Below, in pieces: positions 1 to 64,000 of a stretch of 64,000 bases of DNA. How positions within the stretch are numbered: the first letter of the stretch is position 1; each line of letters begins with the position of its first letter. Location: contig JAJYIE010000003.1 in the NCBI GenBank assembly GCA_021790255.1, forward strand, positions 68 to 64,067, written 5' to 3'. Origin of the DNA: a bacterium (GTDB lineage: Bacteria > Patescibacteriota > Microgenomatia > Daviesbacterales > UBA10151). The notes under the pieces were generated by a model. The model searched no databases, was not told the origin of the DNA, and saw only the letters and a list, made by a program, of their open reading frames with translations. Position numbers and translations under genes: made by a program.

Positions 1-369
1 TTTGAGTTTGATTATCCGGCTAACTGGGGGCTTTTGACTTGCCAGGGCAATCAAAATATCGAATTTGATCCGGTGAGCAGTACTGATCAGAAGAACGTTG
101 CCTGCAATGAGGCGGTCAAGCCGATCACGGTAATTGTTTCCGATACTTGTCCGGGGCAAACAATTACTTTGGGGAACAATCAGGTAACAAAATCCACAAC
201 CAATATTTCCACCGGCCATGTCGATTATGAGTGGTGTCTTAATGTAGCCGGCAAGGGTTTGGATATCACCCATCGGGTTTCCGTTGCCGGTGCCCCGGCT
301 CACAGTAAACTGGATTATTCCGCTCAGGTGGAACAGATGATTTCCACCATCCGCCCGTCTGCAAAATAA
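1..369 (+). CDS. C-terminal part of a hypothetical (probably secreted) protein; 5' end lies outside the window
   Basis: Open frame runs from base 1 in frame with the ORF 34..369 and stops at 369. No recognisable family. Confidence 0.4.
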   Translation, partial: FEFDYPANWGLLTCQGNQNIEFDPVSSTDQKNVACNEAVKPITVIVSDTCPGQTITLGNNQVTKSTTNISTGHVDYEWCLNVAGKGLDITHRVSVAGAPAHSKLDYSAQVEQMISTIRPSAK

Positions 370-453
370 CACCCCGCGGGACTTATGTAATTTTTCCGTA
401 CTTGGTAAGAAGCCAGACTTTCGTTAACCGCTGCGACCATATATACTCAAGCT

Positions 454-738
454 ATGTTCAACGAAGATTTGGCTGATAATTTAAAAAAGACCGCCGGTGA
501 AATTTTGTCAGAAACTGATCTTATAAATATTTTTTCCGGAGCAGGAAAAGTTAACCTTGTGGGAAGTTACAGGTTAAACCTGATGAGTCAGCCGGATATA
601 GATATGACGGTAAATTCTAAGTCTCCTTCTTATGATAAAGTTAAAGAGATAACGGCTCAGTTAACCGATTCCGGAAAATTTCAATCAGTGGGGCTGACGG
701 ATATATGCCATGGCTTTGTTGCAGAAAGGGGTAGTTAG
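454..738 (+). CDS. small nucleotidyltransferase-fold protein (MNT/GrpB-like)
   Basis: Motif GSYRLNLMSQPDIDMTV resembles the G-S...D-x-D signature of minimal nucleotidyltransferases. No HEPN partner adjacent. Confidence 0.4.
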   Translation: MFNEDLADNLKKTAGEILSETDLINIFSGAGKVNLVGSYRLNLMSQPDIDMTVNSKSPSYDKVKEITAQLTDSGKFQSVGLTDICHGFVAERGS

Positions 739-1544
739 AATATTTGTACCTGCGACTGTTGCTTCAATTCCTGGAACTTTTGAGAATAAATTTGGTTGAG
801 CTTTTGCTGCTTTAGTATATTGGTAGCCTCTTTAATTTGCCCGGCTGAATCAGTGGCAGTCAGCTGGTCTTTATTGGTGGTGATGAACTGATTAACTTCA
901 GCAGCAGAAACAGAGGCCTCGTTGGCATACATTTTTTCCATCATCAAAAGTATTTCCAGCTGGCTACGCAAATCTTCCCTTGTCTGGCCTTGTTGGGAAA
1001 GCAGGCTGTCGAGCATCTGTGGACCGCCGACATTGCCCTCAAGTTCTGTAATTCTGGCATCAACTTCAGCAGGAGTGATGCTGATATGTTGTTTTTGAGC
1101 GGCATCAGCGATAATTTTTTCATTAATCATCTGGTTTAAAGTTTGGCTGCGGTATTGCTTATTCATCCGGTCCAAAAGAGAGTAATTGCTGATCGGAGAA
1201 CCGTTTACCGTGGCGGCAACAAACCAGCTTTTTTCATAAGAAATAAGCAGAGCCAGAGCGATAACCAAAACGCCTAAATAAACTACTTTGGAAGGGCGGT
1301 ACCTTTTTACATTTTCCAAAGTCTTTTTATCAAACTTAACTTTTTTAGGGCTTAAAGCAGCTAGCCTGCTTTTAGTAATTTGCAGATAAGACGTTTTTTG
1401 TTGGACTGGAGTTTTTTCAGCTTTGTTCGGGCGGCCGCGTTTGGCTACAACATTAGTTGCAGCTGCCGCCACAGTGTTTTTTTTAGTAATGCGTTTTTTT
1501 GGAGCAGTTTCTGTGGCAGCTATTTTTTTAGTTTGTCTGGCCAT
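735..1544 (-). CDS. SurA N-terminal-domain-like chaperone/foldase with Lys-rich N-terminus and one TM segment
   Basis: Lys/Ala-rich basic N-terminus, a TM helix (VVYLGVLVIALALLI), then a region resembling the SurA/PrsA N-terminal chaperone domain. Confidence 0.45.
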   Translation of the reverse strand: MARQTKKIAATETAPKKRITKKNTVAAAATNVVAKRGRPNKAEKTPVQQKTSYLQITKSRLAALSPKKVKFDKKTLENVKRYRPSKVVYLGVLVIALALLISYEKSWFVAATVNGSPISNYSLLDRMNKQYRSQTLNQMINEKIIADAAQKQHISITPAEVDARITELEGNVGGPQMLDSLLSQQGQTREDLRSQLEILLMMEKMYANEASVSAAEVNQFITTNKDQLTATDSAGQIKEATNILKQQKLNQIYSQKFQELKQQSQVQIF

Positions 1545-1775
1545 TGGGGCGATAATAGCAGACTAAATGTGAATTTTGCAAGAGGTATTTTAATTAAGTG
1601 GAATTATTATACAAATGGATAGAAAAAGATTAAGAAATACTTCGGAAAAAGTTATGACTACTTTTTGCTGAAAATTGTTACCAGGATGCTTCGCAATATT
1701 GAAGTAAAATACATCGGAATAAAGTTTAGAAAAAATATTAAAATAGCAAAGTAAATTATCAATTTTCAGGCTAAG

Positions 1776-2495
1776 TTAATTCATGATGTAAATATCCACA
1801 AAGTGGCTGGTCCAATTTTTGGTCTGGTCGTTATCAAATCCCAAGTCGACCATGTTGCCATTAACGCCGCCGCCGGTATCACCCGCTAAAGCCGTGCCGT
1901 ACCCAGGGACATAAAATTTGCTGCCCAGTTTAATGACTGAGGGATCAACCGCCGCAATGCCTTTCCCGGCCTGAAGACCTAAAGAGGTCCGTCCGGTGCC
2001 GCTGCATGTTGAGCAAAAAGGCGTATAGTCGGTGGCCCAGACATGTAATTTCTCCCAATAGCTAATCTGTCCGTCAGGGGTATCAAGTGTGTGCCAGACG
2101 ATTTTAGTGCCGCGGGAGATGATTTTATTTGTGGGACTAATGGTTTTAGTGGCCGTAACTTCCCGCTGGTACTCCCGGCCTTGGTAATAAGTTATTTTAA
2201 TTGTGCGGGTTATTTTACCGAGTTCGCCATCCTGAGCGACCGTTTGTGTGCCTGCTTCAGCATTCGGATCATCCTGGTAAACAGTTTTAAAGGGGATATC
2301 TTCACTTTCCTCTGTGAATTTGCTGGTAAAACGTGACTCTGTGGTGACCGGAGGTAGTGAAGCTGCCAGAGTAACGCGAAGATGTGGAGCGGTCAGATCG
2401 GCTGAGGTGTTTTGCCGGCTGATTGTTAAAGCAACCATAACCAAAACCAGTCCGAGAATAGTTTGCACCTTAATGCTGGCAAATCCGTCTAACAT
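1776..2495 (-). CDS. G5 + 3D-domain cell-wall-binding protein (YabE/YocH-like)
   Basis: N-terminal signal/TM. C-terminal 3D-domain signature (TASG...VAVDPSVIKLGSKFYVPGYG...A.DTGGGV.GN.VDL) is preceded by a G5-like segment. Confidence 0.6.
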   Translation of the reverse strand: MLDGFASIKVQTILGLVLVMVALTISRQNTSADLTAPHLRVTLAASLPPVTTESRFTSKFTEESEDIPFKTVYQDDPNAEAGTQTVAQDGELGKITRTIKITYYQGREYQREVTATKTISPTNKIISRGTKIVWHTLDTPDGQISYWEKLHVWATDYTPFCSTCSGTGRTSLGLQAGKGIAAVDPSVIKLGSKFYVPGYGTALAGDTGGGVNGNMVDLGFDNDQTKNWTSHFVDIYIMN

Positions 2496-4372
2496 CAGGC
2501 ATCCAGCCAGTCATCCTCATCGGCACTTATGCTGATATTATCCAGGAACTGTTCCCCTGGGGGACCGGCTATCTGGCTATTACTTTCTATCAAATCCTCT
2601 GGGATGTCAATAAGAAAGCGGGAAATTAAGTTATTGGAACGGGTACCAAAATAAAGCCTTTGGCGGGTGCGGGTTAAAAACAGCAAATTTTTAGCCCTGG
2701 TCAGACCGACATAACAGAGCCGCCGCTCTTCTTCCATCTGGGCCGGGTCTAAAAGACAGCGGGAATGGGGGAATAAACCCTCTTCCATGCCGACAATAAA
2801 CACCACCGGCCATTCCAACCCTTTGGCCTGGTGCAAGGTGGTCAAGGTCACCGCATCTTTGGTACTCTTTTTCAGCTTCTCATCTGAGGAATATTCACTT
2901 TCCACCAGGGCAACATTTTCCAAAAACTGCGCCAGCTGAGGAGTTTGCTCCGCTACCGACCGGATCTCTTTGACGTTTTCCACCCGTGCCTTGCCGAGCT
3001 CGGTTCCGTCATCAATGTACTCCAGATAGTTTGTTTTCTCCACAACTTTGTCCAGCAGTTCCAAAGTGGAATAGTCCGAAGGACTGGTTCCTATCTCAGA
3101 AACTATCTCCCAAAAATGAGCGGCTCGGGTCTTGCCAATTTTTTCGATACGGCTTTTAGAAACTGTATCGGCCGGGTTTAAAATCAGCCGCAGATAGGCA
3201 AGGATGTCTTTGATCTCCTTGCGTTCATAGAAGCGGATACCGCCTATTAGTATATATGGAAGGTGATGTTTTAGAAAAATTTCTTCGAGGATCCGAGACT
3301 GGGCGTTAGTACGGTACAGAACGGCAAAATGAGATAATGGTAGTCCCAACTCGGTAACTTTCTGCACCACAAACTCTGCCTCCTCCTCTTCATTTTTTGC
3401 CTCTGTAACATTGATTTTTTCACCGCGGGGGTTGTCGGTCCAAAGTTTTAGGATAGGATGGGTGGTGTTTTTAGAGATAACAGAGTATGCAGCATCAAGG
3501 ATATTTTGAGTGGAACGGTAGTTTTGCTCCAGGTTGAATACTTTTGCCTGCGGGTAATCGTTTTTGAAGTTGACAATGTTTCGAAAATCGGCGCCGCGGA
3601 ACATATAAATTGACTGGGAAGCATCTCCCACTACGCAAATATTACGGTAGCGGCTAGCCAGCATTTTGGTTAAAAGGTACTGGACGGGGTTTGTGTCCTG
3701 ATACTCATCCACTAAAATATAGTGGAAACGGATTTGGTAGGAAGCTAGGGTAGCCGGATAATTTTGAAAAATCTTAACGACAAGGAGCAGGAGGTCGTCG
3801 AAATCAACGGCTTTGTTTTTTTCCAGGATTTTTTGATATTCCAGGTAAATTTTGGCCACCTGCTCCTGATAAAATCCTCTGGCAAAACGGGGATATTCCA
3901 AGCTACCGATCATCTCGTTTTTGGCTCCAGAGATAGTTTGCCTGATGGCGAAAGGGGAATTTTTTTGGGTAGAAATATCCAGGGCGGCCATAGCCTGTTT
4001 GACGGCATCAATGGAATCATTTTCATCATAGATGGTAAATGATGGCGGCAGGCCGATCAGGTGACCATCCTGACGCAGGATCTTGGCACAGACGCTGTGG
4101 AAGGTTCCCATCGTAGGAAGTGGATTGTAGGTTGCTGGTTGTTGGTTGATAAGGTTGAGGATGCGGGTTTTCATCTCGTTTGCTGCTTTGTTGGTGAAGG
4201 TTAAACAAAGAATGCCTTCCGGAGAAACACCATTGCTTATTAAATAGGCAGCTTTGTAAGTTAATACTCGGGTTTTCCCACTACCTGCTCCTGCCAGAAT
4301 AAGCACCGGACCATCAGTGCTCTTAACTGCTCTCTGTTGGAGATCATTAAGCGATGATAGGTCGACGGTCAT
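2495..4372 (-). CDS. pcrA: ATP-dependent DNA helicase PcrA/UvrD family (SF1)
   Basis: Walker A LILAGAGSGKTRVLT, TFTNKAANEM, Walker B VDEYQDTN, and further UvrD motifs. 625 aa. Confidence 0.85.
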   Translation of the reverse strand: MTVDLSSLNDLQQRAVKSTDGPVLILAGAGSGKTRVLTYKAAYLISNGVSPEGILCLTFTNKAANEMKTRILNLINQQPATYNPLPTMGTFHSVCAKILRQDGHLIGLPPSFTIYDENDSIDAVKQAMAALDISTQKNSPFAIRQTISGAKNEMIGSLEYPRFARGFYQEQVAKIYLEYQKILEKNKAVDFDDLLLLVVKIFQNYPATLASYQIRFHYILVDEYQDTNPVQYLLTKMLASRYRNICVVGDASQSIYMFRGADFRNIVNFKNDYPQAKVFNLEQNYRSTQNILDAAYSVISKNTTHPILKLWTDNPRGEKINVTEAKNEEEEAEFVVQKVTELGLPLSHFAVLYRTNAQSRILEEIFLKHHLPYILIGGIRFYERKEIKDILAYLRLILNPADTVSKSRIEKIGKTRAAHFWEIVSEIGTSPSDYSTLELLDKVVEKTNYLEYIDDGTELGKARVENVKEIRSVAEQTPQLAQFLENVALVESEYSSDEKLKKSTKDAVTLTTLHQAKGLEWPVVFIVGMEEGLFPHSRCLLDPAQMEEERRLCYVGLTRAKNLLFLTRTRQRLYFGTRSNNLISRFLIDIPEDLIESNSQIAGPPGEQFLDNISISADEDDWLDA

Positions 4373-5202
4373 AAAGCAAATCCTTTAATAAACTTTTGAA
4401 ATTTTCGCTCCATATATAATTCTGTGTCGTGGTACATATAGCCGAATAATTTCAAAGAAGCTTTATGCCCGCAACTCAAAGTATAATAAGGAGTCTGGTT
4501 ATTTGAGAACCTAGTCTGTATATTACTCGCATAGAGTTCATGTAAAACGCCTGATAGTATGTTATGTATTCCTTGAGCCATATTTAAACTGGCAGTGTAA
4601 AATATTGTAGCAACTGGGCTGCGATATTTATTTGTGTTTCTAAGAAAGACGCAACCATCTCCGTCAAAATAACCCCTTAGAAAGTGACGAACTAGATTAT
4701 TCGGTATTTTGGGGAAATTTAAGGTTAACCTTTTTCTCTCTGAAATACCAAGTTTTAACAAATCATCAAAGACCACGCGATCACAAATTCTTAAACTAAA
4801 GGATATTTTGTTGTTATTTCTGTGGTTCTCATGCACTGGACCGTTATACTCTAAAGTTAATTTAATTTTTTCTATAATATCCCGATCGTCGCATGCGATA
4901 TGTAATATATGGGATCGACCACTATGGCAAATATTGCCGTCGGCTGCAATAAAACCTAAAGTATAAGCCATATTTGCTGACCATTTCTTGAAGAAGTTGG
5001 AGTTGACGGAGTACTTTTTAACTTTTTGCTGAATAGGTAGATATCTTACTCTTGACTGAATAGAAGCCGGAGTACGCCTAATATCTTTTCCCATTTGCTT
5101 GTATGTAAGCTTATGTACATTTGCTTTTAAAAAATTAATCTCTTGGGAAGTCCATGGGTGAGTGAATTGATTTGGCATATAAGTATTATAACAAAGCCGC
5201 AA
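4369..5202 (-). CDS. free-standing LAGLIDADG homing endonuclease (double-motif)
   Basis: Two LAGLIDADG-type motifs (LGFIAADGNI and LRGYFDGDGCV). AT-rich relative to neighbours. Stop overlaps the pcrA start by 4 nt. Confidence 0.8.
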   Translation of the reverse strand: MRLCYNTYMPNQFTHPWTSQEINFLKANVHKLTYKQMGKDIRRTPASIQSRVRYLPIQQKVKKYSVNSNFFKKWSANMAYTLGFIAADGNICHSGRSHILHIACDDRDIIEKIKLTLEYNGPVHENHRNNNKISFSLRICDRVVFDDLLKLGISERKRLTLNFPKIPNNLVRHFLRGYFDGDGCVFLRNTNKYRSPVATIFYTASLNMAQGIHNILSGVLHELYASNIQTRFSNNQTPYYTLSCGHKASLKLFGYMYHDTELYMERKFQKFIKGFAL

Positions 5203-5237
5203 CCCATATATTTCAGTTTTCTACTCCGTTCGATTGT

Positions 5238-5438
5238 TTACCAGAAAATTCTCGGTTGCGCTCCTTTTTCTTTGACAAGATAAGCCGCCTCGTGGGTTAA
5301 GGCCTTTGTTTTGCCGCTTCCAGCGCCTGCTAAAATCAGGGTCAGACCATCTGCGGCTTTAACAGACTCATGCTGGACGGGATTTAAGTCTGCTAAAAGA
5401 TTAGGGACGTTCATACTGAGCGTAGTCGAAGTGGGCAT
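5238..5438 (-). pseudogene. N-terminal fragment (66 aa) of a UvrD/PcrA-type helicase, truncated right after Walker A
   Basis: LILAGAGSGKTKALTHEAAYLVKEKG is paralogous to the pcrA N-terminus. Terminates after ...PRIFW, about 35 bp upstream of the LAGLIDADG gene. Confidence 0.6.
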
Positions 5439-5718
5439 GGTGGGAGTATCTTAACACCAATGTAAGCCGAGGGCAATTTGGCGAGTTACTTTTTAAGACT
5501 TAATATCGCTGGGGTACCCTTTCCCGGATGAGGGTAGATATCCAAGGCAGCCCTGTGACCCAGTAAAATATTTTCCGGCAGATTGTCTATAAGAAGTTTG
5601 GGTTTAGGTATAGAAACTGGTTAGGGTATAGATATTGGGTATAGGCAACCTAACAGCGAGCCCTATTCCAAAACCTCTCGCCTCCTGTCCGTCTGCTCAG
5701 ATTTAATCAGGACATGTC

Positions 5719-6087
5719 TTAACTGCTCTGCCCTCCGTTGCCATGGGCTGATAAATAGGCACCGGCGTGATCAGACTGATTCCCCTGGGGTTTATCCTGC
5801 GGCAGGAGCAGGATGCCGGAAGATGGGGAGAGGGGAGGGGAATGATCCATAGCTACCTGCGGAATACTAGTCGGCATTTGGATACCGGCTTGGATATTGT
5901 CAGCTGAAACTTTCTGGGTACCAACTTGGCTGCCCCCCATTACCATGAAAAATACCTGTGAGCCAATTTGCGGCGGGATAGTTGCCGGCTTTCCGTCATG
6001 AGTAAACGAGGCCAAAAGTGCCATTAAGGCTGCTAAAAATTGTGGCATATAGTTTTCACCGCTTACTCCTAATGGTTTGCTTAACAA
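5719..6087 (-). CDS. hypothetical small protein (possibly secreted; weak)
   Basis: ORF only. Hydrophobic N-terminal segment. No family recognised. Confidence 0.25.
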   Translation of the reverse strand: MLSKPLGVSGENYMPQFLAALMALLASFTHDGKPATIPPQIGSQVFFMVMGGSQVGTQKVSADNIQAGIQMPTSIPQVAMDHSPPLSPSSGILLLPQDKPQGNQSDHAGAYLSAHGNGGQSS

Positions 6088-6193
6088 TAGTGGCCTATAT
6101 TAGGACGGAAGACAGGAAGAAGTAAGAAAATAGCAAGAAAAGGTCAGGCAGTTTTGATAAATTTAGGCTTTACTTGTTGTTGGCCGCGGTGGT

Positions 6194-6466
6194 ATGATGT
6201 TTCCCGCTATGGTACAACTTTTGGATTTTTGGGCGGAGTGGTGTGGTCCCTGCCAGATTATGAAACCTGTTGTGGAAGAGCTGGAAAGAGAGCTTAAAGG
6301 TAAAGTTGAAGTGAAATCCGTTGATGTGGATGCCGACCCAAATGAAGCTTCCAAATTTGGCATAATGAGTATTCCCACATTTGTTGTCCTAAAAAACGGG
6401 AAAGAGGTTGGCCGCAAAATTGGGGTGACTTCTAAGACAGAGCTCATGAAGTTGGTTAATAGTTAA
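6194..6466 (+). CDS. trxA: thioredoxin
   Basis: Active-site WAEWCGPC and typical thioredoxin length and sequence. Confidence 0.85.
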   Translation: MMFPAMVQLLDFWAEWCGPCQIMKPVVEELERELKGKVEVKSVDVDADPNEASKFGIMSIPTFVVLKNGKEVGRKIGVTSKTELMKLVNS

Positions 6467-6486
6467 TAGTTTAAGACCAAAGGTCA

Positions 6487-6530
6487 CAAGCTTTGCTTAA
6501 GACGTAGTCGCAGGCTTTGCTTATTGTTGG
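6487..6530. repeat. 44-bp intergenic repeat, copy A (CAAGCTTTGCTTAAGACGTAGTCGCAGGCTTTGCTTATTGTTGG)
   Basis: Near-identical copy at 14184..14227 (4 mismatches). Contains an internal direct repeat AAGCTTTGCTTA / AGGCTTTGCTTA. Confidence 0.7.
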
Positions 6531-6599
6531 TAGTAATGTATCGGCTGACACATATCAATCCACTATCTGCTGCCCGCAACCAGCACCTGATTCATTTTT

Positions 6600-6923
6600 A
6601 TGAACTTCAAAGACCGTGTGATTAAAGTTGTCAGGCAGATTCCCCCGGGTCGGGTAACCACCTACGGCACAGTGGCCATATTGGCAGGGATGCCAAGGGG
6701 TAGCCGGCTGGTGGGAGGGGTTTTACATTTTAACAGCGAAAAATACAACCTTCCCTGGCAAAGAATTATTAACCGCCACGGCTTTATCTCCACAACTTGC
6801 CTGGAACACCCGAAGCAGGCCCAGAAAGCCCTGCTTGAGAATGAAGGTGTAGAAGTCTCGGAGGATTTTATTGTAGACTTAAAAAAGTACGGATGGCGAG
6901 GAAGGGAGAATAAATTAACCTAA
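6600..6923 (+). CDS. alkyltransferase-like protein (ATL; MGMT-fold DNA-binding domain with Trp replacing catalytic Cys)
   Basis: TYGTVAILAGMPRGSRLVGGVL...LPWQRIINRHGFIS matches the ATL/YbaZ PWHR(V) motif rather than the PCHR active site. Confidence 0.75.
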   Translation: MNFKDRVIKVVRQIPPGRVTTYGTVAILAGMPRGSRLVGGVLHFNSEKYNLPWQRIINRHGFISTTCLEHPKQAQKALLENEGVEVSEDFIVDLKKYGWRGRENKLT

Positions 6924-6967
6924 GTACTAATTCAGGTCAATTCGGGTTTAGAGCAATTAGAGACTTT

Positions 6968-7642
6968 ATGAAAACACTCTGGATTGTCGCTAACTGGAAA
7001 TCTAATAAAACCATTGCCGAGGCTCTGGATTGGGTGGGGCAGGTGGGGCCGAAACTTATTCACAAACCCGGTATTCAGGTGGTGGTTTGCCCGACTTTTC
7101 TGGCGGCGGAAGAGGTAAAAAAAGTCGTGATGGTAGGCCACTTTCCCTTACTGGTCGGAGTGCAGGACCTCTCCCCATTTGAGGAAGGTCCCTTTACCGG
7201 GGAAGAAGCAGCCAGAATTTTGTCGGATGTGGTAGACTTAGCCATTCTGGGCCATTCAGAAAGGCGGCAAAACTTTGGGGAAACTGATCAAATGGTTGCG
7301 CAGAAAGTAGCTCAAGCCCTAAAGTATAATATTAAACCGCTTGTTTGTGTGCAGGGTCCAGATACTCCGGTGCCACCCGGGGTAAAGCTGGTAGCTTATG
7401 AGCCGCTTTTTGCCATCGGCACAGGTCATCCGGAAGATCCGGTGAATGCCAGTCAGGTGGCCCGCCAGCTGAAGGAAAGAGTGGATACGTCTTTGCAGGT
7501 GCTCTACGGTGGCAGTGTGACGGGAGAAAATGTCGGCAGTTTTTTATCTGTGGAGAATTTATCTGGTCTTTTGGTGGGCGGGGCTTCCCTTGACCCGCAG
7601 CAGTTTGGCCGGATTGTCCAGTCTGCCTACGAAACGAACTAA
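6968..7642 (+). CDS. tpiA: triosephosphate isomerase
   Basis: ANWKSN, ILGHSERR, AYEPLFAIGTG and LYGGSV motifs. Confidence 0.9.
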   Translation: MKTLWIVANWKSNKTIAEALDWVGQVGPKLIHKPGIQVVVCPTFLAAEEVKKVVMVGHFPLLVGVQDLSPFEEGPFTGEEAARILSDVVDLAILGHSERRQNFGETDQMVAQKVAQALKYNIKPLVCVQGPDTPVPPGVKLVAYEPLFAIGTGHPEDPVNASQVARQLKERVDTSLQVLYGGSVTGENVGSFLSVENLSGLLVGGASLDPQQFGRIVQSAYETN

Positions 7643-7644
7643 AT

Positions 7645-8856
7645 ATGGACGATTTAAGGCCGGTTAGACTGCATAAAAAACGATATCCGCAATTCTCATG
7701 GAGCCGCCGCTATCTTTTTTTGCCTATTCTGGTGTTGCTTGGTGCTGTTTACCTTATTTTCGGCCGGCAGGGGGATTCGCCTGTCCTCCGTGTTTTGGGA
7801 GGAGGCAGCAGCCTGAAAATATATGACGGGCGGGTGAATATCCTTCTTTTGGGGATTGCCGGGGGCAACCACGACGGACCAAATTTGACGGACACAATTA
7901 TGGTTGCTTCCTACGATACTCACAGCCATAATGTAACCCTGGTTTCCATTCCCCGTGACCTGTGGCTGAGTGATTACCACGGCAAAGTTAATACTTTGTA
8001 TGAAGATGGCCTGGCAAAAGGTAACGGACTGGGGTTGGCGGAGCAAAAAATCGGCCAGATCTTGGGGATAACCATACCTTACGGGGCGCGGATTGATTTT
8101 GACGGATTCACTAAAGCTGTTGATTTAGTGGGAGGGGTGGATGTAGTAGTACAGCGCTCCTTTGATGATTACGCTTATCCTTTTCCCGGCAAGGAAGCTG
8201 ACATGTGCGGCTATAAGGAAGCAGTGCATGATATTACTGACCAGCAGGCCAGAACATTGGGTGTTGAAAAAGGCAAGCTAAAAGTCTTGCTTGACCCCCA
8301 GGGCAATATTGCCACCGCCGCCGCCACTCCCGACGCGCCCTTAGCATATAACGATGATCAGGTGCTGCAGTATTTTTCCTGCCGCTTCGAGCATTTAACC
8401 TTTAAAGCGGGGCCGCTGCATCTGGACGGAGCAACTGCCTTAAAGTATGTCCGCTCCCGCCACGGCACTAACGGTGAGGGCAGCGACTTTGCCCGCTCCA
8501 GGCGCCAGCAGCAGGTTTTGCAGGCGTTTGAGGCTAAGGTCTTTTCTTTGGGAACTTTAGCTGACCTGCCGAAGGTTATAAGTTTAATCAGGACTTTCGG
8601 TGAAAGCTTGGACACGGATATTCCCCAAAGTGAGTATCCTGATTTTTTGAAACTGGCAAAAGATGTCGGGCCTATTAAAAGCTATGTTATTGACGGTGCT
8701 GGCAGCCCGGAATTTTTAATTAACCCTGATCCGGCAGATTATGGAGGCTCCTGGGTGCTGATTCCACCGAATAACGACTTTACAGCTGTCCACAGTTACA
8801 TTCATGGGATTTTATCACCCGAAACAGCTTCCGGTTCTGCACAGGTTAAGCAATGA
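7645..8856 (+). CDS. LytR-CpsA-Psr (LCP) family cell-envelope phosphotransferase
   Basis: N-terminal TM, then NILLLGIAGGNHDGPNLTDTIMVASYD, the LCP signature. Confidence 0.8.
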   Translation: MDDLRPVRLHKKRYPQFSWSRRYLFLPILVLLGAVYLIFGRQGDSPVLRVLGGGSSLKIYDGRVNILLLGIAGGNHDGPNLTDTIMVASYDTHSHNVTLVSIPRDLWLSDYHGKVNTLYEDGLAKGNGLGLAEQKIGQILGITIPYGARIDFDGFTKAVDLVGGVDVVVQRSFDDYAYPFPGKEADMCGYKEAVHDITDQQARTLGVEKGKLKVLLDPQGNIATAAATPDAPLAYNDDQVLQYFSCRFEHLTFKAGPLHLDGATALKYVRSRHGTNGEGSDFARSRRQQQVLQAFEAKVFSLGTLADLPKVISLIRTFGESLDTDIPQSEYPDFLKLAKDVGPIKSYVIDGAGSPEFLINPDPADYGGSWVLIPPNNDFTAVHSYIHGILSPETASGSAQVKQ

Positions 8857-9380
8857 ACTTAATTTTGCTGGGGGGCAACAGCCTACAAAATAAAACCTGG
8901 ATTAAAGAGGTGGAAATGGTTTTCAAGCCTGATTTTGATTCAACCAGAATTCAATACTATGACCATTGGCAGACCGGTGAAAAGGTTATAGGCTTCGATA
9001 AAGAACTGGAAAAAATGGTTAGCAGTCTGGCCGGGCAAAAAGATTACGTTATTTTTGCTAAGTCCATCGGCACATTTTTAACCTTAAAAGCAGTTCACCG
9101 GAAACTGATTAATCCCAAAAAGTGCATTTTTGTCGGCACGCCGGTTTTATGGAGCCGGGCGCATAATTTCGGGGCGGATGAATGGCTGGAAGGATATAGC
9201 ATTCCCACTTTGTTTGTGCAAAAAACTTTGGATCCGGTGATGCATTTTGCTGATTTAAAAACCCTGCTGGAACAACTGGCGGTAAAAAATTACCGGTTAG
9301 TAGAAATTCCCGGAGAAAGTCATGATTATGAGAGTATTGATCAGCTGAAAGGGCTGACTCTTAAATTCCTTTCCGGATAA
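8853..9380 (+). CDS. alpha/beta-fold serine hydrolase (RBBP9/YdeN-like)
   Basis: About 175 aa with a nucleophile-elbow-like AKSIG. Start overlaps the LCP stop. Confidence 0.5.
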   Translation: MNLILLGGNSLQNKTWIKEVEMVFKPDFDSTRIQYYDHWQTGEKVIGFDKELEKMVSSLAGQKDYVIFAKSIGTFLTLKAVHRKLINPKKCIFVGTPVLWSRAHNFGADEWLEGYSIPTLFVQKTLDPVMHFADLKTLLEQLAVKNYRLVEIPGESHDYESIDQLKGLTLKFLSG

Positions 9381-9471
9381 ATCCGCTACTTCACTAATTT
9401 TGCATTTTGGGCTCCAACGTCTGATACCCCCACAATTTGACCCGACTCATGGATTTTGCTAAATTTGTGCC

Positions 9472-10269
9472 ATGAAGATCGAGGCCATTTTGTGTGATCT
9501 AGATGGAACTTGCCTTTCGGAAGATGAGGCAAACAAGCAAGCGTATAGGCTCACTAGTAATGCTGCTCGAGATAAACATGGTATTGATTTAAACCTTCTG
9601 GCACTGCAAGCTCATCAACTATCTAAAAATTTTTGGCTAAACTCAGCAGGATTTTCTTACGGACAAAGGATAGGTTTTGGTTCTACAGACGGCCTTTGCG
9701 GTGAATTTACTATTCCGGATCCCGAAATTAACATTGATAAATTAAATATGGAAGGACCAATTTTACGCTATCGGGCTTGGTTGGAAGCTTTAAAGCAATT
9801 TGAATGTGAAGACGAGGCATTAGCTATGGAAATGGCGATACTTTTCCCGATGACTAGGCGCCAAACTTTTAGCCCTTATCAAGGAGCGGCAACAACTTTA
9901 GAATTCCTCGCATCCCATTACGGTTTGGCTATTGTAACTAACGGCGTAAATAGAATCCAAATAGATAAAATCAGGGCCTGCAGAATAGATGGAGTAGTCA
10001 ATGCTGCTATCGTTTCGGAAATGGTGGGGGTGGGGAAGCCAAATGAATTAATGTTTGAAACTGCACTTAATAAGCTGAACATTCCCCGAGAAAAAGTAGT
10101 TATGGTAGGCGATAGCTTAAGGAGTGATATTTTAGGAGCTCAAAAAGCTGGCGTTGGGAAAACAGTTTGGGTCGCAAATTCTAATGTTATTCCTTCAGAA
10201 AATATTCAACCAAATTTTAAAATCTATTCGCTTGTTGAATTACCTTCTCTTCTTGCTTCTATTAGTTGA
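9472..10269 (+). CDS. HAD-superfamily hydrolase (subfamily IA)
   Basis: Motif I CDLDGT, motif II VTNG, Lys in GVGKPN, motif IV GDSLRSD. Gene is clearly more AT-rich than its neighbours. Confidence 0.75.
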   Translation: MKIEAILCDLDGTCLSEDEANKQAYRLTSNAARDKHGIDLNLLALQAHQLSKNFWLNSAGFSYGQRIGFGSTDGLCGEFTIPDPEINIDKLNMEGPILRYRAWLEALKQFECEDEALAMEMAILFPMTRRQTFSPYQGAATTLEFLASHYGLAIVTNGVNRIQIDKIRACRIDGVVNAAIVSEMVGVGKPNELMFETALNKLNIPREKVVMVGDSLRSDILGAQKAGVGKTVWVANSNVIPSENIQPNFKIYSLVELPSLLASIS

Positions 10270-10367
10270 AAAAATTTCCTGGCGTCAAGTGCAATTTTGA
10301 GGCTGCAATGCTAAATATAGAGATAAGCCCTCATACTTCTTTGAACTGACGAAAAGTGTTAAATTAA

Positions 10368-11039
10368 ATGCTGATGAAGGTAATTTTGTTGTATGGGCCA
10401 GGAGAGGCCGGGAAAAGGGAAGAAGCTTTAAAACTGCGCCGCCATTTCTCCCCGGATGCTGTTTCCATAGTTGATTTAAAAAATGATGACGTAGACAGAC
10501 TGGAAAGCATGCTTATTTCCCCTTCCTTATTTTCTTCCGGGCAGCGGCTGGTGGTGGCAGAAAACGCTTCGGAAAAATTGGACCTTTTAAAACTCCCGGT
10601 TGTTGGGGAGGAAACTACCACGCTGATTTTATCAGGAAATTTAAAAAAAGACAGCCCACTTCTTTTAAGCGCCCAAAAACTTTCCGCCTTTTCCCGCACA
10701 TTTGAAGATAAAGAAGAGATAACGGCTTTTCCTTTTCTGGACAATCTGCTGGATGGGAAAACGGATGCTTTTACTGAGCTTGATAAGCTGCTGAAAGAAT
10801 ACGGGCCAATGTATATACTGGCAATGATTTATTACTCGCTGCGGCGCAACTTTTTACCGCTACCGACCCCCCCTTTTATGCAAAAAAAGATAACCAGGCA
10901 AAAAAGCCGCTACCACCCCGAAGATTGGCTAAGGCTTTATCGGGAAACCATTCAGGCAGACTTTGCTTTAAAAAGCGGAACCGCTTCTGAGAAATTAATA
11001 CTTAGCCGGCTGGTCCAATCGTTTCTGCAGTGGACTTAA
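10368..11039 (+). CDS. holA: DNA polymerase III delta subunit-like (short form)
   Basis: ILLYGPGE N-terminus, the SLFSSGQRLVVAENA block, and C-terminal AFPFLDNLLDGK...YILAMI resemble HolA. Confidence 0.5.
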   Translation: MLMKVILLYGPGEAGKREEALKLRRHFSPDAVSIVDLKNDDVDRLESMLISPSLFSSGQRLVVAENASEKLDLLKLPVVGEETTTLILSGNLKKDSPLLLSAQKLSAFSRTFEDKEEITAFPFLDNLLDGKTDAFTELDKLLKEYGPMYILAMIYYSLRRNFLPLPTPPFMQKKITRQKSRYHPEDWLRLYRETIQADFALKSGTASEKLILSRLVQSFLQWT

Positions 11040-11044
11040 GCTAA

Positions 11045-11971
11045 CTAGTGTGGTTGGGAGGATAAATAATTAACAAGTTGTTGTAGATCTTCCTGGTCCA
11101 CTTTGCCGTCCCCGTTTATGTCTGCCTGCCTTAAAAATGTCTTTTTATTGATGTTTCTTAAAAGCACGCTAAGATCCAAAGAGTTGATTGTCCCGTCATC
11201 GTTTAGGTCATATAAAGAAGTTGCGGCGACAGACTCTGCATCAAGACTCAGGTCCTTTCCCAATGTTACCGGCGGCAAAGGTTTAGCGGGCAGTGTTAGG
11301 GAAACGGAAGAACTTTTATTGCCGTCAAATATCCGCAAAGTTGCCTGGGTTGAGGAAAGAGGAAAGGCGGAGGTAAGAGCATCGTTATAGAGAGAGTTAA
11401 GAGAGAGAGCAAAGCTGCCGGCAGTTTTGCTGATAGTAGCCATTTTTTGAGCGCCGGGTATCTCCAAAGTAATGATCGCTTCATTCACCGGCTGAGAGTT
11501 GTCATCGATGATATTGCCGACAACGGGTGGAGTGGCAGAAGGCGTAATTGGAGAGGCGGTTTTGAAAGACAGCGGTTTATCGACAGGGTAAATAATTGCT
11601 CCGGAGTGAACTTTATAATAGTAGACAGTGTTCGGCGAAAGGTTAGTCAGGGTGACAAAGTGCAGCTGGTGGTTTCCCAAAGCTGTATGGTCACGGTCAT
11701 CCTGAAAAACCAAATTCAGGGAGGAGGCCGAGGTGCCGGCCTGGATAAAGCCCGGGGTCTGCTTTTCGGTTTGCCAGTAAACTGAGGCAGCGCTCCCGGA
11801 GATATTGGCTACCTCAGCTCCGCGCGGAGTAGCAGATGTGTCAGCAGAGGAGAGAAAAGTTTGCCGCAGAGGGATCAGAAGAATACCCACAATTAAACCG
11901 GTAACGATAGTAGCCAGTCCGAGAAGTGTAGGGATTTTAGATTCCAAGCTCATTGATTGCTTCCTGGTCAA
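11045..11971 (-). CDS. membrane-anchored FN3-like / dockerin-repeat protein (possible pilus-associated accessory protein)
   Basis: N-terminal TM, FN3-like segment (NLSPNTVYYYKV), and a C-terminal type-I dockerin pair (DLNDDGTINSLDLSVL...DINGDGKVDQEDL). Lies in an operon downstream of pilO. Confidence 0.6.
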   Translation of the reverse strand: MTRKQSMSLESKIPTLLGLATIVTGLIVGILLIPLRQTFLSSADTSATPRGAEVANISGSAASVYWQTEKQTPGFIQAGTSASSLNLVFQDDRDHTALGNHQLHFVTLTNLSPNTVYYYKVHSGAIIYPVDKPLSFKTASPITPSATPPVVGNIIDDNSQPVNEAIITLEIPGAQKMATISKTAGSFALSLNSLYNDALTSAFPLSSTQATLRIFDGNKSSSVSLTLPAKPLPPVTLGKDLSLDAESVAATSLYDLNDDGTINSLDLSVLLRNINKKTFLRQADINGDGKVDQEDLQQLVNYLSSQPH

Positions 11972-12119
11972 AATTCGGGTCCAGGGGTTCGATAAGCTGA
12001 CTGACTTCCGCAGGGGGAGAGACTTTTTTAGCCTGGGAATGGATGAAATCTGCCCCTATCCAGATAATGATGGTTATCAGAGTAAATATTAAAATGTAAA
12101 CAAATTGTCTTCCACCCAT
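11937..12119 (-). CDS. small single-TM protein between pilO and the dockerin protein
   Basis: 60-aa ORF with one hydrophobic helix. Overlaps its neighbour, consistent with an operon. Confidence 0.3.
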   Translation of the reverse strand: MGGRQFVYILIFTLITIIIWIGADFIHSQAKKVSPPAEVSQLIEPLDPNFDQEAINELGI

Positions 12120-12124
12120 TATGG

Positions 12125-12859
12125 TTATTCCTTATGCGCCAAAAAATAACCCTTCCCGCTTACTGAAAGTGTCAGCGGCGGAAGCGGGGCTGCATTTTCT
12201 TTTTGGGCCTGGTTTTGTTCTTCATTTTTACTGATGGTAACACTTTCCAACTTAAGTATGCGCGGAGTTTTTTCCAGGCGGTCAATAGTGTCCAAAAGTT
12301 GTCCGAAGTCCCCTTTAACTGTGTAAGTAAAACCTATCTCATCCGTGGCAAACGGGTAGCTTACACCGGTGCTTGTCAGCAGGGTAACGGGTTGAATTTG
12401 CAGGGCTGTTCCGGAAACGGTAGCGGTGTTTTCCCCTCCTACTATCCCTGATACGCTGGCCTGTTGTGAGTTTTCAATATTGGCTATCAGGTCAACAACG
12501 TTTGCCTGAAGGGGAGTGGCCCGGTCAATTTTGGCCCGGCTGTCGTTAGTCAGATTCTCGAGATTACCCTTGGCAACCTGCAAGACTTGGATCTTTTTAT
12601 CCAGGTCCCCGGAAAGCTTGCTTTTTGTGTTTATCTCATCGCGAAGCTCTGTAATGGTAAAAAGGGTGGGGCGAAAGACAAAAAGAGTGAAAAAGATGAG
12701 AGCGAGTAAGGTAAAGATAATCGGCGCTGCTGATTTAACCCCGGGATGGGTAATAATTGGCTGAAAATATTCCCAACGCTTGGGGCGCAGACTTCTACTG
12801 GCCATCTGCCTCCTTTGGGTTCGGAACGATAGAAATAGTGAAAGAGAGTTCTTTGTCAT
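12125..12859 (-). CDS. pilO: type IV pilus assembly protein PilO-like
   Basis: Single TM, then a coiled-coil and PilO-like periplasmic domain. Sits immediately after the pilN-like gene. Confidence 0.55.
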   Translation of the reverse strand: MTKNSLSLFLSFRTQRRQMASRSLRPKRWEYFQPIITHPGVKSAAPIIFTLLALIFFTLFVFRPTLFTITELRDEINTKSKLSGDLDKKIQVLQVAKGNLENLTNDSRAKIDRATPLQANVVDLIANIENSQQASVSGIVGGENTATVSGTALQIQPVTLLTSTGVSYPFATDEIGFTYTVKGDFGQLLDTIDRLEKTPRILKLESVTISKNEEQNQAQKENAAPLPPLTLSVSGKGYFLAHKE

Positions 12860-13388
12860 AGGATAGGCTGTTTAGAGTAGTTTGCTTGAAAGAACCGCTG
12901 CCTTTAAAATGCTGCATAAAGGAGGCCAGCTCGACGGTAGTAGGAGATGTCCCTGTAACTGTCATAACGTTTTGCTGAGCAGAATCCAGCGACAAAGCAA
13001 AGCTGATGCTTGAAACTGTTATATTTTTGGGGGTAATTTGGGCCACACCCCGGACAGCCTGTGTAAATCGAGGGTTGGCTGCCTTAAGCTGTTTTACCTG
13101 GAGAAGTTGGTATTGAACCTGCCGGATTTCCTGTTCCTGCCCCTGCATAGCTTTCAGAAAATCGACTTTGTGTTGAATTTCACTGTTAAGATCAGCAATT
13201 TGGGCGTCCAGCTGATAGCGGTACACAAATGCCGCAATAACTCCCATTTCAACTGCAATTACCAGGAATCTTCCGACAGTGAGGAGCCATTTTGTAAATC
13301 GGGCCTGCAGGGTAAGGATATCTTCTCTTTTGTGTATCAGGTTAATCTTATACAGGCTGGTTAAAGGGCTTTTTAGTGAGGCAGGCAT
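12795..13388 (-). CDS. pilN: type IV pilus assembly protein PilN-like
   Basis: Conserved N-terminal INL segment, TM, coiled coil. Typical PilN size and architecture. Confidence 0.55.
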   Translation of the reverse strand: MPASLKSPLTSLYKINLIHKREDILTLQARFTKWLLTVGRFLVIAVEMGVIAAFVYRYQLDAQIADLNSEIQHKVDFLKAMQGQEQEIRQVQYQLLQVKQLKAANPRFTQAVRGVAQITPKNITVSSISFALSLDSAQQNVMTVTGTSPTTVELASFMQHFKGSGSFKQTTLNSLSYDKELSFTISIVPNPKEADGQ

Positions 13389-13723
13389 ATTAGAAATTCC
13401 CGCTGCAGGAGCGGCTCCATACTTATTTTATGTCCTCAGCTTTTTTGTTGCAAGCTGGATAATCTCTCGACGCGAAGGCTGAGGAGGGGAAGGTTCTATC
13501 CAATCGGCTGGGCGCTCTTTTTAGTCGATTCATTTTGAGCCTCGCATAACCAACTGGATCGCGCATAATAACCATTACTGCTGAACTGGCAGCTGGTGAA
13601 AATGGCTCCACCTCACTTCCTAATACTCCGGGTAATCTTTGTTCAGAAAACTCTCGAACCTTTTTCTACCCCTAGCTGTCTATTCTGAGAAAACAATCTC
13701 ATCAGCTTGAGAACTGGCGCTAA

Positions 13724-13906
13724 TCAACTGATAAATGGTGGAGCCGCCACCCACCCTAAAAAGACGAACTGGTGCTGCAGGGGGGAGTTGCTGGTATGCT
13801 CGATGAAAAAATCTAAAAGTTCTGCTTTTTCCGGATCCACTTCGGAGTAGTATTTAGCCAGGTATTTATCCGGATAAAACCGGTCGTAGTCCTTCAGAAG
13901 TTCCAT
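13724..13906 (-). pseudogene. N-terminal remnant of an NNMT/PNMT/TEMT-family SAM methyltransferase
   Basis: FYPDKYLAKYY resembles the F.PRDYLEKYY start of that family. The ORF stops after 60 aa and about 330 bp downstream is ORF-free. Confidence 0.3.
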
Positions 13907-13912
13907 GCCGCT

Positions 13913-14152
13913 TTATTTGGCTGTGGACAATTTGGAGAGCCTCGACTTTAGCCTGGCAGCCTTGTTGGCATGGATTAAATTAACTTTGACGGCTTTATCC
14001 AAAGCACTGGAAAGTGCGCTCAGGTTTTTCTTATTCGGAGTGCGCCGTGCAGTTTTAAGTATTTTTTTCAATGAAGCCTCCCGCTTACTGTTGTGAGCGG
14101 TGCGGGTTTTATCTTTGCGCGCCTTTTTTATAGCTGATTTAATAATAGGCAT
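13913..14152 (-). CDS. rpsT: 30S ribosomal protein S20
   Basis: MPIIKSAIKKARKDKTRTAHNSKREASLKK is a typical bS20 sequence. Confidence 0.85.
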   Translation of the reverse strand: MPIIKSAIKKARKDKTRTAHNSKREASLKKILKTARRTPNKKNLSALSSALDKAVKVNLIHANKAARLKSRLSKLSTAK

Positions 14153-14183
14153 ACTTATATTTCACAGTGATTATTGCCAATTT

Positions 14184-14227
14184 CAAGCTTTGCTTAAGAC
14201 GTAGTCGCAAGCTTTACTTATAATTGG
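14184..14227. repeat. 44-bp intergenic repeat, copy B
   Basis: Matches 6487..6530. Located in the divergent rpsT/murJ promoter region. Confidence 0.7.
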
Positions 14228-14302
14228 CACACCCTACGTGCTAACTTGAAATGTTAACACAGACTATAGCTTCGCGCAAGCCGCTCTGCTAAAATTTCAA
14301 TT

Positions 14303-15943
14303 GTGGTAAAAAATATTTTTACTCTTCTCTCTCTCAGGCAAACATCAATTCTTTCAGGGGCTTTCGTCATTATGGTTACGGTGGCTGCTTCCAAATTTTT
14401 GGGACTGATCCGTGACCGTTTATTGGTACACACCTTTACCCCCGATCAGACAGCAATATTTTTAGCTGCTTTCCGTCTCCCAGATTTAATTTTCCAGCTA
14501 ATGATTGTCGGGGCAGTTTCAGTAGCTTTTATCCCGATTTTTACCGATTATCTTCATCATAAAAACGAAGAACAGGCTTTTGATTTTGCTTCTGATGTCC
14601 TAAATACAGTACTGCTCTTTTTTACAATCTTTAGTTTACTGGCAATTATTTTTGCTTTTCCCTTGACCGGGCTGATCGTCCCCGGGTTTAGTGCTTCCCA
14701 GCGTGATTTAACTGCCGGCCTGACCAGGGTTATATTTTTAGGGCAGGTGCTTTTGGTGATCGGGGCCTTTTTTGCTTCCATCGGCCAGGCTTATCAGCGG
14801 TTTATTGTTCCGGCACTGGCAGCCATGTTTTATAATGTCGGAATTATTTTGGGTATTTTACTGCTGTCTCCATCCGTAGGAATTTACGGCCCGGCTTTCG
14901 GGGTAATCATCGGAGCGCTGCTGCATGTGGCTATCCAGCTGCCGCTTATTTCCGCTTTAAATTTCCGTCACAAATTTCGTCTGAATTTTTTCAGCGAAGG
15001 GATCAAGGAGGTGTGGGGAATGATGAGCATCAGGACGATCGGTGTAGCGGTGGAACAAATTAATGAAACTGTAGGAGTTGTTTTGGCTTCGCTGATCTCC
15101 GCATCCTCCGTGACCTACCTGACTTTCGCCCAGCACCTGCAGACGGTGCCGATCGGCTTATTCGGGGCTACCCTAGCTCAGGCAGCTTTGCCGGTTTTGG
15201 CTACTGAGCGGGCAAAAGGGGAAACAGAATCTTTTAAGGCAACACTTCTTACTACCATGCACCAGATTATGTTTTTGAGTTTGCCGGCCACGGCGATGCT
15301 GATTGTGCTGCGCCGGCCGGCAGTCCGTTTGGTCTTCGGGGCGTCTCAGTTTGACTGGACTTCCACTGAGCTCACCGGCAAAACAGTAGCTTTTTTGGCT
15401 ATCGGCCTGGCGGCCCAATCAGTGGCGATGCTTTTGGTGCGTGGCTTTTATGCCTTAAAAGATACCCGCACCCCCCTGATAGTTTCTCTGATCAGTGTAA
15501 GTTTAAATATCATCTTAAGCTTGTTGTTTGTCCGCTGGCTGCAGTTGGGTGTCTGGAGTTTAGGGCTATCTTATGCGATTGCTTCCAACCTCTCTCTGCT
15601 GCTTTTGCTGGCTTTTTTAAACCAAAAGGTGGGAGGTTTTTCCTGGAGGGAGCTTTTTGCTCCGGAGGCAAAAATGGGTTTTGCCGCAGCTGTTTCTGCC
15701 CTGGCACTCTATTTGCCGGCTAAAGCTTTAGACCAGCCCTCAATCCTTAACACCCAGCGGGTTATTAACCTGATTGCCTTAACCGGTATCGCCTCATTAT
15801 TTGGCCTGTCAGTTTATCTGCTTTTAGTATGGGCGCTGAGGGTCAGGGAGCTGGAAACGTTCGGCGGTCTGCTGAAGAAACTCTACCGGATGCCGTTTAA
15901 TGTCAAGTCGCAGGAGATGGTGCAGGAACCGGAATCAATTTAA
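14303..15943 (+). CDS. murJ: lipid II flippase MurJ (MviN family)
   Basis: RDRLLVHTFTPDQTAIFLAAFRLPDLIFQL and the multi-TM profile are typical of MurJ. Confidence 0.85.
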   Translation: MVKNIFTLLSLRQTSILSGAFVIMVTVAASKFLGLIRDRLLVHTFTPDQTAIFLAAFRLPDLIFQLMIVGAVSVAFIPIFTDYLHHKNEEQAFDFASDVLNTVLLFFTIFSLLAIIFAFPLTGLIVPGFSASQRDLTAGLTRVIFLGQVLLVIGAFFASIGQAYQRFIVPALAAMFYNVGIILGILLLSPSVGIYGPAFGVIIGALLHVAIQLPLISALNFRHKFRLNFFSEGIKEVWGMMSIRTIGVAVEQINETVGVVLASLISASSVTYLTFAQHLQTVPIGLFGATLAQAALPVLATERAKGETESFKATLLTTMHQIMFLSLPATAMLIVLRRPAVRLVFGASQFDWTSTELTGKTVAFLAIGLAAQSVAMLLVRGFYALKDTRTPLIVSLISVSLNIILSLLFVRWLQLGVWSLGLSYAIASNLSLLLLLAFLNQKVGGFSWRELFAPEAKMGFAAAVSALALYLPAKALDQPSILNTQRVINLIALTGIASLFGLSVYLLLVWALRVRELETFGGLLKKLYRMPFNVKSQEMVQEPESI

Positions 15944-16304
15944 AACCAACGGGTAATTTTTTGGGGCAGTCTTCGGCTCAGTGCCGAGACAAGGGTTGTA
16001 AAGCGGTTTAAAAGCAGTGGGGATGAGGTTAGTATCCTGACGCTTCCGGTAGTAAGTAGGCCAGGTGGTCATGGTAACACAGGCTCCAGGTTCTAACTCC
16101 GGGGAAACTCACTGTATAAGGATTCGGAAGCCTGGACCACTTCTGACCTCGGCCGGGCTCAAAAATATACCGGCATTTCCATGATATGCTCACTCATGGT
16201 TTGCTACTATAAGGTAAGCCCATGTTAGAAGTCAATAATCTTACTTACTTATCGTCTGATCTGCTGATTTCTCTTCATCTGTCCGGTTTGTTACAATTCC
16301 TATT

Positions 16305-18107
16305 ATGAATAAAATCAGGAATTTCTCAATTGTGGCGCATGTGGATCACGGTAAGTCTACCCTGGCGGACCGACTGCTGGAGGTAACCGGGACAGTCCCC
16401 AAGGATAAGCTTAAGCCCCAGCTTTTGGATTCTCTGGCCCTGGAACGGGAGCGGGGCATTACCATTAAGCTGGCTCCTGTGCGCATGAACTACACCTTAA
16501 GCGCTATACCATACACCCTGAATTTAATTGATACTCCCGGCCATGTGGATTTCTCCTATGAGGTTTCAAGATCTTTGGTGGCGGTAGAGGGTGCAGTCCT
16601 TTTGGTTGATGCTACCCAGGGTATTCAGGCCCAGACTTTATCTCACGGTCTGGCAGCTTTGGAACAAAATCTGGTGCTGATTCCGGTGATTAACAAAATT
16701 GATCTGCCCAATGCTGATATCACAAAAACTAAACATCAACTGGTTAGTACCTTTGGATTCTTAGAGGAAGATATTTTGCTGGTTTCCGGTAAAACCGGTA
16801 CGGGAGTGGAAGGACTTTTAAAAGCAATCATCGGGCGCATTCCGCCTCCCAAATCCGCAGGTGTCAAGCTATTCCAACCCGGGGGTGGCAACGTAAAAGA
16901 GTCCTTAAGAGCTTTGGTTTTTGATTCCTTCTTTGATCCGTTTAAAGGAGTGGTGACGCAGGTGAGGGTTTTTGATGGTGAAGTACCGGAAGTTGGGGCA
17001 AAAATTAAATTTTTGGGCACGGGAGCTGTCGGCGAGGTGTTAGAGAAGGGATATTTTAGCCCACAACTAGTGGCGACTCAAAGTTTGCGCTCCGGAGAAA
17101 TTGGTTATATTGCCACTGGGATTAAAGAAGCGGACCTGGTTCATGTCGGTGATACGATCACCGATCTGGAAAGCCGGGACATTGAACCACTGCCGGGCTA
17201 TAAAGAAGTAAAACCGATGGTTTATGTCGGACTTTATCCGATTGAGCAGTCGGAAATTAACACCTTAAAAGATACTCTCAATAAGTTCAAACTTACTGAT
17301 CCGGCTTTTTCATTTGTTCCGGAGCATTCTCTGGCTTTGGGGGCGGGTTTTAGGTGTGGCTTTTTGGGGCTGCTGCATGCGGAGGTTGTCCAGCAGCGGC
17401 TTTCCGAGGAGTTTAACCTGGACCTTCTAGCAACGACCCCTTCGGTAGGATATCAGGTGAGCGGGCAGACCATCACTAATCCTGCCGACCTGCCGCGGGC
17501 AGAAAACATTACTGATTTGCAGGAGCCATGGGTGGATCTGAAGGTATTTACTCCCCAGCAGTTTTTGGGTGGAATTATGGATCTTTTATCCGATAAGAGG
17601 GGAATTTTTAAAAACCAGACCTACTTCGGCAGTCAGGTGGAGCTTTTGTATGAGATGCCCCTGGCAGAGATGATTACCGATTTTTATGATAAGTTAAAGT
17701 CGTGCTCATCCGGTTTTGCCTCGCTGGATTGGGATTTTTTGGAGTTTCGGGAAGCAGAGGCAGCAAGGGTGGATATTTTAGTGGGCGGGGAGAAAGTGGA
17801 CGCCCTCTCAACGATTGTTTATAAAAGATCAGCAGAAAGTGTGGGCCGGAAACTGGTGGAAAAATTAAAGGAAGTCCTGCCCCGGCAGAATTTTGCCATT
17901 GCCATTCAGGCAACCATTGGCGGAAGTATTATAGCCCGGGAAACGATCAGCCCTTTTAGAAAAGATGTCACTGAGAAACTTTATGGCGGCGACAGAACCC
18001 GCAAAGACAAATTGCTGGAAAAACAGAAAAAGGGTAAAAAAAAGATGAAGATGATTGGTAAGGTAGAAATTCCACAGGAAGCGTTCTTGAGTATTTTAAA
18101 AAGCTGA
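16305..18107 (+). CDS. lepA: elongation factor 4 (LepA)
   Basis: IVAHVDHGKSTLADRLL G-domain and full-length LepA similarity. Confidence 0.95.
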   Translation: MNKIRNFSIVAHVDHGKSTLADRLLEVTGTVPKDKLKPQLLDSLALERERGITIKLAPVRMNYTLSAIPYTLNLIDTPGHVDFSYEVSRSLVAVEGAVLLVDATQGIQAQTLSHGLAALEQNLVLIPVINKIDLPNADITKTKHQLVSTFGFLEEDILLVSGKTGTGVEGLLKAIIGRIPPPKSAGVKLFQPGGGNVKESLRALVFDSFFDPFKGVVTQVRVFDGEVPEVGAKIKFLGTGAVGEVLEKGYFSPQLVATQSLRSGEIGYIATGIKEADLVHVGDTITDLESRDIEPLPGYKEVKPMVYVGLYPIEQSEINTLKDTLNKFKLTDPAFSFVPEHSLALGAGFRCGFLGLLHAEVVQQRLSEEFNLDLLATTPSVGYQVSGQTITNPADLPRAENITDLQEPWVDLKVFTPQQFLGGIMDLLSDKRGIFKNQTYFGSQVELLYEMPLAEMITDFYDKLKSCSSGFASLDWDFLEFREAEAARVDILVGGEKVDALSTIVYKRSAESVGRKLVEKLKEVLPRQNFAIAIQATIGGSIIARETISPFRKDVTEKLYGGDRTRKDKLLEKQKKGKKKMKMIGKVEIPQEAFLSILKS

Positions 18108-18114
18108 GGTAAAA

Positions 18115-19164
18115 TTGAGCCTCATGAAAGCTTTTGATAGCCTGATCAGCAAGAGCAACGCTATTTTAATTATTGCCTCACGTCCTTTGGACTTTGACAG
18201 TTTAGGCAGCGGCCTGATCCTCAAAAAATATCTTGAGTCTTTGGGGAAAAAAGTGAAGTTAGTTTATCCGGAAACTTTAACCGGATATAGCCGGGAAGTC
18301 TACGGCTTTTTGCCTTTTTTCAAAGAAATTATCTTCGGAGACAGCCGGGAAATATTAAAACACCCGGACGGCCTGTTAATTTTATTGGACGGGACTTCTT
18401 TGGTCCAATTTTATGATGCTTTTCAAGACCCGTCTAATCCGCCCGATTTCAAGATCTGGCCAGAGCGGCTTAGGATCGATCATCATCTCCAAAAACCGGA
18501 AAAGCTGGAAACCCGGCTGATCCGCGATCCGCAGGCCAGTTCAACTACCGAAATCATCCTTCACCGAATTATCCCGCCCGGATTTATCAATCAACAAATC
18601 GCGACCATAGGTTATGCTGCCTTGGCTGGGGATACAGGTAATTTTTGCTGGAATTTCACTGCCAGCACGCTCAAACTGGCTTCGGTACTGGTGGCAAAAG
18701 ACGCGGATAAACTGACCATTATTAACCGTTTGTTCTATTTTAAGTCTGCTAACTATTTTAAGCTGGTTAAGCTGGTAATTGATAATGTTGAGTTTGACCC
18801 GAAGCTCAAAACAGTCTTTTTGACCATACCCTACCGGAAACTGAAGACATGGAATTTAAGTGAGGAGGACTATAGGGAGATGCGGTTGACCTTTTTAGAA
18901 GAACTCGGCCGCAAAGTTCGGGGATTCGACCGCTATGTCGCTCTTTTAGAAAAAGACCCCGGACATATTCACGTCAGCGCCAGGGGAAACAATCTCAATA
19001 ATAAAATAAATTTGCCTAAAATGTTTATGGAAGTTGGCGGCAACGGTGGTGGCCACTTCAATGCCTTAGGCTTTGAAGTTGAAGGAAATTTGGGGGAGGT
19101 TAAAGCGAGAGTGAAAAAGCTGATCGGCGAATATTTGCTTCCTAAACCGCAGTCCTTAAGGTAA
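18115..19164 (+). CDS. DHH/DHHA1 phosphoesterase (NrnA-like oligoribonuclease/pAp phosphatase)
   Basis: DHH motif (RIDHHLQ) and DHHA1-like C-terminus with GGGH. Confidence 0.7.
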   Translation: MSLMKAFDSLISKSNAILIIASRPLDFDSLGSGLILKKYLESLGKKVKLVYPETLTGYSREVYGFLPFFKEIIFGDSREILKHPDGLLILLDGTSLVQFYDAFQDPSNPPDFKIWPERLRIDHHLQKPEKLETRLIRDPQASSTTEIILHRIIPPGFINQQIATIGYAALAGDTGNFCWNFTASTLKLASVLVAKDADKLTIINRLFYFKSANYFKLVKLVIDNVEFDPKLKTVFLTIPYRKLKTWNLSEEDYREMRLTFLEELGRKVRGFDRYVALLEKDPGHIHVSARGNNLNNKINLPKMFMEVGGNGGGHFNALGFEVEGNLGEVKARVKKLIGEYLLPKPQSLR

Positions 19165-19378
19165 CACCAGAAGTGGCTGCAGGTCTTCATGAACAAATCC
19201 AATACCTGGATCATCAGCAAGCTGAATATCCAAATCATGAATCTCTCTGATCCCATGGGTACCCAAAGGGCCGGGACCAACGATCACATAGCCGTCATTG
19301 GGCAGCCTAAGGGTGTCCAGCTTTGTCAGTAAAACTCTCGTGGCTCATTTATTGCTAAATTGTAGCATAAAAACCCTC

Positions 19379-19415
19379 TTGACATGGGTTAGCAGTCGTG
19401 ATAAGTTATTGCTAA
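19379..19415 (+). promoter_or_regulatory. sigma-A-like promoter (TTGACA ... TAAGTT) overlapped by a CIRCE-like HrcA operator (TTAGCAGTC-N9-TATTGCTAA)
   Basis: Imperfect inverted repeat matching the CIRCE consensus TTAGCACTC-N9-GAGTGCTAA, directly upstream of hrcA. Confidence 0.55.
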
Positions 19416-19427
19416 CCAGTTATTTAT

Positions 19428-20153
19428 ATGAACTTAAGCGACCGGCAAAGGCAGCTTCTAAAAGCCATCATTGAACTCTACGTTAAAACCGGTGAACCGG
19501 TTTCCTCTGAGCTGATTGAAAAAAGCTACAATCTAGGAGTATCTCCCGCTACTATCCGCAACGAAATGGTCCGCTTAACTGATGCCCAGTTTTTAAAGCA
19601 GCCTCATACCAGCGCCGGCCGGGTACCGACAGCCATGGGCTTTCGTGTGTATATTTCCGAGCTGATGCAGGAAAAAGAGCTGCCGGTGGTGGATGAGGTA
19701 GCTATACGCCAGCAGCTTCTGGATGCCCGCAACCAATATTCCCGCCTGGTTCAGGCAGCTACAAGAGCTTTGGCCAAAAAGTGCGGCATGCTGGCAGTAG
19801 CCATGAGAGATGGGGATATTTACTATACAGGCGCCGCCAATATTTTGGATCTGCCGGAGTTTTATGATATTGATGTAACCCGTTTTGTGCTGTCAATGTT
19901 TGATGAGGCAACTATTCTTGAGCAGCTGATTGACAAGGCTCAAGGGCCTGGTTCGCTGCACATCATTTTTGGTGAAGAAACAGGTTTTGAATATCTGCGC
20001 CCGACCAGTTTCGCTTTTGTTAACTTCCCGACCAATGAAAGTCAACAGGGAGTGATCGGGGTAATCGGCCCCAACAGGTTAAACTTCCCGGTGGTTTTTC
20101 CGTATCTTCGCTATGTCGGGGAGATCTTGGCGGAAGCAGAGAGGATAGTATAG
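19428..20153 (+). CDS. hrcA: heat-inducible transcription repressor HrcA (short form)
   Basis: N-terminal winged-helix RQRQLLKAIIELYVKTGEPVSSELI. First gene of the hrcA-grpE-dnaK operon. Confidence 0.8.
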   Translation: MNLSDRQRQLLKAIIELYVKTGEPVSSELIEKSYNLGVSPATIRNEMVRLTDAQFLKQPHTSAGRVPTAMGFRVYISELMQEKELPVVDEVAIRQQLLDARNQYSRLVQAATRALAKKCGMLAVAMRDGDIYYTGAANILDLPEFYDIDVTRFVLSMFDEATILEQLIDKAQGPGSLHIIFGEETGFEYLRPTSFAFVNFPTNESQQGVIGVIGPNRLNFPVVFPYLRYVGEILAEAERIV

Positions 20154-20157
20154 GATT

Positions 20158-20661
20158 ATGGCTGATAAAGACGAAGTTGGCCAGCTGAAGGAGCAGATGG
20201 GGTCACTGGAAGACCAGCTGAAACGGGCGGTGGCCGACTACCGCAATTTGGAAAAGCGGATCGCTGAGGATAACCAGGCAGCCGGCGATTTTGTCAAAGG
20301 GCGGCTGGTGGGTAGGATTTTGCCAGTACTGGATTCTCTGGACCAGGCTGTAGAGGGGGCTAGCCAGTCGGAGACACAATCCTCCTGGCTTAAAGGAGTG
20401 CTGATGTCAGTCAAACAGCTACGTCAGGTTCTTTCCGATGAGGGGCTTGCGGAAATTGAAGTTGGGGATAAGTTTGACCCAAATTTGCAGGAGGCAGTTG
20501 ACGTAAGGGAGGGAGAAGATGATAAAATTTTAGAAGTGGTCCAGCAGGGTTACTTGTTGGGAGGCCGGGTACTCCGGCCGGCTAAAGTGGTGGTAGGCAA
20601 GGGCCAGCCGGTGCAGATGTCGGAAGAAGCAAGGGAAAAAGTCGAAACGGAGGAGGCATAA
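20158..20661 (+). CDS. grpE: nucleotide exchange factor GrpE
   Basis: Coiled-coil N-terminus and GrpE C-terminal domain. Confidence 0.9.
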   Translation: MADKDEVGQLKEQMGSLEDQLKRAVADYRNLEKRIAEDNQAAGDFVKGRLVGRILPVLDSLDQAVEGASQSETQSSWLKGVLMSVKQLRQVLSDEGLAEIEVGDKFDPNLQEAVDVREGEDDKILEVVQQGYLLGGRVLRPAKVVVGKGQPVQMSEEAREKVETEEA

Positions 20662-20712
20662 AGAGGCATAGCTGACATGGAGTAGACCATTCGTCGCTAC
20701 GCTCCTCAGGAT

Positions 20713-20747
20713 GACAAGCAAATTTAGGGAATTGTAATTTGCTTGTC
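20713..20747 (+). promoter_or_regulatory. perfect 12-bp inverted repeat GACAAGCAAATT-N11-AATTTGCTTGTC in the grpE-dnaK spacer
   Basis: Seen directly. Ends 13 nt before the likely dnaK ATG at 20761. Distinct from CIRCE. Confidence 0.35.
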
Positions 20748-22719
20748 AAATGAACAAAGTATGGCAAAGATTGTTGGAATTGATCTTGGTACTACAAATA
20801 GTGTGGTGGCGGTCATGGAGGCTGGTAAGCCGAAAGTCATCCACTCTGCTGAGGGGGAAAATGTTATTCCCTCAGTGGTTAACCCGGTTAAAAATATCGT
20901 TGGCCGGGTAGCCAAACGGCAGGCAGTGGTTAACCCTAAAGAAACTATTTTCTCCATCAAGAGGTTGATGGGCCGCAAATTTACCGATCCTGAGGTGCAA
21001 AGAGATATTAAGTGGCTCCCCTATACTATTAAAGAAGGTAAAAATGGTATGGCAGTGGTAGAAGTCGAGGGTCACGAATACACCCCGCAGGAAATCTCGG
21101 CAATGATTTTGCAGAAAATGAAGACCGATGCCGAGTCTTACCTTGGTGAAAAGGTGACCGACGCGGTGATCACAGTCCCTGCTTACTTTGACGATGCCCA
21201 AAGGCAGGCTACCAAGCAGGCCGGGGAAATTGCCGGGTTAAACGTGCAGCGGATCATAAATGAGCCAACGGCTGCGGCATTGGCTTACGGGTTGGATAAA
21301 GCCAAGGCAGAAACAATTGCCGTTTATGATTTGGGCGGCGGCACTTTTGATATTTCTATTTTGGAGCTCGGTGAGGGCGTTTTTGAGGTCAAATCTACTA
21401 ACGGAGATACACACCTTGGCGGGGATGATTTTGACCAGCTGATTATTGACTGGCTGGTGGAGGAGTTTAAAAAGGAGCAGGGAATTGATCTTAAAACTGA
21501 CCGTCAAGCACTGCAGCGCCTGCGGGATGGGGCGGAAAAGGCCAAGATTGAACTTTCGTCCTCTATGGAAGCAGATATTTCCCTTCCGTTTATCACTGCG
21601 GACCAATCCGGCCCCAAACACCTGGAGATAAAACTGTCCCGGGCTAAGCTGGAATCCCTAGTGAGTGAACTAATTGAGAAAACATTTACTGCTGTGAAAT
21701 CTGCCTTAAAGGACGCAGGCAAAGAGGCCAAGGATATTGACGAGGTAGTGCTGGTAGGTGGTATGACCCGCATGCCGGCAGTACAAAAAGCGGTCCAGGA
21801 TTTCTTCGGTAAAGAACCACACAAAGGGATTAACCCGGATGAGGTGGTGGCAATCGGGGCGGCCATCCAGGCAGGAGTTTTGGGCGGCGAGGTCAAAGAT
21901 ATCCTGCTTTTGGATGTTACTCCCCTGACTCTGGGTATTGAAACCATGGGTGGAGTAAGGACGCCGCTTATTACCCGCAACACCACCATACCAACCTCTA
22001 AGGCAGAGATCTTCTCTACCGCTGCTGATAACCAGACTCAGGTTGAGGTCAATGTACTGCAGGGCGAGCGGGAGATGGCTGCCGACAACAAGTCTTTGGG
22101 CAGGTTCATCTTGGACGGCATTCCGCCGGCGCCGCGGGGTGTGCCGCAGATTGAGGTGACCTTTGATATTGATGCCAGTGGCATTTTGAATGTTTCTGCC
22201 AAGGATAAAGCTACGGGTAAAGAGCAGAAAATTACCATTACCGGCTCCACCGGATTGTCAAAAGAAGAGGCGGAAAGGCTGGCTAAGGAAGCCCAGGCTC
22301 ATGCTGAAGAAGATAGGCAGAAGAAAGAGGAAATTGAAACAAAGAATCAGGCTGACTCCTTGATCTACACTACCGAGCGCTCAATTAAAGACGCCGGAGA
22401 TAAAATGCCGGCGGGAACTAAGGCTGCTCTGGAAAATAAGATTAAAGAATTACGGGAGGCGGTTTCCTCAGGTAGCAAGGACGAGATTAAGAGCAAATCA
22501 GAGAGCCTGTCTGACGCCTTGTCCAAATTCGGTTCTTCGATGTACGGTCAGCAAACTCAGGCTACTTCTCAGGAGCCGCCGATCAACCCGAATGAGGAGA
22601 TCCAACAGGAGGAGAAGGAGGGCCAGCCAGCCGATTCCGCAAACGAGGCTGTTGAGGGTGAGGTGGTGGAAGACAATCCGGGGAGTACCCAAGGCGAGGA
22701 CCAAGATGGAAGAAAATAA
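20743..22719 (+). CDS. dnaK: chaperone DnaK (Hsp70)
   Basis: [22 protein letters not shown] and full Hsp70 similarity. The ORF-track start 20743 is a TTG; the ATG at 20761 ([10 protein letters not shown]) is the more likely start. Confidence 0.95.
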
Positions 22720-22972
22720 GGGAGAAATGCTCAAACGAGCAGAAGAGATATTTTCCAGATTTCGCCAAACTGCTTCGAAGCAAACTATGGAAATGTATCA
22801 CCGGGGAACATTGTCTAAAGCGGATGGAGAGTTCGTGGCAAAAACACAGGATAGTGGGGATAAGCCAACTATTAGGGTTGAAGGGACTGGCGGCGAACCG
22901 GTGTTAATTTATCCGCGGACGAATACTCCTTGGGAAGAGATAGTAGGAACAAGACAAAGCCGAAAAAGATAA
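22706..22972 (+). CDS. hypothetical 88-aa protein overlapping the dnaK stop
   Basis: ATG at 22706 lies 14 nt before the dnaK stop (the track ORF 22592 starts inside dnaK). No family recognised. Confidence 0.25.
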
Positions 22973-23000
22973 CGGCATTATTGCAGGACCTGAATAAGTC

Positions 23001-23026
23001 GGCCTCGGGAGACCGGGGCCTTTTTT
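23001..23026 (+). terminator. putative Rho-independent terminator (GGCCTCGGGAGACCGGGGCC + T6)
   Basis: GC-rich hairpin followed by TTTTTT, downstream of the dnaK/small-ORF unit. Confidence 0.5.
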
Positions 23027-23032
23027 AAGACA

Positions 23033-23590
23033 ATGGCAAATTTGGTGATAAAAGACAAGGTTGTGGGTGTAGAAATTAAGCTGGTTACCAGAGCCGGGGT
23101 GTTTTCCAAACAGGGGATTGATAGTGGCAGCAGGCTGCTCATGGAAAAGATGCAAGTAACTGATGGGACAATGGTGGCAGATCTCGGGGCAGGAGCCGGC
23201 CTGGTGGGGATTGTGGCGGCAAAACTAAACCCGCACGGCCACATCCACTTTTTGGAAGATCATCTGCGCTCATATGAAACAGCCCGGGAAAATGTTGAGC
23301 TGAATGGTTTGAAAAACGCTGAGGTTTTCTTAAGTGATCTGTTCAGCGCAGTGCCGCAGCGCAGTTACCATCTGATTATTTCCAACCCTCCCCAGCATCT
23401 GGGCAATGAATTCTTAGAAGAGGCAGCCGGAGAGTGCCTGAAACACTTAAAACCCGGCGGGCAGGTGTATTGGGTAATGCAGAGTCATCTGGAGTCATTT
23501 ACTCAAACGCTATTTAAAAAAGTCTTCGGAGGCTATAAAATTATGGCGCACGGAAAGGAGCATGTAGTGGTGTCAGCGTATGGGAAGTAG
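23033..23590 (+). CDS. class I SAM methyltransferase, RsmC C-terminal-domain-like (rRNA m2G MTase small domain)
   Basis: [18 protein letters not shown], the SAM-binding motif [10 protein letters not shown], and IISNPPQH (NPPxH). Confidence 0.7.
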
Positions 23591-23637
23591 CATATAGGGA
23601 GAGTCATCTTCCATTACCAAACCTCTACTCTAAAAAC

Positions 23638-24537
23638 ATGGCAACTAAACGAGACTATTACGAGGTGTTGGGCGTAAATAAGAATGCTTCTGAGGCGGAG
23701 ATTAAGTCTGCTTACCGTAAACTGGCCCGCCAGCATCATCCTGACATAGACAAAAGCTCGGGAGCAGCTGAAAAATTTAAGGAGATCTCCGAGGCTTATC
23801 AGGTGCTGTCCAACCCAGAAAAACGCAAAGCTTACGACCAGTTCGGCCACACTCCTTTTGAACCGGGTGCAGGCTATGGTGCTGGCGGCAGCCCATTTGG
23901 CGGTTTCCGGACTTACACCTATAGCGGCGGCGGCCCCCAGGTCGATTTCAACTTCGGTGGCTTTACTGACCCCTTTGACCTTTTTGAACAGATTTTCGGC
24001 ATGGGCGGAGAGCCGTTTGGCGGTTTCGGAGCGGCGTATCAGAGGCGGCCGACCTATCAAATGGAATTAAGTTTTGAGGAAGCAGCTTTTGGCACGACGA
24101 AGGAGGTTGAAATGGCTGACAGTCAGGGTAAAAGGAGGCGGATGTCTATCAAAATTCCAGCCGGGGTGGACAACGGCACAAGGATGCGTTTTGAGGGAGT
24201 GGATATCGTTTTCCGGGTCCGCCGCCATTTCCACTTTGTTCGTGAGGGGGCAAATGTCTTTTCGGATGCGATTTTGACTATCCCGCAGGTTGTGCTGGGG
24301 GATGTAATTGAGGTGCAAACCATGCATGGAACTGTTAAATTAAAAATTCCTGCCGGCACCGAACCGGGTTCCCTGATCCGCATTAAGGGTAAAGGTGTGC
24401 CGTACCTTCGCAGCAGTCAGGTTGGGGATCACTACGTCCGGGTGAAGCTGGAAATTCCCAAGAGAATTTCGGGTCGGGAAAAGGAACTTTATGAGCAGCT
24501 GGCCGGAGAAAAATCCAAGAAAAAGGGCTGGTTTTAA
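23638..24537 (+). CDS. dnaJ: J-domain co-chaperone, class B (DnaJ/CbpA-like, no CxxCxGxG zinc finger)
   Basis: J domain with HPD (DYYEVLGV...HHPD), Gly/Phe-rich linker, C-terminal substrate-binding domains. No zinc-finger repeats. Confidence 0.8.
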
Positions 24538-24917
24538 TAATCTGCCAGATTATCAGTTAATCTGAGCAGCTTTCCTGAAACCTGAGGGTAATATCTTTCA
24601 TTAGGAAGGCAAGCAACTTGGTTGGGAAACTGGAAAACCCATTTCTCCAATTTTTCATCAAAGACTGCTTCAAATGTTTGTCCGTTAAGGTGCGTAAGAC
24701 GGGTCAACCTTACCCATTGCGGATGTCCGGTTGCGCCTTGCCACTCTTTTGGGACGGCAACAATCTCTTTCACATTAAGACCTTCATTCCCGTAATGGGA
24801 ATATTCCTGCTGGTCAGCAAAACGAACAGTATCGCCTTCTTTAAATTCCATAGCGTGCGCTATTATAAGGAATTTGCTCCATCCGGTCAAATAAATTGAT
24901 TTCTTTAGTTTTAACAC
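24534..24917 (-). CDS. hypothetical protein
   Basis: ORF only. A downstream alternative start at MEFKEGD is possible. Confidence 0.35.
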
Positions 24918-24918
24918 T

Positions 24919-25480
24919 ATGCTGACTGCTATGACCGAAGAATTTAAAGCTGATTATTATGGGGCAGATCAACAGCAGTTTGTTAATCGGAATTAGCGGT
25001 TTTTGTTCATTCTGATGAAGCAATACTGGTAAACAGCGGTTCCTCAGCTGGCCGGCCCTCAATAGTGGCCCGGATGGTTGAAGCACTGTCCCGAAGCGGC
25101 CGGGAGAAAGTGTTGGATGTTGGCATGGCCTTAGGCTATCAGGCAGTAATATTGTCCGGCTGTAGTCGATGGGCTTACACCATAAAATATGATGCTGGGC
25201 TGGCGGCTGAAGCTACCAGGCGACTTGCTGGTTACCAGAATGTGACAGTCAAAGTGAGTGACGGTGCCCTTGCTGGCTGGAAGAAGCGCCGCTTGAACGA
25301 ATTATTTTAATAGCCAGGGTGCGGGATTTTCCGCAAAAGGCTATTGAAAAAGGTTTAGCAGAAGGAGAGTACTTTGCACATCTTGCCCAAAAAATGGGGA
25401 TAACTCCGGATTTGACACAAGCCCATGCCCTGCGGAGGCTGATAGTGCCGGATGAGATTTTGCGGGATGTAGGTATTTAA
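24919..25480 (+). pseudogene. pcm: protein-L-isoaspartate O-methyltransferase (pcm) pseudogene with at least 2 frameshifts and a degenerate SAM motif
   Basis: Three frames together reconstruct PCMT. First frame: MLTAMTEEFKADYYG... Second frame: ...SIVARMVEAL...KVLDVGMALGYQAVIL...DGALAGW. Third frame: APLERIILIA... Confidence 0.55.
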
Positions 25481-25579
25481 AACAAGGGATCTGATCAGAT
25501 CCTCGGTCGCAAGGTCGTGTGAGTGTACATCTTAATTCTTCGGCAGGCCAATTTAAAAAAAGAAGACTTTGAATAATAA

Positions 25580-26167
25580 TTACGCGTCAGGAGTAAATGC
25601 CAGGGCAACTGTTTGGTATCTGATCTCATGTAATTTCCACGGGCTGCGCACCCTGTTTCCCATCAAGTATTTAGCATCGTAAATTTTTAGAAGAGGCGAT
25701 CTTAGATTCGTTCGGTTACTTTCGACTTTGGCATTACAGGCTATGCCGATAAATCTTAAAGAAGCAGCGAGTGGCGGATGGTTTTTGGTAAGAGCTTTAA
25801 TGAGATTTATATCTGAAACATCAACGCTTTCTTTGGGAAAGACTTCAACTCTGTAGCCGGGTTCTTCGATTTTGCCGGAAGGATGAATTTTGCCAATTAG
25901 GTTGATGTTAGCCGTTTGCCCGTCTGCCTCTGCTTGTCCAAAAGCTGCCATGATATCGGGAGTGGGAGTGTATATTTTAGTAATTGTCCGGGCACTGCCA
26001 ACACCTAAAAAAAGAGGGCCTCCCTGGGTTAGAAGCTCTTTGTAGACTAAATTGCGTAGGGTTTTGGCGGCTTCCGAACTTACCATAACCTCGGGTGGTG
26101 AAGTCCTTTCTCCGAAATGCCAGTTAGCAAATCTCTCCGGTATAAATCTGCCGAAATCAGGTAACAT
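25580..26167 (-). CDS. hypothetical protein (195 aa)
   Basis: ORF with sensible codon usage. No family recognised. Confidence 0.5.
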   Translation of the reverse strand: MLPDFGRFIPERFANWHFGERTSPPEVMVSSEAAKTLRNLVYKELLTQGGPLFLGVGSARTITKIYTPTPDIMAAFGQAEADGQTANINLIGKIHPSGKIEEPGYRVEVFPKESVDVSDINLIKALTKNHPPLAASLRFIGIACNAKVESNRTNLRSPLLKIYDAKYLMGNRVRSPWKLHEIRYQTVALAFTPDA

Positions 26168-26254
26168 AAATATTCCCTTTCAGGACGATAATATACTACA
26201 AGTTTAGTTGAATGCCAACCGGACATTGAGTTAATGTTAATTTTCTTCAGGAAG

Positions 26255-27001
26255 CTACTTTTTTAGAAGTTGTTTTATCCCGGTCATGATTTCGGTGGGG
26301 ACAGTGAAGACGATAGTATTGCCTGTGTTGGCAGCAGCAGCTTCAATGGTTTGCAAAGTACGCAGGGAAATAGCACCGGAGGAGGCCATCATCTCCATGG
26401 CGGCCTTGAGGTTTTCCGAAGCGGTTTTTTCACCTTCTGCCCGGATAATGGTGGCCCGTTTCTCACGCTCAGCTTCCGCCTGTTTGGCCATCACCCGCTT
26501 CATGTCATCAGGCAGCTCCATGTCCTGCATCTTGATGGCGGTCACATCAACTCCCCACTCGTCAGTTTCCTTATCCACCAGCCGCTTGATTTGTTCGGCC
26601 AGCTTTTCCCGCTCAGTCAAAAGCGTGTCCAGGTCGACACCGCCGATGACATCCCGCAGGGCAGTTTGGGCGTACTGAGTGATGGCATAGGCATAATCCT
26701 GAATCTTTAAGACGGCATCCTCTGATTTGGTGACTCTGAAATAAACTACAGCATTGATACCTGCCGGAACATTGTCTTTGGTAATAACTTCCTGTTTTGG
26801 GATGTCCTGGGTTTGGATACGCATATCCACCCTGATCATCCGCTGGAAAATGGGGACAATGATTTTTAAACCCGGACCAACTGTATAAGAATAAGCACCC
26901 AGTGTTAAAACTACCCCACGCTCGTATTGGTTAATAATTTTTATGCCTGATAAAACAAGCAAAATCAGCAGGGCAAAAAGTATCCAGAAGAGCATTCCCA
27001 T
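26255..27001 (-). CDS. SPFH/band-7 (stomatin/prohibitin-like) membrane protein
   Basis: N-terminal TM plus an SPFH domain (QDIPKQEVITKDNVPAGINAVVYFRV...) and a coiled-coil C-terminus. Confidence 0.85.
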   Translation of the reverse strand: MGMLFWILFALLILLVLSGIKIINQYERGVVLTLGAYSYTVGPGLKIIVPIFQRMIRVDMRIQTQDIPKQEVITKDNVPAGINAVVYFRVTKSEDAVLKIQDYAYAITQYAQTALRDVIGGVDLDTLLTEREKLAEQIKRLVDKETDEWGVDVTAIKMQDMELPDDMKRVMAKQAEAEREKRATIIRAEGEKTASENLKAAMEMMASSGAISLRTLQTIEAAAANTGNTIVFTVPTEIMTGIKQLLKK

Positions 27002-27059
27002 AAGACCATACTAGCACTTTTTTATTGCGGCGAAAATGATTTATATTGCTACTGCTTTG

Positions 27060-27803
27060 TCAGTAAGTGTTCCACTTCTGGGCAATCGGAGCAGGTGTAG
27101 GATGTGACCGGACTTGTGTTTGTGGTCCCGTGAAGCGGTGCCCGGTTGTCAAAAGGATCCCGGCAATAATGAGAGCTATTTTAATATTTTGGTGATTTAA
27201 AGAAATATAAAAGCTTGGGTAATCATCTGACAGGCCAAAGAAATAAGCCATGGCTGCTTGGGTGACCCGGACGCTGTCCCGGATAAACTCAAATGTGGCT
27301 TCCGGGAAATCTCCGATAGATAAAACATTGTAGAAGGAGATAATATAGCCTAGGGCTGCTCCTACCGCGATCACCTCAACAAACACCAAGTAGGGAATAA
27401 GCAAAAGCAGACGGATAAGACCGCCTGCTAAAGGCACGGCAAAGAGCTTACTGGGGTGAGATGGGGTTTGCATATTAAACGAATAACTATCATCAATTTG
27501 GAAGTTGAAATAGGGGTATTTATCGGTCAAGCCGTAAAAATAGAGCCTCGTTTTAACTATTAGCCTCATCAGGCCAAGGTTATAACGGTAGCCAAACTGC
27601 CAATACTTGTCGGTGAAAAGAACGACAAAGGAACCGATCAGAAGGACAAAGACTAAACCAATGTAAAGAAAAATTAATTCCAGGTATACAGGAATGAGCA
27701 GAATAATTTTGGCTAAAAATCCGATTAGAGGAAAAGCATAAAATTTATTGGGGTTTTTGATATTCACGATTTCCAGCGCTGGGTAAAGGTTGCCTTTTTC
27801 CAT
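27060..27803 (-). CDS. polytopic membrane protein with tandem DUF4389-like repeats
   Basis: Two repeats each containing the FYGLTDKYP(Y/S)F motif flanked by TM helices. AT-rich. Confidence 0.5.
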   Translation of the reverse strand: MEKGNLYPALEIVNIKNPNKFYAFPLIGFLAKIILLIPVYLELIFLYIGLVFVLLIGSFVVLFTDKYWQFGYRYNLGLMRLIVKTRLYFYGLTDKYPYFNFQIDDSYSFNMQTPSHPSKLFAVPLAGGLIRLLLLIPYLVFVEVIAVGAALGYIISFYNVLSIGDFPEATFEFIRDSVRVTQAAMAYFFGLSDDYPSFYISLNHQNIKIALIIAGILLTTGHRFTGPQTQVRSHPTPAPIAQKWNTY

Positions 27804-27869
27804 ATCTTTTTGTACCTATGTCTACAATACGATATCTTGCCTCACCAGTCAATGAACTACCATACGGTT

Positions 27870-28433
27870 TTAAGGCCAAGGTTGGCCATCCAACAGGATT
27901 TTTTTCAAAGCAGCATTACCCTCTGTATCCACAGAAACTACCGCCATAGCTTTTTTGTCGCGCAGGTTGAGATTTTGCCCTTTCCCCTGCGGGATAAAGT
28001 AATTTTCTGTCCCGTATACTATCTGCAGTGTCGGATTGGTGGAATAATAATTAGCCGGCCAGCCGGAGCTTTCCGGCGCACCGGAGACAACTTTTCCCTT
28101 CAGAAAAATCGTATTATCCCCCTCGGGTTTTTTTGTCTGGACACTTTTTGCCGACCAGTACCCGCCGTCTTCTTTTAGGATTACATACACCGTTTCACCG
28201 TTTTTTGTGTTGATAACCCCTAAGGTATATGGGCTGATAGCTGAAAGGTCGGTATAACGGAAAGCAAGATAGTCTCCCCGAAGGGGGCTTGTGGGATCAA
28301 CAGGTTCGATCCTTAAAGTAATCTCTGTGCCCCCGGTTAAAATAACCACTTTAAGTAAAATAATGGTCAAAATTACTGCAACCTGGAAGGCGACTGCCAA
28401 AACAAACTTGTTAAATTTGCTGAGGTTTTTCAT
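27870..28433 (-). CDS. GDYXXLXY-domain membrane-anchored protein
   Basis: N-terminal TM, then GDYLAFRY. The three ORFs 27870..30283 (minus strand) overlap start-to-stop with no intergenic gaps. Confidence 0.5.
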   Translation of the reverse strand: MKNLSKFNKFVLAVAFQVAVILTIILLKVVILTGGTEITLRIEPVDPTSPLRGDYLAFRYTDLSAISPYTLGVINTKNGETVYVILKEDGGYWSAKSVQTKKPEGDNTIFLKGKVVSGAPESSGWPANYYSTNPTLQIVYGTENYFIPQGKGQNLNLRDKKAMAVVSVDTEGNAALKKILLDGQPWP

Positions 28434-29530
28434 GTCTGCGCTGCTGGTTGTTCTCCTTTCAGATTAGCCAAGACCAAGCGCCGACCATTCTCCATTGCGT
28501 ACCCAACCCCGAACATTAAAATTCCTGCCCCGATGAAGAAAAAACCTTTATCCATAAAGGAAAACATCCAGTCAACGTATTTAACCACGATGAACACGAA
28601 CAGCATTGTAGTACTCAGATTGACCAGCCATTCCTCCCGGCGCTTATATCCCAGCAAAATCAGGCCCAAAATTTCCAGGAATATTGTTACATTGAAAATG
28701 ATTGCCCATGAAATGCCGGTTAGCGACAAATTTTCAGAGGAAGAGAAAAGGTTACCTCCACTCAGTGAGATTATTTGTTTGGGCAGCAGAACTAAAGCGG
28801 TAAATAGTATGGCCAGAAGCGAAACAGCTCCGGCTTCAGGCCAGGTGATTAATCTTCTGGCTGACGAGTATGATACTGAGGCTGCTAGGGCAACTGCGAG
28901 TATCAGCAGGGACAAGGTGGCTTGCCAGGAAACCCAGACCGGTGCCCCGCCTGTCAGATCTTCAAGCCTTCCCAGACCGATTTTGGCGGACAGGAAAAAC
29001 AATAGCCCGCTTACGAAAATAATTCCTAGGATTAAATAAACAAGGGCAAACCGGCGGGATTTTTCCATCCTTTCCTGGGCCCTGCCCCAAACGTAAAAAA
29101 ACAGGCTGAAAAAGACAAAACCGGCCATAATGCTCACGGTTTTAAAATTTTGACTGAATGCCCAGGAGAACATCTGGCTTATCCACCACCCCAAAAACCC
29201 CAGCAGGCTTATTATTAGTACTAAAACCGCCTTGAAATAATAGGCTCCGGCAAACCCGGCCAAGGAAGTCAGCAGGACGATTGTTTGCCAGTTTAAGGGG
29301 GAACTAAAGTCCCGGTTCAGAGACTGGATTGTCAGACCCAGAAAAGAGACAGCCAGAAGCAAAAACAGCTGACTGAGAGAATCCTCTCTGGATAAAAAGA
29401 CCTGGAAATACCAATTATTGTCTTTGGCTGGATCCGTTGAGCTATGCCGTCTTTTTAAGATGAACCAGATTAAGGCCGGGATTCCCAGAGGAGGAAAGAC
29501 TATGGCTAAAAGGATGTAGATAAAAATCAT
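28430..29530 (-). CDS. polytopic membrane protein (DUF4401-like)
   Basis: About 10 predicted TM helices. Sits between the DUF2157-like and GDYXXLXY genes; that pairing is the known co-occurrence pattern for these domains. Confidence 0.45.
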   Translation of the reverse strand: MIFIYILLAIVFPPLGIPALIWFILKRRHSSTDPAKDNNWYFQVFLSREDSLSQLFLLLAVSFLGLTIQSLNRDFSSPLNWQTIVLLTSLAGFAGAYYFKAVLVLIISLLGFLGWWISQMFSWAFSQNFKTVSIMAGFVFFSLFFYVWGRAQERMEKSRRFALVYLILGIIFVSGLLFFLSAKIGLGRLEDLTGGAPVWVSWQATLSLLILAVALAASVSYSSARRLITWPEAGAVSLLAILFTALVLLPKQIISLSGGNLFSSSENLSLTGISWAIIFNVTIFLEILGLILLGYKRREEWLVNLSTTMLFVFIVVKYVDWMFSFMDKGFFFIGAGILMFGVGYAMENGRRLVLANLKGEQPAAQT

Positions 29531-29533
29531 TTA

Positions 29534-30283
29534 TTAGTAATACTCCTTTAAATTGTCCGGCATCCTGCGGCGCATAAAATAACTTACAAACAGCACAACT
29601 GCGGTAGCGGCTGCCAGCAGCAGTGATGAGGTGAAAATGGTTGAGCTGTAAATAACGGTTCCGAAAAGCACCCAGGGCTGGCTGGCCGCGGCTATAAATC
29701 CCACAATAACTGCCAGATAAAACAGCGGATACAAATCCAGAGCGAACCCTAACGCAAGTGCTCCGAGCATCCAGAGAATAAACCCGTCCGGCCAGTTTCT
29801 ATGGATGTTAAAAATCTGCCCGACTAAAAAAATTCCGGCCCCGTAAATAATTGCACCCAGAAGCGTCAGCGCTTCCCCGGTTTTCTGGAAGCCATACCGC
29901 TCTTCCATCTGCCAACCGGCAGCATAAGAGGCGACCATAGACAGGAGGATTATTGACACCTTCAAATCTTTAGTCATGTCTGCCCAGTTGGAGGCAACCA
30001 GCGAGAACACTCCGGCGCCGATCAGGATTGCCCCTGCGCTCAGGATAATCCGGACTGTTTTTTTCTGGGTATCGGCCTTTTCATGTTCGGCAGTGAGGGT
30101 AGCAAAACCGGCCTGGATCTGGTCAATGGTGGCGCTTTGCGCAAGAAGGCGGCGGTAAATTTCTTCCATAGGCTGTCCCGCTGCAAGGGAAGATTTTACC
30201 AATTCGGTAACAGCCTGGTTGTCCATAAGCGTGACAAAGTATGATCTCTTCTTAATTGATGCATCAATCCGGGGGAATGTCAA
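29534..30283 (-). CDS. membrane protein (DUF2157-like): soluble N-terminal region plus 5-6 TM helices
   Basis: About 80 soluble residues, then multiple TM helices. First gene of the three-gene unit. Confidence 0.5.
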   Translation of the reverse strand: MTFPRIDASIKKRSYFVTLMDNQAVTELVKSSLAAGQPMEEIYRRLLAQSATIDQIQAGFATLTAEHEKADTQKKTVRIILSAGAILIGAGVFSLVASNWADMTKDLKVSIILLSMVASYAAGWQMEERYGFQKTGEALTLLGAIIYGAGIFLVGQIFNIHRNWPDGFILWMLGALALGFALDLYPLFYLAVIVGFIAAASQPWVLFGTVIYSSTIFTSSLLLAAATAVVLFVSYFMRRRMPDNLKEYY

Positions 30284-30390
30284 GTTAAGCCGCCGGGCAG
30301 GGTTGACTTAAAATTGGTAAAAGGATAAAATGGGGCTGTCAGTCAGAAAGGACGTGTCAAGGTGGGACAAGCCCACCTTTATTTTTATTT

Positions 30391-31824
30391 ATGCCAATCC
30401 AAGCTAGAACTGAATTTGCAGCTGCTTTAAACCAGTTAGCCTCTGAAAAAGGAGTTGATGTTAATATTGTTATTGAAGCGATCCAGCAGGCTGCCCTGGC
30501 AGCATACCGCAAAGACTTATCCCTACGTGGTGAAGAAATTCCAGAAGATTTTGACTCGCTGACCGCGGAGATCGATCCGGTAACGGGTGAAATTTCTATA
30601 TTGCGCGGCAAGGATAATATCACTCCTCCGGGGTTTGCCCGCATTGCCGCCCAAACCGCCAAACAGGTAATCATGCAGCGGCTGCATGAGGCGGAAAAAA
30701 GCGCTGTTATAGAAGAATACGAGCAGAAAGTGGGCACAATCATCTCCGGCACAGTGCAGCGGCAGGAAGGCAGTATGTACTTTGTTGATTTAGGTCGGGC
30801 CGAAGGAGTTTTCCCTGTTCCTGAACAAACCCGCGATGAGTACTATCATTCCGGTCAGCGCCTGAAGTTTTATATCAAGGAACTTCGGGAGGGGCGGCGA
30901 GGCTTGGAAGTAGTAGTTTCCCGTTCAGATGCAAACCTGGTCAAGGGTCTGTTTGCGCTGGAGGTACCGGAAATCCAGGCAGGAACAGTAGTTATTAAGG
31001 AAATTGCCCGTGAGGCTGGTAGTAGGACTAAAGTGGCAGCTATATCTACTCAGGAAGGTGTTGACCCTGTGGGCTCACTGGTAGGCCAGAAAGGTGTCCG
31101 TGTTCAGGCAGTGATGAATGAACTGGGGGAGGAGAGGATTGACATTATTGCTTACTCAGAGGATCCGGCTCGTTTTATTGCTGCATCGCTCTCTCCTGCC
31201 AAAGAGGTGCAGGTTACCTTAAGCAAAGATGGGGAAGAGAAGGTAGCTAAAGTAAAAGTGCCCACGTCCCAGCTCTCCCTGGCTATCGGCCGCGGAGGCC
31301 AGAATGTCCGCCTTGCGGCAAGACTTTCCGGCTGGAAGATTGACATTGAGGGCACCGGCGAAGCAAAGGAAGACACTACGGCAGCGCCAACCCCCGCTCC
31401 TGTCAGCGGTGAAGAAAAGGCCGGAGAGGCCCGAAAGGCGGTTGTGGAAAAAGTTGAGGAGGAGATTGATAAGGCAGCGGCTGAGGAGTCAGCAAACGGC
31501 GCTGCTCCCCAGGAGCCGGTGGAAGAGGAAGGTGAAGCGGTATCCAGGGCTGAAAATGATATGCTGGCTGAAGAAAAAAGTATTGAGGCTGAGGATAAAA
31601 AAGGCCCCGAAGGAGATTTGGTGGCAACGGAGGAACCAGATGAGGTAGAAGCTCCCACAGTGGCCAACACCGCCGATACTCCCGATGTCAGCGCCAAAGA
31701 AAAACCCTTTCCTGCGGGTGGACCGGATGAGCCTGATGAAAAAAGATTGACTGAGGATAGCGCTAAAGAACTGCCTCCGAGCGAAGGTGACACCGATCAG
31801 GCAAAGGCTAAAATGAAAAGCTAA
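30391..31824 (+). CDS. nusA: transcription termination/antitermination factor NusA with acidic C-terminal tail
   Basis: N-terminal domain, S1 domain, and two KH domains (GRGGQNVRLAARLSGW), followed by an E/A-rich tail. Confidence 0.9.
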   Translation: MPIQARTEFAAALNQLASEKGVDVNIVIEAIQQAALAAYRKDLSLRGEEIPEDFDSLTAEIDPVTGEISILRGKDNITPPGFARIAAQTAKQVIMQRLHEAEKSAVIEEYEQKVGTIISGTVQRQEGSMYFVDLGRAEGVFPVPEQTRDEYYHSGQRLKFYIKELREGRRGLEVVVSRSDANLVKGLFALEVPEIQAGTVVIKEIAREAGSRTKVAAISTQEGVDPVGSLVGQKGVRVQAVMNELGEERIDIIAYSEDPARFIAASLSPAKEVQVTLSKDGEEKVAKVKVPTSQLSLAIGRGGQNVRLAARLSGWKIDIEGTGEAKEDTTAAPTPAPVSGEEKAGEARKAVVEKVEEEIDKAAAEESANGAAPQEPVEEEGEAVSRAENDMLAEEKSIEAEDKKGPEGDLVATEEPDEVEAPTVANTADTPDVSAKEKPFPAGGPDEPDEKRLTEDSAKELPPSEGDTDQAKAKMKS

Positions 31825-31911
31825 AATGGACAAAGTTTAACTTTTCGCAGGTAACAACAGAAGGAGCCAGCCGCCTGATCTTATCGGAAAAGGCGGTTTT
31901 TTGACGGTTAA

Positions 31912-32259
31912 ATGGAAATAATCGAAAAAGAGTGGAATAAATTAGTCAGAGATAACGTCTGTGCGAGCTTAGAAGGTAATGGTGCTGTAGTGGAAATGAG
32001 AGTGGTAAGGGATAAAAAAGAGCTGGATTGTCTTTTAAGGGGGAAACTGGTTGAGGAATCAAGGGAAGTGGAGTCAGCGCAAAGCATTGATGAAGTGGTT
32101 GAAAAACTAGCAGATTTGGAAACTGTGAAGCAGGCCTTAATGAGGCTGCATGGTATAAGTCAGGGCAGGTTAACTCGGGCACGCATAAAGAAAGATAAGC
32201 TGAAAGGAACGTTTGGGAAAGGACATTTTCTGATCTCAACAAAAGAAAGAAATGGCTGA
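31912..32259 (+). CDS. MazG-like / phosphoribosyl-ATP pyrophosphohydrolase-like nucleotide pyrophosphohydrolase (tentative)
   Basis: KLVRDN...EE...E all-alpha NTP-PPase-like pattern. Sits between nusA and infB, where small accessory genes usually occur. Confidence 0.4.
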   Translation: MEIIEKEWNKLVRDNVCASLEGNGAVVEMRVVRDKKELDCLLRGKLVEESREVESAQSIDEVVEKLADLETVKQALMRLHGISQGRLTRARIKKDKLKGTFGKGHFLISTKERNG

Positions 32260-33709
32260 AACAGTAAGACCACCGGTAGTAACCATTTTAGGCCATGTTG
32301 ACCATGGGAAAACTACCCTGCTTGATTTTATCCGTAAAACTTCTGTTGCTGCCAAAGAACACGGCGGAATTACCCAGGCCATAGGTGCTTATCAGGTGGA
32401 AGTGGATGGTAAAAAAATAACTTTCATTGACACCCCCGGCCACGCTGCTTTTGAAAAGATGAGGTCCCGGGGAGCGGAAGTGGCGGACATTGCTGTTTTG
32501 GTAGTAGCAGCTGATGACGGGGTAATGCCACAAACCGTTGAGGCAATCAAACACATCCAGCGGGCACGAATTCCCATGATTATTGCAATAAATAAGATTG
32601 ATCTGCAGGGGATAAATGTCAAGGTGCAAATAGATAAGATTAAACGCCAGCTATCCGATCAAAAAGTTTTAGTGGAAGAATATGGCGGCGATGTGCCCAT
32701 TGTCTCGGTCAGCGCCAAGACCGGGGATGGGGTAAAAGACCTTTTGGAAACAATTGGCCTTGTGGCGGAGATAAATGAGTTGAAAGGCGACTTGGACAGA
32801 GCAGCCCAGGGGGTTATTATTGAATCAAATTTGGATAAATCACGGGGTCCGGTGGCGACAGTGTTAGTGCGGGATGGAACACTAAGAAAAGGTGACACTT
32901 TTACAGTAGCCGGGATTGCCTGTAAAGTGCGGGGGATGTTTGACTGGGCCGGCAAAAATGTAGATACAGCCGGACCCTCGGTGCCTGTGGAGGTCTTAGG
33001 TTTCCAAAGCGTGCCGCTTGTGGGTGCCAAACTAGGCGAGGAAAAAGCTGCCGCCGTAGCAAGCCCGGAAAAAGATCTGGGCGGTTTGATCGCCAAGCTA
33101 CGGGGAGAAGAAGGCCAGCTTTTAAATGTGATTATCCGGGCTGACAAACAGGGGTCGCTGGAAGCAATTGAAGAGGCAGTAGGTAAATTTAACGCCGAGG
33201 AGCAGCATATTAAAGTTATTCTGGCCGGAACGGGTGAGGTTATTGATTCGGATGTGGAGCTCGCCGCGGCTACCAGGGGAATTATTTTGGGCTTTAATGT
33301 GCCGGTGAAATCCTCTGCCCAAAGGATTGCCGACACTGAACATGTACTGATTCGGACTTATCGGATTATATATGAACTGACACAGGAGTTGGAGGATGTG
33401 GTGGAAGGGATGCTTAAACCCGGAGTGGTAGAGGAGGTTTTCGGGCGGGCACAAGTAGTGGCGGAGTTTCCTTTTGGTAAGAGCGAGCGGATTGCCGGCT
33501 GCAAGGTTTTGGATGGAACAATCTCCAAAGGCCCGAAAATCAGGCTGGTGCGGACGGATGAGGTAGTCGGAGAAACCAAAATCAAATCCCTGAAAAGATT
33601 AAAAGAAGAGGTGTCCAAGGTGGAAAAAGGCCAGGAATGCGGGATGATTTTTGATGACCAGTCAATCTTTCAAATCGGCGACACAGTGGAATCGTTCAGG
33701 ACGTACTAA
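32252..33709 (+). CDS. infB: translation initiation factor IF-2 (short form lacking long N-terminal region)
   Basis: [18 protein letters not shown]-domain, [12 protein letters not shown], and IF-2 C-terminal domains. Confidence 0.95.
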
Positions 33710-33810
33710 AAATAGTATCTTGACATTCAGTTTTTATTTGGGTAATTTATATTTAACCTCAAATCTTTTGGTAAGGACGGAGTAACTGGGAAGGGGGTGA
33801 GTTTTAAGGT

Positions 33811-34083
33811 ATGGAAATTAGTGATAAGAAGGCGTTGAAATCTGAAATCCTCAAATGCGGAAAAAGGACATTTTTCTTTGATCTGCATCTGGCTTCCAAC
33901 AATAAAAAGTACATCAAAATTACTGAGTCAACATTTGTCGCCGAAGGCCAGGACAGGAAAAGAAACACTTTTCTGCTTTTCCCTGAGGATCTGGAAGGTT
34001 TCCAGTCTAAACTGGCAACCATCAGCGGCAACATCAACTTACCAAAGATTTTTTCATCTTGCTTGTATTATGTTGTACCTTAA
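33811..34083 (+). CDS. bacterial PUR-alpha-like (DUF3276) nucleic-acid-binding protein
   Basis: KSEILKCGKRTFFFDL...YIKITES...FLLFPEDLEGF matches the PUR/DUF3276 repeat. Confidence 0.55.
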   Translation: MEISDKKALKSEILKCGKRTFFFDLHLASNNKKYIKITESTFVAEGQDRKRNTFLLFPEDLEGFQSKLATISGNINLPKIFSSCLYYVVP

Positions 34084-34320
34084 CTGGATTTTGAAATAAC
34101 TTTTAAGCCTCCTCAACAGCACTGGCTTGTCTGAATAGACGCGCCTACTTTGATAACACGCCCTCCGAAGCCCACTATGGTGCTGGTAGCCTGTGATATA
34201 TTTATGGGATTACGAGTGAATTGTTTTTAGGACTAAGTTTGGTCTATTTAAAGAGGAGAAAGGATAATCTTAATTTCCTAGGTTGATATTATAGGTTAAA
34301 AGTGTTAAAATCCCCGCGTA

Positions 34321-35406
34321 ATGGATTACGCGAGCCAACTTTCTGAAGCAAAAAAGGTTTTGCAAAGCGCGCAAAATATTTTAGTGGCTGTTCCTGCTGA
34401 GGCAGACTTGGATCAGCTAGCAGCCGGACTGGCCCTCTTTTTATCCCTGCAACAGGTCGACAAAAACGCTGATATGGTTAGCGCCGGAACAATCAAAGTC
34501 GGCCACACAATCCTCTTTGGAGTTGGGCAGATGCAAAATCAGCTTCCTCCTTCCAGCTCCGGCGACCTGATAATTACCTTGGCCGGCGTGGTAAGCGCTG
34601 ATGCGGAAGGAAAGCCTACGGTTCCTGCTTTGGAAAAGCTGGATTATTATCCGGAAGGCGCCGACTTAAACCTGGTTTTTAAGGTTTTACCCGGCCAAAA
34701 ATTTGAGCCGAGCGCAATTACACCTCATTATAAAAGTAGCGGTTATGACTTGATTTTCGTGGTGGGTGCGCCGGCTTTAACTGCCTTAGGCTCAATTTAT
34801 AACACCCGTACGGAAAGCTTTTCCGGAGCGCATATTGTAAATATTGATAACAAGCAAACAAACACCCAATTCGGCACCAGCAATGTGGTAGACCCCACCT
34901 CGACAACGGTTTCGGAAACGATGACAGCGGTGCTTCCGGCTCTGGATTTGCCGCTGGAGGGTGACATTGCCACTAATATCCTAACCGGGATCTTTGCCGC
35001 CACCAATAACTTAAGTGGCAACAGCAGCGCCAATACCTTCGAAGCAGTGGCCAGGGCCTTACGGGCCGGCGGCCAGAAGCCGGGAGTGTCGACTGCTTCT
35101 GCCGGTGGAACTGTGGCAAGCACACCATTTCAACCGTCTGTACCCGCACCAGCGCCTGTGGCAGAAGAACCCGAAGAAGAATTCGAAGAGCCTGAGCTGG
35201 CCCCGACTCTGGGCACGAACAGGGATAATTTTACTGTCCCTCCGGTAGTGCCAGAAGAACAAAACCAGCCTGTATTAGCTGTCCGGCAGGAGCATGTTGA
35301 AGAGGCGCCTTCTCCTGAGGAAGTTCCGGCCGGTGAGGAAGCAATTACCCCGGAGCTGGACTGGCTGATACCCAAAATTTATAAGGGTGGGTCATCCAAG
35401 GGCTGA
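34321..35406 (+). CDS. degenerate DHH-like protein with low-complexity Pro/Glu-rich C-terminus
   Basis: The N-terminal NILVAVPAEADLDQLAAGLAL parallels a DHH motif-I/II region, but the catalytic Asp/His residues are replaced. The C-terminal half is low-complexity. Confidence 0.45.
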   Translation: MDYASQLSEAKKVLQSAQNILVAVPAEADLDQLAAGLALFLSLQQVDKNADMVSAGTIKVGHTILFGVGQMQNQLPPSSSGDLIITLAGVVSADAEGKPTVPALEKLDYYPEGADLNLVFKVLPGQKFEPSAITPHYKSSGYDLIFVVGAPALTALGSIYNTRTESFSGAHIVNIDNKQTNTQFGTSNVVDPTSTTVSETMTAVLPALDLPLEGDIATNILTGIFAATNNLSGNSSANTFEAVARALRAGGQKPGVSTASAGGTVASTPFQPSVPAPAPVAEEPEEEFEEPELAPTLGTNRDNFTVPPVVPEEQNQPVLAVRQEHVEEAPSPEEVPAGEEAITPELDWLIPKIYKGGSSKG

Positions 35407-35563
35407 CCTCCCTTGCGGTAGTTGCGCTACTATAATGATCGTTGTCTTGTAGCGCCCCATTCTCTAAAAGGTGGGTCATTAAAAGGTTGAGTTTCACTAG
35501 AAGTTTAAAAGGCGGCTCATCCTTAAGACCTGCTTCCTAAACGTATGACCCGCTTCTTATTAG
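35383..35563 (+). promoter_or_regulatory. cluster of four GG(T/C)GGGTCAT-type motifs (3 direct, 1 inverted) upstream of rpsO
   Basis: Direct copies at 35383..35401, 35466..35486 and 35507..35527. Inverted core ATGACCCGC at 35545..35553. Also TAGTTGCG twice. Confidence 0.3.
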
Positions 35564-35649
35564 TTGCGTATTGAACAATTTTCTGCTACAATTCGCCTAG
35601 CAAGTCAGGACTCACTTCTTGGCACCGAGAGGTTTGTCCGGAAAGGATT

Positions 35650-35925
35650 TTGGAGATGCCACTTGATGTAAAAAGCAAAAAAGAGGTTATTGAGGAATTT
35701 GCCACACATAAAGGTGATACCGGTTCTCCGGAAGTGCAAGCCGCTCTTCTCACCGAGCAGATTAAAAACCTTACCAACCATTTGAAAGAACACCCGCATG
35801 ATGTCCACTCGCGCAGGGGGCTTTTGTCAATGGTCAACCGCCGCCGCAGACTTCTGCAGTACCTTTTGAAAAAAGATAATGAGCGTTATGTTGGCTTGAT
35901 TGGCAAGCTGGGGCTGAATAAGTAA
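35650..35925 (+). CDS. rpsO: 30S ribosomal protein S15
   Basis: Typical uS15 sequence ([38 protein letters not shown]...). Confidence 0.9.
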
Positions 35926-36172
35926 TTTACTGGGAAAAATTTGGTAAAAAGGGAAAAGAGTAGTATAATAGGTGTGGTTTAGAGGTGAGGTTGGAGATTG
36001 ACAAGAGATAGTTATCCTAAAGGATAGTTACCTCTTCTGCAGTTTCCAAGCCCCTCGAAACTCACTAGCATTGTTATTGTGGACGCAGTGAAGCATCTAC
36101 CGCAAATGCGGGGGACTTAAATAAATTGAGAGATTCTTCGGCTGCGCCTCGAAATGGCAAGATAAATTCTAA

Positions 36173-38449
36173 ATGAATAAAGTTATTACTAAAGAAATTG
36201 ATCTGGACGGTCGAAAGCTGAAGCTGGAAACCGGATTTTTAGCCCAACAAGCTGACGCCGCCGTGCTGGCGTCCTGGGGGGAAACTGTCGTGCTTTGTAC
36301 AGTGGCAACTAAGAAACTTCTTGAACCGATGGGCTATTTCCCGCTGTCGGTGGAGTATGTAGAAAAATACTACGCCGGCGGTCGGATTACCGCCCAAAAG
36401 TTTATCAAGCGGGAGACCAAGCCTGCAGACGTGGCTATTTTAGCCGGCCGGGCTATTGACCGCTCCATCCGTCCTTTGTTTCCCAAAGATTTCCATAACG
36501 AAGTGCAGGTAATTATTACTGTGCTTTCATTTGACGGCATCAACGATCCCGCCATGCTCAGTATGATCGCCACTTCCGCGGCTTTATCCATCTCTTCTGT
36601 ACCCTGGGCAGGACCGCTGGCAGCTACCCGGATCGGTGCCATTGACGGCAAAACCATTACCAATCCGGAGTTATCCCAATTCGACCACCTGAACTTAGAT
36701 TTGCTGGTGGCTTCGTCGAAAGATAAAATTGTCATGATTGAAACCGAGGCGGATGAGGCTGCCGACGAGCAGGTTTTTGCCGGCATTAAGCAGGCCCATG
36801 AACATTCCCAGTTGGCGATCGCTTTAATTGAAGAATTTACCAAAGAATCCGGCAAGGAAAAACAAACCTATTCACCTTTGGCGGAAGAGATTGAAGAGGC
36901 GGTTTTAAAAGATGTCAAAGCCGACGCCAAGGCGATGATCGAAAAAGTCCTTTTTGATCCGGAACACCCTTGGCACGAAGCCACCGGTGATATGATTAAA
37001 TCTGAACTGGCCACCAAGTATGCCGAGGTTTTGACGCCTCTGACTGCAGAGGGTGTGTTTGACAAAGTCGCCAAGGAGATAATGAACGATACCGTCTTAA
37101 ATAAAGGCAAACGTGTGGACGGCCGGCAGATGGGCGAAGTGCGGCCGATTGTCATCAAAACTGATATCCTGCCACGGACGCATGGTTCAGCCGTTTTCCA
37201 GCGGGGCAGTACACAAGTGTTAGCCATTGCCACTCTGGGACCTTTATCCGCTGCCCAGACTCTGGAGGGTATGACCGGAGAAGGCACCAAACGTTATATG
37301 CATCACTACAATATGGGCATTAACCCCTTTGCTACCAGCGAGGTTAAACGAATCGGCTCGCCGTCCCGCCGTGATATCGGCCATGGAGCCTTGTCGGAAA
37401 AGGCCCTGGAGCGGGTGTTGCCGGATGAGGAAGATTTCCCATACGCCGTCCGAGTAGTTTCGGAGGTACTGGCGGCCAACGCTTCAACTTCCATGGCTTC
37501 AGTTTGTGCTTCGACCCTGGCACTGCTTGATGCCGGCGTGCCTTTAAAAAATCCGGTCGCGGGAATTGCCATGGGGTTGTTGTCCAGTGAGAAGATATTT
37601 CAGGTGATTACCGACATGCAGGCGGTGGAAGATTTTTACGGCGAAATGGACTTTAAAGTGGCTGGCACGGTGAAAGGTATTACGGCTATCCAAATGGATA
37701 CTAAATTAACCGGCTTAACCTTTGAAATTGTTGAAGAAGCCCTGCGGCAAGGCAAAGCGGCCCGGGAGTTTATCTTAGGAAAGATTAACGAAGCCATGCC
37801 GGCGGTCGGGGAAATTTCCCAATATGCTCCGAAGATTGTTGTAACGCACATTAAGCCGGAGGATATCGGTGCCCTGATCGGCCCGGGCGGCAAGAATATT
37901 AACGGCATTATTGCCCGTACCGGTGCCCAAATTGATGTGAAGGATGACGGTACGGTGATGATTTCTTCTACTGATGAGAAAGCTTTAGAAAACGCCTTGG
38001 CATCAGTTGAAGGGATGTTTAAACAGGTGCAGGTTGGCGAAGTTTATAATGGCAAAGTAGTGAGGTTGGCAGCATTCGGAGCGTTTGTGGAAATTTTGCC
38101 CGGTCGGGACGGACTGGTTCATGTTTCCCAAATGGCGCCGAGTAGGGTAGAGAGTCCGGAAGATGTTGTGGAAATCGGGCAAAATGTCAAAGTTCGGGTA
38201 ACTGAAGTAAGTCCTGACGGCAAAATCGGCCTGTCGATGCTTTTCGGTGCTGACCAAAAACCGGAAACGGAAACCCGCCGTCCGCGAAGCGATAGGGGTG
38301 GGTTCAGGGACCGGGACAGAGGGGGGTTTAGAGACAGAGGTTTTTCAGACCGCGGCTTCCGTGACCGCGACGGACTCCACCAGCGAAGCAATGCTGGCCG
38401 CGGCGAGCGTGGTCGTTATGCCTTTGGTAACAGGCGCGACAGGCATTAA
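36173..38449 (+). CDS. pnp: polyribonucleotide nucleotidyltransferase (PNPase) with Arg/Gly-rich C-terminal tail
   Basis: Two RNase PH domains, KH (IGPGGKNI) and S1 domains, then an RGG/RDR-rich tail. Confidence 0.95.
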   Translation: MNKVITKEIDLDGRKLKLETGFLAQQADAAVLASWGETVVLCTVATKKLLEPMGYFPLSVEYVEKYYAGGRITAQKFIKRETKPADVAILAGRAIDRSIRPLFPKDFHNEVQVIITVLSFDGINDPAMLSMIATSAALSISSVPWAGPLAATRIGAIDGKTITNPELSQFDHLNLDLLVASSKDKIVMIETEADEAADEQVFAGIKQAHEHSQLAIALIEEFTKESGKEKQTYSPLAEEIEEAVLKDVKADAKAMIEKVLFDPEHPWHEATGDMIKSELATKYAEVLTPLTAEGVFDKVAKEIMNDTVLNKGKRVDGRQMGEVRPIVIKTDILPRTHGSAVFQRGSTQVLAIATLGPLSAAQTLEGMTGEGTKRYMHHYNMGINPFATSEVKRIGSPSRRDIGHGALSEKALERVLPDEEDFPYAVRVVSEVLAANASTSMASVCASTLALLDAGVPLKNPVAGIAMGLLSSEKIFQVITDMQAVEDFYGEMDFKVAGTVKGITAIQMDTKLTGLTFEIVEEALRQGKAAREFILGKINEAMPAVGEISQYAPKIVVTHIKPEDIGALIGPGGKNINGIIARTGAQIDVKDDGTVMISSTDEKALENALASVEGMFKQVQVGEVYNGKVVRLAAFGAFVEILPGRDGLVHVSQMAPSRVESPEDVVEIGQNVKVRVTEVSPDGKIGLSMLFGADQKPETETRRPRSDRGGFRDRDRGGFRDRGFSDRGFRDRDGLHQRSNAGRGERGRYAFGNRRDRH

Positions 38450-38518
38450 AAGGTTTGTGATATTGTACCCGCTCTCTGGCAAATTCCAGTAAAATCAGAT
38501 AGAATTAATTAGGAAATT

Positions 38519-39583
38519 ATGGATTTTGCTGCCCCCCTTACAGACAAGCAAAATAAATCAGATACCATCACCAAAATCCGTACTCAGCTAACTCAGGCCA
38601 GCCTACCTGCTGATTTTAAAGAGCGGCTGGAAGAGCAAATGGGACGAGTTGAGACAATAATCGCCTCAACCGGATACAGGCCGGAGCTTGATAGGGATCT
38701 TGAATATATCCGTTTTGTTTCCGAGTTGCCCTTTGCCAGGTCCAGCCAGGATATACTGGATCTTCACCGGGCAGCAGAGATTTTAAACCGCAACCATTAC
38801 GGGTTGGTTACGGTCAAGGACAGGGTGTTGGAATATTTATCAATGCTGATTTTAAACACCCACCAAGGCACGCGGCTGAAAGCATCTGTTCTGGCCTTTG
38901 TTGGGTTGGCCGGGACAGGAAAAACTTCTCTGGCCTATTCTATTGCCGAAAGTTTGGGCAGGCAGCTGATCAGGTTACCTTTCGGAGGGTTGGGGTCAGT
39001 TAAGGAGTTACGGGGTGAATCAAGGATTAGGCTGGAGGCGGAGCCGGGCCGGCTGATAAAATCTATTCACGCAACCGGATACAATAATCCGGTAGTTTTA
39101 CTTGATGAAATTGATCGTATCTCGGAAGATGCACGGGCGGATGTGATGGGGGTTTTGGTTGAGCTTTTGGACCCCGAGCAAAATTTTGCCTTTATGGATT
39201 ACTATATTGACTACCCGTTTGATTTATCCAAAGTATTGTTTATTGCCACAGCCAACAACACCACCAATATCGCCACAGCTGTGTTGGACCGTCTGGAAGT
39301 TATTGAAATGCCCTCTTATACTGACGAGGAAAAGATTACCATCGGTCGGCAGTATATTTTGCCGAAGATTACTAAAGAAGCGGGAGTGCCGCAGCAGATG
39401 ATTGTTATTGACGATAATCTCTGGCCGGACATTGTTCGCCCTCTCGGGTTTGATTCCGGTATCCGTTCCTTGAAGCGGACTATTGAGGGGATCGTTCGTA
39501 AGGTAGCACGGGAGATGGTGGAGGGCAGACAGGGACCGTTTAGGATAACGGCTCAAAATATGGCCCAATATTTAGGGGCGTAA
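38519..39583 (+). CDS. Lon-like AAA+ ATPase lacking both the N-terminal LON substrate domain and the C-terminal S16 protease domain
   Basis: HYGLVTVKDRVLEYLS, Walker A GLAGTGKTSLA, Walker B VVLLDEIDR and ...LDRLEVIEM...EEK align with the Lon middle and AAA module. The ORF ends 3 nt before rnj. Confidence 0.7.
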   Translation: MDFAAPLTDKQNKSDTITKIRTQLTQASLPADFKERLEEQMGRVETIIASTGYRPELDRDLEYIRFVSELPFARSSQDILDLHRAAEILNRNHYGLVTVKDRVLEYLSMLILNTHQGTRLKASVLAFVGLAGTGKTSLAYSIAESLGRQLIRLPFGGLGSVKELRGESRIRLEAEPGRLIKSIHATGYNNPVVLLDEIDRISEDARADVMGVLVELLDPEQNFAFMDYYIDYPFDLSKVLFIATANNTTNIATAVLDRLEVIEMPSYTDEEKITIGRQYILPKITKEAGVPQQMIVIDDNLWPDIVRPLGFDSGIRSLKRTIEGIVRKVAREMVEGRQGPFRITAQNMAQYLGA

Positions 39584-39585
39584 AT

Positions 39586-41292
39586 ATGGCTCAGCAAAAC
39601 TTTAAACTAAAACAATTTAACTATCGGGGCCAATCCAGCGCCCCGCAACTGCGCCTTATTCCCCTTGGCGGAATCGGAGATGTGACAAAAAACATGTATG
39701 TTTATGAATTCGGCCAGGATATTATTGTGGTTGATTGCGGGATAGGTTTTCCGGATGAGGGAATGCCTGGAATAGATTTGGTTATTCCAGACGCTTCCTA
39801 TCTTTTTGAGCGGAAAAAGCAAGTCCGCGGGATTGTTATTACCCATGCTCACGATGATCATATCGGCGGGTTGCCGTTTATCTGGCCGAGCTTAGAGGTC
39901 CCAATTTATGCCCAGCGCCTGGCAGCAGCTTTTATCAAAAATAAATTCACTGAGCATCATTTGCCTGAGTTCCAGATCCATACTGTTGACATTAAAACTA
40001 AGCTTGATTTAGGTCCGTTCCGTGTTTCCTTTTACCAGGTTTCCCATTCAGTGCCGGATTCCACCGGCCTGATCATTGAAACCCCGGCCGGCCACATCAT
40101 CCACCAGTCTGATTTTAAACTTGACTGGACTCCCCTCAACGGACAGATCACGGAAATCGGGAAAATTGCCCTGGCAGCGGAAAAGGGTATCAAGTTAATG
40201 CTGATTGATTCTCTGGGGGTGGAAAAGCCCGGTTACAGCCTGACGGAAAGAGCAATCCAGCCTACCTTTGAGGCAATTGAGCGTAAAACCCGCGGCAAGA
40301 TGCTTATTACTACAACCTCTTCCAATATCAGCAGGATCCAGCAGGCAATTAATGTTGCGGCTTTATCCGGGCGTAAAGTTGCCTTGATCGGCCGCTCGAT
40401 GGACAGCAATTTCCAGGTGGCCCGGGATTTAGGGTATTTGCAGGTTTCGCCGGGGGCGATTATTGCTCCTGATGAGGTCAAGCAGTTTCAGCCTCACAAG
40501 CTGCTTCTTTTGGTCGCCGGGTCTCAAGGCCAGCCTGGTTCAGCCCTTTCCCGGGTGGCCAACAATGACCATAAACAGGTTAGTTTAAAGCTTGGTGATG
40601 CAGTGGTTTTTTCAGCCGACCCAATTCCCGGCAGCGAAACAGCCCAATATTCGCTGATTGATCAGCTGACCAAAATGGGAGTAGATGTTTACTACACAGC
40701 CCTGACAGACGCTCTCCACGTCAGCGGCCACGAAACGGCGGAGGAAATTAAGGTGATGCTGGGTGTAGTCCGGCCGGAGTTTCTGATGCCGATTGGGGCT
40801 ACGCGCCGGCATATGAAAGCCTTTGCCGACCTGGCAGTGGAAATGGGTTGGCAGCGTGACCGGGTAATGCTGCCTGACGACGGACAGGTTGTCAATATCA
40901 CTCCCCAAAATGTGGCCCTGAACGGTAAAATTGATGTCAAAAATATTTATGTGGACGGGCTTGGTGTTGGTGACGTGGGGACGGTGGTTTTGCGGGACCG
41001 CAAAGTTATGGCGGAAGAGGGTGTGGTTTTGGTGGTTGTGCCTGCAGATATGCATACCAGCCAGTTGGCAGGGGAGATAGACGTTGTTTCACGGGGATTT
41101 ATTTTTGAAAGGGAGAATGAAGGGCTTTTGGCCGCAGCCAAACAGGTTGTCAGTAAAGTTTTGGAAAGCCACCAAGGTGCAGAGCTGGATTGGCGGTTCA
41201 TCCGCCGCCATATCGAGGAAGATTTGCAGAGGTTTTTCTACGAAAAAACCCAGCGCCGTCCGATGATAATTACCCAGGTAGTGGAAGTGTAA
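39586..41292 (+). CDS. rnj: ribonuclease J (metallo-beta-lactamase/beta-CASP RNase)
   Basis: HAHDDHIGG zinc motif, beta-CASP region, RNase J C-terminal domain. Confidence 0.9.
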   Translation: MAQQNFKLKQFNYRGQSSAPQLRLIPLGGIGDVTKNMYVYEFGQDIIVVDCGIGFPDEGMPGIDLVIPDASYLFERKKQVRGIVITHAHDDHIGGLPFIWPSLEVPIYAQRLAAAFIKNKFTEHHLPEFQIHTVDIKTKLDLGPFRVSFYQVSHSVPDSTGLIIETPAGHIIHQSDFKLDWTPLNGQITEIGKIALAAEKGIKLMLIDSLGVEKPGYSLTERAIQPTFEAIERKTRGKMLITTTSSNISRIQQAINVAALSGRKVALIGRSMDSNFQVARDLGYLQVSPGAIIAPDEVKQFQPHKLLLLVAGSQGQPGSALSRVANNDHKQVSLKLGDAVVFSADPIPGSETAQYSLIDQLTKMGVDVYYTALTDALHVSGHETAEEIKVMLGVVRPEFLMPIGATRRHMKAFADLAVEMGWQRDRVMLPDDGQVVNITPQNVALNGKIDVKNIYVDGLGVGDVGTVVLRDRKVMAEEGVVLVVVPADMHTSQLAGEIDVVSRGFIFERENEGLLAAAKQVVSKVLESHQGAELDWRFIRRHIEEDLQRFFYEKTQRRPMIITQVVEV

Positions 41293-41687
41293 GTCTCTTT
41301 TATCGATCTGCTATTTAAAAAACGATACCGATCTGGAAAATGAAGGATGTTATATGTAGTGGCTGAAATAACCAGGGAGTCCACTGCTATTACAGCGGGA
41401 TGAGCAAGATGATTTGTTGTAAATGCCCAGAGTGTCAACAAAATTAGCAGCGAAAGGTAGCTGACCCAGTGTGAATATGAAGAGTTTTTACGGAAATTTT
41501 GACCATCAAACTTGGCAACAAGCAGGATAATCCGGGAGTGGCGGGGGTTGTAACGCTCCCAAACAACCCCCGCTAGCCAACCCGGCAATGATTCCGAAAA
41601 ATTTCCGTCCGGTAAAGTATAACAAGAGTTTTTCGAATATCCAGCAGCTGGATCCGGATAAATTGCCGATTATTTGTTTCCCCGTAG

Positions 41688-42596
41688 TTAGGACATGACC
41701 TTGGAAACAAACTGGATAGGTGTCTGCAAGTCTAAAGACAAGTGTAAACGAAAATTATTGTAGTAATCAATATATTCCCTTAAGTCTTTCTTGATAGTTT
41801 TTTCTTTAGGCAATACTCCATTAAAACATTCTTCCTGAATAGTTCTGTTAAATCTTTCAATATGGGCATTGTCATTAGGTTTCCTAATGCTGGAATGTCT
41901 CAGTTGAATGGAAGATCTGTAGAGTAGGTAGGTAAACCCGTCCTTAAATTCAGGCCCATGATCTGTTTGAAGCATTTTGAAGTTAAATCCTAAATACTTT
42001 TGAGCATTTTTAACTACTAAGTAACTAATGCTTTGTTTTAATTTAGTTTGATACTCAGCATATGCCAACCTTGAGGAGAAATCAATTAGGCAGTAGATGT
42101 AGTATCTTGATCCATCACCCCTCATTACATGGATGGTATCCATTTGCACTAGATCTCCTGGTGATTTAGCTTCAGGTCTAGGGTAGCAGCTCTTTAAAAA
42201 CCTAGATAGTTTTTTCTTTCTGATTAACCCTTCTTTTTTAAGTACCCTGCCAACAGTTCTGACACTGATTTTGTATCCTTCAGAGATTAAATGAGCATGA
42301 ATAACTGGAGCACATCTTTTGTATTTTCTTCTCAACTCAGTAATTCTTTCAACCAGCTGATCAGATGTCTGATGAGGGTGATGGTTTGGAGCAGAGGATT
42401 GTGTAGAGATGAAAAGTATTCTGTGGTCTTTGGGAAATTTCCTCACCCACTTTGTAATAGTTGCCCTTTGTACACCATACATCCTGGCAACTGTAGCTTT
42501 TTTCAACCCACCCTTAACTACAAGTTTGGCTGCCTCATATCTGGCTTTGGCAGCATATGGTGAAGATGTATATGCCATAACTGGTAAGTTTGCCAC
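41688..42596 (-). CDS. IS481-family DDE transposase (HTH + rve integrase core)
   Basis: N-terminal HTH (ATVARMYGVQRATITKWV), DDE core (QMDTIHV...IDFSSR...LQTDHGPEF...NAHIERFNRT). Confidence 0.8.
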   Translation of the reverse strand: MANLPVMAYTSSPYAAKARYEAAKLVVKGGLKKATVARMYGVQRATITKWVRKFPKDHRILFISTQSSAPNHHPHQTSDQLVERITELRRKYKRCAPVIHAHLISEGYKISVRTVGRVLKKEGLIRKKKLSRFLKSCYPRPEAKSPGDLVQMDTIHVMRGDGSRYYIYCLIDFSSRLAYAEYQTKLKQSISYLVVKNAQKYLGFNFKMLQTDHGPEFKDGFTYLLYRSSIQLRHSSIRKPNDNAHIERFNRTIQEECFNGVLPKEKTIKKDLREYIDYYNNFRLHLSLDLQTPIQFVSKVMS

Positions 42597-42640
42597 CTAC
42601 CAGAAAATTTGTCTAAATTGTTTCCAAGCTATTGACCAAT
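41690..42640. mobile_element. IS481-family insertion sequence (single DDE transposase ORF, imperfect terminal inverted repeats with core CTTGGAAACAA)
   Basis: AT-rich block between rnj and ftsK. IR core at 41699..41710 and its reverse complement at 42619..42630. Exact ends are uncertain. Confidence 0.6.
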
Positions 42641-42754
42641 TGCGTTTCCATCCTATAGTTTATAGAGTGTGGTATAATAGATGGGAAAGTCAAAAGTGAT
42701 AAGTAAGAAGGAAAAAACTTTCAACTTCTAACTTTTTACTTTATACTTAGATCC

Positions 42755-44860
42755 ATGCCCAGACGAAGATCAATTTATTCCATGCCCAAACTGAAGCTTC
42801 GCCAAAAAACCGTTATTACCGTAGGTACCCTGGTTTCTTTTATCCTGGCTGCCCTTTCTGCTGTAGCCTTAACTTCCGCTACCCCGGCTTTAGCTTTCTG
42901 GCGGGATTTTTTGGTAGCTAACCTGGGCTGGCCGGCTATTTTTACACCGCTGATTTTTCTGGTCAGCGGGTTGGTGCTACAAAAGATACGTTGGTCTTTT
43001 GCCCAGACTAATGTCCTGATCGGCCTGTTAACGATAGCCGTGACACTATCCAGCTTGACATCTCCTGTTTCCGGAGAGCAGGCAGGTAACCTCGGCAACT
43101 TTGTCTGGCTGGAGCTTGCTGCCCTTCTGGGTAAATTTGGAACAATGGCGCTTCTGGTGGGAGTGTTTTTAATCGGGGTGGTGGTACTCTTTGATACCTC
43201 ACCCGAGCAGGCCTTTGCTGTACTTGGCGGCCTGTGGAGTTTCTTGAGGGACAAAATTTGGCAGCCGTTATCAGCCGGTGGCCGTGCCGGTGGTCTGCAG
43301 CCGCGCAAGCTGGCTATTAAAGTTTCCGGCATGGAGGAAAGGTCAGCCAAGGCTTCTCCCAAGGCAGTGCCTGCTGAAGCTCCGATGATGGCTGACCAGC
43401 TGGTACAAAATGTGGCCGGACAAAACCAAATCTGGAAGTACCCGCCTCTTTCCCTACTTTCGGATAAAATCGGGGCAACCGCCGACCGGGGGGATGTCAA
43501 CAAAAGCGCTGACAGAATTGAAGACACCCTGGATTCATTCGGGATTCAGGCGAAGGTGGTAGAGGTCAACGGTGGCCCCGCCGTGACCCAGTATGCGCTG
43601 GAAGTGCCGCCTGGTGTCAAGATTGCCAAGATTACTAATCTACAGCATGATTTGGCGATGACCCTGGCTACTCCCACCGGCACGGTGAGGATTGAAGCGC
43701 CTATCCCCGGCAAATCCTTAGTGGGCATTGAGGTGCCTAACCATTCGCTGGAAATGGTGGGACTGAAAAATATTCTTTCATCAGAGGAGATGACTAAAAA
43801 CAAAGCCAAGCTGGCGGTAGCTCTGGGCAGGGATACTTCTTCCAAACCGGTTGTCATTGACTTGGCTAAAATGCCGCACTGTCTGGTGGCAGGAACTACC
43901 GGTTCCGGAAAATCCGTCCTTATCAATGCTTTTATCTGCAGCCTGCTTTTTCGCAATTCGCCTGAGGAACTGAAGCTAATTTTAGTTGACCCGAAAAGGG
44001 TAGAGCTGACCAATTATAACGGTATCCCCCATCTTTTAACTCCGGTTATTACCGATCCGGAAAAGATTTTGTCGGCGCTAAAATGGGCAATAGCGGAGAT
44101 GGACCGCCGCTATAAGCTGTTTCAATCGGTGGGGGTGAGGAATATCCAGGGATATAACGAGATGTCCGGTTTTCAGGCTCTGCCGAACATTGTTATCCTA
44201 GTTGACGAGTTGGCTGATCTGATGATGTTTGCCCCGGTTGAGGTGGAGGATGCTATTACCAGAATTGCCCAATTGGCCCGGGCGACCGGAATCCATATGG
44301 TTCTGGCTACTCAACGGCCGAGTGTGGATATTATCACGGGCCTGATCAAGGCCAACATCCCCTGCCGGATTGCTTTCAACGTTTCCTCGATGATTGATTC
44401 CCGGGTAATTATTGACCAACCGGGGGCTGAGAAACTGTTGGGCCGTGGAGATATGCTTTACCTGCCGCCGGATGCTTCCAAGCCGATGCGTATCCAGGGA
44501 GCCCGGGTAACTGATGAGGAAATTAACAACCTGATTAAATACTTAACCTCTCTAGGTGTAGCGCCTCAATATACGGATGAGGTAACGGAGATGCCATTGG
44601 GTAAATGGGGCGGCCGGATGAGGGTAGGGGACGGCCAGGATGATTTGTTTGAGGACGCGGTCAGGACGGTTTGCCAATACGACCGGGCTTCGGCATCCTT
44701 GCTGCAGCGGCGCCTGCGTGTTGGGTACGCTCGGGCGGCCCGGATTATTGACGAGTTGGAATCAGCCGGCATTATCGGCCCCGGTGACGGTAGTAAGTCC
44801 AGAGATGTGTTGGTGCGAAATGCTGACGAATACTTTAGCCAAAAAGATGTCTCGGAATAA
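42755..44860 (+). CDS. ftsK: DNA translocase FtsK/SpoIIIE
   Basis: N-terminal TM domain, motor domain with Walker A VAGTTGSGKSV, and a C-terminal gamma-like domain. Confidence 0.9.
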   Translation: MPRRRSIYSMPKLKLRQKTVITVGTLVSFILAALSAVALTSATPALAFWRDFLVANLGWPAIFTPLIFLVSGLVLQKIRWSFAQTNVLIGLLTIAVTLSSLTSPVSGEQAGNLGNFVWLELAALLGKFGTMALLVGVFLIGVVVLFDTSPEQAFAVLGGLWSFLRDKIWQPLSAGGRAGGLQPRKLAIKVSGMEERSAKASPKAVPAEAPMMADQLVQNVAGQNQIWKYPPLSLLSDKIGATADRGDVNKSADRIEDTLDSFGIQAKVVEVNGGPAVTQYALEVPPGVKIAKITNLQHDLAMTLATPTGTVRIEAPIPGKSLVGIEVPNHSLEMVGLKNILSSEEMTKNKAKLAVALGRDTSSKPVVIDLAKMPHCLVAGTTGSGKSVLINAFICSLLFRNSPEELKLILVDPKRVELTNYNGIPHLLTPVITDPEKILSALKWAIAEMDRRYKLFQSVGVRNIQGYNEMSGFQALPNIVILVDELADLMMFAPVEVEDAITRIAQLARATGIHMVLATQRPSVDIITGLIKANIPCRIAFNVSSMIDSRVIIDQPGAEKLLGRGDMLYLPPDASKPMRIQGARVTDEEINNLIKYLTSLGVAPQYTDEVTEMPLGKWGGRMRVGDGQDDLFEDAVRTVCQYDRASASLLQRRLRVGYARAARIIDELESAGIIGPGDGSKSRDVLVRNADEYFSQKDVSE

Positions 44861-44880
44861 TCTGTTAAAGTGTCATTATT

Positions 44881-45681
44881 ATGGATGATCCAGCCGCTTT
44901 AGAAAAAGGTATAACGACCGAACCTATAAAATCCTCCAAATCTTGGGATTTTTTAAAAACCTTTGGAACAAAGCTCAAAAATAGGACTGAGGCCAAACCT
45001 CACGTTTACCCTGAATCACCGGCTTTAGTTCAAGAGGCCCGGAATCAGTTAATAGATAAAATACTAACGGGAGGTTTAAAATCCAGTGAGACTGTAGTAC
45101 AAGAGGGTGGCCAGTTTTTGGGGTCAATCGACAAGGAATCGATGCCTTATATTTTTGGGCGGGACTTAAAACCGGTGGATCAATACCACGATCAGGCTAC
45201 ATTCCGACGGGCTTTGGACCAGGTTTTATATATGGGGGATTCTAGCTGTTTGCCGGTAGTTACCGAACGCCCAGGAGAATCAGCAGTCCAAAGACATTTG
45301 GTCAGATCTACCAAAGCAGAGCGAGATGAAATTTCTCGGCGAGCTTCCTCTTCTTTTTTAGTGGTTTGTAAAAGTAACTCTAACTCTGATTATGCCAGAA
45401 CAGAAGACCAGACTAAACCAGGCGACTTTGCCTACGTTGTCTTTCCGGAGCAGGTTTTAAGTGAATACGGTGCAGACAAGTTGGCTCAAAAAGGCTTGAA
45501 AATTGCATCGGTTAGTCGAGTGGTAAAACGCAGTTTGTTAATGGGTGACCCAGTTGATATACCTGACTATGAAGGAGCGCTTGAGGAGATTGTGCAAGAA
45601 CTGAACTCCCCGATTTGGGTCCACGCTGTCAGGTTACCTTTAAAAGAAGATTTAGAGAAAAGTGGGCAGATTCAAAAGTAA
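44881..45681 (+). CDS. hypothetical protein (266 aa), AT-rich
   Basis: ORF with no recognisable motif. Lower GC than flanking genes. Confidence 0.5.
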   Translation: MDDPAALEKGITTEPIKSSKSWDFLKTFGTKLKNRTEAKPHVYPESPALVQEARNQLIDKILTGGLKSSETVVQEGGQFLGSIDKESMPYIFGRDLKPVDQYHDQATFRRALDQVLYMGDSSCLPVVTERPGESAVQRHLVRSTKAERDEISRRASSSFLVVCKSNSNSDYARTEDQTKPGDFAYVVFPEQVLSEYGADKLAQKGLKIASVSRVVKRSLLMGDPVDIPDYEGALEEIVQELNSPIWVHAVRLPLKEDLEKSGQIQK

Positions 45682-45998
45682 TTATCCCGCTAGCGTTTTA
45701 AGGTTGAGAATATTCTAGCAACAGTTTTTCCTTATCTTCCCGGACTTTGCGGACGCGGTGCATTGCTGGTCTAGCATTTTCATCCGGTTGTTTAAGGCCT
45801 GGCTCTGCTTTAAGATATGGAGCAAAAGGAGATTTAATGTATTTAACTAAGGTGTCGATCTGATGCTCGCGGGTTTTAAATAGATTTAGTTCAGACTGGA
45901 ACAGTCAGTATTCTCCTTGGTCATAGAATTATTATGATCCGGGAAAGGTGATTTTCTCAACAGTAACTTTGACAGATTAAACTCTCAAGCCTTACAAT

Positions 45999-46643
45999 TT
46001 GCTCATGCGCACTGTCGGGCAGATTTTTAAGGAAACCCGCGAAGAGAAGGTCTACAGTTTAGAAGAGGTAGAAAAAGCCACAAAGATCAGAAAAGAATTA
46101 CTGGTTGCTCTGGAGTCCGATGATTACAGCAAACTTCCTCCCGCCACCTTTGTACAGGGATTTATCAAAAATTACGCCAAGTTTTTAGGTTTGGACTGCG
46201 AAAAGATGCTGGCAGTTTTCCGGCGGGGATTTTCCGATAAAAAACACGCGCCTTATGTGATGGACGCCTTTGCTCACCCGGTGCAAAATTCCCGTTTTAA
46301 ACTTGCACCCGGCCAGGTTTTAGGCGGGATGATCGTGCTTTTAGTGCTGACTTTTTTCGGGTATTTGTGGGTGCAATACCACCAGTTCGTGGGAGCACCT
46401 GCTCTAACCATTAGTTCCCCTGCCGACCAGCTGACTGCCGATGAGCCAACCATTACCCTAAAAGGCCAGACTGATCCGGATGCTAAAATTACAGTTAACG
46501 GCCAGGATGTGGCAGTGGATGCCAGCGGGAATTTTCAAGAAGATATCACCCTGTCCGCTCCTGTTAATAAACTAACTATTACCTCAATCTCTCATTTCGG
46601 CCAACAAGCTACGCAGGAAAGGACGGTGTATTTAAAAAGATAG
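45999..46643 (+). CDS. rodZ: RodZ-like cytoskeleton protein (XRE-type HTH + TM + C-terminal domain)
   Basis: HTH (LEEVEKATKIRKELLVALESDDYSKLP), a single TM helix, and a beta-rich C-terminal domain. Confidence 0.55.
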   Translation: MLMRTVGQIFKETREEKVYSLEEVEKATKIRKELLVALESDDYSKLPPATFVQGFIKNYAKFLGLDCEKMLAVFRRGFSDKKHAPYVMDAFAHPVQNSRFKLAPGQVLGGMIVLLVLTFFGYLWVQYHQFVGAPALTISSPADQLTADEPTITLKGQTDPDAKITVNGQDVAVDASGNFQEDITLSAPVNKLTITSISHFGQQATQERTVYLKR

Positions 46644-46701
46644 GTATAGTTGAAATAGAAAACTAAACGCTATACGCTATTTACTAGACGCTGATTTTAA
46701 T

Positions 46702-46983
46702 ATGGATATATTACAATTTGCCCTGGTTTTTTTAGTATTATTGCTGGGGACAATGCTGACCATTTTAGGGGTGCAGGTATTCTTTATCCTCCGGGATTTG
46801 CGCAGATCTTTGGACAAACTGGATAACCTGCTCTCTGATGCACAAATTATTGCTGATGATGTAGAAAAGCCCCTTAAGGCTGCGGCGGATATTGGTGAGG
46901 CAATGGAAGCGGGAGCCAAGATGGCTCAGGCAATTGCCCGGGTCAGCAGCCCTGCACGCAGATTGTTTTTTAAGAAACACTAG
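46702..46983 (+). CDS. small membrane protein, DUF948-like (N-terminal TM + coiled coil)
   Basis: Architecture only. The 3' end overlaps the alaS 3' end by 14 bp (convergent). Confidence 0.4.
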   Translation: MDILQFALVFLVLLLGTMLTILGVQVFFILRDLRRSLDKLDNLLSDAQIIADDVEKPLKAAADIGEAMEAGAKMAQAIARVSSPARRLFFKKH

Positions 46984-48853
46984 GATAGGATAGGGTAGCG
47001 TAGATACGGCGCACTCCGGCGCCGGCGGATTCTTCTTTAGTAATTTGGAAATGGCCTAATTGCCCGGTGTGTTCAATATGTGGACCGCCGCAAATCTCTT
47101 TGCTGAAGTTCCCGATCGTGTAAACGCTAACCTTATCCCCGTACTTTTCGGCAAAAAAGCCCAGGGCTCCTGATTTTAAAGCCTTTTCCTTACTCGTCTC
47201 TTCCCGGGTCACAGGCAGATCCTCACTGATTTTCTGATTAACCAGATCTTCAACTTGTTTTAGTTGTTCTTCGGTTAATTTTTCCGGCTGAGAAAAATCA
47301 AAACGGATCCGTTCGGCGGTAATATTGCTACCTTTTTGCTGGACATGGGTTCCCAGAATCTGCCTGAGTGCAGTATGGAGTAAGTGAGTGGCGGTATGGT
47401 ATTTGGTAGTAATTTCCGAGTGATCCTGCAGGCCGCCCCGAAACATACCAGCAGAAGCAGTACGGGATAACTCGCGATGCTGAGTAAATGCCTTCATAAA
47501 TCCTTCCGAATCAATGTATAGGTTTTGTTCTGCAAGAAGTTCATGGGTAAGTTCGTAAGGAAAGCCGTAAGTCTGGTATAGATCAAAAGCAATTTTACCC
47601 GCATCTTCAATATTTTGTTTCATGTTGGGTAATTGTTTATTAAACTCTTTTAACCCCCTTTCCAAAGTTATTCGAAACTTATCTTCTTCTCTACTAAGTT
47701 CCGACAAAATAGTTTCTTCGGTATTTTTTACCCAAGGGTAAACATCCTGGTAAAGTTTAACTATCTGCCTGGCAATTTCTTTCGTGAGATTATTCTTAAT
47801 ATTTAGCTGATGCCCTTTTAAAACCGCACGTCGGATTAGCCGTCTTAAAGTATAACCTTGCGTTTTATTGGAAGGAGTTACGCCGCTGGCGATTAGAAAA
47901 ACGGCGCCTCTTAAATGATCAGTAATAATCCTGAAATCCGGTTGAAAGTTTTTGTCCTCATATGACTTCCCTGAAATTTTCTCTAAATGAAAGATAAGTG
48001 GAGTAAAAAGATCAATCTCAAAAATATCAGAAAGGTTTTGCGAGGCAGCCGTGATTCTTTCTAATCCTCCCCCAAAATCCACATTTTTTTTAGGTAACGG
48101 CTCGAATTTATTTTCGGCCAGCTTTTTAAACTCCATAAAAACAGAGTTGCCGATTTCTAAGAAATGGCCGCAATCACAGTTAGGATGACAATACTTCCCG
48201 TATTTGGGATCATGTTCAATTTCACTGAATTCATAAAACATCTCCGAGTCTGGCCCAAAAGGTTCACCTTCCGGGATTTCTTCGAAGCCACCAAAACGGC
48301 TCCAGAGATTTTTCTTTTCGCCGTAATAAAAAATACGTCCTCCTTGCATACCGACATCGGCAGCGTGGCTTTCGGTTCCCAACTCTACCGCACTGGCTTC
48401 AATCCCTTTTTCAAAAAAGAGTTTCTTCCATATTTCGACTGACTTATTGTCTCTGGGTAAATTGTATTTTTCATCACCGGCAAAAACGCTGACATAAATT
48501 TTTTGTGGATCAAGTCCTACAATTTCCGTTAGAAACTCCCATACCCAAGGAATCTGCTCGTCTTTGAAATAATCACCTAAAGACCAGTTGCCCAACATCT
48601 CGAAAAAAGTAGTATGTCTGTTGTCACCAACTTCTTCAATGTCCTGAGCCCTGAAACTGAGCTGCGAATCAGTTAGCCGGTTTCCTTCGGGGTGAGTTTG
48701 CCCCAATAGATAGGGAATCATTGGTTGCATCCCCGAACCGGTAAAAAGAGTCGTTGAATCGTTCTCGGGCACAAGGGGAGCTGGTGGCACATTTTTGTGC
48801 CCTCTTTCTTCAAAGAATTTTAAATATTTTTGGCGAAGCTCATCAGCGGTCAT
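46970..48853 (-). CDS. alaS: alanine--tRNA ligase lacking the C-terminal C-Ala oligomerization domain
   Basis: Catalytic core (FTGSGMQP, WSLGDY), tRNA-recognition and editing domain (HTATHLLH...CGGPH). Ends after the editing domain at 627 aa. Confidence 0.9.
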   Translation of the reverse strand: MTADELRQKYLKFFEERGHKNVPPAPLVPENDSTTLFTGSGMQPMIPYLLGQTHPEGNRLTDSQLSFRAQDIEEVGDNRHTTFFEMLGNWSLGDYFKDEQIPWVWEFLTEIVGLDPQKIYVSVFAGDEKYNLPRDNKSVEIWKKLFFEKGIEASAVELGTESHAADVGMQGGRIFYYGEKKNLWSRFGGFEEIPEGEPFGPDSEMFYEFSEIEHDPKYGKYCHPNCDCGHFLEIGNSVFMEFKKLAENKFEPLPKKNVDFGGGLERITAASQNLSDIFEIDLFTPLIFHLEKISGKSYEDKNFQPDFRIITDHLRGAVFLIASGVTPSNKTQGYTLRRLIRRAVLKGHQLNIKNNLTKEIARQIVKLYQDVYPWVKNTEETILSELSREEDKFRITLERGLKEFNKQLPNMKQNIEDAGKIAFDLYQTYGFPYELTHELLAEQNLYIDSEGFMKAFTQHRELSRTASAGMFRGGLQDHSEITTKYHTATHLLHTALRQILGTHVQQKGSNITAERIRFDFSQPEKLTEEQLKQVEDLVNQKISEDLPVTREETSKEKALKSGALGFFAEKYGDKVSVYTIGNFSKEICGGPHIEHTGQLGHFQITKEESAGAGVRRIYATLSYPSVS

Positions 48854-49042
48854 GAGGCAATTATATGCCGAAGGCGCCCTTCTCGTCCACCTGACCAGCA
48901 GCCTATTGCCGGGGTTCTCATTTTGCTGTTTTGTGCTAAACTAAACTGAGTAGTCAGTGGGTAGTGAATAGTGGTTAGCGAACCGTAATGCGCCAGCTGT
49001 AGTACAACTATAAACTATTAACTATTTACTAATAACTAATCC

Positions 49043-51478
49043 ATGAGTTTTCTAGATGATCTGGCTGCCCGCCTCCCTTTTAAGCTTAAACGTCGAGCCG
49101 CTGAGGCTCAATATTTTTTTGCTGTAAATATCAGCCTTTTTCAGGTCACAGCCGCAGTCTGGGAAATTTTTAACAACCGGCTGGAGATTAACGGTCAGGC
49201 AACATTACCCTCTGAGGGAACAGGTGAGCTGGTAGAAAAAACTTACCAGGCTTTAGACCGCGCAGTTGGGGCACTTGAAGTGGAACCGGAGAAAGTGCTG
49301 TTCGGAGTGCCGGACTCCTGGAGCGATAAGGAAGATCTGCGCGAACCATACCTGAAACTGCTGCGAAAAATGCTCAAAGAATATGAGCTGCAGCCTTTGG
49401 CGTATGTAACTACCACTGGAGCGATTTCTTATCTGCTACAAAAAGAAGAAGGCATTCCGCCGACGGTTATCCTGCTTGGAATCGGAGACTCTGTTGAAGC
49501 AGCGCTGCTTTCCGCTGGTAAAGTGGTGGAAAGTCATTCGGCACGGGGGGAGAACTTACTGGATAGTGTAGGAAAAGTAGTCGGACAGTTTGCTGAAATG
49601 GAGTCATTGCCATCCCGGGTTTTGCTATATTCTACCTCCTCTGATGCGGATCTAACTAAAGCACGGGATCAGCTGATGTCTTATCAATGGATACAGAAAC
49701 TGTCTTTCCTGCACTTTCCCAAGATTGAAGTTTTAGAAGAAGGAACAGCCCTGAAAGCTGTGGTTTTAGCCGGAGCGGTGGATTTGTGCCCGCAGGTTGA
49801 TCTGCGCCACAGCTTTACTGCAGGTAATTTATCCGGAACCGGTGGAGAAAGGCTCAACGGATCAGGCGCGCGCAGCTTCGGGCAAAGTTTGGCAGGAGCA
49901 AGGCCGCTTACAGATTCCGACACAAGGCAAGCAGAAGAAGCGGATGAAGTCAGCAAACACCCGGCTGGCGCCGGTTTTATTCAGGGCGATATCCGTAATT
50001 TTAAGTCTGCAAGAGCAGCAGACTCGGAAGATGATTTGCCAGCCGGAGGGAAACCCCGCTTTTCAGTTGGGACTTCTGATGAGGAGATGACAGATATGGA
50101 GCGTGAAGATTTAGATGACGACAAATTGATGGGTCCGGATAAGGAAGAAGAGATGCTAAGCGAAGAGGAAGAGGAAGGGATTTACGCGCCCCTACCGGGG
50201 CAGGTACACCAGGGTCTTATGCAACCCGCACCGGTTAGTGAAACTTCAGCTCTGCCGGCATTGTGGTTGGGCCGGTTGCAAAGGGCAGTGCAGGGGTTAT
50301 CTTTTCCTATGTTAAAAGGAGGTATGGGAGCATCGTGGAAGCTTTTGGCTCCCTTAGGCCTACTGCTGATTTTGCTGGCAGTTTATATTTTTTATCCCAA
50401 GGCTACGGTGACAGTTTTTGTCCAGCCACGGACTCTGGAGAAAAGCGCGGAGATTGTGGCAGATCCGGCAGCCACAGCGGTGGATGAGCAGAACATGATT
50501 ATCCCGGGCAAGGTGGTGGAAACTGCTGTCAAGGGATCAGGAACAATTGCCGTTACCGGCCAGAAAGAAGTTGGCGATCCAGCAAAAGGGCAGGTGGTCA
50601 TTTACAACCTGACGGAAAATCCTCAGTCTTTCTCTCAGGGGACTGCCCTGTCTTCTGATTCCGGCCTGAAATTTACCCTGGATACCTCAGTAAGTATTGC
50701 TTCCCAGTCTTCAACGATAGGCGCCGATTTTACGCAAACTATTAAACCTGGGAAGTCTGATGCAGTTGGGATGACGGCAGTTCAGATCGGACCGGAGGGC
50801 AATCTGCCGGCCGGTAGTCAGCTGACGGTCGACAGCAAATCCAAATCTGAGGTGGTAGCCCGGGTAGAGGAGGCTCTTTCCGGCGGTACCTCTAAACAAG
50901 TGACCGTTGTTACGGCAAATGATCAGGCAAAACTCAAAGCTCAGGTGCTGGACACACTGCGCCTACAGGCTGAAACGGTGCTAAAAGGGTCAGTCAATGG
51001 CGACCAGCAGGTGATCAGTGAAGCCCTGATGGTCACTGACAGCAGCTTTGATTTTAATAAGGAAGTGAACGATCAGGCCAGCCAACTAAGCGTTAACGCC
51101 ACAGCCCACTTTAAAGGCACGGCATATTCCGAAGCAAACCTGCGCTCTCTCGTGTCAAAGCTTGTCTCTACGGATATTCCGTCCGGATACTCTCTGGATT
51201 TGCAGAGTACTGAGACCCAGGCCGGTGTTTCCCGGGTGGAAAAAGACGGCAAGCTGGTATTTCAGGCACAGTTCAAAGCCGAACTGTTACCGACACTAAA
51301 CCTTGATACCCTGAAAAGCAGTATCGAGGGCAGAAGCATAGCCGATGCAAAGGCAAGTCTGAAAAATATGGATAATGTCATTGATGCGGATGTCAAGATT
51401 AACCCTCCCCTACCAGGGCCACTGCAGCGCCTGCCCCTTTTCGGCAGTCATATTAATATTGATGTTACCCCAAAGTGA
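49043..51478 (+). CDS. large membrane protein: degenerate FtsA/PilM-like actin-fold N-terminus + acidic linker + 1 TM + about 380-aa extracytoplasmic domain
   Basis: VILLGIGDSVEAALLSAGKV parallels the FtsA/PilM phosphate-2 region (VLVDIGGGTTD) but lacks the catalytic Asp/Gly-rich residues. TM helix is LLAPLGLLLILLAVYIF. Confidence 0.55.
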   Translation: MSFLDDLAARLPFKLKRRAAEAQYFFAVNISLFQVTAAVWEIFNNRLEINGQATLPSEGTGELVEKTYQALDRAVGALEVEPEKVLFGVPDSWSDKEDLREPYLKLLRKMLKEYELQPLAYVTTTGAISYLLQKEEGIPPTVILLGIGDSVEAALLSAGKVVESHSARGENLLDSVGKVVGQFAEMESLPSRVLLYSTSSDADLTKARDQLMSYQWIQKLSFLHFPKIEVLEEGTALKAVVLAGAVDLCPQVDLRHSFTAGNLSGTGGERLNGSGARSFGQSLAGARPLTDSDTRQAEEADEVSKHPAGAGFIQGDIRNFKSARAADSEDDLPAGGKPRFSVGTSDEEMTDMEREDLDDDKLMGPDKEEEMLSEEEEEGIYAPLPGQVHQGLMQPAPVSETSALPALWLGRLQRAVQGLSFPMLKGGMGASWKLLAPLGLLLILLAVYIFYPKATVTVFVQPRTLEKSAEIVADPAATAVDEQNMIIPGKVVETAVKGSGTIAVTGQKEVGDPAKGQVVIYNLTENPQSFSQGTALSSDSGLKFTLDTSVSIASQSSTIGADFTQTIKPGKSDAVGMTAVQIGPEGNLPAGSQLTVDSKSKSEVVARVEEALSGGTSKQVTVVTANDQAKLKAQVLDTLRLQAETVLKGSVNGDQQVISEALMVTDSSFDFNKEVNDQASQLSVNATAHFKGTAYSEANLRSLVSKLVSTDIPSGYSLDLQSTETQAGVSRVEKDGKLVFQAQFKAELLPTLNLDTLKSSIEGRSIADAKASLKNMDNVIDADVKINPPLPGPLQRLPLFGSHINIDVTPK

Positions 51479-51541
51479 TACTTTCTTTGGACTGGCACCT
51501 TTTCCGATAAACAGTTAGAATCTCATTTAGACTAAGATTAT

Positions 51542-51928
51542 ATGAAATATTTAGGGGTTGACTGGGGATTAAAAATGATCGGCTTGGCAGTATCAGAGGG
51601 GGAACTGGCGGCTCCATGGCAAAGTATTAAAGTTCACAGCTTTAAGCAGGCCATTGCGGTAATCTCTGCTTTGGCCCGGGAGGGTTCTTTCGAGAAAATT
51701 GTGATCGGTCAACCTGAAAGAGAAATGGGCAAAATAGCGCAGAAAGCAGGTGGGGTTTTACAAAAGAGGGGTTTTCCCGTTATTATGGCTGATGAAACCA
51801 TGAGCACCAAAGATGCCCGTGAGCAAATGATCAAACTTGGTATGGGGAGAAAGCGGCGCCGGGATGACAATGCGGTGGCGGCAGCCATAATTTTGCAGCG
51901 TTTCTTGGAAGAGAGTAATCAGAAATGA
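51542..51928 (+). CDS. ruvX: Holliday-junction resolvase-like RuvX/YqgF
   Basis: YLGVDWGLKMIGLAVSE matches the YqgF N-terminus. The alaS...ruvX-mltG neighbourhood is conserved. Confidence 0.85.
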   Translation: MKYLGVDWGLKMIGLAVSEGELAAPWQSIKVHSFKQAIAVISALAREGSFEKIVIGQPEREMGKIAQKAGGVLQKRGFPVIMADETMSTKDAREQMIKLGMGRKRRRDDNAVAAAIILQRFLEESNQK

Positions 51929-52902
51929 GAAAATCACACTTTTTATATACGCTGGTGGTAGTTGCTATCGCCGGGGTGCTGGTTTTCTGGGCAGCTAAAT
52001 CTTACTGGGATTACCTTTTGTCTCCGGCTGATTCCCAAGATAGCCAGGTGCAGGTTTTTATCATCAGCAAAGGTGATGCTTCAGCCGATATTGCTGACCG
52101 CCTGCAGCAAAAAGGGCTGATCAGATCAGCTTTGGCTTTCCGGCTGTTCGCCCGCTTTTCCGGCCGGGCTGCCCAAATCCAGGCCGGCTCTTTTCGCTTG
52201 TCGCCCTCAATGAGTGCTGACCAAATGCTGCGGGAGTTGGCAGTGGGAGCTGAGGATAAATGGGTGACCCTTTTGGAAGGGTGGAGGGTGGAGGAGATGG
52301 CTGCCCAGCTGAGTAAGGATCTGGGTATAGATAAAAAAGAATTTTTAACCCGGGTCCGGGAGGGTTATGTTTTTCCCGATACTTACCTCTTTAGCAAGGA
52401 TGGCGGTGTGGCGGAGGTAATTAAAGCCACCCAGGATAATTTTAATAAAAAATATGATAAGGCGCTGCAGCAGATGGTGGAAGCAAAAGGGTTAACAACC
52501 GACCAGGGGGTAATTCTGGCATCAATTGTGGAAAGAGAGGCCCGCACCCCGCAGGCCCGGCAGATGGTAGCGAGTATTTTGTTAAAAAGGCTTAGGATTG
52601 GTATGGCTTTGAACACCGATGCTACCATCCAGTATGCTCTCGGCTATCAGCATGATGAGAAAAGTTGGTGGAAGAAAAACCTGACGGATGCGGATAAACA
52701 GGTAGATTCGCTTTACAATACCTATACCCATGCCGGTTTGCCGCCCGGGCCGATTTGTAATCCCGGGTTATCTTCACTGGAAGCTGTAGCCAACGCTGAC
52801 CCGTCAACGCCCTTTCTTTACTATTATCATGACTCAAACGGCGTTCCTCATTATGCCCGCACCCTGGATGAGCAAAATCAAAATGTGGCCAATTATCCGT
52901 AG
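51925..52902 (+). CDS. mltG: endolytic murein transglycosylase MltG (YceG family)
   Basis: N-terminal TM and a YceG domain (GSFRLSPSMSADQML...GLPPGPICNPG). Confidence 0.85.
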   Translation: MRKSHFLYTLVVVAIAGVLVFWAAKSYWDYLLSPADSQDSQVQVFIISKGDASADIADRLQQKGLIRSALAFRLFARFSGRAAQIQAGSFRLSPSMSADQMLRELAVGAEDKWVTLLEGWRVEEMAAQLSKDLGIDKKEFLTRVREGYVFPDTYLFSKDGGVAEVIKATQDNFNKKYDKALQQMVEAKGLTTDQGVILASIVEREARTPQARQMVASILLKRLRIGMALNTDATIQYALGYQHDEKSWWKKNLTDADKQVDSLYNTYTHAGLPPGPICNPGLSSLEAVANADPSTPFLYYYHDSNGVPHYARTLDEQNQNVANYP

Positions 52903-52904
52903 AT

Positions 52905-53981
52905 ATGGAACTATCACCTTTCAAACTAGAACGCTATTTTGCTAGGTATGAGTTCTCTGCTAAATATTTACTGCCGCCTCCGATTGCGACGGTTTGTGCC
53001 AGCAAGATCTTATCGTCCTATCGGACCCCGAAATCAAGCACCTTTGGGATAATTTGTTTAGGCTATACCGAGTCACGCGGTTTACCACTACTGCGCGAGG
53101 AAATAAGCAAGATTTATCGGGAACTTCAGCGGATGATGTTCTGGTTATTGCTCCGGAAGAGGGAATCTTTATCGCCATGAATACAATTTTAGAACGCGGA
53201 GACCATTTAATTTGCACTTTCCCAGGTTGCCAATCCCTTTATATGAAATAGCTCAGGGGCTCGGATGTGAAGTAACGAAGTGGCAGCCGGAAGAGGAAGA
53301 GAGATGGTGGTTTAACCCGGAGTTTTTAGAAAGCAGCATTCAATCAAACACTAAATTAGTGATGGTTAATTTTCCTCATAACCCAACCAGATATTTCCCT
53401 TCCAGACAGGATTTTGACCGGATAATTGAGATTGCCCGAGCCCATAATTTATATCTTTTTTCGGATGAGATGTATTATTTGTTGGAGTACGACTCTTCCG
53501 ACAGATTACCTGCGACAGTTGAAGTTTATGATCAGGCTGTGTCGCTTTTTGGTATGCCCAAAACTTTCGGTATGGCTGGGATTCGTCTGGGATGGGTAGT
53601 AACAAAAAACAGGCAGATGTTGGGAAAGTGCTGATCTTTAAGGGCTACACCACAATTTGTAGCAGCGCTCCTTCGGAGATTTTAGCCCTGGTTGCCTTAA
53701 GAGCCAAAGACCGAATTGTTGCTTAGCATCTTAATTTGATTAAAAGTAATTTAGAGTTGACTGAGCAGTTCTTTGCGAGTCATCAAGATCTGCTTAGCTT
53801 CATATATCCGAAAGCAGGAACGATCTCTTTCCATAAACTATTTTCCAGCCATCGTGCATTGAACTTTTGTGAGAATCTGGTGAGCGAGACTGGGATAATG
53901 TTACTGCCGTCAACGGTTTATGATTTTGACGATAAACATTTTTGTTTAGGTTTTGCCGGAAGAATTTCCCCGAAGCCCTAG
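52905..53981 (+). pseudogene. class I/II PLP-dependent aminotransferase pseudogene (at least 5 frameshifts + 1 in-frame stop)
   Basis: The protein can be reconstructed only by hopping frames: LSPFKLERYFARYEFSAKYLL / DLIVLSDPEIKHLWDNL / LGYTESRGLPLLREEISKIY / SADDVLVIAPEEGIFIAMNTILERGDHLICTFPGCQSLY / EIAQGLGCEVTKW...GMAGIRLGWVV / LIFKGYTTICSSAPSEILAL...* / LNLIKSNLE...LGFAGRI. Confidence 0.75.
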
Positions 53982-54774
53982 CTGTTTTTGCGCAGTATTT
54001 GGATGAGAAGTCATAAAGCTAAACCATTGCACAAAACGCCAATGTGGCAGGCTACCTCTGAGAATCATTTAGAAGATTTTGGTAAAAGGTATTAAACCCA
54101 TATTTGATCTCAGCGCTGATTGACTTGGCGGTTTGGTTCAACTGCTGATTCCAGGAGCGGCGGTAGTTGCGAGATCTAAGACAATCCATGCTTGATGCGC
54201 ATGACCGGAAGTTATGAGGCTCTAGGTTGTGACCGCGCCTGAAAGTTGATTGATTCGCTTTTTTCAATTCATGGTTGATCAACATCTGCTCGTGATCTCT
54301 GTTCATATTCTAGAGTATATACGAAGACGGCAAAATTTGTAAATCCAGGTTTTTAAATAGTAAGTCAGATATGGTAGGTATATTCTGTAAAAAAGAGGTG
54401 TGGGGATTTTGGGGAAGCTAGTTTGCTTACTTCAGTCACTCCGGGTATCAGATGGTCTTTGGTGATCTCCTTAAGCTTTTTCCAAAAACATTCACCAATT
54501 TTGGAATCTGTTACAAGCTCTCCCTGTGGGTTTTTTCCGGTAAAGACGTGGCAATAAACCTCGCCCGGTTACGCCGGTAGAAAGACAAGCGGACGGATCT
54601 TTTAGGGATAAGAAAGGGTCAGTTTATCAAGCAGCACTTTACAACCCAACTTATTTCTACCATCCGGAAGAGATCTTTGACTACTTCTCAATTCCGCCGA
54701 TTCCAGACAAGAGTTAACAGAACAAGATGTAGATTTACCTACTGAGACAGATTTAGTCTATCGGCAGAGAGGTG

Positions 54775-55389
54775 TTAACCGGCGCGTTTGATTTCTTTAG
54801 AAGTAATTTTCCCGTCACGATTAACCTGGTAAACGTAAACTTCCCCTGTGGCGATTTCTAGCTCGGGGATTCGCTCGTCAGGGATATTTTCCAAAAATTT
54901 AACCAAGGCTCTGAGGGAATTACCGTGGGCGGAAATTAAGACATTTTTCCCGGACTTAAGCTCTGGTAAAATTTTTTCCTGATAAAAGGGCACCACCCGG
55001 GTATAGACATCTTTAAGCGACTCTCCGTGGGGTGGCGGACAGTCCCAACCGCGCCGCCATTTTAAAAACTGCTCCTCTCCAAACTCCTCTTTAATTTTCC
55101 ATTTATTTTTGCCAGTCAAGTCACCGTAGTCACGCTCATTAAGCGCCGCGTCTTTTGTGGCCGGCAGTTCAGGCTGACCCAAAACCTGCTCTATCTCGTC
55201 CAAAGTTTGTTGGGCTCTTTTTAATTTGGAAGTAAAGGCAGTATCAAAATGGATGCCGATCAGTTGCCGCCCGGCTTGCCGTGCTTCCTGCCGGCCTCTT
55301 TGTGTTAACCCCACATCCATCCACCCTGTCCACAAACCTTTAGCATTCCACTCCGACTCGCCATGTCTTATTAAAGCTAAATATGCCAT
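54775..55389 (-). CDS. gpmA: 2,3-bisphosphoglycerate-dependent phosphoglycerate mutase (short form)
   Basis: LIRHGESEWN catalytic His motif and dPGM-family similarity. Confidence 0.85.
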   Translation of the reverse strand: MAYLALIRHGESEWNAKGLWTGWMDVGLTQRGRQEARQAGRQLIGIHFDTAFTSKLKRAQQTLDEIEQVLGQPELPATKDAALNERDYGDLTGKNKWKIKEEFGEEQFLKWRRGWDCPPPHGESLKDVYTRVVPFYQEKILPELKSGKNVLISAHGNSLRALVKFLENIPDERIPELEIATGEVYVYQVNRDGKITSKEIKRAG

Positions 55390-55424
55390 GTAAAGCCCTC
55401 CGAAAACTTCCTTACTTTAATCTG

Positions 55425-55634
55425 TCATTTTTTACTACCGGACCGGTAAACCAGCGCTAATACTCCCAAAGCAATCAAAGCAAATCCCCATCTGAGCGGA
55501 TGAGTTCCGATCACCGGATAAGTCAGAAGAATCCCCACTCCAATGCCGATTATCATATAAATCGCACCGGCGTACATGACAATACTATCAAAATATCCGC
55601 TGCCGCCACTTTTGGCTTTTGCCATCTTAATCAC
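55425..55634 (-). CDS. small two-TM membrane protein
   Basis: 69-aa ORF with two hydrophobic helices. No family recognised. Confidence 0.35.
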   Translation of the reverse strand: MIKMAKAKSGGSGYFDSIVMYAGAIYMIIGIGVGILLTYPVIGTHPLRWGFALIALGVLALVYRSGSKK

Positions 55635-55766
55635 CCCCCCTCTGGTTTTAGTATGGAGGGTTTTTTCTGTTTTGGCAAGCAGGCAAAAGTGTAGGAAGGT
55701 TACCCGTTACCCGCATATTGACAGCTAAAAGCGAATGTGCTTAAATACCCACAGTTAAATATTTAA

Positions 55767-55799
55767 AAGAAGGCATACTGAAATTGTATGCTTCTTTTT
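55767..55799. terminator. near-perfect hairpin AAGAAGGCATAC-N7-GTATGCTTCTT + T5 upstream of rpoB (terminator/attenuator-like)
   Basis: Seen directly. No plus-strand gene lies upstream, so an attenuator or bidirectional-terminator role is inferred. Confidence 0.35.
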
Positions 55800-55843
55800 G
55801 TTGTGCCCCGCCGCTGGTGGGGTAGTTGGGAACTCATCTACTA

Positions 55844-58800
55844 ATGCCGGATACAACAGAACACAACTTATTAGGCACCAGAGTTTACTGGGGCAAGCGA
55901 AAGGACTCCACAGTTAATCTGGATTTGACGTACCTGCAAAAGGAGTCCTATGAGTGGTTTACCAAGGAAGGAATCGGAGAGATTCTGGCTTCAATTAACC
56001 CAATTGTTGACTTCACCGGGAAGAACTGGCAACTGGAATTTGGGGAATATACCCTGGGTAAACCGCGTTTTTTTCCGGAAGAGGCAATTATAAAAGGCGT
56101 TTCTTTTGATGCTTCTCTGCGGGTTAAGGTTACCCTGACTAATCTACAAACAAATGAGGTTTACAAGCAGGATGTTTTTCTTGGTGATATTCCCGTAATG
56201 ACCCCCAAGGGAACTTTTGTTGTCAACGGAATTGAGCGTGTAGTTGTCAACCAGATTGTCCGTTCCCCGGGAGTTTTTTTCTCTTCTTCACAGGATCCGA
56301 TCACAGGCAGGGTTCTTTATTCTGCAGAATTTCGCCCGGCGCACGGTTCCTGGCTGGAATTTTCCGTCTCCAGGACTGATGTGGTGACTGTTAAAATTGA
56401 CCGGCGGCGCAAATTTGCTGCCACTACTTTTCTGCGGGCAATTGGGTTTTCCGATGATGAGGCGATCAGAAAGCTCTTTACCGGAGTTGATGATAACGAA
56501 GACCACCATTATATTGATTCTACTCTGGCCAAAGATTTGACAAAAAATCAAGAAGAGGCTCTGCTGGAGATTTACCGGAAGATGCGGCCCGGTGATCCGG
56601 TGGTTTTGGAAAACGCCAAAAATATGTTAAACGGCATGTTTTTCAACAACCGCCGCTATGATTTAACTAGGGTTGGCCGATTTAAAATCAACAAAAAGCT
56701 TGGTCAGGATATTCCCAATACCCCGGAGAATTGGATTTTAAAAACGGAAGATATCGTAGCCACTATTTCTTATCTGATCGGTCTGCAAAACGGCCAGGGT
56801 AAGGTTGATGATATTGACCACCTGGCCAACCGCCGGGTAAGAAGGGTCGGTGAGCTGGTAGCCCAGAACGCTTTTTGGGTGGGACTCCTGCGGCTGGAGC
56901 GGGTGATTAAGGAACGGATGAGTTTGCTTTCAGCGGAAACAGAAATTAACCCTGGCAGTCTAGTCAACGCCCGGCCGATTATTGCTGCCGTCAACGAATT
57001 TTTCCGCTCCTCACAGTTGTCACAAATTTTAGACCAGACTAATCCCTTATCAGAGATTGACCACCTGCGCCGCCTGACTGTTACCGGTCAGGGAGGAATT
57101 ACCCGGGAAAGGGCATCTTTTTCCATCCGTGATATTAACCATTCTCAATATGGCCGGATTGATCCAATCCGCTCCCCGGAAGGTCCGAATATAGGACTGG
57201 TGACATACCTGGCGCTCTTTTCCCGGATTAATGAATACGGTTTTCTGGAAACACCGTATAAAAAGGTGGTTTTAGAAGATGGTAAGCCGCGGGTAACCGA
57301 CGAAACAGTATATCTTTCCGCCGACGACGAGGAGAACTTTTATATTACTGAGGCGACAGTGGCTGTAGATGAAAAAGGATTTCTTACCTCTGCCCGGGTG
57401 CCAGTGCGCTACAACGGCAGCTTCTTTGAAGCCGATGCTAAGATGGTAAACTTTATAGACATATCTCCCCAGCAGGTAGTGGGAATTTCCGCTTCCCTCA
57501 TTCCGTTTCTGGCACATGATGATGCTAACCGGGCGCTGATGGGTTCACACATGCAGAACCAGGCTGTTCCCCTGCTTCTTCCTTCCGCGCCGGTTGTTGG
57601 AACAGGCATGGAAAGACTGGCAGCGGATAATATGGGAAGAATTGTCCGGGCCCCCTTTGAGGGTACAATCACTTATGTGGACGGAGATAAATTAACTCTG
57701 GAGGGAAAAAATGAGAAAATAACTTTTGAGATCAAGAAATTTATTAATACGCCGGAGAGTACCTGTTATAGCCAGCGTCCGGCGGTAAAGTTCGGCCAGA
57801 AGGTCAAAGCTGGGGATCTTTTAATTGATGGCACTTCAACCGACAAAGGTGAATTAGCCCTTGGGCAAAACCTGCTGATTGCCTATATGAACTATGAGGG
57901 TTTGGGGTATGAAGATGCTATTGTTATTTCTGATCGGCTGGTAAAGCAGGATATCCTTTCCTCAGTTTACATTGAGGAGTACGTTACCGATGTAGTCGAA
58001 ACAAAGCTTGGCCCGGATGAGTTAACCCGGGATATCCCCAACGTGGCCGAGGAAAATCTGGCTAACCTGGACGAAACGGGAATTGTTCGCATCGGCGCCA
58101 AAGTCGGGCCGAATGATATTTTGGTGGGTAAAGTTCAGCCTAAAGGTGAAACTGAGCTGACAGCCGAAGAGCGGCTACTGCGGGCGATTTTCGGCGAAAA
58201 AGCCAAGGAAGTGCGCGATACCAGTCTGCGGATGCCGCACGGTGAACGGGGGACAATTATTGGTATCCAGATTTTATCTCGGGAAAATGGAGATGAGCTA
58301 GACGCCGGAACTCTGAAGAAAATTAAAGTTAAGGTGGCCCAACTGAGAAAGGTGACTGTCGGTGATAAACTGGCCGGCCGCCACGGCAACAAAGGAGTAA
58401 TTTCCAAGATTATTCCGGAAATTGATATGCCCCACCTGCCGGACGGAACGCCTGTAGATATTGTCATCTCGCCGGTGACTATTTTATCCCGGATGAATTT
58501 AGGACAACTACTGGAGGCGCACTTCGGCCTGGCGGCGGATCGCCTAGGCATGAAGATTGCTGCCCCGGTTTTTGAGAAAATCCCTGAGAAGATACTGGTG
58601 GATCTGCTCAAAGAGGCCGGTTTGCCGGAACACGGAAAGATGAAACTGATTGACGGGCGCACCGGTGAGTATTTCGACCAGGAAGTGGTAGTCGGCAAGG
58701 CTTATTTCTTAAAGCTGATCCATATGGTGGAGGATAAACAACATGCCCGTTCCACCGGACCGTACTCAATGGTTACACAGCAGCCTTTGGGCGGGAAAGC

Positions 58801-59230
58801 TCAGATGGGTGGCCAGCGGCTGGGGGAGATGGAAGTCTGGGCGCTGGAAGCTTATGGGGCTGCCCATATCCTGCAGGAAATGTTAACTATCAAATCTGAT
58901 GATGTGATCGGCAGGACCAAGGCTTACCAGGCAATTATCCAGGGTGAGGATATCCCGCAGGCTTTAGTGCCGGAGTCATTCCGGGTACTGGTCAAGGAGC
59001 TTCAATCATTAGGGCTGAATATGGAGACAGTTAATCCGAAGGTTATCCAAGTTGCTCCGGAAGAGCCTAAGGAGGCGATAACGGAGGCAGTTCAGGAGAT
59101 GGAACAGGTGCTGGAGGCAGGCCCCGTGCTGGAGAACGCTAACGAACTTTCTGAGAACTCCGGCATGGAAGTAGTTGACCTGAAAGACGAAACAGAGGAA
59201 AATATTGCAGCGGAAGAAACTGCCGAATAA
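55844..59230 (+). CDS. rpoB: DNA-directed RNA polymerase subunit beta
   Basis: Full-length RpoB similarity. The ORF-track start 55826 is a TTG; the ATG at 55844 is preferred. Confidence 0.95.
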   Translation: MPDTTEHNLLGTRVYWGKRKDSTVNLDLTYLQKESYEWFTKEGIGEILASINPIVDFTGKNWQLEFGEYTLGKPRFFPEEAIIKGVSFDASLRVKVTLTNLQTNEVYKQDVFLGDIPVMTPKGTFVVNGIERVVVNQIVRSPGVFFSSSQDPITGRVLYSAEFRPAHGSWLEFSVSRTDVVTVKIDRRRKFAATTFLRAIGFSDDEAIRKLFTGVDDNEDHHYIDSTLAKDLTKNQEEALLEIYRKMRPGDPVVLENAKNMLNGMFFNNRRYDLTRVGRFKINKKLGQDIPNTPENWILKTEDIVATISYLIGLQNGQGKVDDIDHLANRRVRRVGELVAQNAFWVGLLRLERVIKERMSLLSAETEINPGSLVNARPIIAAVNEFFRSSQLSQILDQTNPLSEIDHLRRLTVTGQGGITRERASFSIRDINHSQYGRIDPIRSPEGPNIGLVTYLALFSRINEYGFLETPYKKVVLEDGKPRVTDETVYLSADDEENFYITEATVAVDEKGFLTSARVPVRYNGSFFEADAKMVNFIDISPQQVVGISASLIPFLAHDDANRALMGSHMQNQAVPLLLPSAPVVGTGMERLAADNMGRIVRAPFEGTITYVDGDKLTLEGKNEKITFEIKKFINTPESTCYSQRPAVKFGQKVKAGDLLIDGTSTDKGELALGQNLLIAYMNYEGLGYEDAIVISDRLVKQDILSSVYIEEYVTDVVETKLGPDELTRDIPNVAEENLANLDETGIVRIGAKVGPNDILVGKVQPKGETELTAEERLLRAIFGEKAKEVRDTSLRMPHGERGTIIGIQILSRENGDELDAGTLKKIKVKVAQLRKVTVGDKLAGRHGNKGVISKIIPEIDMPHLPDGTPVDIVISPVTILSRMNLGQLLEAHFGLAADRLGMKIAAPVFEKIPEKILVDLLKEAGLPEHGKMKLIDGRTGEYFDQEVVVGKAYFLKLIHMVEDKQHARSTGPYSMVTQQPLGGKAQMGGQRLGEMEVWALEAYGAAHILQEMLTIKSDDVIGRTKAYQAIIQGEDIPQALVPESFRVLVKELQSLGLNMETVNPKVIQVAPEEPKEAITEAVQEMEQVLEAGPVLENANELSENSGMEVVDLKDETEENIAAEETAE

Positions 59231-59231
59231 T

Positions 59232-62200
59232 ATGAACGATTTACTTGATTTTGAAGCATTAAAAATTGCTATTGCCAGTCCGGAACAAATTAAGGCCTGG
59301 TCTTTCGGCGAGGTTACCAAACCGGAAACCATTAATTACCGGACCCTAAAGCCGGAAAAAGATGGGTTATTTGCTGAGAATATATTCGGTCCGACCAAGG
59401 ATTATGAGTGCTACTGCGGCAAATATAAAAGGATCCGCTATCGCGGTGTCATCTGTGATAAATGTGGTGTCGAGGTTACCCAAAGCAAAGTTCGCCGGGA
59501 GCGTCTTGGTCATATCACTCTGGCGGCACCGGTTGCCCATAACTGGTTCGTCAAAGGGGCTCCATCCAAGTTGTCACTAATCCTGGATTTGTCTTTGAAG
59601 AGCTTAGAATCTGTAATTTACTTTGCTTCTTATCTTGTGACTTCCGTTGATGATGCCGGCCGAACTAAGGCTTTAGAGAAGCTGGAGAAAGATTTAGAGC
59701 AAAAGAAACGCCAGTCCCAGGAAAATTTGGATAAAAACATTAAAGCGCTTCAGGAAGACTCGGGGCGCCAGGTAAAAGAGATGAAAAAGGGTGTGGGTAA
59801 GGGAGAGTCAGAGCGGGTTGATCTGGCGGCCCAGGAAGTAGAGTTAAAATCGCGGCAGGAAATTCAAAAGCTGCGGGATAACTTAGTAGTAGGGCATACC
59901 CAGCTGGAACAAATTTTTAAAGCTGTGGCAGATCTGGTTAAAAGCGTGGTGCTGCTACGGGTGCTTTCGGAGGATGAATACCTCAAGCTTGACGAATATG
60001 GCGTGGCAGATTTTCTGAAAGTCGGTATGGGAGCAGAAGGGCTGCTTGATGTCCTGCGGCAGATTGATCTGGACAAGCTCTCGGCAGAGCTGCGGGAAGA
60101 AGTGCGCAAATCCAGCGGCCAAAAGCATATAAAAGCTACCAAAAGGTTGCGGGTGGTGGAAGGAATGAGAGGCGCTGGAATTCTGCCTGAGTGGATGGTG
60201 TTGCGTATTTTGCCGGTTATACCGCCTGACCTTCGCCCGATGGTTCAGCTTCCCGGAGGCCGCTTTGCCACCTCTGATTTGAATGATTTATACCGCCGGG
60301 TCATAAATCGCAATAACCGTTTAAGAAAGCTAATTGACCTGGGAGCCCCGGAGATTATTCTGCGCAACGAAAAACGGATGCTGCAGGAAGCAGTTGATGC
60401 CCTGATTGATTCTAACTTAAAGACCACCAGGCGTGCGGCCGGCGGCCATACTTTAAGATCGCTTTCTGATATGCTGCGGGGAAAACAGGGCCGTTTCCGC
60501 CAGAATCTTTTAGGGAAGCGGGTTGATTACTCCGGCCGCTCGGTTATCGTAGTCGGGCCGCAGCTGAAGCTGGATCAGGTTGGTTTGCCGAAGGAGATGG
60601 CCTTGGAGATGTTTAAGCCGTTTGTGTTGCGGGAGATTATCGCCCGCGGCCTTGCTGCCAATATCAAAGGCGCCAAGAATGTTTTGGAAATGCGTATTTC
60701 CGAAGTATGGGATATTTTGGAAGAGGTTATTGAAGGCCATCCGGTTTTAATTAACCGGGCGCCGACGCTGCACCGCCTGGGTATCCAGGCTTTCTATCCG
60801 GTGCTGATTGAAGGCAGTGCTATTCAGATTCATCCATGCATCTGCGCCGGGTTCAATGCTGACTTTGATGGTGACCAGATGGCGGTGCACGTGCCGCTTT
60901 CCCAAAAATCACGGGAGGAAGCAATCAATTTAATGATGGCCAGGGAAAATATTCTGCGTCCGGCGTCCGGCACCCCGATCACCGCTCCTAACCGGGAGAT
61001 GGGGCTGGGGGCATATTATGCAACCTCAGTTGATGAAAATATTCCCGCCTTAGAGAATAAAGTTTTTAATCCCGAAGAGGCAGTTTTGGCTTACCAGCTG
61101 GGTAAAGTAGGGTTGCGCCAGAAGATTAAAGCCTTTACCGGCGGGAAAGTAATTGAAACAACCGTCGGCCGGATCCTGTTTAACAAGAATCTCCCAGACT
61201 ATATGAGTTATGTGAATGAACCGGTGGGAGTCAAAAATTTACAGGATATTGTCATGAAAGCGTTTGGCAGGCTGGAGAAGACGGAAGTAGTGAAATTGAT
61301 TGATGCCTTAAAAGACTTTGGCTTTTGGGGCTCGACCTTATCTGGGCTCTCTCTGGGTATCTTTGACAACACCATCATTGCGGAAAAAGATGCTCTGATT
61401 GCTGCCGGCGATAAAGAGGTAGCGGAAGTGGAAAGCAACTTCCGTAAAGGTTTGATTACGACCGAAGAGAAGCGGGTTTTAACGGAAGAGATCTGGACCC
61501 GTATCGGTGATGATATTGCCCGTAAGACTTTAGCGGTTTTAGCTCCTGATAACCCGGTGAGTATTATCATGAAATCCGGCGGCGCCCGAGCGACAACTGA
61601 GCAGATTAAACAGTTGTCCGGTATGCGCGGGTTTTCCGTTGACCCGACCGGTAAGATTGTGGAGCTTCCGACCAAATCCAATTACCGTCAGGGGCTGGCA
61701 GTTTTCGAGTACTTCACCTCTTCCCGTGGTGCTCGTAAGGGTGTAGCTGACCGGGCAATTAAGACCGCTGATGCGGGGTATTTGACAAGAAGATTGGTGG
61801 ATGTGGCTCACGATGTCATTATCCGTGAGGAAGAGTGTGAGGATCAGGCTGGGGTTTCCCTGCCGGTTCCGACAGAAAGCCCGGTAGCAGCTTATTCCCG
61901 GTTTGTCGGCCGCAGATTGGCAGCAAAGGTAGTCGACCCGAAGAGTAAAAAGGTTATTGTTGCCGAAGGTGAATACCTGGACGAACTGCGCATTAACCAA
62001 ATTCTGGAAGCTAAAGTGGTAAGTATAACTATCTTTTCACCGCTTTCCTGCCGGGCTAAGTATGGCATGTGTGCCAAATGTTACGGCTGGGACCTGACTA
62101 CCCGAAAACAGGTGGAAGTGGGAGTGCCGGTGGGGGTGGTTGCCGCGCAAAGTATCGGTGAGCCGGGAACCCAGTTGACAATGAGAACTTTCCACTCCGG

Positions 62201-62933
62201 GGGTGTGGCCAGTGGTGTAGATATTACCATGGGTCTGCCGAGGGTTGAAGAGCTATTTGAGGCCAGAACTCCGAAAAATGCCGTAGCCATCTCTGAAATT
62301 GCCGGGAAAGTGACGGTTGCGGAAACGGATATGGGAATCAAAGTCAGGGTGAGGACTACCACCAAGCCGTTTGAGGAAAGGGAATATTTGGTGCCGGCAT
62401 CAGCAACTTTGCTGGTAGAAGACGGGCAGCTGATCGCAGCCGGTCAGCAGTTGGCAGCCGGTCATCTAGATATTAAGGAAATTGTCCGCATAAAAGGCTT
62501 AAAAGAAGCACAGCGCTATATTGTTGATGAAGTGAGAAAAGTTTATGCCTCTCAAGGAGTGCCGATTTCTGAAAAACACTTTGAGACGATTGTCCGCAAG
62601 ATGTCGGATAAGGTTCGGGTGGAAAGCCAGGGCGACACTAATTTGCTGCCGGGGGAAGTTATTGACCGGGTAAAATTTGAGGAAGAAAATGAGCGCGTTT
62701 TGGCTGCCGGCGGCGACCCGGCCTCAGCCTCAGTAGTGATCCTGGGAATTACCAGAGCTTCACTTCTTACTGAATCGTTCCTGTCAGCAGCTTCTTTCCA
62801 GGAAACCACAACGGTTTTGGCTGATGCCGCTGCCCAGGGGAAGGTCGACCGCCTGCTGGGGCTTAAGGAAAATGTTATAATTGGGCGCTTAATCCCCACC
62901 AGCCCTGACAGAGTGCAGGTGGAGGCAGAATAG
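59232..62933 (+). CDS. rpoC: DNA-directed RNA polymerase subunit beta'
   Basis: Zn-binding CYCGKYKRIRYRGVICDKCGV, NADFDGD catalytic motif. The ATG at 59232 (MNDLLDF) follows the rpoB stop; the track start 59205 is a TTG inside rpoB. Confidence 0.95.
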   Translation: MNDLLDFEALKIAIASPEQIKAWSFGEVTKPETINYRTLKPEKDGLFAENIFGPTKDYECYCGKYKRIRYRGVICDKCGVEVTQSKVRRERLGHITLAAPVAHNWFVKGAPSKLSLILDLSLKSLESVIYFASYLVTSVDDAGRTKALEKLEKDLEQKKRQSQENLDKNIKALQEDSGRQVKEMKKGVGKGESERVDLAAQEVELKSRQEIQKLRDNLVVGHTQLEQIFKAVADLVKSVVLLRVLSEDEYLKLDEYGVADFLKVGMGAEGLLDVLRQIDLDKLSAELREEVRKSSGQKHIKATKRLRVVEGMRGAGILPEWMVLRILPVIPPDLRPMVQLPGGRFATSDLNDLYRRVINRNNRLRKLIDLGAPEIILRNEKRMLQEAVDALIDSNLKTTRRAAGGHTLRSLSDMLRGKQGRFRQNLLGKRVDYSGRSVIVVGPQLKLDQVGLPKEMALEMFKPFVLREIIARGLAANIKGAKNVLEMRISEVWDILEEVIEGHPVLINRAPTLHRLGIQAFYPVLIEGSAIQIHPCICAGFNADFDGDQMAVHVPLSQKSREEAINLMMARENILRPASGTPITAPNREMGLGAYYATSVDENIPALENKVFNPEEAVLAYQLGKVGLRQKIKAFTGGKVIETTVGRILFNKNLPDYMSYVNEPVGVKNLQDIVMKAFGRLEKTEVVKLIDALKDFGFWGSTLSGLSLGIFDNTIIAEKDALIAAGDKEVAEVESNFRKGLITTEEKRVLTEEIWTRIGDDIARKTLAVLAPDNPVSIIMKSGGARATTEQIKQLSGMRGFSVDPTGKIVELPTKSNYRQGLAVFEYFTSSRGARKGVADRAIKTADAGYLTRRLVDVAHDVIIREEECEDQAGVSLPVPTESPVAAYSRFVGRRLAAKVVDPKSKKVIVAEGEYLDELRINQILEAKVVSITIFSPLSCRAKYGMCAKCYGWDLTTRKQVEVGVPVGVVAAQSIGEPGTQLTMRTFHSGGVASGVDITMGLPRVEELFEARTPKNAVAISEIAGKVTVAETDMGIKVRVRTTTKPFEEREYLVPASATLLVEDGQLIAAGQQLAAGHLDIKEIVRIKGLKEAQRYIVDEVRKVYASQGVPISEKHFETIVRKMSDKVRVESQGDTNLLPGEVIDRVKFEEENERVLAAGGDPASASVVILGITRASLLTESFLSAASFQETTTVLADAAAQGKVDRLLGLKENVIIGRLIPTSPDRVQVEAE

Positions 62934-62939
62934 GAAGAT

Positions 62940-63371
62940 ATGCCAACCATAAATCAATTAATCAGAAAGGGCCGTTCAAAGACCCAAAAAAAGGTTAAAG
63001 CCACGGCGCTTAGGCGCTCATTTAATGCCAAAGACCGCCGCTATACGCCTACTTTTAACCCCCAGAAGCGGGGAGTTGTGACAGTAGTCAAAACTATGAC
63101 CCCCAAAAAACCCAACTCGGCCCTGCGCAAAGTAGCCCGTGTCCGTTTATCCAATAAAACTGAGGTAACGGCTTATATTCAAGGGATCGGACACGACCTG
63201 GCAGAGCATGCAATTGTCATGGTGCGTGGCGGCCGGGTAAAGGATTTACCGGGTGTAAAATACCATATTATCCGTGGCAAGCTGGATATGGGAGGAGTAC
63301 AAAAGAGAAAAACAAGCCGTAGCAAATACGGTGCTAAACGGCCATCAGGAGGGAGGACTGCCGGTGCCTAG
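62940..63371 (+). CDS. rpsL: 30S ribosomal protein S12 (with about 14-aa N-terminal insertion)
   Basis: [12 protein letters not shown]...[16 protein letters not shown]...[17 protein letters not shown]. Extra segment [15 protein letters not shown] compared with typical S12. Confidence 0.95.
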
Positions 63372-63846
63372 ATCAGGAAAGGTTACTAAAAGAGAACTGC
63401 CAGTTGACCCGATTTATAATTCGCGGTTAGTTACCCGTTTTATCAATAAGGTAATGGTCAGTGGTAAAAAGACTGTTGCCCAAAAGTTGGTTTATCAAGC
63501 TTTTGAGGGCATTGAAAAGCAAACGGGCAAAAATCCTCTGCCGCTTTTTGAGGCAGCTGTGCAGAACGTCATGCCCAAAATGGAGGTTAGGCCGCGACGG
63601 ATCGGCGGTGCTTCTTACCAGATTCCAATTGAGGTACGCGGGGACAGGCGGGAGGCTTTAGCTTTGCGCTGGATTATTAACGCTGCCCGCAGCCGCTCCA
63701 ATAAAGATTATCACACCTTTGCGGAAAAGTTGGTGGCGGAGTTGCTGGATGCCGCCGAAGGCAAAGGCGTGGCCGTTAAGAAGAAAGAAGATACTCTCCG
63801 CGCCGCCGAGGCGAATAAGGCATTCGCACATTTTGGTAGATTCTAG
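63364..63846 (+). CDS. rpsG: 30S ribosomal protein S7
   Basis: Full uS7 similarity from [17 protein letters not shown]. Likely GTG start at 63364, preceded by GGAGGGAGG. The track start 63274 lies inside rpsL. Confidence 0.85.
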
Positions 63847-64000
63847 TGCTCATGCCTTGTGACTCGCCCTGCTTGTCTTAAAGTCCTTGCTCACTTCGGT
63901 AGATTTTAGGTTCGCAAATTTCTGGTCTTTTGCCCATTTTGATTGCTTCTAATTTTTCTTTGAAAAAGATCAAACACATTTGAGACAAACGCAGAAAATT

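What the first reader, a model, noticed from the sequence alone, without database searches (positions are those of the whole stretch)
4369..5438. Free-standing LAGLIDADG homing endonuclease abutting pcrA/uvrD, with a duplicated helicase Walker-A fragment upstream
Read 5' to 3' on the minus strand, the order is a 66-aa helicase fragment, the homing endonuclease, then the intact helicase.
- The 66-aa ORF (5438..5238) carries the Walker A box LILAGAGSGKTKALTHEAAYL. It breaks off exactly where the intact pcrA (4372..2495) continues with GILCLTFTNKAANEM.
- A 277-aa double-motif LAGLIDADG endonuclease (5202..4369) follows. It is AT-rich and its stop overlaps the pcrA start by 4 nt.
- The intact helicase has its own complete, diverged N-terminus (RVLTYKAAYL versus KALTHEAAYL).
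- This arrangement looks like the footprint of a mobile homing-endonuclease cassette that invaded the 5' end of the helicase gene and left a duplicated target-gene stub. Alternatively the stub is a decayed paralogue.
- A homing-endonuclease gene in a bacterial chromosomal protein gene, not an intein and not in rRNA, is uncommon.
Basis: partly seen in the sequence, partly recalled or inferred. Interest (0 to 1): 0.7.

Follow-up and report, generated by a model that had tools for sequence, protein, structure and literature searches.

The report
Homing endonuclease cassette replaced pcrA start
A selfish LAGLIDADG endonuclease gene, found next to the DNA-repair helicase gene pcrA in many ultra-small (CPR) bacteria, entered this genome carrying a foreign replacement for the start of pcrA and left the original promoter and first 66 codons behind as a dead stub.

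Summary

**What is there.** On the minus strand lie a 66-codon UvrD/PcrA stub (5438..5238), an intact double-motif LAGLIDADG gene (5178..4369; GC 0.35 against 0.45-0.51 nearby), and a complete pcrA (4372..2495).

**Origin of the stub.**
- It is the host's own pcrA 5' end, not an in-situ duplicate. Stub and promoter match HEG-less Daviesbacteria relatives, which show the empty site trx|pcrA.
- The working pcrA's first ~50-90 codons are foreign. They carry a signature (M-x-[ILV]-[DN]-L-S-x-L-N) seen in eight of the nine endonuclease-bearing loci, loosely in the ninth, and in none of the 119 closest pcrA proteins.

**Mobility of the endonuclease family.**
- It always sits directly upstream of pcrA in Microgenomates, at one syntenic site, with patchy presence.
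- Other carriers show mosaic pcrA genes and shorter stubs.
- No intron, intein or transposon features were found.

**Reading.** This is a free-standing homing-endonuclease cassette (promoter, endonuclease, ribosome-binding site, replacement pcrA 5' end) that spread horizontally. Here it joined illegitimately on its left side.

**Not shown.** Cleavage activity and target site are untested. Strong purifying selection on the endonuclease leaves co-option by the host open.

The parts
5445..5458 (-). Native pcrA promoter-like element (extended -10, GGTGTTAAGATACT) 6-9 nt upstream of the stub ATG
   Evidence: The same GGTGTTAAGATACT lies in front of pcrA in the HEG-less relative L259, and GGTAAGATACT in L260. 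It is one of only two TGTTA[AT][AG]ATACT sites in the 64 kb window. Promoter function is inferred.
5238..5438 (-). Orphaned native 5' end of pcrA (66-codon stub with Q motif and Walker A). It is a pseudogene fragment.
   Evidence: Pfam PF00580 E=1.5e-10. The first 25 nt match L260 pcrA at 23/25. It shares the Daviesbacteria-type MPTS..LL.DLNP.Q and GKTKALTH..EK features. It deviates at 5 of 31 columns that are >=90% conserved in 116 native proteins, which deviate at 0.65 on average and 3 at most. Identity to natives is 63-66% at nucleotide level but only 60-63% at amino-acid level; natives compared with each other give 63% and 78%.
5203..5237 (-). Junction spacer between the end of native homology and the conserved cassette leader
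   Evidence: No similarity to native pcrA or to the spacers of other HEG+ loci. This is where the illegitimate joint must lie.
5179..5201 (-). Conserved cassette leader TGCGGCTTTGTTATAATACTTAT (extended -10-like), directly before the endonuclease start codon
   Evidence: GCAGCTTTGTTATAATACTATA directly precedes the ATG/GTG in all seven HEG+ loci compared, and also in L261. L092 has a related TAAAAT element. A leaderless promoter is inferred.
4369..5178 (-). Free-standing LAGLIDADG homing endonuclease gene (269 aa): N-terminal three-helix HTH-like domain plus two LAGLIDADG domains
   Evidence: Pfam LAGLIDADG_3. PHROG 4645 'endonuclease' E=1.5e-45, and residues 8-56 hit phage HTH regulator families. 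Both motif aspartates and 22 columns are invariant in 32 homologues. AlphaFold model pLDDT 91.5. Foldseek probability 1.0 to I-SceI, I-AniI, PI-PfuI and I-OnuI.
4381..4386 (-). Shine-Dalgarno-like AAAGGA for pcrA, embedded in the endonuclease 3' end
   Evidence: A GAAGG/AAGGA sits 8-10 nt before the pcrA ATG in the seven HEG+ loci shown; in L092 it lies further upstream. Native pcrA genes lack it and have a TATAAT-like box 4-9 nt from the ATG instead. Function is inferred.
4102..4372 (-). Donor-derived (xenologous) 5' segment of the working pcrA. The right-hand crossover lies somewhere between codons ~50 and ~90.
   Evidence: Maximum chi-square breakpoints fall at residues 48-87 with p<=0.001 for many triplets. 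Nucleotide identity to Curtissbacteria-type L003 is 64-73% over residues 1-70 and then 43-50%. Identity to native L259/L260 rises from 54-62% to 67-77% after residue ~100.
2495..4372 (-). Complete, mosaic pcrA/uvrD helicase gene
   Evidence: PF00580 1-271 of 271, UvrD_C, and TIGR01073 pcrA E=3.5e-206. 60-71% identical to 119 Daviesbacteria PcrA proteins.
5439..6193 (.). Extra ~750 nt between thioredoxin and the stub, including a 122-aa ORF (6087..5719, minus). It has no counterpart in the closest relatives. It is context, and it is not shown to belong to the cassette.
   Evidence: The trx-pcrA spacer is only ~85-100 nt in L259/L260, and only the last ~20 nt are alignable. orf122 has no Pfam, NCBIfam or PHROG hit.

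Best explanation
The locus records the arrival of a free-standing LAGLIDADG homing-endonuclease cassette at the 5' end of pcrA in a Daviesbacteria-like (Microgenomates, CPR) genome.

**The cassette.** It consists of a short conserved leader with an extended -10-like box, the endonuclease gene, a ribosome-binding site inside the endonuclease 3' end, and a replacement pcrA start that overlaps or abuts the endonuclease stop.

**How it entered.** It came from a different Microgenomates lineage.
- On the right it recombined homologously inside pcrA, between codons ~50 and ~90. The working helicase is therefore a mosaic: a foreign 5' end joined to a native body.
- On the left it joined illegitimately to native codon ~66. 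This stranded the native promoter and first 66 codons as a non-functional stub that is now decaying.

**Inferred mechanism.** The endonuclease cuts endonuclease-free pcrA alleles in the 5' part of the gene. Repair from a carrier copy then brings in the endonuclease together with the flanking pcrA codons (intronless homing with co-conversion). In the window the left side was sealed by end joining or by homology-facilitated illegitimate recombination, because the donor's upstream flank was too diverged.

**Shown:** the anatomy, the native origin of the stub, the foreign origin of the working 5' end, the family-wide linkage to pcrA, the patchy distribution, and mosaics in other carriers.

**Inferred:** DNA cleavage, the target site, the promoter and ribosome-binding-site roles, and which repair pathway made the left joint.
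For: **1. Empty site.** The closest relatives L259 and L260 (pcrA 70-71% identical) have LytR-TIM-DNA_binding_1-trx | pcrA-G5/3D-SurA_N, with an 85-100 nt spacer, no endonuclease and no stub.

**2. The stub is native.**
- Its promoter box and first 25 nt match L259/L260.
- All 119 closest PcrA proteins start MP..LL.DLNP.Q..AV...GKTKALTH, as the stub does.

**3. The working 5' end is foreign.**
- The signature M-x-[ILV]-[DN]-L-S-x-L-N occurs in eight of the nine HEG+ loci and, in looser form (MEFNLDNLN), in L092. It occurs in 0 of 119 natives.
- Mosaic tests give p<=0.001 with a break at residues 48-87.
- The nucleotide identity profile switches partner at about residues 55-100.

**4. The family behaves as a mobile element.**
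- There are 646 homologues. All nine loci examined place it directly upstream of pcrA at the same syntenic site.
- HEG+ and HEG- loci interleave on the pcrA tree.
- Pairwise distances of pcrA and TIM correlate (Spearman 0.86). Endonuclease distances correlate with neither (0.33 and 0.19).
- L005 and L254 are mosaic at residues 75-88 relative to their HEG-less sister L012 (p=0.001).
- Shorter native stubs lie upstream of the endonuclease in L005, L254 and L261 (10 codons; 89-93% nt identity to L012 for L005 and L254), in L252 and L256 (decayed), and in L008 (~5 codons).

**5. The endonuclease looks active.** Both catalytic Asp residues are invariant. The fold matches double-LAGLIDADG nucleases. 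pN is far below pS.

**6. Composition.** Endonuclease GC is 0.30-0.37 whatever the host GC. The contrast is largest in the window.

**7. Other element types are not supported.** No group I/II intron signal, no Hint/intein domain, and no terminal repeats.
Against: - No cleavage assay exists and the target site is unknown.
- The junctions do not all point to one cut site. The window's left joint is at pcrA-numbering codon ~56, yet L008's right junction is at ~17-23. At least one junction was therefore not made directly at a break, or was later reshaped by recombination.
- Synonymous sites between endonuclease copies are saturated (pS 0.7-0.85). No recent transfer is sampled.
- The endonuclease's non-synonymous divergence is lower than that of pcrA across deep host splits (L008-L252: Ka 0.21 against 0.42). 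All nine copies examined are intact. That pattern also fits long-term selection for a host function.
- The phylogenetic comparison rests on only seven taxa and neighbour-joining trees.
Confidence: 0.7

Rival explanations
1. The LAGLIDADG protein is a co-opted host gene, for example a regulator or nuclease partner of PcrA that is co-expressed with it. The endonuclease-pcrA unit moved between lineages by ordinary horizontal transfer and recombination, and the endonuclease did not drive that movement. On this view the stub is a by-product of xenologous replacement of pcrA's 5' end.
For: - The pair is strictly linked with a conserved stop/start overlap, and a ribosome-binding site sits inside the endonuclease 3' end.
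- All nine copies examined are intact, and 22 alignment columns are invariant.
- pN is far below pS, and Ka is lower than for pcrA and TIM across deep splits.
- Synonymous sites are saturated, so no recent spread is sampled.
- An N-terminal HTH-like domain matches phage transcription-regulator families.
Against: - Both catalytic aspartates are invariant, unlike the known domesticated LAGLIDADG protein WhiA (from general knowledge).
- The gene is absent from the 119 closest PcrA lineages by the N-terminal proxy and from nine HEG-less loci at the same syntenic site.
- Its distribution on the pcrA tree is interleaved.
- pcrA 5' segments were repeatedly co-transferred and orphaned stubs recur. That is the footprint expected of break-initiated gene conversion next to the endonuclease.
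- GC is persistently low.
Confidence: 0.2
2. The stub is a decayed paralogue or the remnant of an in-situ tandem duplication of pcrA, unrelated to the endonuclease.
For: Two UvrD N-termini lie about 1 kb apart on the same strand.
Against: - The two copies are only 51-57% identical at amino-acid level and 53% at nucleotide level. Each is closer to a different lineage: the stub to Daviesbacteria natives, the working 5' end to the Curtissbacteria/HEG+ type.
- Relatives have a single pcrA at this site.
- No other pcrA-like sequence occurs in the window.
- Stubs recur only in endonuclease-bearing loci.
Confidence: 0.03
3. The stub and the downstream helicase are exons of one gene. A group I/II intron or an intein containing the endonuclease separates them.
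For: The stub stops just where motif Ia would begin. CPR genomes are rich in LAGLIDADG-bearing introns in rRNA and tRNA genes (PMC11270868, PMC13011429).
Against: - No intron family is detected at gathering score in the window, or at E<=10 in 3900-5800.
- The downstream gene has its own complete N-terminus, start codon and Walker A.
- The endonuclease is a separate ORF in a different arrangement, with no Hint/intein domain.
- The same cassette in eight other loci has a tiny stub or none.
Confidence: 0.02

Closest known systems
Free-standing homing endonucleases of T4-like phages (seg and mob genes) and cyanophage F-CphI: 'intronless homing' with co-conversion of flanking markers (PMC2988022, PMC2790892, PMC3984707, PMC6083498)
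   Same: - The endonuclease gene is not inside an intron or intein and sits next to a conserved essential gene.
- Its presence is patchy among relatives at one syntenic site.
- Flanking host-gene sequence is transferred together with the endonuclease, giving mosaic neighbours.
   Different: - The host is a bacterial (CPR) chromosome rather than a phage.
- The enzyme is a LAGLIDADG with an N-terminal HTH-like domain. The phage examples are GIY-YIG or HNH enzymes, and F-CphI uses an Endo VII catalytic motif (PMC6083498).
- The cassette supplies the leader, the ribosome-binding site and the first codons of its neighbour.
- Orphaned stubs of the target gene remain.
- Cleavage has not been demonstrated.
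Free-standing LAGLIDADG/GIY-YIG ORFs in fungal mitochondria that are accompanied by partial duplications of the adjacent gene's end, for example C-terminal duplications of cob and atp6 flanked by endonuclease ORFs in Endoconidiophora (PMC6279837). From memory: Allomyces atp6 (Paquin et al. 1994) and the rps3-embedded I-OnuI/I-LtrI (Sethuraman et al. 2009).
   Same: The endonuclease enters a protein-coding gene without destroying it, because a replacement gene end travels with it. The displaced native end stays behind as a duplicate fragment.
   Different: - Those cases involve 3' ends of organellar genes. This one involves the 5' end, including promoter and start codon, of a bacterial chromosomal helicase gene.
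- Here the element takes over transcription and translation initiation of the host gene.
Monomeric double-motif LAGLIDADG endonucleases (I-SceI, I-AniI, I-DmoI, I-Tsp061I/2DCH, PI-PfuI endonuclease domain; Pfam PF14528; PHROG 4645)
   Same: - Two LAGLIDADG motifs with the metal-binding Asp are present.
- The predicted fold has two alpha-beta-beta-alpha-beta-beta-alpha halves.
- The best sequence match among solved structures is 2DCH, E=3.4e-8.
   Different: - Sequence identity to solved structures is only 12-19%.
- There is an extra ~60-residue N-terminal three-helix domain.
- It is neither intron- nor intein-encoded.
Inteins with LAGLIDADG domains in PcrA/UvrD of related Daviesbacteria (P0298, P0302, P0304)
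   Same: The same host gene in the same lineage is targeted by LAGLIDADG-type selfish elements.
   Different: Those are in-frame inteins with splicing domains, located at the Walker A and motif III sites. Their endonuclease domain is at most 25% identical to this protein.

Membership tests
LAGLIDADG homing endonuclease, monomeric double-motif type (PF14528) | Two LAGLIDADG motifs, each ending in a conserved acidic metal-binding residue | tested here: met
   The motifs are LGFIAADGN and RGYFDGDG. D80, G81, D172, G173, D174 and G175 are invariant in 32 family members. Pfam LAGLIDADG_3 E=6.8e-13, above the cut-off.
LAGLIDADG homing endonuclease, monomeric double-motif type (PF14528) | Pseudo-dimeric alpha-beta-beta-alpha-beta-beta-alpha fold | tested here: met
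   The AlphaFold model has pLDDT 91.5 and two helix-plus-four-strand halves. Foldseek probability is 1.0 to I-SceI, I-AniI, PI-PfuI and I-OnuI, with TM 0.45-0.57.
LAGLIDADG homing endonuclease, monomeric double-motif type (PF14528) | Site-specific double-strand cleavage of a long (~20 bp) target | not testable with these tools
   This needs a biochemical assay. The target site is not identified.
Free-standing homing endonuclease / intronless homing | The endonuclease ORF is not embedded in a self-splicing intron or an intein | tested here: met
   No Rfam intron at gathering score or at E<=10. The ORF is separate, with its own start and stop. No Hint/intein domain.
Free-standing homing endonuclease / intronless homing | Presence/absence polymorphism at one homologous site among related genomes | tested here: met
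   Nine HEG+ loci and nine HEG-less loci share the LytR-TIM-(trx)-pcrA synteny. The two states interleave on the pcrA tree.
Free-standing homing endonuclease / intronless homing | Co-conversion of flanking host sequence with the endonuclease gene | tested here: met
   pcrA is mosaic in the window (break at residues 48-87, p<=0.001), in L005/L254 (residues 75-88, p=0.001) and in L008 (~17-23). The N-terminal signature is shared by eight of nine HEG+ loci and, loosely, by L092.
Free-standing homing endonuclease / intronless homing | The endonuclease cleaves the endonuclease-less allele near the insertion site, and the carrier allele is immune | not testable with these tools
   This is inferred only. 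The candidate regions (the Q-motif codons and the 5' edge of motif Ia) are not resolved by the junction data.
Group I/II intron-encoded endonuclease | A ribozyme structure flanks the ORF, and the exons splice to restore the host gene | tested here: not met
   No intron covariance-model hit. The downstream pcrA is complete on its own.
Intein | An in-frame insertion with Hint splicing blocks inside the host protein | tested here: not met
   The endonuclease is a separate ORF without a Hint domain. True inteins occur at other sites in related PcrA proteins.
WhiA-type domesticated LAGLIDADG regulator (one JGI record names a homologue this way) | Loss of the catalytic acidic residues and a C-terminal HTH domain | tested here: not met
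   The catalytic Asp residues are invariant. The HTH-like domain is N-terminal. No WhiA family hit in Pfam or NCBIfam. The WhiA features are taken from general knowledge.
Transposon / insertion sequence | Terminal inverted repeats, target-site duplication, and a transposase | tested here: not met
   Only short chance-level repeats occur in 4000-6300. No transposase domain is present.

The most novel reading that the evidence does not exclude
The cassette may be more than a homing endonuclease parked beside pcrA. It may be a 'gene-start replacement' element that entrenches itself.

- It cuts pcrA off from its native leaderless promoter.
- It supplies the only remaining leader, ribosome-binding site, start codon and first codons of an essential helicase.
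- Deleting the endonuclease alone would therefore silence pcrA, so the element is hard to lose.

This would explain three observations. Every copy examined is intact. The protein evolves more slowly than PcrA itself. The element persists in genome-reduced CPR bacteria.

A stronger form is that the endonuclease has also become a working partner or regulator of PcrA.
Probability: 0.25. Interest if true: 0.75.

Novelty: new variant of a known kind. Interest (0 to 1): 0.62.

Why it matters
- Free-standing homing endonucleases are documented mainly in phages and organelles. A large LAGLIDADG family tied to the 5' end of one essential chromosomal gene across CPR bacteria extends intronless homing to bacterial chromosomes.
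- The family shows how a selfish gene can enter an essential gene at its start without killing the host, by carrying a replacement start.
- The window is the most informative example found. It keeps 66 native codons and the native promoter, so the donor and recipient parts can be told apart.
- The family offers a testable route to new meganuclease specificities against a conserved helicase sequence.
- It is also a marker of gene flow between Microgenomates lineages.
- No paper in the searched library describes it.

Tried and rejected
1. **Motif Ia immunity idea.** I first thought carrier alleles had mutated TFTNKAANEMKER while HEG-less alleles had not. This was ascertainment bias: the genome scan used the peptide pattern NKAANEMK. 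Unbiased native PcrA proteins vary at these positions. Dropped.
2. **Leader versus motif Ia DNA.** The conserved endonuclease leader shows an inverted similarity to motif Ia DNA (pair I3). This could have meant an operator resembling the target. It is not consistently the best match, and it beat shuffles in only one of nine loci. Dropped.
3. **'Truncated' homologues as decay.** Homologues of ~200 and ~238 aa looked like decaying copies. L261 and L256 are full-length ORFs: L261 starts at a GTG, and in both the gene caller chose a downstream start. They are not evidence of decay.
4. **Pattern-based scans.** The metagenome and viral scans with the endonuclease alignment saturated on generic LAGLIDADG motifs. 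They returned mostly 28-38% identical phage and other endonucleases without pcrA nearby. Only L092 (44% identical) was informative.
5. **Exhaustive search with the stub.** No close relative was found (at most ~65% identity), so the stub cannot be traced to a sampled donor. Its native origin was established from lineage-diagnostic features and promoter identity instead.
6. **Dating by Ks.** Synonymous sites are saturated in every pair.
7. **Other element types.** Intron, intein and transposon readings were all tested and not met.
8. **A single cut site.** The junctions could not be reconciled with one cleavage position.


Full report
**1. The observation**

Reading the minus strand 5' to 3', the region holds three features.
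- A 66-codon ORF lies at 5438..5238.
- A LAGLIDADG ORF follows. It runs 5202..4369 from a TTG. The ATG at 5178 (269 aa) is the start used by gene callers and by all homologues.
- A 625-codon helicase gene lies at 4372..2495. Its ATG overlaps the endonuclease TGA (ATGA).

Profile searches confirm the identities.
- The stub matches positions 1-46 of UvrD-helicase PF00580 (E=1.5e-10).
- The middle ORF is LAGLIDADG_3 (E=6.8e-13).
- The helicase covers PF00580 1-271 plus UvrD_C, and it is nearest NCBIfam pcrA.

The stub is 56% identical to the helicase N-terminus over 48 residues. The endonuclease is AT-rich: GC 0.35, against 0.46 for pcrA and 0.51 for TIM. The same arrangement appears in separately assembled ENA and Logan contigs, so it is not an assembly artefact.

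**2. Intron, intein and transposon readings do not fit**

- Rfam gives no hit at gathering score anywhere in the 64 kb. At E<=10 in 3900-5800 it gives only two irrelevant sub-threshold hits.
- The endonuclease is a separate ORF without a Hint domain.
- No terminal repeats flank it.

**3. The endonuclease family**

- The protein has 646 homologues. More than a hundred are 45-64% identical, about 270 aa long, and come from Microgenomates/Patescibacteria.
- In an alignment of 32 members, both LAGLIDADG motifs (LGFIAADGN, RGYFDGDG) and their aspartates are invariant.
- The AlphaFold model (pLDDT 91.5) shows an N-terminal three-helix domain followed by two alpha-beta-beta-alpha-beta-beta-alpha halves.
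- It matches I-SceI, I-AniI, PI-PfuI and I-OnuI with probability 1.0.
- By sequence, the best solved relative is the archaeal enzyme 2DCH.
- PHROG 4645 'endonuclease' matches at 1.5e-45. The first ~55 residues match phage HTH regulator families.
- More distant relatives with the same architecture are common in phage contigs, with no pcrA nearby.

**4. The family is always linked to pcrA at one site, and its presence is patchy**

- I examined nine distinct endonuclease-bearing loci: the window, L003, L005, L008, L252, L254, L256, L261 and L092. L092 is only 44% identical.
- In every one the gene lies immediately upstream of pcrA, in the conserved neighbourhood LytR-TIM-(DNA_binding_1-trx)-[HEG]-pcrA.
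- Nine Microgenomates loci have the same synteny and no endonuclease. They include Levy-, Curtiss-, Gottesman- and Roizmanbacteria and the two closest relatives of the window.
- Carriers and non-carriers interleave on a pcrA neighbour-joining tree.
- Pairwise distances of pcrA and TIM correlate strongly (Spearman 0.86). Endonuclease distances correlate with neither (0.33 and 0.19).
- Endonuclease GC is 0.30-0.37 whatever the host GC.

**5. What travels with the endonuclease**

- The seven carriers compared, and L261, share a ~22-nt leader, GCAGCTTTGTTATAATACTATA, directly before the start codon. L092 has a related TAAAAT element instead.
- They also share a GAAGG-type ribosome-binding site inside the endonuclease 3' end, and a stop/start overlap or abutment with pcrA.
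- Eight carriers share a pcrA N-terminus of the form M-x-[ILV]-[DN]-L-S-x-L-N. L092 has the looser MEFNLDNLN.
- HEG-less pcrA genes start differently. They have a TATAAT-like box 4-9 nt before the ATG and no ribosome-binding site.

**6. The stub is the native gene start**

- The 119 closest PcrA proteins (Daviesbacteria, 60-71% identical) all begin MP..LL.DLNP(I/V)Q..AV and continue GKTKALTHRVAYLI.EK.
- The stub begins MPTSTTLSMNVPNLLADLNPVQ and continues GKTKALTHEAAYLVKEKG. The working gene begins MTVDLSSLNDLQ and continues GKTRVLTYKAAYLIS-NG.
- At DNA level, the stub's promoter box GGTGTTAAGATACT and its first 25 nt match the HEG-less relatives L259 and L260. The match to L260 is 23/25.
- Those relatives show the empty site, with trx and pcrA 85-100 nt apart.
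- The stub is decaying.
  - It departs from the native consensus at 5 of 31 strongly conserved columns. The 116 native proteins depart at 0.65 on average and 3 at most.
  - Its nucleotide identity to natives is 63-66%, like that of natives to each other (63%). Its amino-acid identity is only 60-63%, against 78%.
  - A 1-nt deletion ends the frame. With it restored, the stub still reads PENFLV against native PENILV.
- Homology stops at about 5239, just before the TFTNKAA codons.

**7. The working pcrA is a mosaic**

- Maximum chi-square tests place a breakpoint at residues 48-87 (p<=0.001 for many triplets). The N-terminal part sides with Curtissbacteria/carrier-type sequences. The rest sides with Daviesbacteria natives.
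- Nucleotide identity to L003 is 64-73% over residues 1-70 and then falls to 43-50%. Identity to L259/L260 rises from 54-62% to 67-77% beyond residue ~100.
- The same signal occurs elsewhere.
  - L005 and L254 side with other carriers up to residue 75-88, and with their HEG-less sister L012 afterwards (p=0.001).
  - L008 switches at about residue 17-23.

**8. Stubs recur**

- L005, L254 and L261 keep the native promoter and the first 10 codons (MNKDFLKDLN / MQTDFLKELN) upstream of the endonuclease. In L005 and L254 these are 89-93% identical in DNA to L012's gene start.
- L252 and L256 keep decayed versions.
- L008 keeps the promoter plus MPNLL.
- L092 has no stub.
- The window's stub is by far the longest, and it is the only one that includes the Walker A box.

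**9. Mechanism**

The anatomy above is shown. The process below is inferred.

- The simplest account is intronless homing as described for free-standing endonucleases (PMC3984707, PMC2988022). The endonuclease breaks a HEG-less pcrA in its 5' part. Repair from a carrier copy brings in the endonuclease and the pcrA codons between it and the break.
- When the donor's upstream flank is too diverged to pair, the left side must be sealed without homology. That leaves the recipient's promoter and 5' codons as a stub.
- The window fits either of two routes: one-ended repair followed by end joining, or homology-facilitated illegitimate recombination of incoming DNA anchored in pcrA. I cannot tell these apart.
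- The cut site is not resolved.
  - The window's stub end and the right junctions in the window and in L005/L254 cluster around motif Ia.
  - L008's right junction (~17-23) and the 5-10-codon stubs point to the Q-motif region.
  - Later recombination could reconcile the two.

**10. What argues for more than a selfish element**

- Synonymous sites between endonuclease copies are saturated (pS 0.7-0.85). pN is only 0.15-0.26.
- Across deep host splits the endonuclease has changed less than pcrA or TIM. For L008-L252, Ka is 0.21, against 0.42 and 0.56.
- All copies examined are intact. The apparent truncations were gene-calling artefacts: a GTG start in L261 and a downstream start call in L256.
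- This fits continued selection for homing. It also fits entrenchment, because the cassette now provides pcrA's only leader, ribosome-binding site and start. It equally fits co-option by the host.
- I give the co-opted-partner rival 0.2.

**11. Comparison with what is known**

- The closest parallels by mechanism are the phage seg/mob endonucleases and F-CphI (PMC2988022, PMC2790892, PMC6083498).
- The closest parallels by anatomy are fungal mitochondrial endonuclease ORFs accompanied by partial duplications of the neighbouring gene's 3' end (PMC6279837).
- This case differs in four ways: a bacterial chromosomal host, a LAGLIDADG enzyme with an added HTH-like domain, a 5' rather than 3' gene end, and takeover of the host gene's expression signals.
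- Full-text searches found no description of an endonuclease linked to pcrA in CPR bacteria. The published CPR work concerns rRNA and tRNA insertions (PMC11270868, PMC13011429).
- I rate it a new variant of a known kind.

**12. Verdict**

Confidence by element:
- High (~0.85): the stub is the native 5' end, displaced by a horizontally acquired endonuclease cassette that carries a replacement 5' end.
- Moderate (~0.55): the endonuclease itself drove the event by cleavage.
- About 0.7: the combined statement.

Noticed in passing
Proteins P0298, P0302 and P0304 (relatives of window pcrA 2495-4372): Related Daviesbacteria PcrA proteins carry inteins at two other sites. One (~360 aa) follows residue ~255, at motif III VGD|ASQSIY. 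The other (~437 aa, with a LAGLIDADG_3 domain) follows residue ~36, at Walker A. pcrA in this lineage is therefore targeted by three different LAGLIDADG-type elements.
   Followed up: partly
window 5439-6193 (orf122 at 6087..5719, minus strand): About 750 nt between thioredoxin and the stub, including a 122-aa ORF with no Pfam, NCBIfam or PHROG hit. It has no counterpart in the closest relatives, where the spacer is 85-100 nt. It may be a second insertion at this locus.
   Followed up: partly
L261:3250-3800 and L254:2937-4000: In two carriers an extra ORF of unknown function (137 aa and 265 aa) sits between the 10-codon pcrA stub and the endonuclease. In L261 it is preceded by a second copy of the cassette-like leader (GGCTTTGATATAATCATTTTATG). 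The stub-endonuclease gap looks like a hotspot for added cargo.
   Followed up: partly
window 5445-5458 and 5182-5193; upstream of pcrA in L012-L022, L259 and L260: pcrA in these Microgenomates, and the endonuclease in carriers, have a TATAAT-like (often TGn-extended) box only 4-9 nt from the start codon and no ribosome-binding site. This suggests leaderless transcripts. In carriers, pcrA instead has a ribosome-binding site inside the endonuclease gene.
   Followed up: partly
whole window 1-64000: No Rfam family, tRNAs included, reaches its gathering score anywhere in the 64 kb.
   Followed up: no
Homologues P0085 and P0107-P0119; loci L256 and L261: Many family members are recorded as 170-240 aa 'truncated' proteins. 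In the two checked, the ORF is full length and the gene caller chose a downstream start (the true start in L261 is a GTG). One JGI record names a homologue 'WhiA', which the conserved catalytic residues contradict.
   Followed up: yes

Follow-up and report, generated by a model that had tools for sequence, protein, structure and literature searches.

A central role is ascribed to type IV pili in the attachment of Patescibacteria (CPR) to their hosts and in feeding on them, and the way in which such a machine is anchored in a monoderm envelope lacking a secretin or PilP is poorly understood. The locus described here raises a related question: what is the role of a pilN-pilO pair that is followed by a dockerin-bearing membrane protein and stands without pilM? 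It lies in a window of 64,000 nucleotides (the whole stretch of DNA that was analysed) from an uncultured ultrasmall bacterium of the Daviesbacteria. The locus is an operon of four genes that is conserved in the Microgenomates group of Patescibacteria (CPR) and is seen here in its Daviesbacteria form. Two of the four genes encode predicted membrane parts of type IV pili (PilN and PilO), and the other two encode membrane proteins without a known role. Here we present the features of the locus, its comparison with related loci and a proposed role for the cassette.

Organization of the locus

The order on the minus strand, as read from the ORF coordinates in the window, is pilN, pilO, a gene for a 60-aa single-pass protein and a gene for a 302- or 308-aa single-pass protein (the fourth gene). 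Neighboring genes overlap or abut through their stop and start codons. Hydropathy analysis showed one N-terminal hydrophobic segment in each of the four proteins, and all four products are single-pass membrane proteins. The identities given in an earlier note on this DNA (PilN, PilO, a small TM protein and a TM-FN3-dockerin protein) are supported, all four being minus-strand ORFs at the following coordinates, together with their upstream neighbors:

13913..14152, minus strand: rpsT (ribosomal protein S20), 79-aa ORF; Pfam Ribosomal_S20p was matched by the identical gene in locus L001
13578..13906, minus strand: NNMT/PNMT/TEMT-family methyltransferase pseudogene (three-frame translation, fragments joined)
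13389..13577, minus strand: spacer before pilN of about 190 bp, with nothing recognisable; the promoter-like TTGCAA-17-TAAAAT lies at 13453-13425, such sites being not above chance
12795..13388, minus strand: pilN, 197 aa; cytoplasmic N-terminus, TM segment and coiled coil, ferredoxin-like core
13332..13349, minus strand: PilN N-terminal motif K-I-N-L-I-H, counterpart of the PilM-binding INLLP
12125..12859, minus strand: pilO, 244-aa ORF; the probable start (ATG at 12805) gives 226 aa, 12125-12805
11937..12119, minus strand: gene of the 60-aa single-pass membrane protein, with a conserved EP(L/I/V)xPxFD tail; core member of the cassette
11045..11971, minus strand: fourth gene, 308-aa ORF; the probable start at 11953 gives 302 aa; TM anchor, FN3-like domain, second beta-sandwich and dockerin
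11852..11932, minus strand: N-terminal TM helix with the motif I-P-T-L-L-G (helix 14-40 in the model)
11558..11830, minus strand: FN3-like domain of the purple-acid-phosphatase N-domain type (Pfam Pur_ac_phosph_N, 39.8 bits, E=6.7e-10)
11288..11527, minus strand: second beta-sandwich (CarboxypepD_reg-like in orthologues), strands 150-227, pLDDT >90
11057..11215, minus strand: type I dockerin (Dockerin_1, PF00404, 45.7 bits, E=7.5e-12, gathering score 22.9)
11174-11209 and 11087-11122, minus strand: dockerin Ca-binding loops, sequences DLNDDGTINSLD and DINGDGKVDQED

With the probable starts, pilO overlaps the end of pilN by 11 nt (its orthologue in L001 was called at 226 aa by the gene caller), and the fourth gene overlaps the 60-aa gene by 17 nt. 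Scans for promoters and terminators were at chance level (3 promoter-like sites found vs 4.2 expected), and neither Rfam nor tRNA scans of the block gave a match.

PilN and PilO

PilN is a member of the PilN/GspL family and PilO of the PilO/GspM family. The window PilN scored 23.5 bits against Pfam PilN (PF05137), just over the gathering score of 22.8, and orthologues scored 34.4 and 35.8 bits. When solved structures were searched with a profile of the family, M. xanthus PilN was matched (3jc8, E=0.004). The AlphaFold2 (AF2) model (pLDDT 83) has a helix at residues 27-104 followed by alpha-beta-beta-alpha-beta-beta, and its core matched the periplasmic domains of GspL proteins (PulL, EpsL, XcpY) in Foldseek with target-normalised TM-scores of 0.67-0.77; PilO and EpsM appeared lower down the list. 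The model, the Foldseek matches and hydropathy together give a short cytoplasmic N-terminus, one TM segment, a coiled coil and a ferredoxin-like alpha-beta-beta core.

PilM binds a highly conserved motif at the N-terminus of PilN (PMC5805733). PilN retains an N-terminal INL(L/I) motif, the counterpart of the PilM-binding motif in solved complexes. Among 12 orthologues, Asn16 is invariant and Leu17 nearly so; the window copy, KINLIH, departs from INLLP at the last two positions, and the Woesebacteria copy (L014) reads VINLLP. The window motif matches the PilN peptide MARINLLPWREE that is fused to PilM in the PilM-PilN chimera of PDB 5eou.

The window PilO alone stayed below threshold with Pfam PilO (PF04350), at 16.1 bits vs a gathering score of 22. 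Its orthologue in L004 (28% identical to the window copy) reached 33.1 bits with PilO and 30.9 bits with T2SSM_b, and a profile of 14 orthologues matched solved PilO structures (3jc8, E=9.3e-6; 2rjz, E=3.9e-4; 5uvr, 0.045). The profile search of each ORF that the earlier note had suggested put PilN and the dockerin above threshold, left the window PilO below it and gave no match to PilP.

The two further membrane proteins

The gene of the 60-aa protein is present in every cassette. The protein is about 58 aa long across the Microgenomates cassettes, about 50% identical in seven Daviesbacteria-type loci and about 20% identical in distant loci, and it has no match in Pfam or NCBIfam.

The earlier note had described the 308-aa protein as a TM anchor, an FN3-like domain and a type I dockerin pair, and this description held (39.8 and 45.7 bits in Pfam for the two domains, with two Ca loops). 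The structure prediction proposed there gave an AF2 model with a pLDDT of 88.3, in which the TM helix (14-40), beta-sandwich and dockerin helices (264-272 and 293-305) can be seen. Foldseek matches were to tandem FN3 proteins and to the N-domains of purple acid phytases and phosphatases; the second beta-sandwich is matched weakly by CarboxypepD_reg in the L014 and L056 orthologues. A profile of the family matched cellulosomal dockerins (2y3n, E=2.6e-11; 4fl4; 1daq).

Homologues of the fourth protein have the same architecture, and more than 100 full-length, single-stretch matches were found among the best 150 representatives at 50% identity. Identity is 23-26% across distant lineages. In the TM helix, P14 and T15 are invariant in 21 Daviesbacteria-type sequences, and the I-P-T-L-L-G motif is present in L014, P0026 and P0028 and lost in L015, L056, L057 and P0027. 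The C-terminal module has been swapped on a conserved N-terminal body: in Daviesbacteria it is the dockerin, and in sister lineages it is an Ig-like domain with a Pro/Thr-rich linker and a PVTG-plus-hydrophobic tail, in which NCBIfam recognised no known sorting signal. The family has two alternative modules at the C-terminus, of which the dockerin is one.

A match of the fourth protein to PilP (PF04351) or GspC was found neither in Pfam, NCBIfam and the PDB profile search nor among the top 50 Foldseek matches, and its likeness to PilP/GspC is one of position and plan only. No cohesin was found among the window ORFs scanned with Pfam, and a search of the window and of related loci with a local dockerin profile brought up no further protein with a dockerin. 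A search with the dockerin profile only yielded proteins of 53-111 aa only, from many phyla and many of them on very short contigs.

Related loci and the missing pilM

The cassette was compared across 15 distinct loci (Daviesbacteria, Woesebacteria, Roizmanbacteria and relatives). A Daviesbacteria copy lies within positions 190,963-211,877 of the near-complete contig JAQTZF010000001.1, which measures 1,096,538 bp. Upstream of pilN lies rpsT in all 15 and pilM in none, and the gap between rpsT and pilN is 8-75 bp in 12 of them. The remaining three carry an insertion in this spacer, each a different one, i.e., the methyltransferase pseudogene in the window, a PsbP-like gene in L002 and, in L013, a gene on the opposite strand. 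The L002 gene was considered as a divergent PilM and rejected, being PsbP-like. Because rpsT precedes pilN throughout and the three insertions all differ, the pilM-less layout is ancestral for the lineage. The fourth gene comes after the pair of pilO and the small gene in 14 of the 15 loci, overlapping or abutting the small gene; the exception, L058, has the cassette without it, so the gene is dispensable or has moved in that lineage. Around the cassettes lie cell-wall and housekeeping genes (MurJ, LCP, FemAB, G5/3D, SurA-like).

In the window, the resemblance of a 60-aa stub to NNMT/PNMT-type methyltransferases, pointed out in the earlier note, was borne out. The stub alone scored 12.4 bits, whereas the peptide joined from three frames (13906-13578) scored 39.5 bits with NNMT_PNMT_TEMT (PF01234; E=5e-10, profile positions 13-105 of 261), which is more than a chance resemblance. 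The stub is part of a frameshifted, truncated NNMT-family pseudogene that is unrelated to the pilus and was inserted between rpsT and pilN in this lineage. The pseudogene has one frameshift near 13757 and in-frame stops at 13680-13682 and 13620-13622, and it is cut short at about 40% of the family length. The stretch of about 330 bp that had been described as free of ORFs holds pieces of the pseudogene to about 13578 and a 62-aa GTG ORF without a family match, but some 190 bp of it (13389-13577) are indeed without detectable content. The claim that stub and ORF-poor stretch occupy the normal slot of pilM did not survive the comparison of the 15 loci.

The absence of pilM from the block, noted earlier, was confirmed there, in the window and in the 15 related loci. 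Pfam searches of 42 window ORFs (36 of them outside the block) and motif scans of all window ORFs found no pilM, pilB, pilC, pilT, prepilin-like ORF, cohesin or sortase. Likewise, the 64 kb of the window and the flanks of the cassettes, which covered up to 10 kb, showed no pilM, pilB, pilC, pilD or pilin. A phmmer search with a P. aeruginosa PilM query found no PilM among about 5,300 ORFs of at least 40 aa from the window and 55 loci, and a scan for the actin-like N-terminal motif gave unrelated matches only. From a metagenome scan with a CPR PilB, none of 23 loci had a PilM-like motif or a PilN/PilO match; the CPR-type loci inspected carried an orphan pilB. Since PilN keeps its INL(L/I) motif, pilM would be encoded elsewhere in the genome. 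The absence of pilM beside pilN may easily be annotated as a gene loss, an error that the comparison corrects; in these genomes it is the normal layout.

Comparison with known systems

In the type IVa PilM-PilN-PilO-PilP system (Pseudomonas aeruginosa, Myxococcus xanthus; 3jc8, 2rjz, 5eou), PilN and PilO are homologous to those described here and have the same topology, and the N-terminal motif is of the INLL type; where pilP stands in that system, the cassette likewise has an extra gene after pilO. In contrast, the cassette lies directly after rpsT, with pilM outside the operon; PilP, the secretin and the outer membrane are absent, and pilO is followed by the genes of the 60-aa membrane protein and of the TM-FN3-dockerin protein, which is unrelated to PilP.

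In type II secretion (GspL-GspM-GspC, i.e., PulL/PulM/PulC and EpsL/EpsM), the periplasmic domains of GspL are nearest in fold to the modelled PilN core, but PilN lacks the fused cytoplasmic domain of GspL. GspC spans the membrane once and carries a beta-sandwich and, at its C-terminus, an interaction domain that varies. The fourth protein is like it in plan, but it is built of FN3, a prealbumin-like sandwich and a dockerin instead of HR and PDZ, and it has no secretin to bind.

The PilMNO systems of Streptococcus sanguinis, Clostridium perfringens and Saccharibacteria TM7x are likewise monoderm, without secretin or PilP and with PilN and PilO as platform. In those monoderm systems pilM, pilN and pilO stand together inside the pilus locus (PMC12206443), whereas in the present cassette pilN and pilO are detached from such a locus and combined with two lineage-specific genes.

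Cellulosomal type I dockerins (C. thermocellum CelS, 1daq; Pseudobacteroides cellulosolvens Cel48, 2y3n) have the same two Ca-binding loop-helix repeats. Here, however, the dockerin sits on a non-enzymatic stalk that is anchored in the membrane and encoded beside pilus platform genes, with no cellulosome context and no known cohesin, in an ultrasmall CPR bacterium.

Proposed role and alternative explanations

On balance we favor the reading that the four-gene operon is the Daviesbacteria version of a conserved pilN-pilO-small-FN3 cassette and that an ordinary type IV pilus has its PilN/PilO platform encoded there, apart from its other genes and together with two lineage-specific accessory proteins in the position of PilP/GspC. 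PilN and PilO would form the membrane-spanning part of the assembly platform, and the cytoplasmic INL(L/I) motif of PilN would recruit a PilM encoded elsewhere. The 60-aa and fourth proteins would take the position of PilP in diderm type IV pili or of GspC in type II secretion. Standing on its N-terminal helix beside PilN/PilO, the fourth protein would project two beta-sandwich domains outward, with its far end fixed to the envelope, and it would probably tether the machine to the cell envelope. The anchoring would be achieved in Daviesbacteria by Ca2+-dependent binding of the dockerin to a putative cohesin-type partner, and in sister lineages by the Ig-like domain, the Pro/Thr-rich linker and the PVTG-plus-hydrophobic tail, which resembles a sorting signal. 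The tight synteny of the four genes and their overlapping stop and start codons speak for the earlier suggestion of a possible PilP substitute or pilus-tethered adhesion module; the lack of similarity between the fourth protein and PilP or GspC speaks against it. PilMNO is connected to the outer layer by PilP, in whose row of the comparison table PulC also stands (PMC10191384).

The putative link of the cassette to a pilus is drawn from homology and from one genome in the literature, because no pilus genes lie in the window or in the flanks of the cassettes. This genome, the complete Microgenomates Ch65, has a single pilus locus with PilA, PilD, PilB, PilT, PilC and PilM, in which PilN and PilO are not listed (PMC7143001); the PilM, PilN and PilO families are widespread in CPR (PMC6744442).

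Co-transcription with pilN and pilO might be all that joins the FN3-dockerin protein to the pilus, the protein itself serving as an independent surface display or adhesion protein by which the cell would hold on to a host or to a scaffold bearing cohesins. This is somewhat unlikely, although its fold is that of a generic surface stalk (tandem beta-sandwiches with FN3 matches) and the L058 cassette lacks it. Type I dockerins also occur in many non-cellulolytic lineages, including another CPR group, the Doudnabacteria, and in a cultivated Patescibacterium surface proteins of dockerin, FN3 and lectin-like type have been reported to be essential to the envelope and proposed to bind host glycans (PMC10633639). 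Against it stand the constant place of the gene behind pilO and the small one, seen in 14 of 15 loci and across lineages with only 23-26% protein identity, its overlap or contact with the small gene, and the combination of an N-terminal membrane anchor with a C-terminal anchoring module, which fits a strut fixed at both ends better than a free adhesin. Still less probable is a cassette that does not belong to a pilus at all, in which proteins of the PilN/PilO fold were recruited, without PilM, to a constitutive envelope complex (e.g., for cell-wall or surface-layer assembly). The fixed place beside rpsT and among envelope genes, the lack of pilus genes within 10 kb of any cassette and the weak similarity to solved PilN (E=0.004) would agree with such a complex. 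However, the position of the PilM-binding motif is conserved with its Asn invariant, the best matches in sequence and fold are PilN, PilO, GspL and GspM, and CPR pilus genes are often scattered, as the orphan pilB in other CPR loci illustrates; PilN and PilO are also counted in the CPR pilus set (PMC6744442).

The decay of a former pilM upstream of pilN to the stub and the ORF-free stretch is hardly credible and is refuted by the comparative data. Position is what speaks for it, pilM preceding pilN in many bacteria, but the remnant is that of an NNMT-family methyltransferase and not of the actin-like PilM, the short rpsT-pilN gaps of 12 related loci leave the two genes as neighbors, and the other two occupied spacers hold unrelated genes.

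Implications

The cassette is conserved and widespread, and by coupling PilN/PilO to two uncharacterised membrane proteins it offers concrete candidates for an outer link that has been missing. From the exchange of a dockerin for a tail resembling a sorting signal follows a testable prediction on how this link is anchored. A broader proposal, which we put forward only tentatively, is that in wall-bearing, secretin-less CPR the basal body of the pilus is strapped to the wall or surface layer by a strut encoded after pilO, with an interchangeable distal anchor (in Daviesbacteria a dockerin bound to an envelope protein that bears a cohesin, in Woesebacteria and Roizmanbacteria a sortase-like PVTG signal). 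If this is true, the strut would be a monoderm functional replacement for PilP-PilQ, and the pairing of cohesin and dockerin would have a structural, non-cellulosomal use.

Operon organization and conservation

Four consecutive ORFs were read on the minus strand of the window at 11045-13912, exactly in the order and at the places described by the earlier note:

12795-13388, minus strand: pilN, 197-aa ORF
12125-12859, minus strand: pilO, 244-aa ORF; probable start ATG at 12805, giving 226 aa
11937-12119, minus strand: small-protein gene, 60-aa ORF
11045-11971, minus strand: fourth gene, 308-aa ORF; probable start at 11953, giving 302 aa

The length of 226 aa for PilO was also assigned by the gene caller on the identical contig L001. 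The operon is tight: with the probable starts, pilO shares 11 nt with the end of pilN, and the overlap between the fourth gene and the 60-aa gene is 17 nt. All four products are single-pass proteins with one N-terminal hydrophobic segment each, and the G+C content of the block (0.46-0.48) is the same as that of its surroundings.

The cassette was found in 15 distinct loci, of which 10 (window included) have the dockerin version of the fourth protein; in another four this protein is longer and lacks a dockerin, and one locus (L058) has no fourth gene. Synteny is conserved: a search of the ORFs of all fetched loci gave the order pilN, pilO, small-protein gene, fourth (FN3) gene for every Daviesbacteria-type locus. 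The species-representative genomes with full-length relatives of the fourth protein are those of Candidatus Daviesbacteria (Microgenomates group, Patescibacteria). A more distant version of the cassette occurs in one Woesebacteria genome and one further MAG, and PilN-profile matches add Roizmanbacteria and other contigs to its range. The fourth-protein family is large: of the best 150 representatives (50% identity), more than 100 matched over the full length in a single stretch.

PilN and PilO

Both proteins are homologous to their namesake families, as had been proposed from the sequence. PilN of the window passed the Pfam PilN threshold narrowly (23.5 bits against 22.8), its orthologues clearly (34-36 bits), and the best solved match of a profile built from 12 orthologues was M. 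xanthus PilN (3jc8, E=0.004). In the AlphaFold model of PilN (pLDDT 83) the N-terminus is disordered and leads into a single long TM/coiled-coil helix, followed by an alpha-beta-beta-alpha-beta-beta core. The nearest fold matches of this core are periplasmic domains, those of PulL, EpsL and XcpY (target-normalised TM-score 0.67-0.77), with PilO and EpsM lower in the list. The window PilO alone scored 16.1 bits, below the Pfam PilO threshold of 22; the L004 orthologue scored 33.1 bits for PilO and 30.9 bits for T2SSM_b, and a 14-member profile matched solved PilO structures (3jc8, E=9.3e-6; 2rjz, E=3.9e-4). The window PilO (12125-12859) also has two insertions that are missing from 13/13 orthologues, SVSGIVGGENT (Gly/Ser/Thr-rich) and NEEQNQAQKENAAPLPP.

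The 60-aa protein and the fourth protein

Family-profile searches with the 60-aa protein gave no matches. The FN3-like domain and dockerin suspected in the 308-aa protein were both matched (Pur_ac_phosph_N, E=6.7e-10; Dockerin_1, E=7.5e-12). In its structural model (pLDDT 88), a TM helix (14-40) is followed by a beta-sandwich (50-137), a second one (150-227) and two dockerin helices; the fold matches were tandem FN3 proteins and purple acid phosphatase N-domains. Against solved structures, the family profile matched cellulosomal dockerins at up to E=2.6e-11, and PilP and GspC were absent from the matches.

The C-terminal module of the fourth protein has been swapped between lineages. The protein keeps its N-terminal part, from the TM helix through the FN3-like domain to the second sandwich, in Woesebacteria, Roizmanbacteria and related contigs; in place of the dockerin come a Big_13 Ig-like domain, a linker rich in Pro/Thr/Ser and a hydrophobic segment at the C-terminus. 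Orthologues outside Daviesbacteria with this ending are proteins P0026-P0028 and those encoded at:

L014, 10001-11380
L056, 7343-8818
L057, 7289-8584

In 6/7 non-dockerin proteins PV(S/T)G precedes the hydrophobic segment, a tail that looks like a sorting signal but was recognised by none of the NCBIfam anchor models. Dockerin and tail are both ways of fixing the far end of the protein to something in the envelope.

The region upstream of pilN and the probable location of pilM

The earlier note took the region before pilN for the usual position of pilM. That reading does not hold: rpsT lies upstream of pilN in 15/15 loci, with a gap of only 8-75 bp in 12. The other three spacers, each with different content, mark an insertion hot spot:

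window, 13389-13912: methyltransferase remnant (pieces at 13906-13578)
L002, 5499-6590: PsbP_2-like gene
L013, 7902-8339: opposite-strand gene, 145 aa

Because pilM was found between rpsT and pilN in 0/15 loci, the pilM-less operon is the ancestral layout and not a product of decay.

The likeness of the 60-aa stub (13724-13906) to NNMT/PNMT-type methyltransferases was well founded. Past its end, a different frame carries the reading on through RVGGGSTIYQL, a motif of the SAM-binding type, and then across two stop codons; the joined 110-residue peptide matches NNMT_PNMT_TEMT (39.5 bits, E=5e-10, profile positions 13-105 of 261). The remnant is a methyltransferase pseudogene, both frameshifted and truncated, and is specific to the lineage of the window. 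Scans of the last ~190 bp before pilN gave no RNA family, tRNA or above-chance signal.

No pilM, pilB, pilC, pilT, cohesin or sortase was found among the 42 window ORFs scanned with Pfam, and no prepilin-like N-terminus among all window ORFs. The N-terminal motif (I/V)NL(L/I) of PilN is kept in the orthologues compared, its Asn being invariant (VINLLP in the Woesebacteria copy); the corresponding peptide in 5eou, a solved PilM-PilN chimera from P. aeruginosa, is MARINLLPWREE, and PilM is known to attach to a highly conserved N-terminal motif of PilN (PMC5805733). A complete Microgenomates genome reportedly has a single pilus locus with PilA, PilD, PilB, PilT, PilC and PilM, PilN and PilO not being listed there (PMC7143001). 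Because PilN keeps the PilM-type motif and that genome has PilM in its pilus locus, pilM would by analogy belong to a pilus locus apart from this operon; direct searches for it in the window and the fetched loci found no candidate.

In other CPR loci, the inspected genes for pilB-type ATPases are solitary, with no pilM, pilN, pilO or pilC as a neighbour, so that a scattered arrangement of pilus genes seems common in this radiation:

L028, 2609-4327
L038, 442-2169
L055, 2212-3951
L059, L062 and L069

Other features of the window

2495-5438: UvrD region, in which a LAGLIDADG_3 endonuclease ORF (4369-5202) separates a full-length UvrD/PcrA helicase (2495-4372) from a 66-aa UvrD N-terminal fragment (~5238-5438; gene calls from L001)
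41688-42596, minus strand: IS element, an rve-type integrase or transposase flanked by the genes for RNase J and FtsK
49043-51478: 811-aa protein with only a sub-threshold Baseplate_J-like match (19 bits) and no confident family
53212-54775: 140-aa ORF whose match to a class I/II aminotransferase profile is confined to positions 106-234 of 361, followed by ~1.1 kb in which ORFs of 90 aa or more are absent; probably the window's second gene in decay

The helicase occurs without the endonuclease in the four relatives' loci where the region was seen (L002, L003, L004, L006).

Proposed function

PilN and PilO families have already been described in CPR (PMC6744442), and dockerin-bearing essential surface proteins were noted in a cultivated Saccharibacterium (PMC10633639). 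Among the papers searched, none linked PilN/PilO to a dockerin or FN3 membrane protein, and none described the rpsT-pilN-pilO layout.

The FN3 protein could be a surface adhesin that works on its own and is only co-transcribed, or the cassette could encode an envelope complex that needs no PilM and has nothing to do with pili; the neighbourhood of housekeeping and cell-wall genes and the absence of pilus genes nearby leave both alternatives viable. In the mechanism judged most likely, PilN and PilO would form the membrane part of a type IV pilus platform and recruit a PilM encoded far away. In diderm systems the secretin is joined to PilMNO by PilP (PMC10191384), and the place held there by PilP or GspC may here be filled by the small protein together with the FN3 protein. 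The FN3 protein would then act as a strut, its tip in Daviesbacteria anchored through a dockerin-cohesin pair.

Follow-up and report, generated by a model that had tools for sequence, protein, structure and literature searches.

Do five adjacent genes for membrane proteins, encoded on the same strand, make up one functional system? In the window analysed here, a 64,000-nt stretch of a Patescibacteria (CPR) genome, five minus-strand open reading frames lie between the hrcA-grpE-dnaK-dnaJ genes and nusA-infB, and an ORF check confirmed that all five are present. The block is divergent from nusA (30391-31824, plus strand), as the first-pass annotation had reported. The same annotation regarded the five genes as a coherent membrane module including an SPFH protein, and as a candidate for an undescribed membrane-stress or envelope-remodelling system. 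Our analysis points to a different answer: two separable units have probably come to lie side by side in a variable dnaJ-nusA slot, one a three-gene operon (the triad) for a putative membrane complex and the other a DUF4389-stomatin pair.

Pfam searches identified DUF2157, GDYXXLXY, tandem DUF4389 and Band_7 proteins, as the first-pass annotation had anticipated. The first triad gene (29534..30226, minus strand) encodes a DUF2157-family membrane protein (PF09925, 113.5 bits vs a cut-off of 32.4, E about 7e-33 to 8.5e-33), and PF09925 was matched by 25/25 aligned homologues. Its start is probably ATG 30226 (230 aa) and not TTG 30283 of the maximal ORF, because the homologue consensus begins at the ATG (alignment A5) and the TTG sits inside a promoter-like site, TTGACA-17-ATCAAT. 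The protein consists of a soluble N-terminal domain of ~55 aa followed by about 6 TM helices. Applying the positive-inside rule to the 25 homologues (K+R 14.8 vs 1.6) suggested an N-in/C-in topology, and the conserved NWPDG loop was predicted to face outward.

The second gene (28430..29530, minus strand) begins 3 nt past the DUF2157 stop, with AAGGAG 12 nt upstream, and encodes a polytopic protein with 11 TM helices. This protein had no Pfam match even at E<=1. Seventeen of 25 homologues matched PF14351 at 19-25 bits, below the cut-off of 30.4, and these matches covered only profile positions ~250-306 of 307, corresponding to the C-terminal two helices. Kinship with DUF4401 was indicated by the place of the gene, which lies between DUF2157 and GDYXXLXY or is joined to them in a fusion, and by the C-terminal KYxDW...GAG motif; the C-terminal region of these proteins contains invariant residues. 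The DUF2157/DUF4401/GDYXXLXY architecture proposed earlier was thus retained for its two outer members, which pass Pfam, but membership of DUF4401 is sub-threshold and "DUF4401-like" is a fair description. All 62 homologues came from CPR or metagenomes. A confident AF2 model of the 11-TM protein (pLDDT 87.5) found no PDB fold match with Foldseek. Charge distribution (K+R 15.5 vs 5.4) suggested that this protein is N-out/C-in. The predicted C-in end of the DUF2157 protein and N-out start of the DUF4401-like protein sit awkwardly with a natural fusion of the two, P0021, in which only a hydrophilic linker joins both parts.

The third gene (27870..28433, minus strand) encodes a GDYXXLXY protein (PF14345, 104.5 bits vs a cut-off of 27, E 5.8e-30) containing the expected motif as RGDYLAFRY at residues 52-60. 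The family comprises 5,529 representatives at E<=1e-3 after clustering at 50% identity, and the motifs PVDPxxPLRGDY and YGxExYFIPEG are invariant. An N-terminal TM anchor precedes an all-beta domain, for which an extracytoplasmic location is predicted; the AF2 model, also confident (pLDDT 81), found no PDB fold match with Foldseek. At one locus (L005), a Laminin_G_3 protein is found in place of the third subunit, and some other members carry C-terminal surface-type domains (SdrD_B or CARDB). Together with positive-inside counts, these variants support an outward-facing third subunit.

The start-to-stop overlap described previously for all three genes holds for the DUF4401-like and GDYXXLXY genes, which share ATGA (28430-28433), but the DUF2157 and DUF4401-like genes are 3 nt apart (TAA TAA ATG). 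The triad genes are translationally coupled through this 3-nt gap and the following ATGA overlap.

To survey the triad, we collected GDYXXLXY-anchored loci from GTDB species genomes, giving 80 species-level loci with 1.18 Mb of flanking DNA, 67 of which had enough upstream DNA. A DUF2157 gene was directly upstream of GDYXXLXY in 67/67 loci. It was accompanied by a DUF4401-like gene in 64 (50 split, 14 fused), and the remaining three had a long DUF2157 upstream. The same order was found in 4/4 DUF4401-anchored contigs and in L121. No further neighbour recurred in more than 9 of the 80 loci. The first three genes therefore form a tight, conserved triad of uncharacterised function, in agreement with the earlier proposal, and the natural fusions support a physical association of the triad proteins. 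Structure and sequence searches revealed no fold or sequence link between the triad proteins and any characterised protein, and the triad was rarely mentioned in the literature searched (a handful of papers).

Pfam and RefSeq annotations show operons of this kind in many bacteria, among them a plasmid of Deinococcus sp. QL22 (M1R55_RS17405, RS17400), and no member has been functionally characterised. They resemble the triad of the window in gene order, in the overlap of the GDY start with the preceding stop, in the GDY motifs and in the DUF2157 domain. They differ in the middle protein, since the CPR version represents a divergent clade with only the last two helices in common with PF14351, below cut-off. 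A further difference is that many non-CPR phyla have a single ORF, or a shorter DUF2157 protein, in the position of the first two genes.

The two remaining genes follow on the same strand. After a 66-nt spacer (27804..27869), the fourth gene (27060..27803, minus strand) encodes a membrane protein matching DUF4389 in two stretches (PF14333, 38.7 bits vs a cut-off of 25, E 9.3e-10), with 66 homologues. Its halves align with each other over 84 aa (29% identity, E 2e-5), which confirms the internal tandem repeat noted before and agrees with the repeated ~70-aa TM unit expected of DUF4389; each of the 2 repeats is a two-helix TM hairpin with a following helix. The fifth gene (26255..27001, minus strand), 58 nt downstream, encodes an SPFH/Band 7 protein (Band_7, 148.9 bits, E 2e-43) whose SPFH domain is preceded by an N-terminal TM helix and followed by a coiled coil. 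The broad SPFH/band-7 assignment could be narrowed to the stomatin type by matches to PH1511 stomatin (3bk6, E 8e-50), human stomatin (3.5e-50) and QmcA (1.4e-34). HflK and HflC, the FtsH-modulating SPFH pair, were considered and rejected: the protein shares their SPFH domain and a weak NCBIfam similarity, but scored 74.8 and 46.7 bits vs equivalog cut-offs of 159.4 and 134.4, and the window contains a single SPFH gene instead of a pair, with no adjacent ftsH. Like other SPFH proteins, the stomatin would be expected to assemble into an oligomeric cap that covers a patch of membrane.

A promoter scan detected promoter-like sites in both spacers. The site preceding the DUF4389 gene, TTGACT-17-TATTGT (27852-27824), lies in a spacer that is 92% identical to that of the near relative L011, both hexamers included, and the DUF4389 proteins themselves are only 68% identical. 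The spacer before the stomatin gene contains an extended -10-like motif, TGCTAGTAT, also kept in L011. The DUF4389-stomatin pair therefore probably has its own promoter(s), as judged from these motifs. Separate promoters with uncorrelated expression were one of the findings that the first-pass annotation had named as speaking against a single module, and promoter-like sites are present. All five genes nevertheless run in the same direction across short spacers, and a sequence scan found no convincing terminator between them, so read-through co-transcription may occur in this organism.

Comparison of related loci indicated that the two units separate. Within about 10 kb, an SPFH gene was found in 1/80 triad loci and DUF4389 in 0/80 (1.18 Mb in total); conversely, neither DUF4389 nor the triad was present at any of 23 stomatin-anchored loci. 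In the close relative L123 (NusA 86%, stomatin 89% and DUF4389 54% identical to the window), the slot reads nusA / DUF4389-stomatin / dnaJ, without the triad. Elsewhere, DUF4389 occupies the slot alone (nusA / DUF4389 / dnaJ, L124), stomatin stands alone beside nusA (L098), or the order is dnaJ-DUF4389-...-nusA (L012). Only L011 keeps the order GDY-DUF4389-stomatin. The DUF4389 gene is thus a resident of the dnaJ-nusA slot outside the triad, and on this reading the slot was ancestrally occupied, in this clade, by the DUF4389-stomatin pair.

The association within this pair, observed in three related lineages, is weaker than that within the triad. Stomatin operons usually include NfeD, which raises the question of whether DUF4389 is a dedicated partner of stomatin and a functional stand-in for the missing NfeD, making the second unit a two-gene stomatin system. 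We consider this rather unlikely. DUF4389 is directly upstream of stomatin in the window, in L011 (DUF4389 68% identical) and in L123 (54%). In agreement with the earlier report that an NfeD partner is missing, none was matched in the flanking ORFs scanned at E<=0.1, the whole-window ORF map being inspected by eye, and no such gene was identified beside the stomatin genes of 11 related loci. The protein resembles PH1511 and human stomatin in its stomatin-type SPFH domain, N-terminal TM helix, C-terminal coiled coil and strong sequence match. The locus nevertheless differs from the operons used for comparison, in which PH1511 is paired with the NfeD protease PH1510 and QmcA of E. coli with YbbJ, by its upstream DUF4389 gene and by the lack of an adjacent NfeD, here and in the related CPR loci inspected. 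However, the stomatins of the three lineages belong to a single clade (89-93% identity), and the pairing may have arisen in one evolutionary event; none of the 23 other stomatin loci (52-77% identity) carries DUF4389, and 4/6 DUF4389-anchored lineages lack stomatin. The DUF4389 protein also has no OB-fold domain or NfeD match, and the two genes may be together just because each occupies the dnaJ-nusA slot.

A single membrane-stress or envelope-remodelling system in which all five genes work together, with stomatin scaffolding the triad and DUF4389 into a microdomain, is in our view highly improbable. The genes share a strand and short spacers, and L011 has kept their order. Another lineage, the distant L021, has a stomatin gene 440 nt downstream of a triad, the only other stomatin adjoining one; it is 54.6% identical to that of the window, and the stomatin tree separates the two by relatives of 70-75% identity that lack the arrangement. 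The 16 proteins that were cross-linked to FtsX and EnvC in Fusobacterium nucleatum included one SPFH and one GDYXXLXY protein (PMC5915739), but the genes for these two lie apart (locus tags 1662 and 1251) and abundant membrane proteins are enriched by cross-link pull-downs. Against a single system stand the near-complete absence of SPFH (79/80) and DUF4389 (80/80) from triad loci, the 23/23 stomatin loci without DUF4389 and triad, the L123 arrangement and the promoter-like sites in both spacers. One SPFH gene per 1.18 Mb of triad flanks is approximately background, assuming ~1-Mb genomes with one SPFH each. Joint occurrence of the five genes thus breaks down beyond one near relative, and most of what the first-pass annotation had named as refuting its proposal is in place. 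The tests run also linked none of the genes to membrane stress: no PspA, Lia or Toastrack neighbours were found, and none of the five proteins matched a PADLOC defence model at E<=0.01.

A Lia-type envelope-stress role for the triad is scarcely credible: one comparative-genomics paper equates the N-terminal TM region of LiaF with DUF2157 (PMC11237479), but GDYXXLXY and DUF4401 are absent from that paper, none of the five proteins or 25 DUF2157 members had a Pfam match to LiaI-LiaF-TM, PspA, PspC or Toastrack (0/25 members for any Lia-type family at E<=1), and PspA, Toastrack, PspC and two-component genes were not recurrent near the 80 triad loci.

Under the preferred reading, two separable units in one slot, the triad would most likely encode one integral-membrane complex, a model that we infer from topology rules, fusions and domain swaps. 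Its membrane core would combine a 6-TM and an 11-TM subunit, with the loops of highest conservation in these subunits (NWPDG; KYxDW...DKS...GAG) predicted to lie on the outer side, and the bitopic third subunit would carry the all-beta GDY domain on the outer face. Such a complex would bind or handle an extracytoplasmic envelope or surface ligand in a manner coupled to the membrane core, and could act as a transporter-like device, a receptor or an anchor. We tentatively entertain, as a less probable extension, that the triad is an undescribed kind of three-subunit envelope machine rather than a diverged member of a characterised transporter, sensor or enzyme class. It would be kept in minimal CPR genomes, with the outward GDY subunit binding a cell-envelope or host-surface ligand, and in this lineage its genes might also have come to be regulated together with the stomatin pair.

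The main value of this result is as a correction. What looked like a five-gene system is an ordinary adjacency, specific to this lineage, around a known unknown, and it gives no ground for hunting for a "membrane-stress module" organised by stomatin. The triad itself is a well-delimited, self-contained known unknown that reduced CPR genomes have kept. It also occurs in culturable bacteria, including Bradyrhizobium, Deinococcus, Paenibacillus and Fusobacterium, which makes its function experimentally testable.

The ORF map of the window showed five consecutive open reading frames on the minus strand, as the first-pass annotation had claimed, and the public record of the same contig carries identical gene calls for the block. 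Pfam searches confirmed four of the five proposed families: DUF2157 (29534-30283, maximal ORF, minus strand; E 8.5e-33), GDYXXLXY (27870-28433, minus strand; E 5.8e-30), in which the expected motif was found as the peptide RGDYLAFRY, DUF4389 (27060-27803, minus strand; E 9.3e-10, over two stretches) and Band_7 (26255-27001, minus strand; E 2e-43). The fifth family, DUF4401, was reached below threshold and through homologues only. The 366-aa middle protein (28430-29530, minus strand) had no Pfam match of its own; 17 of its 25 homologues touched PF14351 (DUF4401), with scores of 19-25 bits against a cut-off of 30.4 and over the last ~57 profile positions only. "DUF4401-like" is a fair label for this protein, which falls outside formal DUF4401 membership. 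One homologue, P0033 (592 aa), has the C-terminal half of the domain duplicated internally, with the KYFDW...GAG region present twice. MAFFT aligned the window DUF2157 protein onto the DUF4401 region, hinting that DUF4401 is an internal duplication of DUF2157; this idea was rejected (hhalign probability 1.3%). Within the DUF4389 protein, the first half aligned with the second at 29% identity (E 2e-5), and the protein is therefore a tandem repeat, as had been suggested. The SPFH protein was assigned to the stomatin type (E 8e-50 to the PH1511 stomatin, 3.5e-50 to human stomatin and 1.4e-34 to QmcA) and scored far below both the HflK and the HflC cut-offs.

Closer inspection of the gene boundaries brought minor corrections to an observation that is otherwise confirmed. 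Start-to-stop overlap had been described for the first three genes; the DUF4401-like and GDYXXLXY (GDY) genes do share ATGA, and the DUF2157 and DUF4401-like genes are instead separated by a 3-nt gap (TAA stop, TAA, then ATG); an AAGGAG precedes this ATG by 12 nt. The maximal DUF2157 ORF opens at TTG 30283 (minus strand), inside a TTGACA-17-ATCAAT promoter-like site (30226-30283, minus strand), and homologues begin where ATG 30226 lies. This ATG is the probable start of the gene, which would then encode 230 aa rather than 249 aa. The spacers between the GDY and DUF4389 genes (66 nt) and between the DUF4389 and stomatin genes (58 nt) contain TTGACT-17-TATTGT and a conserved TGCTAGTAT motif that looks like an extended -10, respectively. 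No convincing terminator was found between the genes of the block, and transcriptional read-through across all five is therefore possible. An oddity of the first spacer is that it is more conserved than the protein encoded downstream of it: identity between the window and L011, the locus of the nearest relative, is 92% for the spacer but only 68% for DUF4389.

The DUF2157, DUF4401-like and GDY genes (the triad) had been proposed to belong together, and the locus comparison bore this out. All four contigs found through DUF4401-like homologues contained DUF2157, DUF4401-like and a third gene, each in different housekeeping surroundings. The GDY profile matched 5,529 representatives at E<=1e-3 among 1.84 billion, and, with each GTDB species represented by a single genome, it picked out 80 loci from CPR phyla, Proteobacteria, Verrucomicrobiota, Acidobacteria, Coriobacteriia and others. 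Triad partners were sought in these loci with purpose-built HMMs. Upstream sequence reached 2.5 kb or more in 67 loci; a DUF2157 plus DUF4401-like region lay directly upstream of GDY in 64 of these (two separate ORFs in 50, one ORF in 14), and a long DUF2157 protein was found upstream in the remaining three. A Deinococcus plasmid carries, by its RefSeq annotation, the two-gene form of the triad, with a stop/start overlap as in the window. In one CPR lineage (L005), a 291-aa Laminin_G_3 protein (8085-8960, plus strand) replaces GDYXXLXY at the third position, and the GDY gene is absent from the entire locus. Clustering of all flanking ORFs of the 80 loci gave no fourth partner, with no family in more than 9 of the 80; P-type ATPase, ABC, pilin-like, KdpD-like and H+-PPase genes, found in at most 9 loci each and at scattered distances, were not credible candidates. 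Conservation of the triad as a unit is real, but its components were already on record as families without a known function; just four of the papers searched name any of the three, and none of these deals with function.

The further proposal that all five genes form one membrane-stress or envelope-remodelling module was not borne out, so that the first-pass interpretation is partly supported. Across the 80 triad loci (1.18 Mb), DUF4389 was never detected, even at E<=10, and SPFH was found once, in L021, as a stomatin gene 440 nt downstream of GDY. The L021 stomatin is 54.6% identical to that of the window, and many 70-75% relatives lacking the arrangement stand between the two in the tree. Conversely, DUF4389 and the triad were both absent from 23/23 stomatin-anchored metagenome loci (stomatins 52-77% identical). 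The almost constant neighbour of the stomatin relatives (L096-L109) is a convergent gene of ~220 aa from the OMPdecase/HUMPS family (Pfam E 2e-17; for example L102, 6783-7448, minus strand), which does not adjoin the stomatin gene in the window. Six DUF4389 homologues were placed in context: stomatin came directly after the gene in L011 and L123 and was absent in L008, L012, L013 and L124. The order GDY-DUF4389-stomatin was kept only in L011, whose contig ends within the GDY gene. Identity to the window in L011 reaches 85% for the GDY C-terminus and, for stomatin, 96.5% over a 231-aa tblastn match or 92.7% over the full MAFFT alignment.

The decisive loci are four that share a common backbone with the window and in which the parts occur separately. 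L123 reads nusA (minus), DUF4389-stomatin (plus) and dnaJ (minus) without the triad (NusA 86%, stomatin 89% and DUF4389 54% identical to the window); L124 reads nusA, DUF4389 and dnaJ-dnaK (NusA 75% identical); L098 reads nusA, stomatin and an OMPdecase-like gene; and L012 reads dnaJ, DUF4389, yidD, an unknown gene, nusA and infB. The five-gene block is a lineage-specific juxtaposition.

The housekeeping genes of the window (hrcA, grpE, dnaK, dnaJ, nusA, infB, pnp, rpoB and rpoC), together with block homologues from Parcubacteria, Patescibacteria and similar sources, identify the organism as a CPR bacterium. The backbone hrcA-grpE-dnaK-(methyltransferase)-dnaJ ... nusA-(115-aa ORF)-infB (19428-33709) is common to the window, L012 and L124. 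Only the dnaJ-nusA content varies among them, which marks this interval as a hotspot of gene gain and loss. On the simplest reading, DUF4389 and stomatin would be long-standing residents of the variable slot, and the triad, found at unrelated positions in other genomes, would have entered it in the window/L011 lineage. Downstream of the stomatin gene lie two soluble ORFs of 195 aa (25580-26167, minus strand) and 127 aa (24534-24917, minus strand), with no significant family match and no homologue in the fetched loci, including L011. A TTGGCA-17-TATATT promoter-like site at 26218-26190 belongs to the 195-aa ORF.

Applying the positive-inside rule over family alignments indicated an N-in/C-in topology for DUF2157 (K+R 14.8 vs 1.6) and N-out/C-in for the middle protein (15.5 vs 5.4). 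These predictions put the best-conserved motifs of both proteins on the outer face (NWPDG for DUF2157, KYxDW...DKS for the middle protein); they clash with the natural fusion P0021, whose DUF2157 part, predicted C-in, is connected by a hydrophilic linker to a DUF4401-like region predicted N-out. AlphaFold modelled the middle protein with 11 long helices (pLDDT 87.5) and the GDY protein with a single TM helix plus an all-beta domain (pLDDT 81); by the positive-inside topologies, this domain is predicted to lie outside the cell membrane. Other members of this third-subunit family carry C-terminal SdrD_B or CARDB domains, which, like the Laminin_G_3 replacement in L005, fit an exposed third subunit. 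From the topologies, domain swaps and fusions we propose, with low confidence, that the triad proteins would form a three-subunit complex binding or handling an extracytoplasmic envelope or surface ligand. Foldseek searches of the PDB with the middle and GDY models returned no match (all E > 0.05; TM-scores ~0.1-0.2 query-normalised, at most ~0.3 normalised to short targets), and profile searches of PDB sequences with GDY, DUF4401-like, DUF2157 and DUF4389 gave nothing significant; the top match, the galectin congerin (E 0.14), was treated as noise. Stomatin should, by family-level homology, build ring or cage oligomers as solved for stomatin, QmcA and HflK/C. A Lia/Psp connection through DUF2157 and a defence-system connection of the block proteins were both tested and found no support. 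The only experimental trace for the triad family comes from Fusobacterium nucleatum, in which both a GDYXXLXY protein and an SPFH protein from an unlinked gene were cross-linked to FtsX/EnvC (PMC5915739), and co-culture mildly raises the GDYXXLXY transcript (PMC9848294).

A separate observation concerns the nusA leader, conserved across five CPR lineages: the window (30303-30390, plus strand), L098 (236-365, minus), L012 (7711-7815, plus), L123 (547-660, minus) and L124 (4841-4935, minus). It combines a TTGACT-17-TAAAAT promoter-like site with a downstream GGTGGG-loop-CCCACC hairpin and T-run, and ends 12-35 nt before the nusA ATG. Rfam returned no match for it. The exact stem pattern was found only once in the window, against a chance expectation of 0.01 matches; the loop sequence differs among lineages, and at the stem base of L124 an A-T pair is replaced by C-G, a compensatory change. 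Since no plus-strand gene upstream needs termination, the element looks like a leader attenuator. NusA autoregulation has been described in other bacteria, and this candidate attenuator possibly serves it here.

Follow-up and report, generated by a model that had tools for sequence, protein, structure and literature searches.

A Lon-type ATPase encoded without LON-N and protease domains in Microgenomatia and Dojkabacteria

By definition, a Lon combines an ATPase with a protease of its own in one polypeptide. In every Lon protease chain the A domain precedes the P domain, and the described subfamilies A, B, C and BA all keep the protease domain (PMC9569914). The locus studied here leads one to ask what use a Lon motor has when it is encoded on its own. 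The original prediction, made for a 64-kb stretch of Microgenomatia DNA (the window), described a 354-aa gene between pnp and rnj as a Lon reduced to its middle region and AAA+ module. In a full-text literature search, a Lon lacking the protease did not come up for candidate phyla radiation (CPR) bacteria, and Lon is not a topic of papers dealing with a closed Microgenomates genome or with Patescibacteria biology. Public annotations label proteins of this family 'Lon protease' or 'ATP-dependent Lon protease', and inventories of CPR protein quality control may therefore overcount Lon.

Gene limits and domain content

We found all of the motifs quoted in the prediction in the 354-aa open reading frame (HYGLVTVKDRVLEYLS, GLAGTGKTS, VVLLDEIDR and LDRLEVIEM...EEK), and its reduction to a three-helix bundle plus AAA+ module was borne out by profiles, experimental structures and a predicted model (Table 1). 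Pfam matched AAA (PF00004, residues 126–262) and Lon_lid (PF22667, residues 286–337) and nothing else. The NCBIfam model for endopeptidase La (TIGR00763) aligned with the protein over model positions 247–567 of 795, at a score below its curated whole-protein cut-off (321 versus 608 bits), and the score against NF008053 was likewise low (235 versus a cut-off of 891). LonA chains in the PDB aligned with the protein at Lon residues ~246–580 (E 1e-70). The AlphaFold2 (AF2) monomer model (pLDDT 87.7) matched LonA AAA+ modules in Foldseek with TM scores of 0.82–0.87. Profiles, PDB alignments and Foldseek thus agree on a LonA-type A domain, composed of the three-helix bundle, the AAA+ alpha/beta domain and the Lon lid. 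Residues 9–116 cover the three-helix bundle, preceded by the tail of the Lon long helix and followed by the opening helices of AAA+, and align to Lon ~247–350. The model is coextensive with the AAA+ fragment of E. coli Lon in PDB entry 6N2I ('Lon protease AAA+ domain', residues 235–584), with nearly identical boundaries and fold (TM normalized to the target, 0.87). The CPR protein is the evolutionary counterpart of a laboratory truncation. 6N2I is an artificial fragment that keeps the Lon pore loops, whereas the CPR protein has arisen under natural selection as the product of a gene of its own, and its pore loops are remodelled.

Table 1. Features of the Lon-AAA gene and its surroundings. Positions are those of the window, residues those of the 354-aa protein; A1 is an alignment of 30 sequences.
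Feature	Positions	Strand	Basis or remarks
Upstream part of block: nusA (30391–31824), infB (32252–33709), NrnA-like ORF361 (34321–35406), rpsO (35650–35925)	30391–35925	+	
pnp (PNPase, 758 aa), RG-rich C-terminal tail, upstream neighbour	36173–38449	+	ORF call, Pfam, synteny
Spacer between pnp and Lon-AAA gene, 69 nt, AGGA Shine-Dalgarno 5 nt before ATG	38450–38518	+	Sequence scan
Stand-alone LonA-type ATPase gene (Lon-AAA gene): three-helix bundle, AAA+ alpha/beta domain and lid, 354 aa	38519–39583	+	ORF call, Pfam, NCBIfam, PDB, AF2, orthologues
N-terminal helical region, residues 9–116	38543–38866	+	AF2 helices 9–26, 31–51, 55–68, 82–92, 97–116
Walker A GLAGTGKTS, residues 129–137, K135	38903–38929	+	G129, G132, G134, K135, T136, S137 invariant (A1)
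Pore-loop 1 GESRIRLEAEPG, residues 166–177	39014–39049	+	Alignment; Lon residues from PMC8519571
Walker B VVLLDEIDR, residues 192–200	39092–39118	+	D196, E197, D199, R200 invariant (A1)
Pore-loop 2 ISEDARAD, residues 201–208	39119–39142	+	A205 at MtaLon W431 / B. subtilis Lon Phe
Sensor-1 TANN, N246	39248–39259	+	T244, N246, N247 invariant (A1); EcLon sensor-1 N473 (PMC9569914)
Arginine finger D257-R258	39287–39292	+	Invariant (A1); R258 equivalent to EcLon Arg finger R484 (PMC9569914)
Lon-type lid (alpha) domain, residues 286–337	39374–39529	+	PF22667; includes sensor-2 R316
Sensor-2 R316 in GIRSL	39464–39466	+	Invariant (A1)
rnj (RNase J, 568 aa)	39586–41292	+	Start 2 nt past stop of Lon-AAA gene
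IS integrase gene splitting rnj from ftsK, in this window only	41688–42596	−	Pfam, synteny
ftsK, downstream end of block	42755–44860	+	Pfam, synteny

The domains that complete a Lon were missing. Neither LON-N (PF02190) nor the long coiled-coil helix was found in the window protein by Pfam or by the Lon match, which starts at ~247, and the S16 Ser–Lys domain (PF05362) gave no Pfam match in it. A scan of all frames found no S16 Ser/Lys motif in the 64-kb window, and an 811-aa open reading frame at 49043, considered as a candidate for the missing domains, is not Lon. When LON-N and Lon_C of a full LonA were used as tblastn queries, neither was detected in the window and 83 related loci (1.51 Mb in total). 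The prediction that the missing domains are not encoded nearby therefore held for the roughly 10 kb around the gene in 80 genomes, and no hidden contiguous protease domain emerged. The reading frame itself cannot be extended at either end: an in-frame TAG (38510–38512) lies 9 nt before the ATG, and the TAA stop (39581–39583) is followed directly by rnj. Tight coupling to rnj was right as to adjacency and wrong as to distance, the spacer being 2 nt and not 3, and pnp was correctly placed as the immediate upstream neighbour.

Conservation and origin of the family

Orthologues could have been uniformly full-length; instead they were uniformly short, in 80 of 80 reference loci (313–462 aa, median 347), and ended just after the lid. 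The best 120 homologues were all 317–357 aa long, at 59–71% identity, and a protein of ~347 aa with equal ends is encoded in hundreds of Microgenomatia reference genomes. Relatives occur in Dojkabacteria (WS6), which makes two classes of these ultra-small CPR bacteria that carry the stand-alone ATPase. Dojkabacteria members (for example, P0148, P0157, P0291 and P0386) have the architecture, the DAEPG motif and the catalytic residues in common with Microgenomatia, and some also have the Lon-AAA–UDG–(rnj) gene order; they carry DEIDK where Microgenomatia have DEIDR, their N termini are often extended by low-complexity sequence, and many are found in different genomic surroundings. The N- and C-terminal extensions of relatives are Q/P/S/T-rich and contain no Pfam domain, and for these reasons we dropped them as a clue to function.

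In neighbour-joining trees, the sequences without protease and N domains formed one clade (bootstrap 87 with 31 tips and 98 with 29 tips), with a Microgenomatia core at 100 (23 tips). This clade branched outside all sampled canonical LonAs, and the nearest full-length LonAs in our protein library were non-CPR. By these trees, the stand-alone ATPases appear to be an old family of single origin from which both LON-N and S16 were lost, and the loss would predate the divergence of Microgenomatia and Dojkabacteria. The Lon motor thus survives alone in a natural, ancient and class-wide family. The notion of a decaying remnant of a full-length lon gene, or of an assembly or frameshift artefact, draws on a protein shorter than every characterized Lon and under the NCBIfam cut-off, and it is already refuted by identical boundaries in all 80 loci across many candidate phyla, invariant catalytic residues, a single clade (bootstrap 87–100), the flanking stop and rnj start, and the lack of any Lon_C or LON-N remnant in any frame, the tblastn searches and motif scan likewise ruling out a frameshift, split gene or pseudogene.

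We compared the window protein with LonA from E. coli, B. subtilis (LonA), Meiothermus taiwanensis and human (LONP1). All share the three-helix bundle, the AAA+ alpha/beta domain and the Lon lid, at about 38–43% identity over the common region; the Walker A and B, sensor-1, Arg-finger and sensor-2 positions are equal, and the motifs LDPEQN and NP-x-x-LLDEID are common. Unlike LonA, the CPR family lacks LON-N, the long coiled-coil helix and the S16 Ser–Lys domain, and its module is more acidic (median pI of the family, 5.6). LonC (PMC3391209) and LonB and LonBA (PMC9569914) are likewise members of the Lon radiation in which one module is altered, but they keep the protease domain that the CPR family lacks. 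LonC, a Lon-like protease without ATP-powered unfolding (PMC3391209), represents the converse reduction: its ATPase is dead and its protease active, whereas the CPR family keeps the ATPase without a protease. Against the PADLOC profiles of defence systems, which include the Lon-like BrxL, matches were weak and at P-loop level only, the best being DolB with 34 bits over 60 residues; the gene context is housekeeping, and we rejected this assignment.

Catalytic residues and pore loops

Residues of Walker A, Walker B, sensor-1, the Arg finger and sensor-2 are invariant among the 30 aligned sequences, and 120 Dojkabacteria relatives likewise conserve K135, D196/E197, N246, R258 and R316. ATP hydrolysis by an oligomer is therefore likely, judging from these residues. 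The protein would form a ring and hydrolyse ATP, and it would not degrade proteins. The ring is predicted solely from conservation of the Arg finger; in LonA, hexamerization depends to a large extent on the protease domain.

By contrast with the ATPase site, the pore loops differ from those of LonA. In Lon, Y397 and I398 of pore-loop 1 and W431 of pore-loop 2 grip the substrate (PMC8519571). In the window protein, R171–L172 occupy the Tyr–Ile/Val positions and E173–A174–E175 the Gly–Ala–Met positions. Across the Microgenomatia family, the Tyr position is occupied by Lys (69), Arg (43), Asn (29) or His (22), with an aromatic residue in 5 of 189 sequences, compared with Tyr in 59 of 59 LonAs. 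The residue after it is Pro or Ala, as against Val, Ile or Leu in 59/59 LonAs, and EAE or DAE then follows in 152 of the 189. The family-specific motif is x-x-[D/E]-A-E-P-G, where LonA has Y-[I/V]-G-A-[M/L]-P-G. Pore-loop 2 carries Ala, Ser, Gly or Thr in place of the aromatic residue (aromatic in 4/197, versus Phe, Tyr or Trp in 46 of 57 LonAs). Alignment thus indicates that the Microgenomatia branch is without the substrate-gripping residues of Lon in both pore loops. The spread of Lys, Arg, Asn and His at the Tyr position may come from relaxed constraint and not from a new specificity, and L172 of the window protein may still offer some hydrophobic contact in the pore.

Dojkabacteria relatives keep an aromatic–Leu pair in pore-loop 1 (QS[KR]A[FY]LDAEPG; Phe or Tyr in 83/118); of the two loops, only this one shows the aromatic feature of Lon in these relatives. 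Transitional forms with Phe or Tyr followed by Pro or Ala were present in Shapiro-, Chisholm- and Levybacteria. The pair in Dojkabacteria suggests that loss of the grip residues came later than loss of the domains, in an evolutionary series that runs from the aromatic pore loop of Dojkabacteria through transitional lineages to Microgenomatia without it. This series makes the role of a Lon motor without a protease a testable question.

We favour the reading, at a probability of roughly 0.55, that the stand-alone Lon ATPase is functional and has been repurposed, probably as neither a protease nor a classic unfoldase. Its most likely role would be ATP-driven remodelling or regulation; canonical threading of unfolded polypeptides was probably lost in this lineage, and the charged pore loops would bind another kind of ligand, such as charged or basic protein segments. 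CPR genomes are minimal, and the gene is kept in hundreds of species beside core genes of RNA decay and cell division, and so it is likely to be important for these organisms.

One alternative, which we consider unlikely, is that the protein is a classical protease-free unfoldase or chaperone, a hexameric ring that, in the manner of ClpB or a peptidase-less ClpX, threads polypeptides and so unfolds, disaggregates or holds them. The complete AAA+ catalytic set and the Lon fold are consistent with this, as is Leu172 beside the substituted Tyr position, and the aromatic–hydrophobic pair of Dojkabacteria makes unfolding the probable ancestral activity of the family. AAA+ proteases of other lineages have likewise given rise to protease-free or protease-dead derivatives, such as chloroplast FtsHi, and ClpB/Hsp104 as compared with ClpA, which keep the motor for a non-degradative ATP-driven job; unlike the Microgenomatia Lon-AAA proteins, these have retained their aromatic pore loops and thread polypeptides. 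The residues that are missing from both loops in nearly all Microgenomatia sequences contact substrate in Lon (PMC8519571), and the LON-N domain and long-helix gate, which select Lon substrates, are absent. The unfoldase or chaperone role offered by the original prediction is therefore doubtful for this lineage, given R171–L172 and A205, and fits the Dojkabacteria relatives better.

Gene neighbourhood and possible partners

The preferred reading of a repurposed ATPase leaves the question of whether the protein works with a partner. That the ATPase feeds or regulates an S16 or other peptidase in trans, or joins full-length Lon in a mixed assembly, is in our view quite improbable. Split AAA+ protease systems such as ClpXP and HslUV exist, and some distant family members adjoin peptidase genes: two of M16 and one of M23 type around P0148, C39-like genes near P0154 and P0183, and M10 and sortase genes around P0220. 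These neighbours are secreted or surface types that vary from case to case, however, and the prediction of delivery to another peptidase found no support nearby: homology to S16 or LON-N was absent from the 64-kb window and from about 10 kb around the gene in 83 loci. The C termini of family members differ (...YLGA, ...YLSG, ...YLPSW and others) and are not conserved as a docking motif, and the degenerate pore loops argue against delivery by threading. The protein could still serve proteolysis if a full-length Lon, or an S16 peptidase on its own, is encoded elsewhere in the genomes.

The genomic position suggests a different partnership, in which the ATPase acts with PNPase and/or RNase J as a CPR-specific degradosome component that remodels RNA–protein complexes or the RG-rich PNPase tail. 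We regard this, too, as improbable. In its favour, pnp, the Lon-AAA gene and rnj follow one another on the same strand, with 2 nt before rnj and no terminator-like site among the three; the pnp...Lon-AAA...rnj order is deep, holding to about 40–50% PNPase and RNase J identity and in the outer-clade contig L085; the pore loops are charged; RG-rich PNPase tails occur in genomes with the family; and CPR genomes depend on rnj, rnc and pnp (PMC12641178). However, the conserved unit is far larger. It reads nusA–infB–NrnA-like gene–rpsO–pnp–Lon-AAA–(UDG)–rnj–ftsK, and this synteny is kept in nearly all 80 loci. A family-4 uracil-DNA glycosylase (UDG) gene, sometimes accompanied by a phosphoesterase or tRNA-editing gene, stands between the Lon-AAA gene and rnj in 24 loci, outer-clade members included, and unrelated genes often separate pnp from the Lon-AAA gene. 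One member (P0156) lies in the block without rnj, and the most distant members are encoded elsewhere in the genome, away from pnp and rnj. The fixed position that the prediction found suggestive thus stands as far as gene order is concerned, but as part of a nusA–ftsK block that admits insertions. Because UDG separates the two genes in many lineages, the 2-nt abutment to rnj looks secondary, following loss of UDG in a Daviesbacteria-type lineage; pnp–Lon-AAA–UDG–rnj is proposed as the ancestral order. Within this housekeeping block, a pnp–Lon-AAA–rnj transcription unit would be expected to be expressed constitutively.

Further observations argue against a role in RNA decay. The length of the PNPase tail, between 5 and 117 aa, bears no relation to whether the Lon-AAA gene is present, and we rejected a link with the RG-rich tail on these grounds. 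Direct binding of nucleic acid through overall charge was rejected on account of the acidic median pI of the family. A role as a stand-in for missing DEAD-box helicases was also rejected, as deaD or rhlE is still present in 399 of 505 CPR genomes (CPR overall).

A narrower proposal combines pore chemistry with position, and we hold it to be a long shot. The Microgenomatia Lon-derived ring would have switched substrate class, its Lys/Arg/His/Asn and D/E-A-E pore tips engaging basic tails, RNA–protein complexes or RNA, and it would serve as a remodelling subunit of a CPR-specific PNPase/RNase J machine. Remodelling of such a machine would be a new job for the Lon motor.

A conserved partner gene in the gap between pnp and the Lon-AAA gene was ruled out. 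This gap often holds inserted genes, which comprise a lineage-specific, membrane-anchored open reading frame of ~220 aa in 10 loci, without a family match, and varied insertions that include toxin–antitoxin genes.

Lon-AAA as a stand-alone ATPase module

Lon-AAA, the gene between pnp and rnj, encodes an ATPase domain of the LonA type. Its catalytic residues are intact, and no protease is present in cis or nearby. The protein contains all the Lon motifs quoted in the original prediction and has only two Pfam matches, AAA (residues 126–262) and the Lon-specific lid (residues 286–337). It aligned only with positions 247–567 of 795 in the NCBIfam 'endopeptidase La' model, scoring half the curated cut-off, and with Lon residues ~246–580 in solved LonA structures (E about 1e-70), in agreement with its assignment to the Lon middle region plus AAA+ module. 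An AlphaFold2 model built from 30 homologues (pLDDT 87.7) superposed on LonA AAA+ modules with TM scores of 0.82–0.87. This natural protein is essentially coextensive with a laboratory fragment of E. coli Lon (6N2I).

The reading frame cannot be extended, because an in-frame TAG lies 9 nt 5′ of the ATG and the rnj ATG follows the TAA stop after 2 nt. The predicted adjacency to rnj and to pnp, which ends 69 nt upstream, was thus correct, although the spacing to rnj had been given as 3 nt. We found no protease domain hidden by a frameshift or assembly error. The S16 motif was absent from every frame of the window, and tblastn searches with the LON-N and Lon_C regions of a full LonA found no match in the window or in 83 related loci (together 1.51 Mb), which bears out the claim that neither missing domain is encoded nearby.

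Features of the window and of locus L004
Feature	Coordinates	Strand	Remarks
Lon-AAA	38519–39583	+	ORF, 354 aa
ORF361	34321–35406	+	Between infB and rpsO in most of the best 80 loci
PNPase C-terminal tail	38273–38449		Arg/Gly-rich
IS-type integrase gene	41688–42596	−	rve and HTH domains; between rnj and ftsK
266-aa ORF	44881–45681	+	Just past ftsK; no Pfam or NCBIfam match
811-aa ORF	49043–51478	+	No Pfam or NCBIfam match
pnp–Lon-AAA insert (L004)	9282–9977		About 205–231 aa with its homologues

Lon-AAA is a member of a conserved family and not an accident. Its best 120 matches in a library of 5.8 billion proteins were all 317–357 aa long, with 59–71% identity, and came from Daviesbacteria, Microgenomates or Patescibacteria. 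A scan in which each species was represented by a single genome gave at least 511 confirmed matches, of which the best 80 loci came from Davies-, Woese-, Gottesman-, Blackburn-, Chisholm-, Shapiro-, Beckwith- and Levy-bacteria. Orthologues in these 80 were uniformly short (313–462 aa, median 347), all 80 stopping a few residues past the lid. A profile of distant relatives retrieved 120 further proteins (351–632 aa) with AAA and Lon_lid only, many from Candidatus Dojkabacteria (WS6), a class placed together with Microgenomatia (PMC12641178). The extra length of longer members consists of Q/P/S/T-rich low-complexity tails without added domains.

Neighbour-joining on AAA+ modules grouped the forms with neither protease nor N-domain in a single clade (bootstrap 87 with 31 tips and 98 with 29), with a Microgenomatia core of 23 tips at 100. 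This clade fell outside the canonical LonAs sampled, and the closest full-length LonAs were from Clostridiales, Desulfosoma, Spirochaetota and Deltaproteobacteria, not CPR. We regard the identity and family-level claims as near certain.

Every Lon subfamily is defined by a P domain C-terminal to an A domain (PMC9569914); lacking the P domain, Lon-AAA is therefore a LonA-derived ATPase and not a Lon protease. LonC represents the converse reduction, a dead ATPase with an active protease (PMC3391209). We searched the literature for a stand-alone Lon motor family and found no description, and public annotation labels the members 'AAA family ATPase' or, in error, 'Lon protease'. Protease-free descendants are known for other AAA+ proteases. 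The family calls for a correction to the count of proteases in CPR bacteria and, in uncultivated hosts, offers a clean natural experiment on the work of the Lon motor without its protease.

Catalytic residues and pore loops

Walker A (GxxGxGKTS, K135), Walker B (LLDEIDR, D196/E197), sensor-1 (TANN, N246), the Arg finger (DR(L/M)E, R258) and sensor-2 (GIRSL, R316) showed no variation across an alignment of 30 members and are also retained by the Dojkabacteria branch; equivalences for the last three rest on E. coli Lon N473, R484 and R542 (PMC9569914). Because an invariant trans-acting Arg finger is sensible only in an assembled ring, we infer an oligomeric, ATP-hydrolysing ATPase.

Lon grips substrate through a pore-loop-1 Tyr-Ile pair and a pore-loop-2 aromatic (Y397/I398 and W431 in MtaLon; PMC8519571). 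This grip has been lost in Microgenomatia, and the family has its own strongly conserved charged pore loop. In the window protein, pore-loop 1 is GESRI-R171-L172-E-A-E-PG, and A205 stands at the pore-loop-2 aromatic position. The family is also more acidic than LonA modules (median pI 5.6 versus about 7.0).

Pore-loop residues in the Microgenomatia family and LonA representatives
Position	Microgenomatia family	LonA
Pore-loop-1 Tyr	K 69, R 43, N 29, H 22; aromatic 5/189	Tyr 59/59
Residue after Tyr	Mostly Pro or Ala	V/I/L 59/59
Next three residues	EAE or DAE 152/189	Gly-Ala-Met/Leu
Pore-loop-2 aromatic	A/S/G/T; aromatic 4/197	F/Y/W 46/57

Dojkabacteria retain an aromatic in pore-loop 1 (QS[KR]A[FY]LDAEPG; F/Y in 83 of 118, then Leu in 87), and F/Y with Pro or Ala as the next residue occurs in a small number of Microgenomatia lineages (Shapiro-, Chisholm- and Levy-bacteria). 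This pattern suggests that a common ancestor likely lost the N-domain and protease domain and gained the DAEPG motif, and that the aromatic-hydrophobic grip was likely lost later, inside Microgenomatia.

Our preferred reading, with a probability of roughly 0.55, is that Lon-AAA would form a ring that degrades no protein, has given up canonical polypeptide threading in Microgenomatia, and spends ATP on remodelling or regulating some client through its charged pore loops. We are much less sure of this mechanism than of identity and family. A classical unfoldase or chaperone, as originally proposed, is the probable ancestral form and may remain the right description for Dojkabacteria with their F/Y-Leu pair, but the near absence of aromatics at both pore-loop positions makes it unlikely for Microgenomatia. 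We consider it somewhat less probable still that Lon-AAA is the motor or partner of a peptidase encoded elsewhere in the genome.

Gene neighbourhood

The order nusA-infB-ORF361-rpsO-pnp-Lon-AAA-rnj-ftsK, on one strand, was found in nearly all of the best 80 of at least 511 loci, even where PNPase and RNase J share 40–50% identity with those of the window. No terminator-like site was found between pnp, Lon-AAA and rnj in the window, and an AGGA Shine-Dalgarno precedes Lon-AAA, so the three genes are likely co-transcribed.

The predicted fixed position between pnp and rnj held for this order but not for strict adjacency. A family-4 uracil-DNA glycosylase (UDG) gene directly follows Lon-AAA in 19 loci and lies slightly farther downstream in 5 more, sometimes with a metallophosphoesterase or YbaK-like editing gene. 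Loci with UDG (PF03167) directly 3′ on the same strand include L020, L041, L044, L050, L052–L054, L056, L057, L059, L063, L066, L068, L076, L078, L080, L084 and L085. UDG was absent within 10 kb in ~50 Daviesbacteria-type loci and the window. In the outer clade, UDG overlaps the gene of the Dojkabacteria member P0157 by 4 nt, and the order on the contig of P0152 is Lon-AAA-UDG-rnj. Because this pairing spans many non-Daviesbacteria lineages and outer-clade contigs, more widely than direct rnj adjacency, the ancestral order was probably pnp-Lon-AAA-UDG-rnj-ftsK, and the 2-nt abutment is probably secondary, not a deep feature.

The pnp–Lon-AAA junction tolerates insertions, including PIN toxin-antitoxin pairs and a lineage-specific membrane-anchored ORF. 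This ORF recurs within one subclade (L004, with homologues at 9 further loci), carries a hydrophobic helix at its N-terminus and matches no family. Some distant members lie elsewhere: P0156 between rpsO-pnp and ftsK without rnj, P0148 (Dojkabacteria) beside M16 and M23 peptidases, P0154 and P0183 near C39-like genes, and P0220 with an M10 peptidase on one side and a sortase on the other. Given these insertions and locations, gene order indicates housekeeping expression and an old location and argues only weakly that Lon-AAA has the RNases as specific partners. Only synteny favours an RNA-decay accessory, a reading we rate as low as the peptidase partner: genes are inserted around Lon-AAA, the protein is acidic, and DEAD-box helicases are present in 399 of 505 CPR genomes. 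An artefact or pseudogene is scarcely credible, as the same boundaries recur in 80 of 80 loci among the best of at least 511.

Other observations

ORF361 occupies the usual place of rbfA and truB. It had no Pfam or NCBIfam match and is distantly related to the NrnA/DHH family (E 1.8e-7 against Rv2837c/NrnA, residues 133–256). By eye, its DHH motif reads 'DNK' and its DTG motif 'ATN', and a Pro/Glu-rich tail replaces the DHHA1 domain. It has the look of a truncated oligoribonuclease that is catalytically dead, and would then be a second 'reduced' RNA-decay-type protein in the block. PNPases of the window and L001–L080 end in low-complexity RG/RGG-like tails, very variable (5–117 aa past the S1 domain) and unusual among bacterial PNPases. 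The integrase gene is specific to the window; in other loci ftsK directly follows rnj.

The top-scoring representatives P0121–P0137 were Lon proteases of about 900–1,700 aa with two or three tandem Lon-type AAA+ modules before a single Lon_C (multi-ring Lon), some of them with pore loops that have diverged (HNRTW, for example). L035 (DATKWK010000017.1, 385 kb), labelled 'Candidatus Bathyarchaeia archaeon', and dozens of loci labelled 'uncultured Gammaproteobacteria/Pseudomonadales' carry the Microgenomatia nusA-infB-rpsO-pnp-LonAAA-ftsK block and are probably mislabelled or mis-binned CPR genomes. Cumulative GC skew climbs near-monotonically across window positions 1–64000 (0.07 to 2.91) and most long genes lie on the + strand, which is consistent with a single replichore with strong strand bias.
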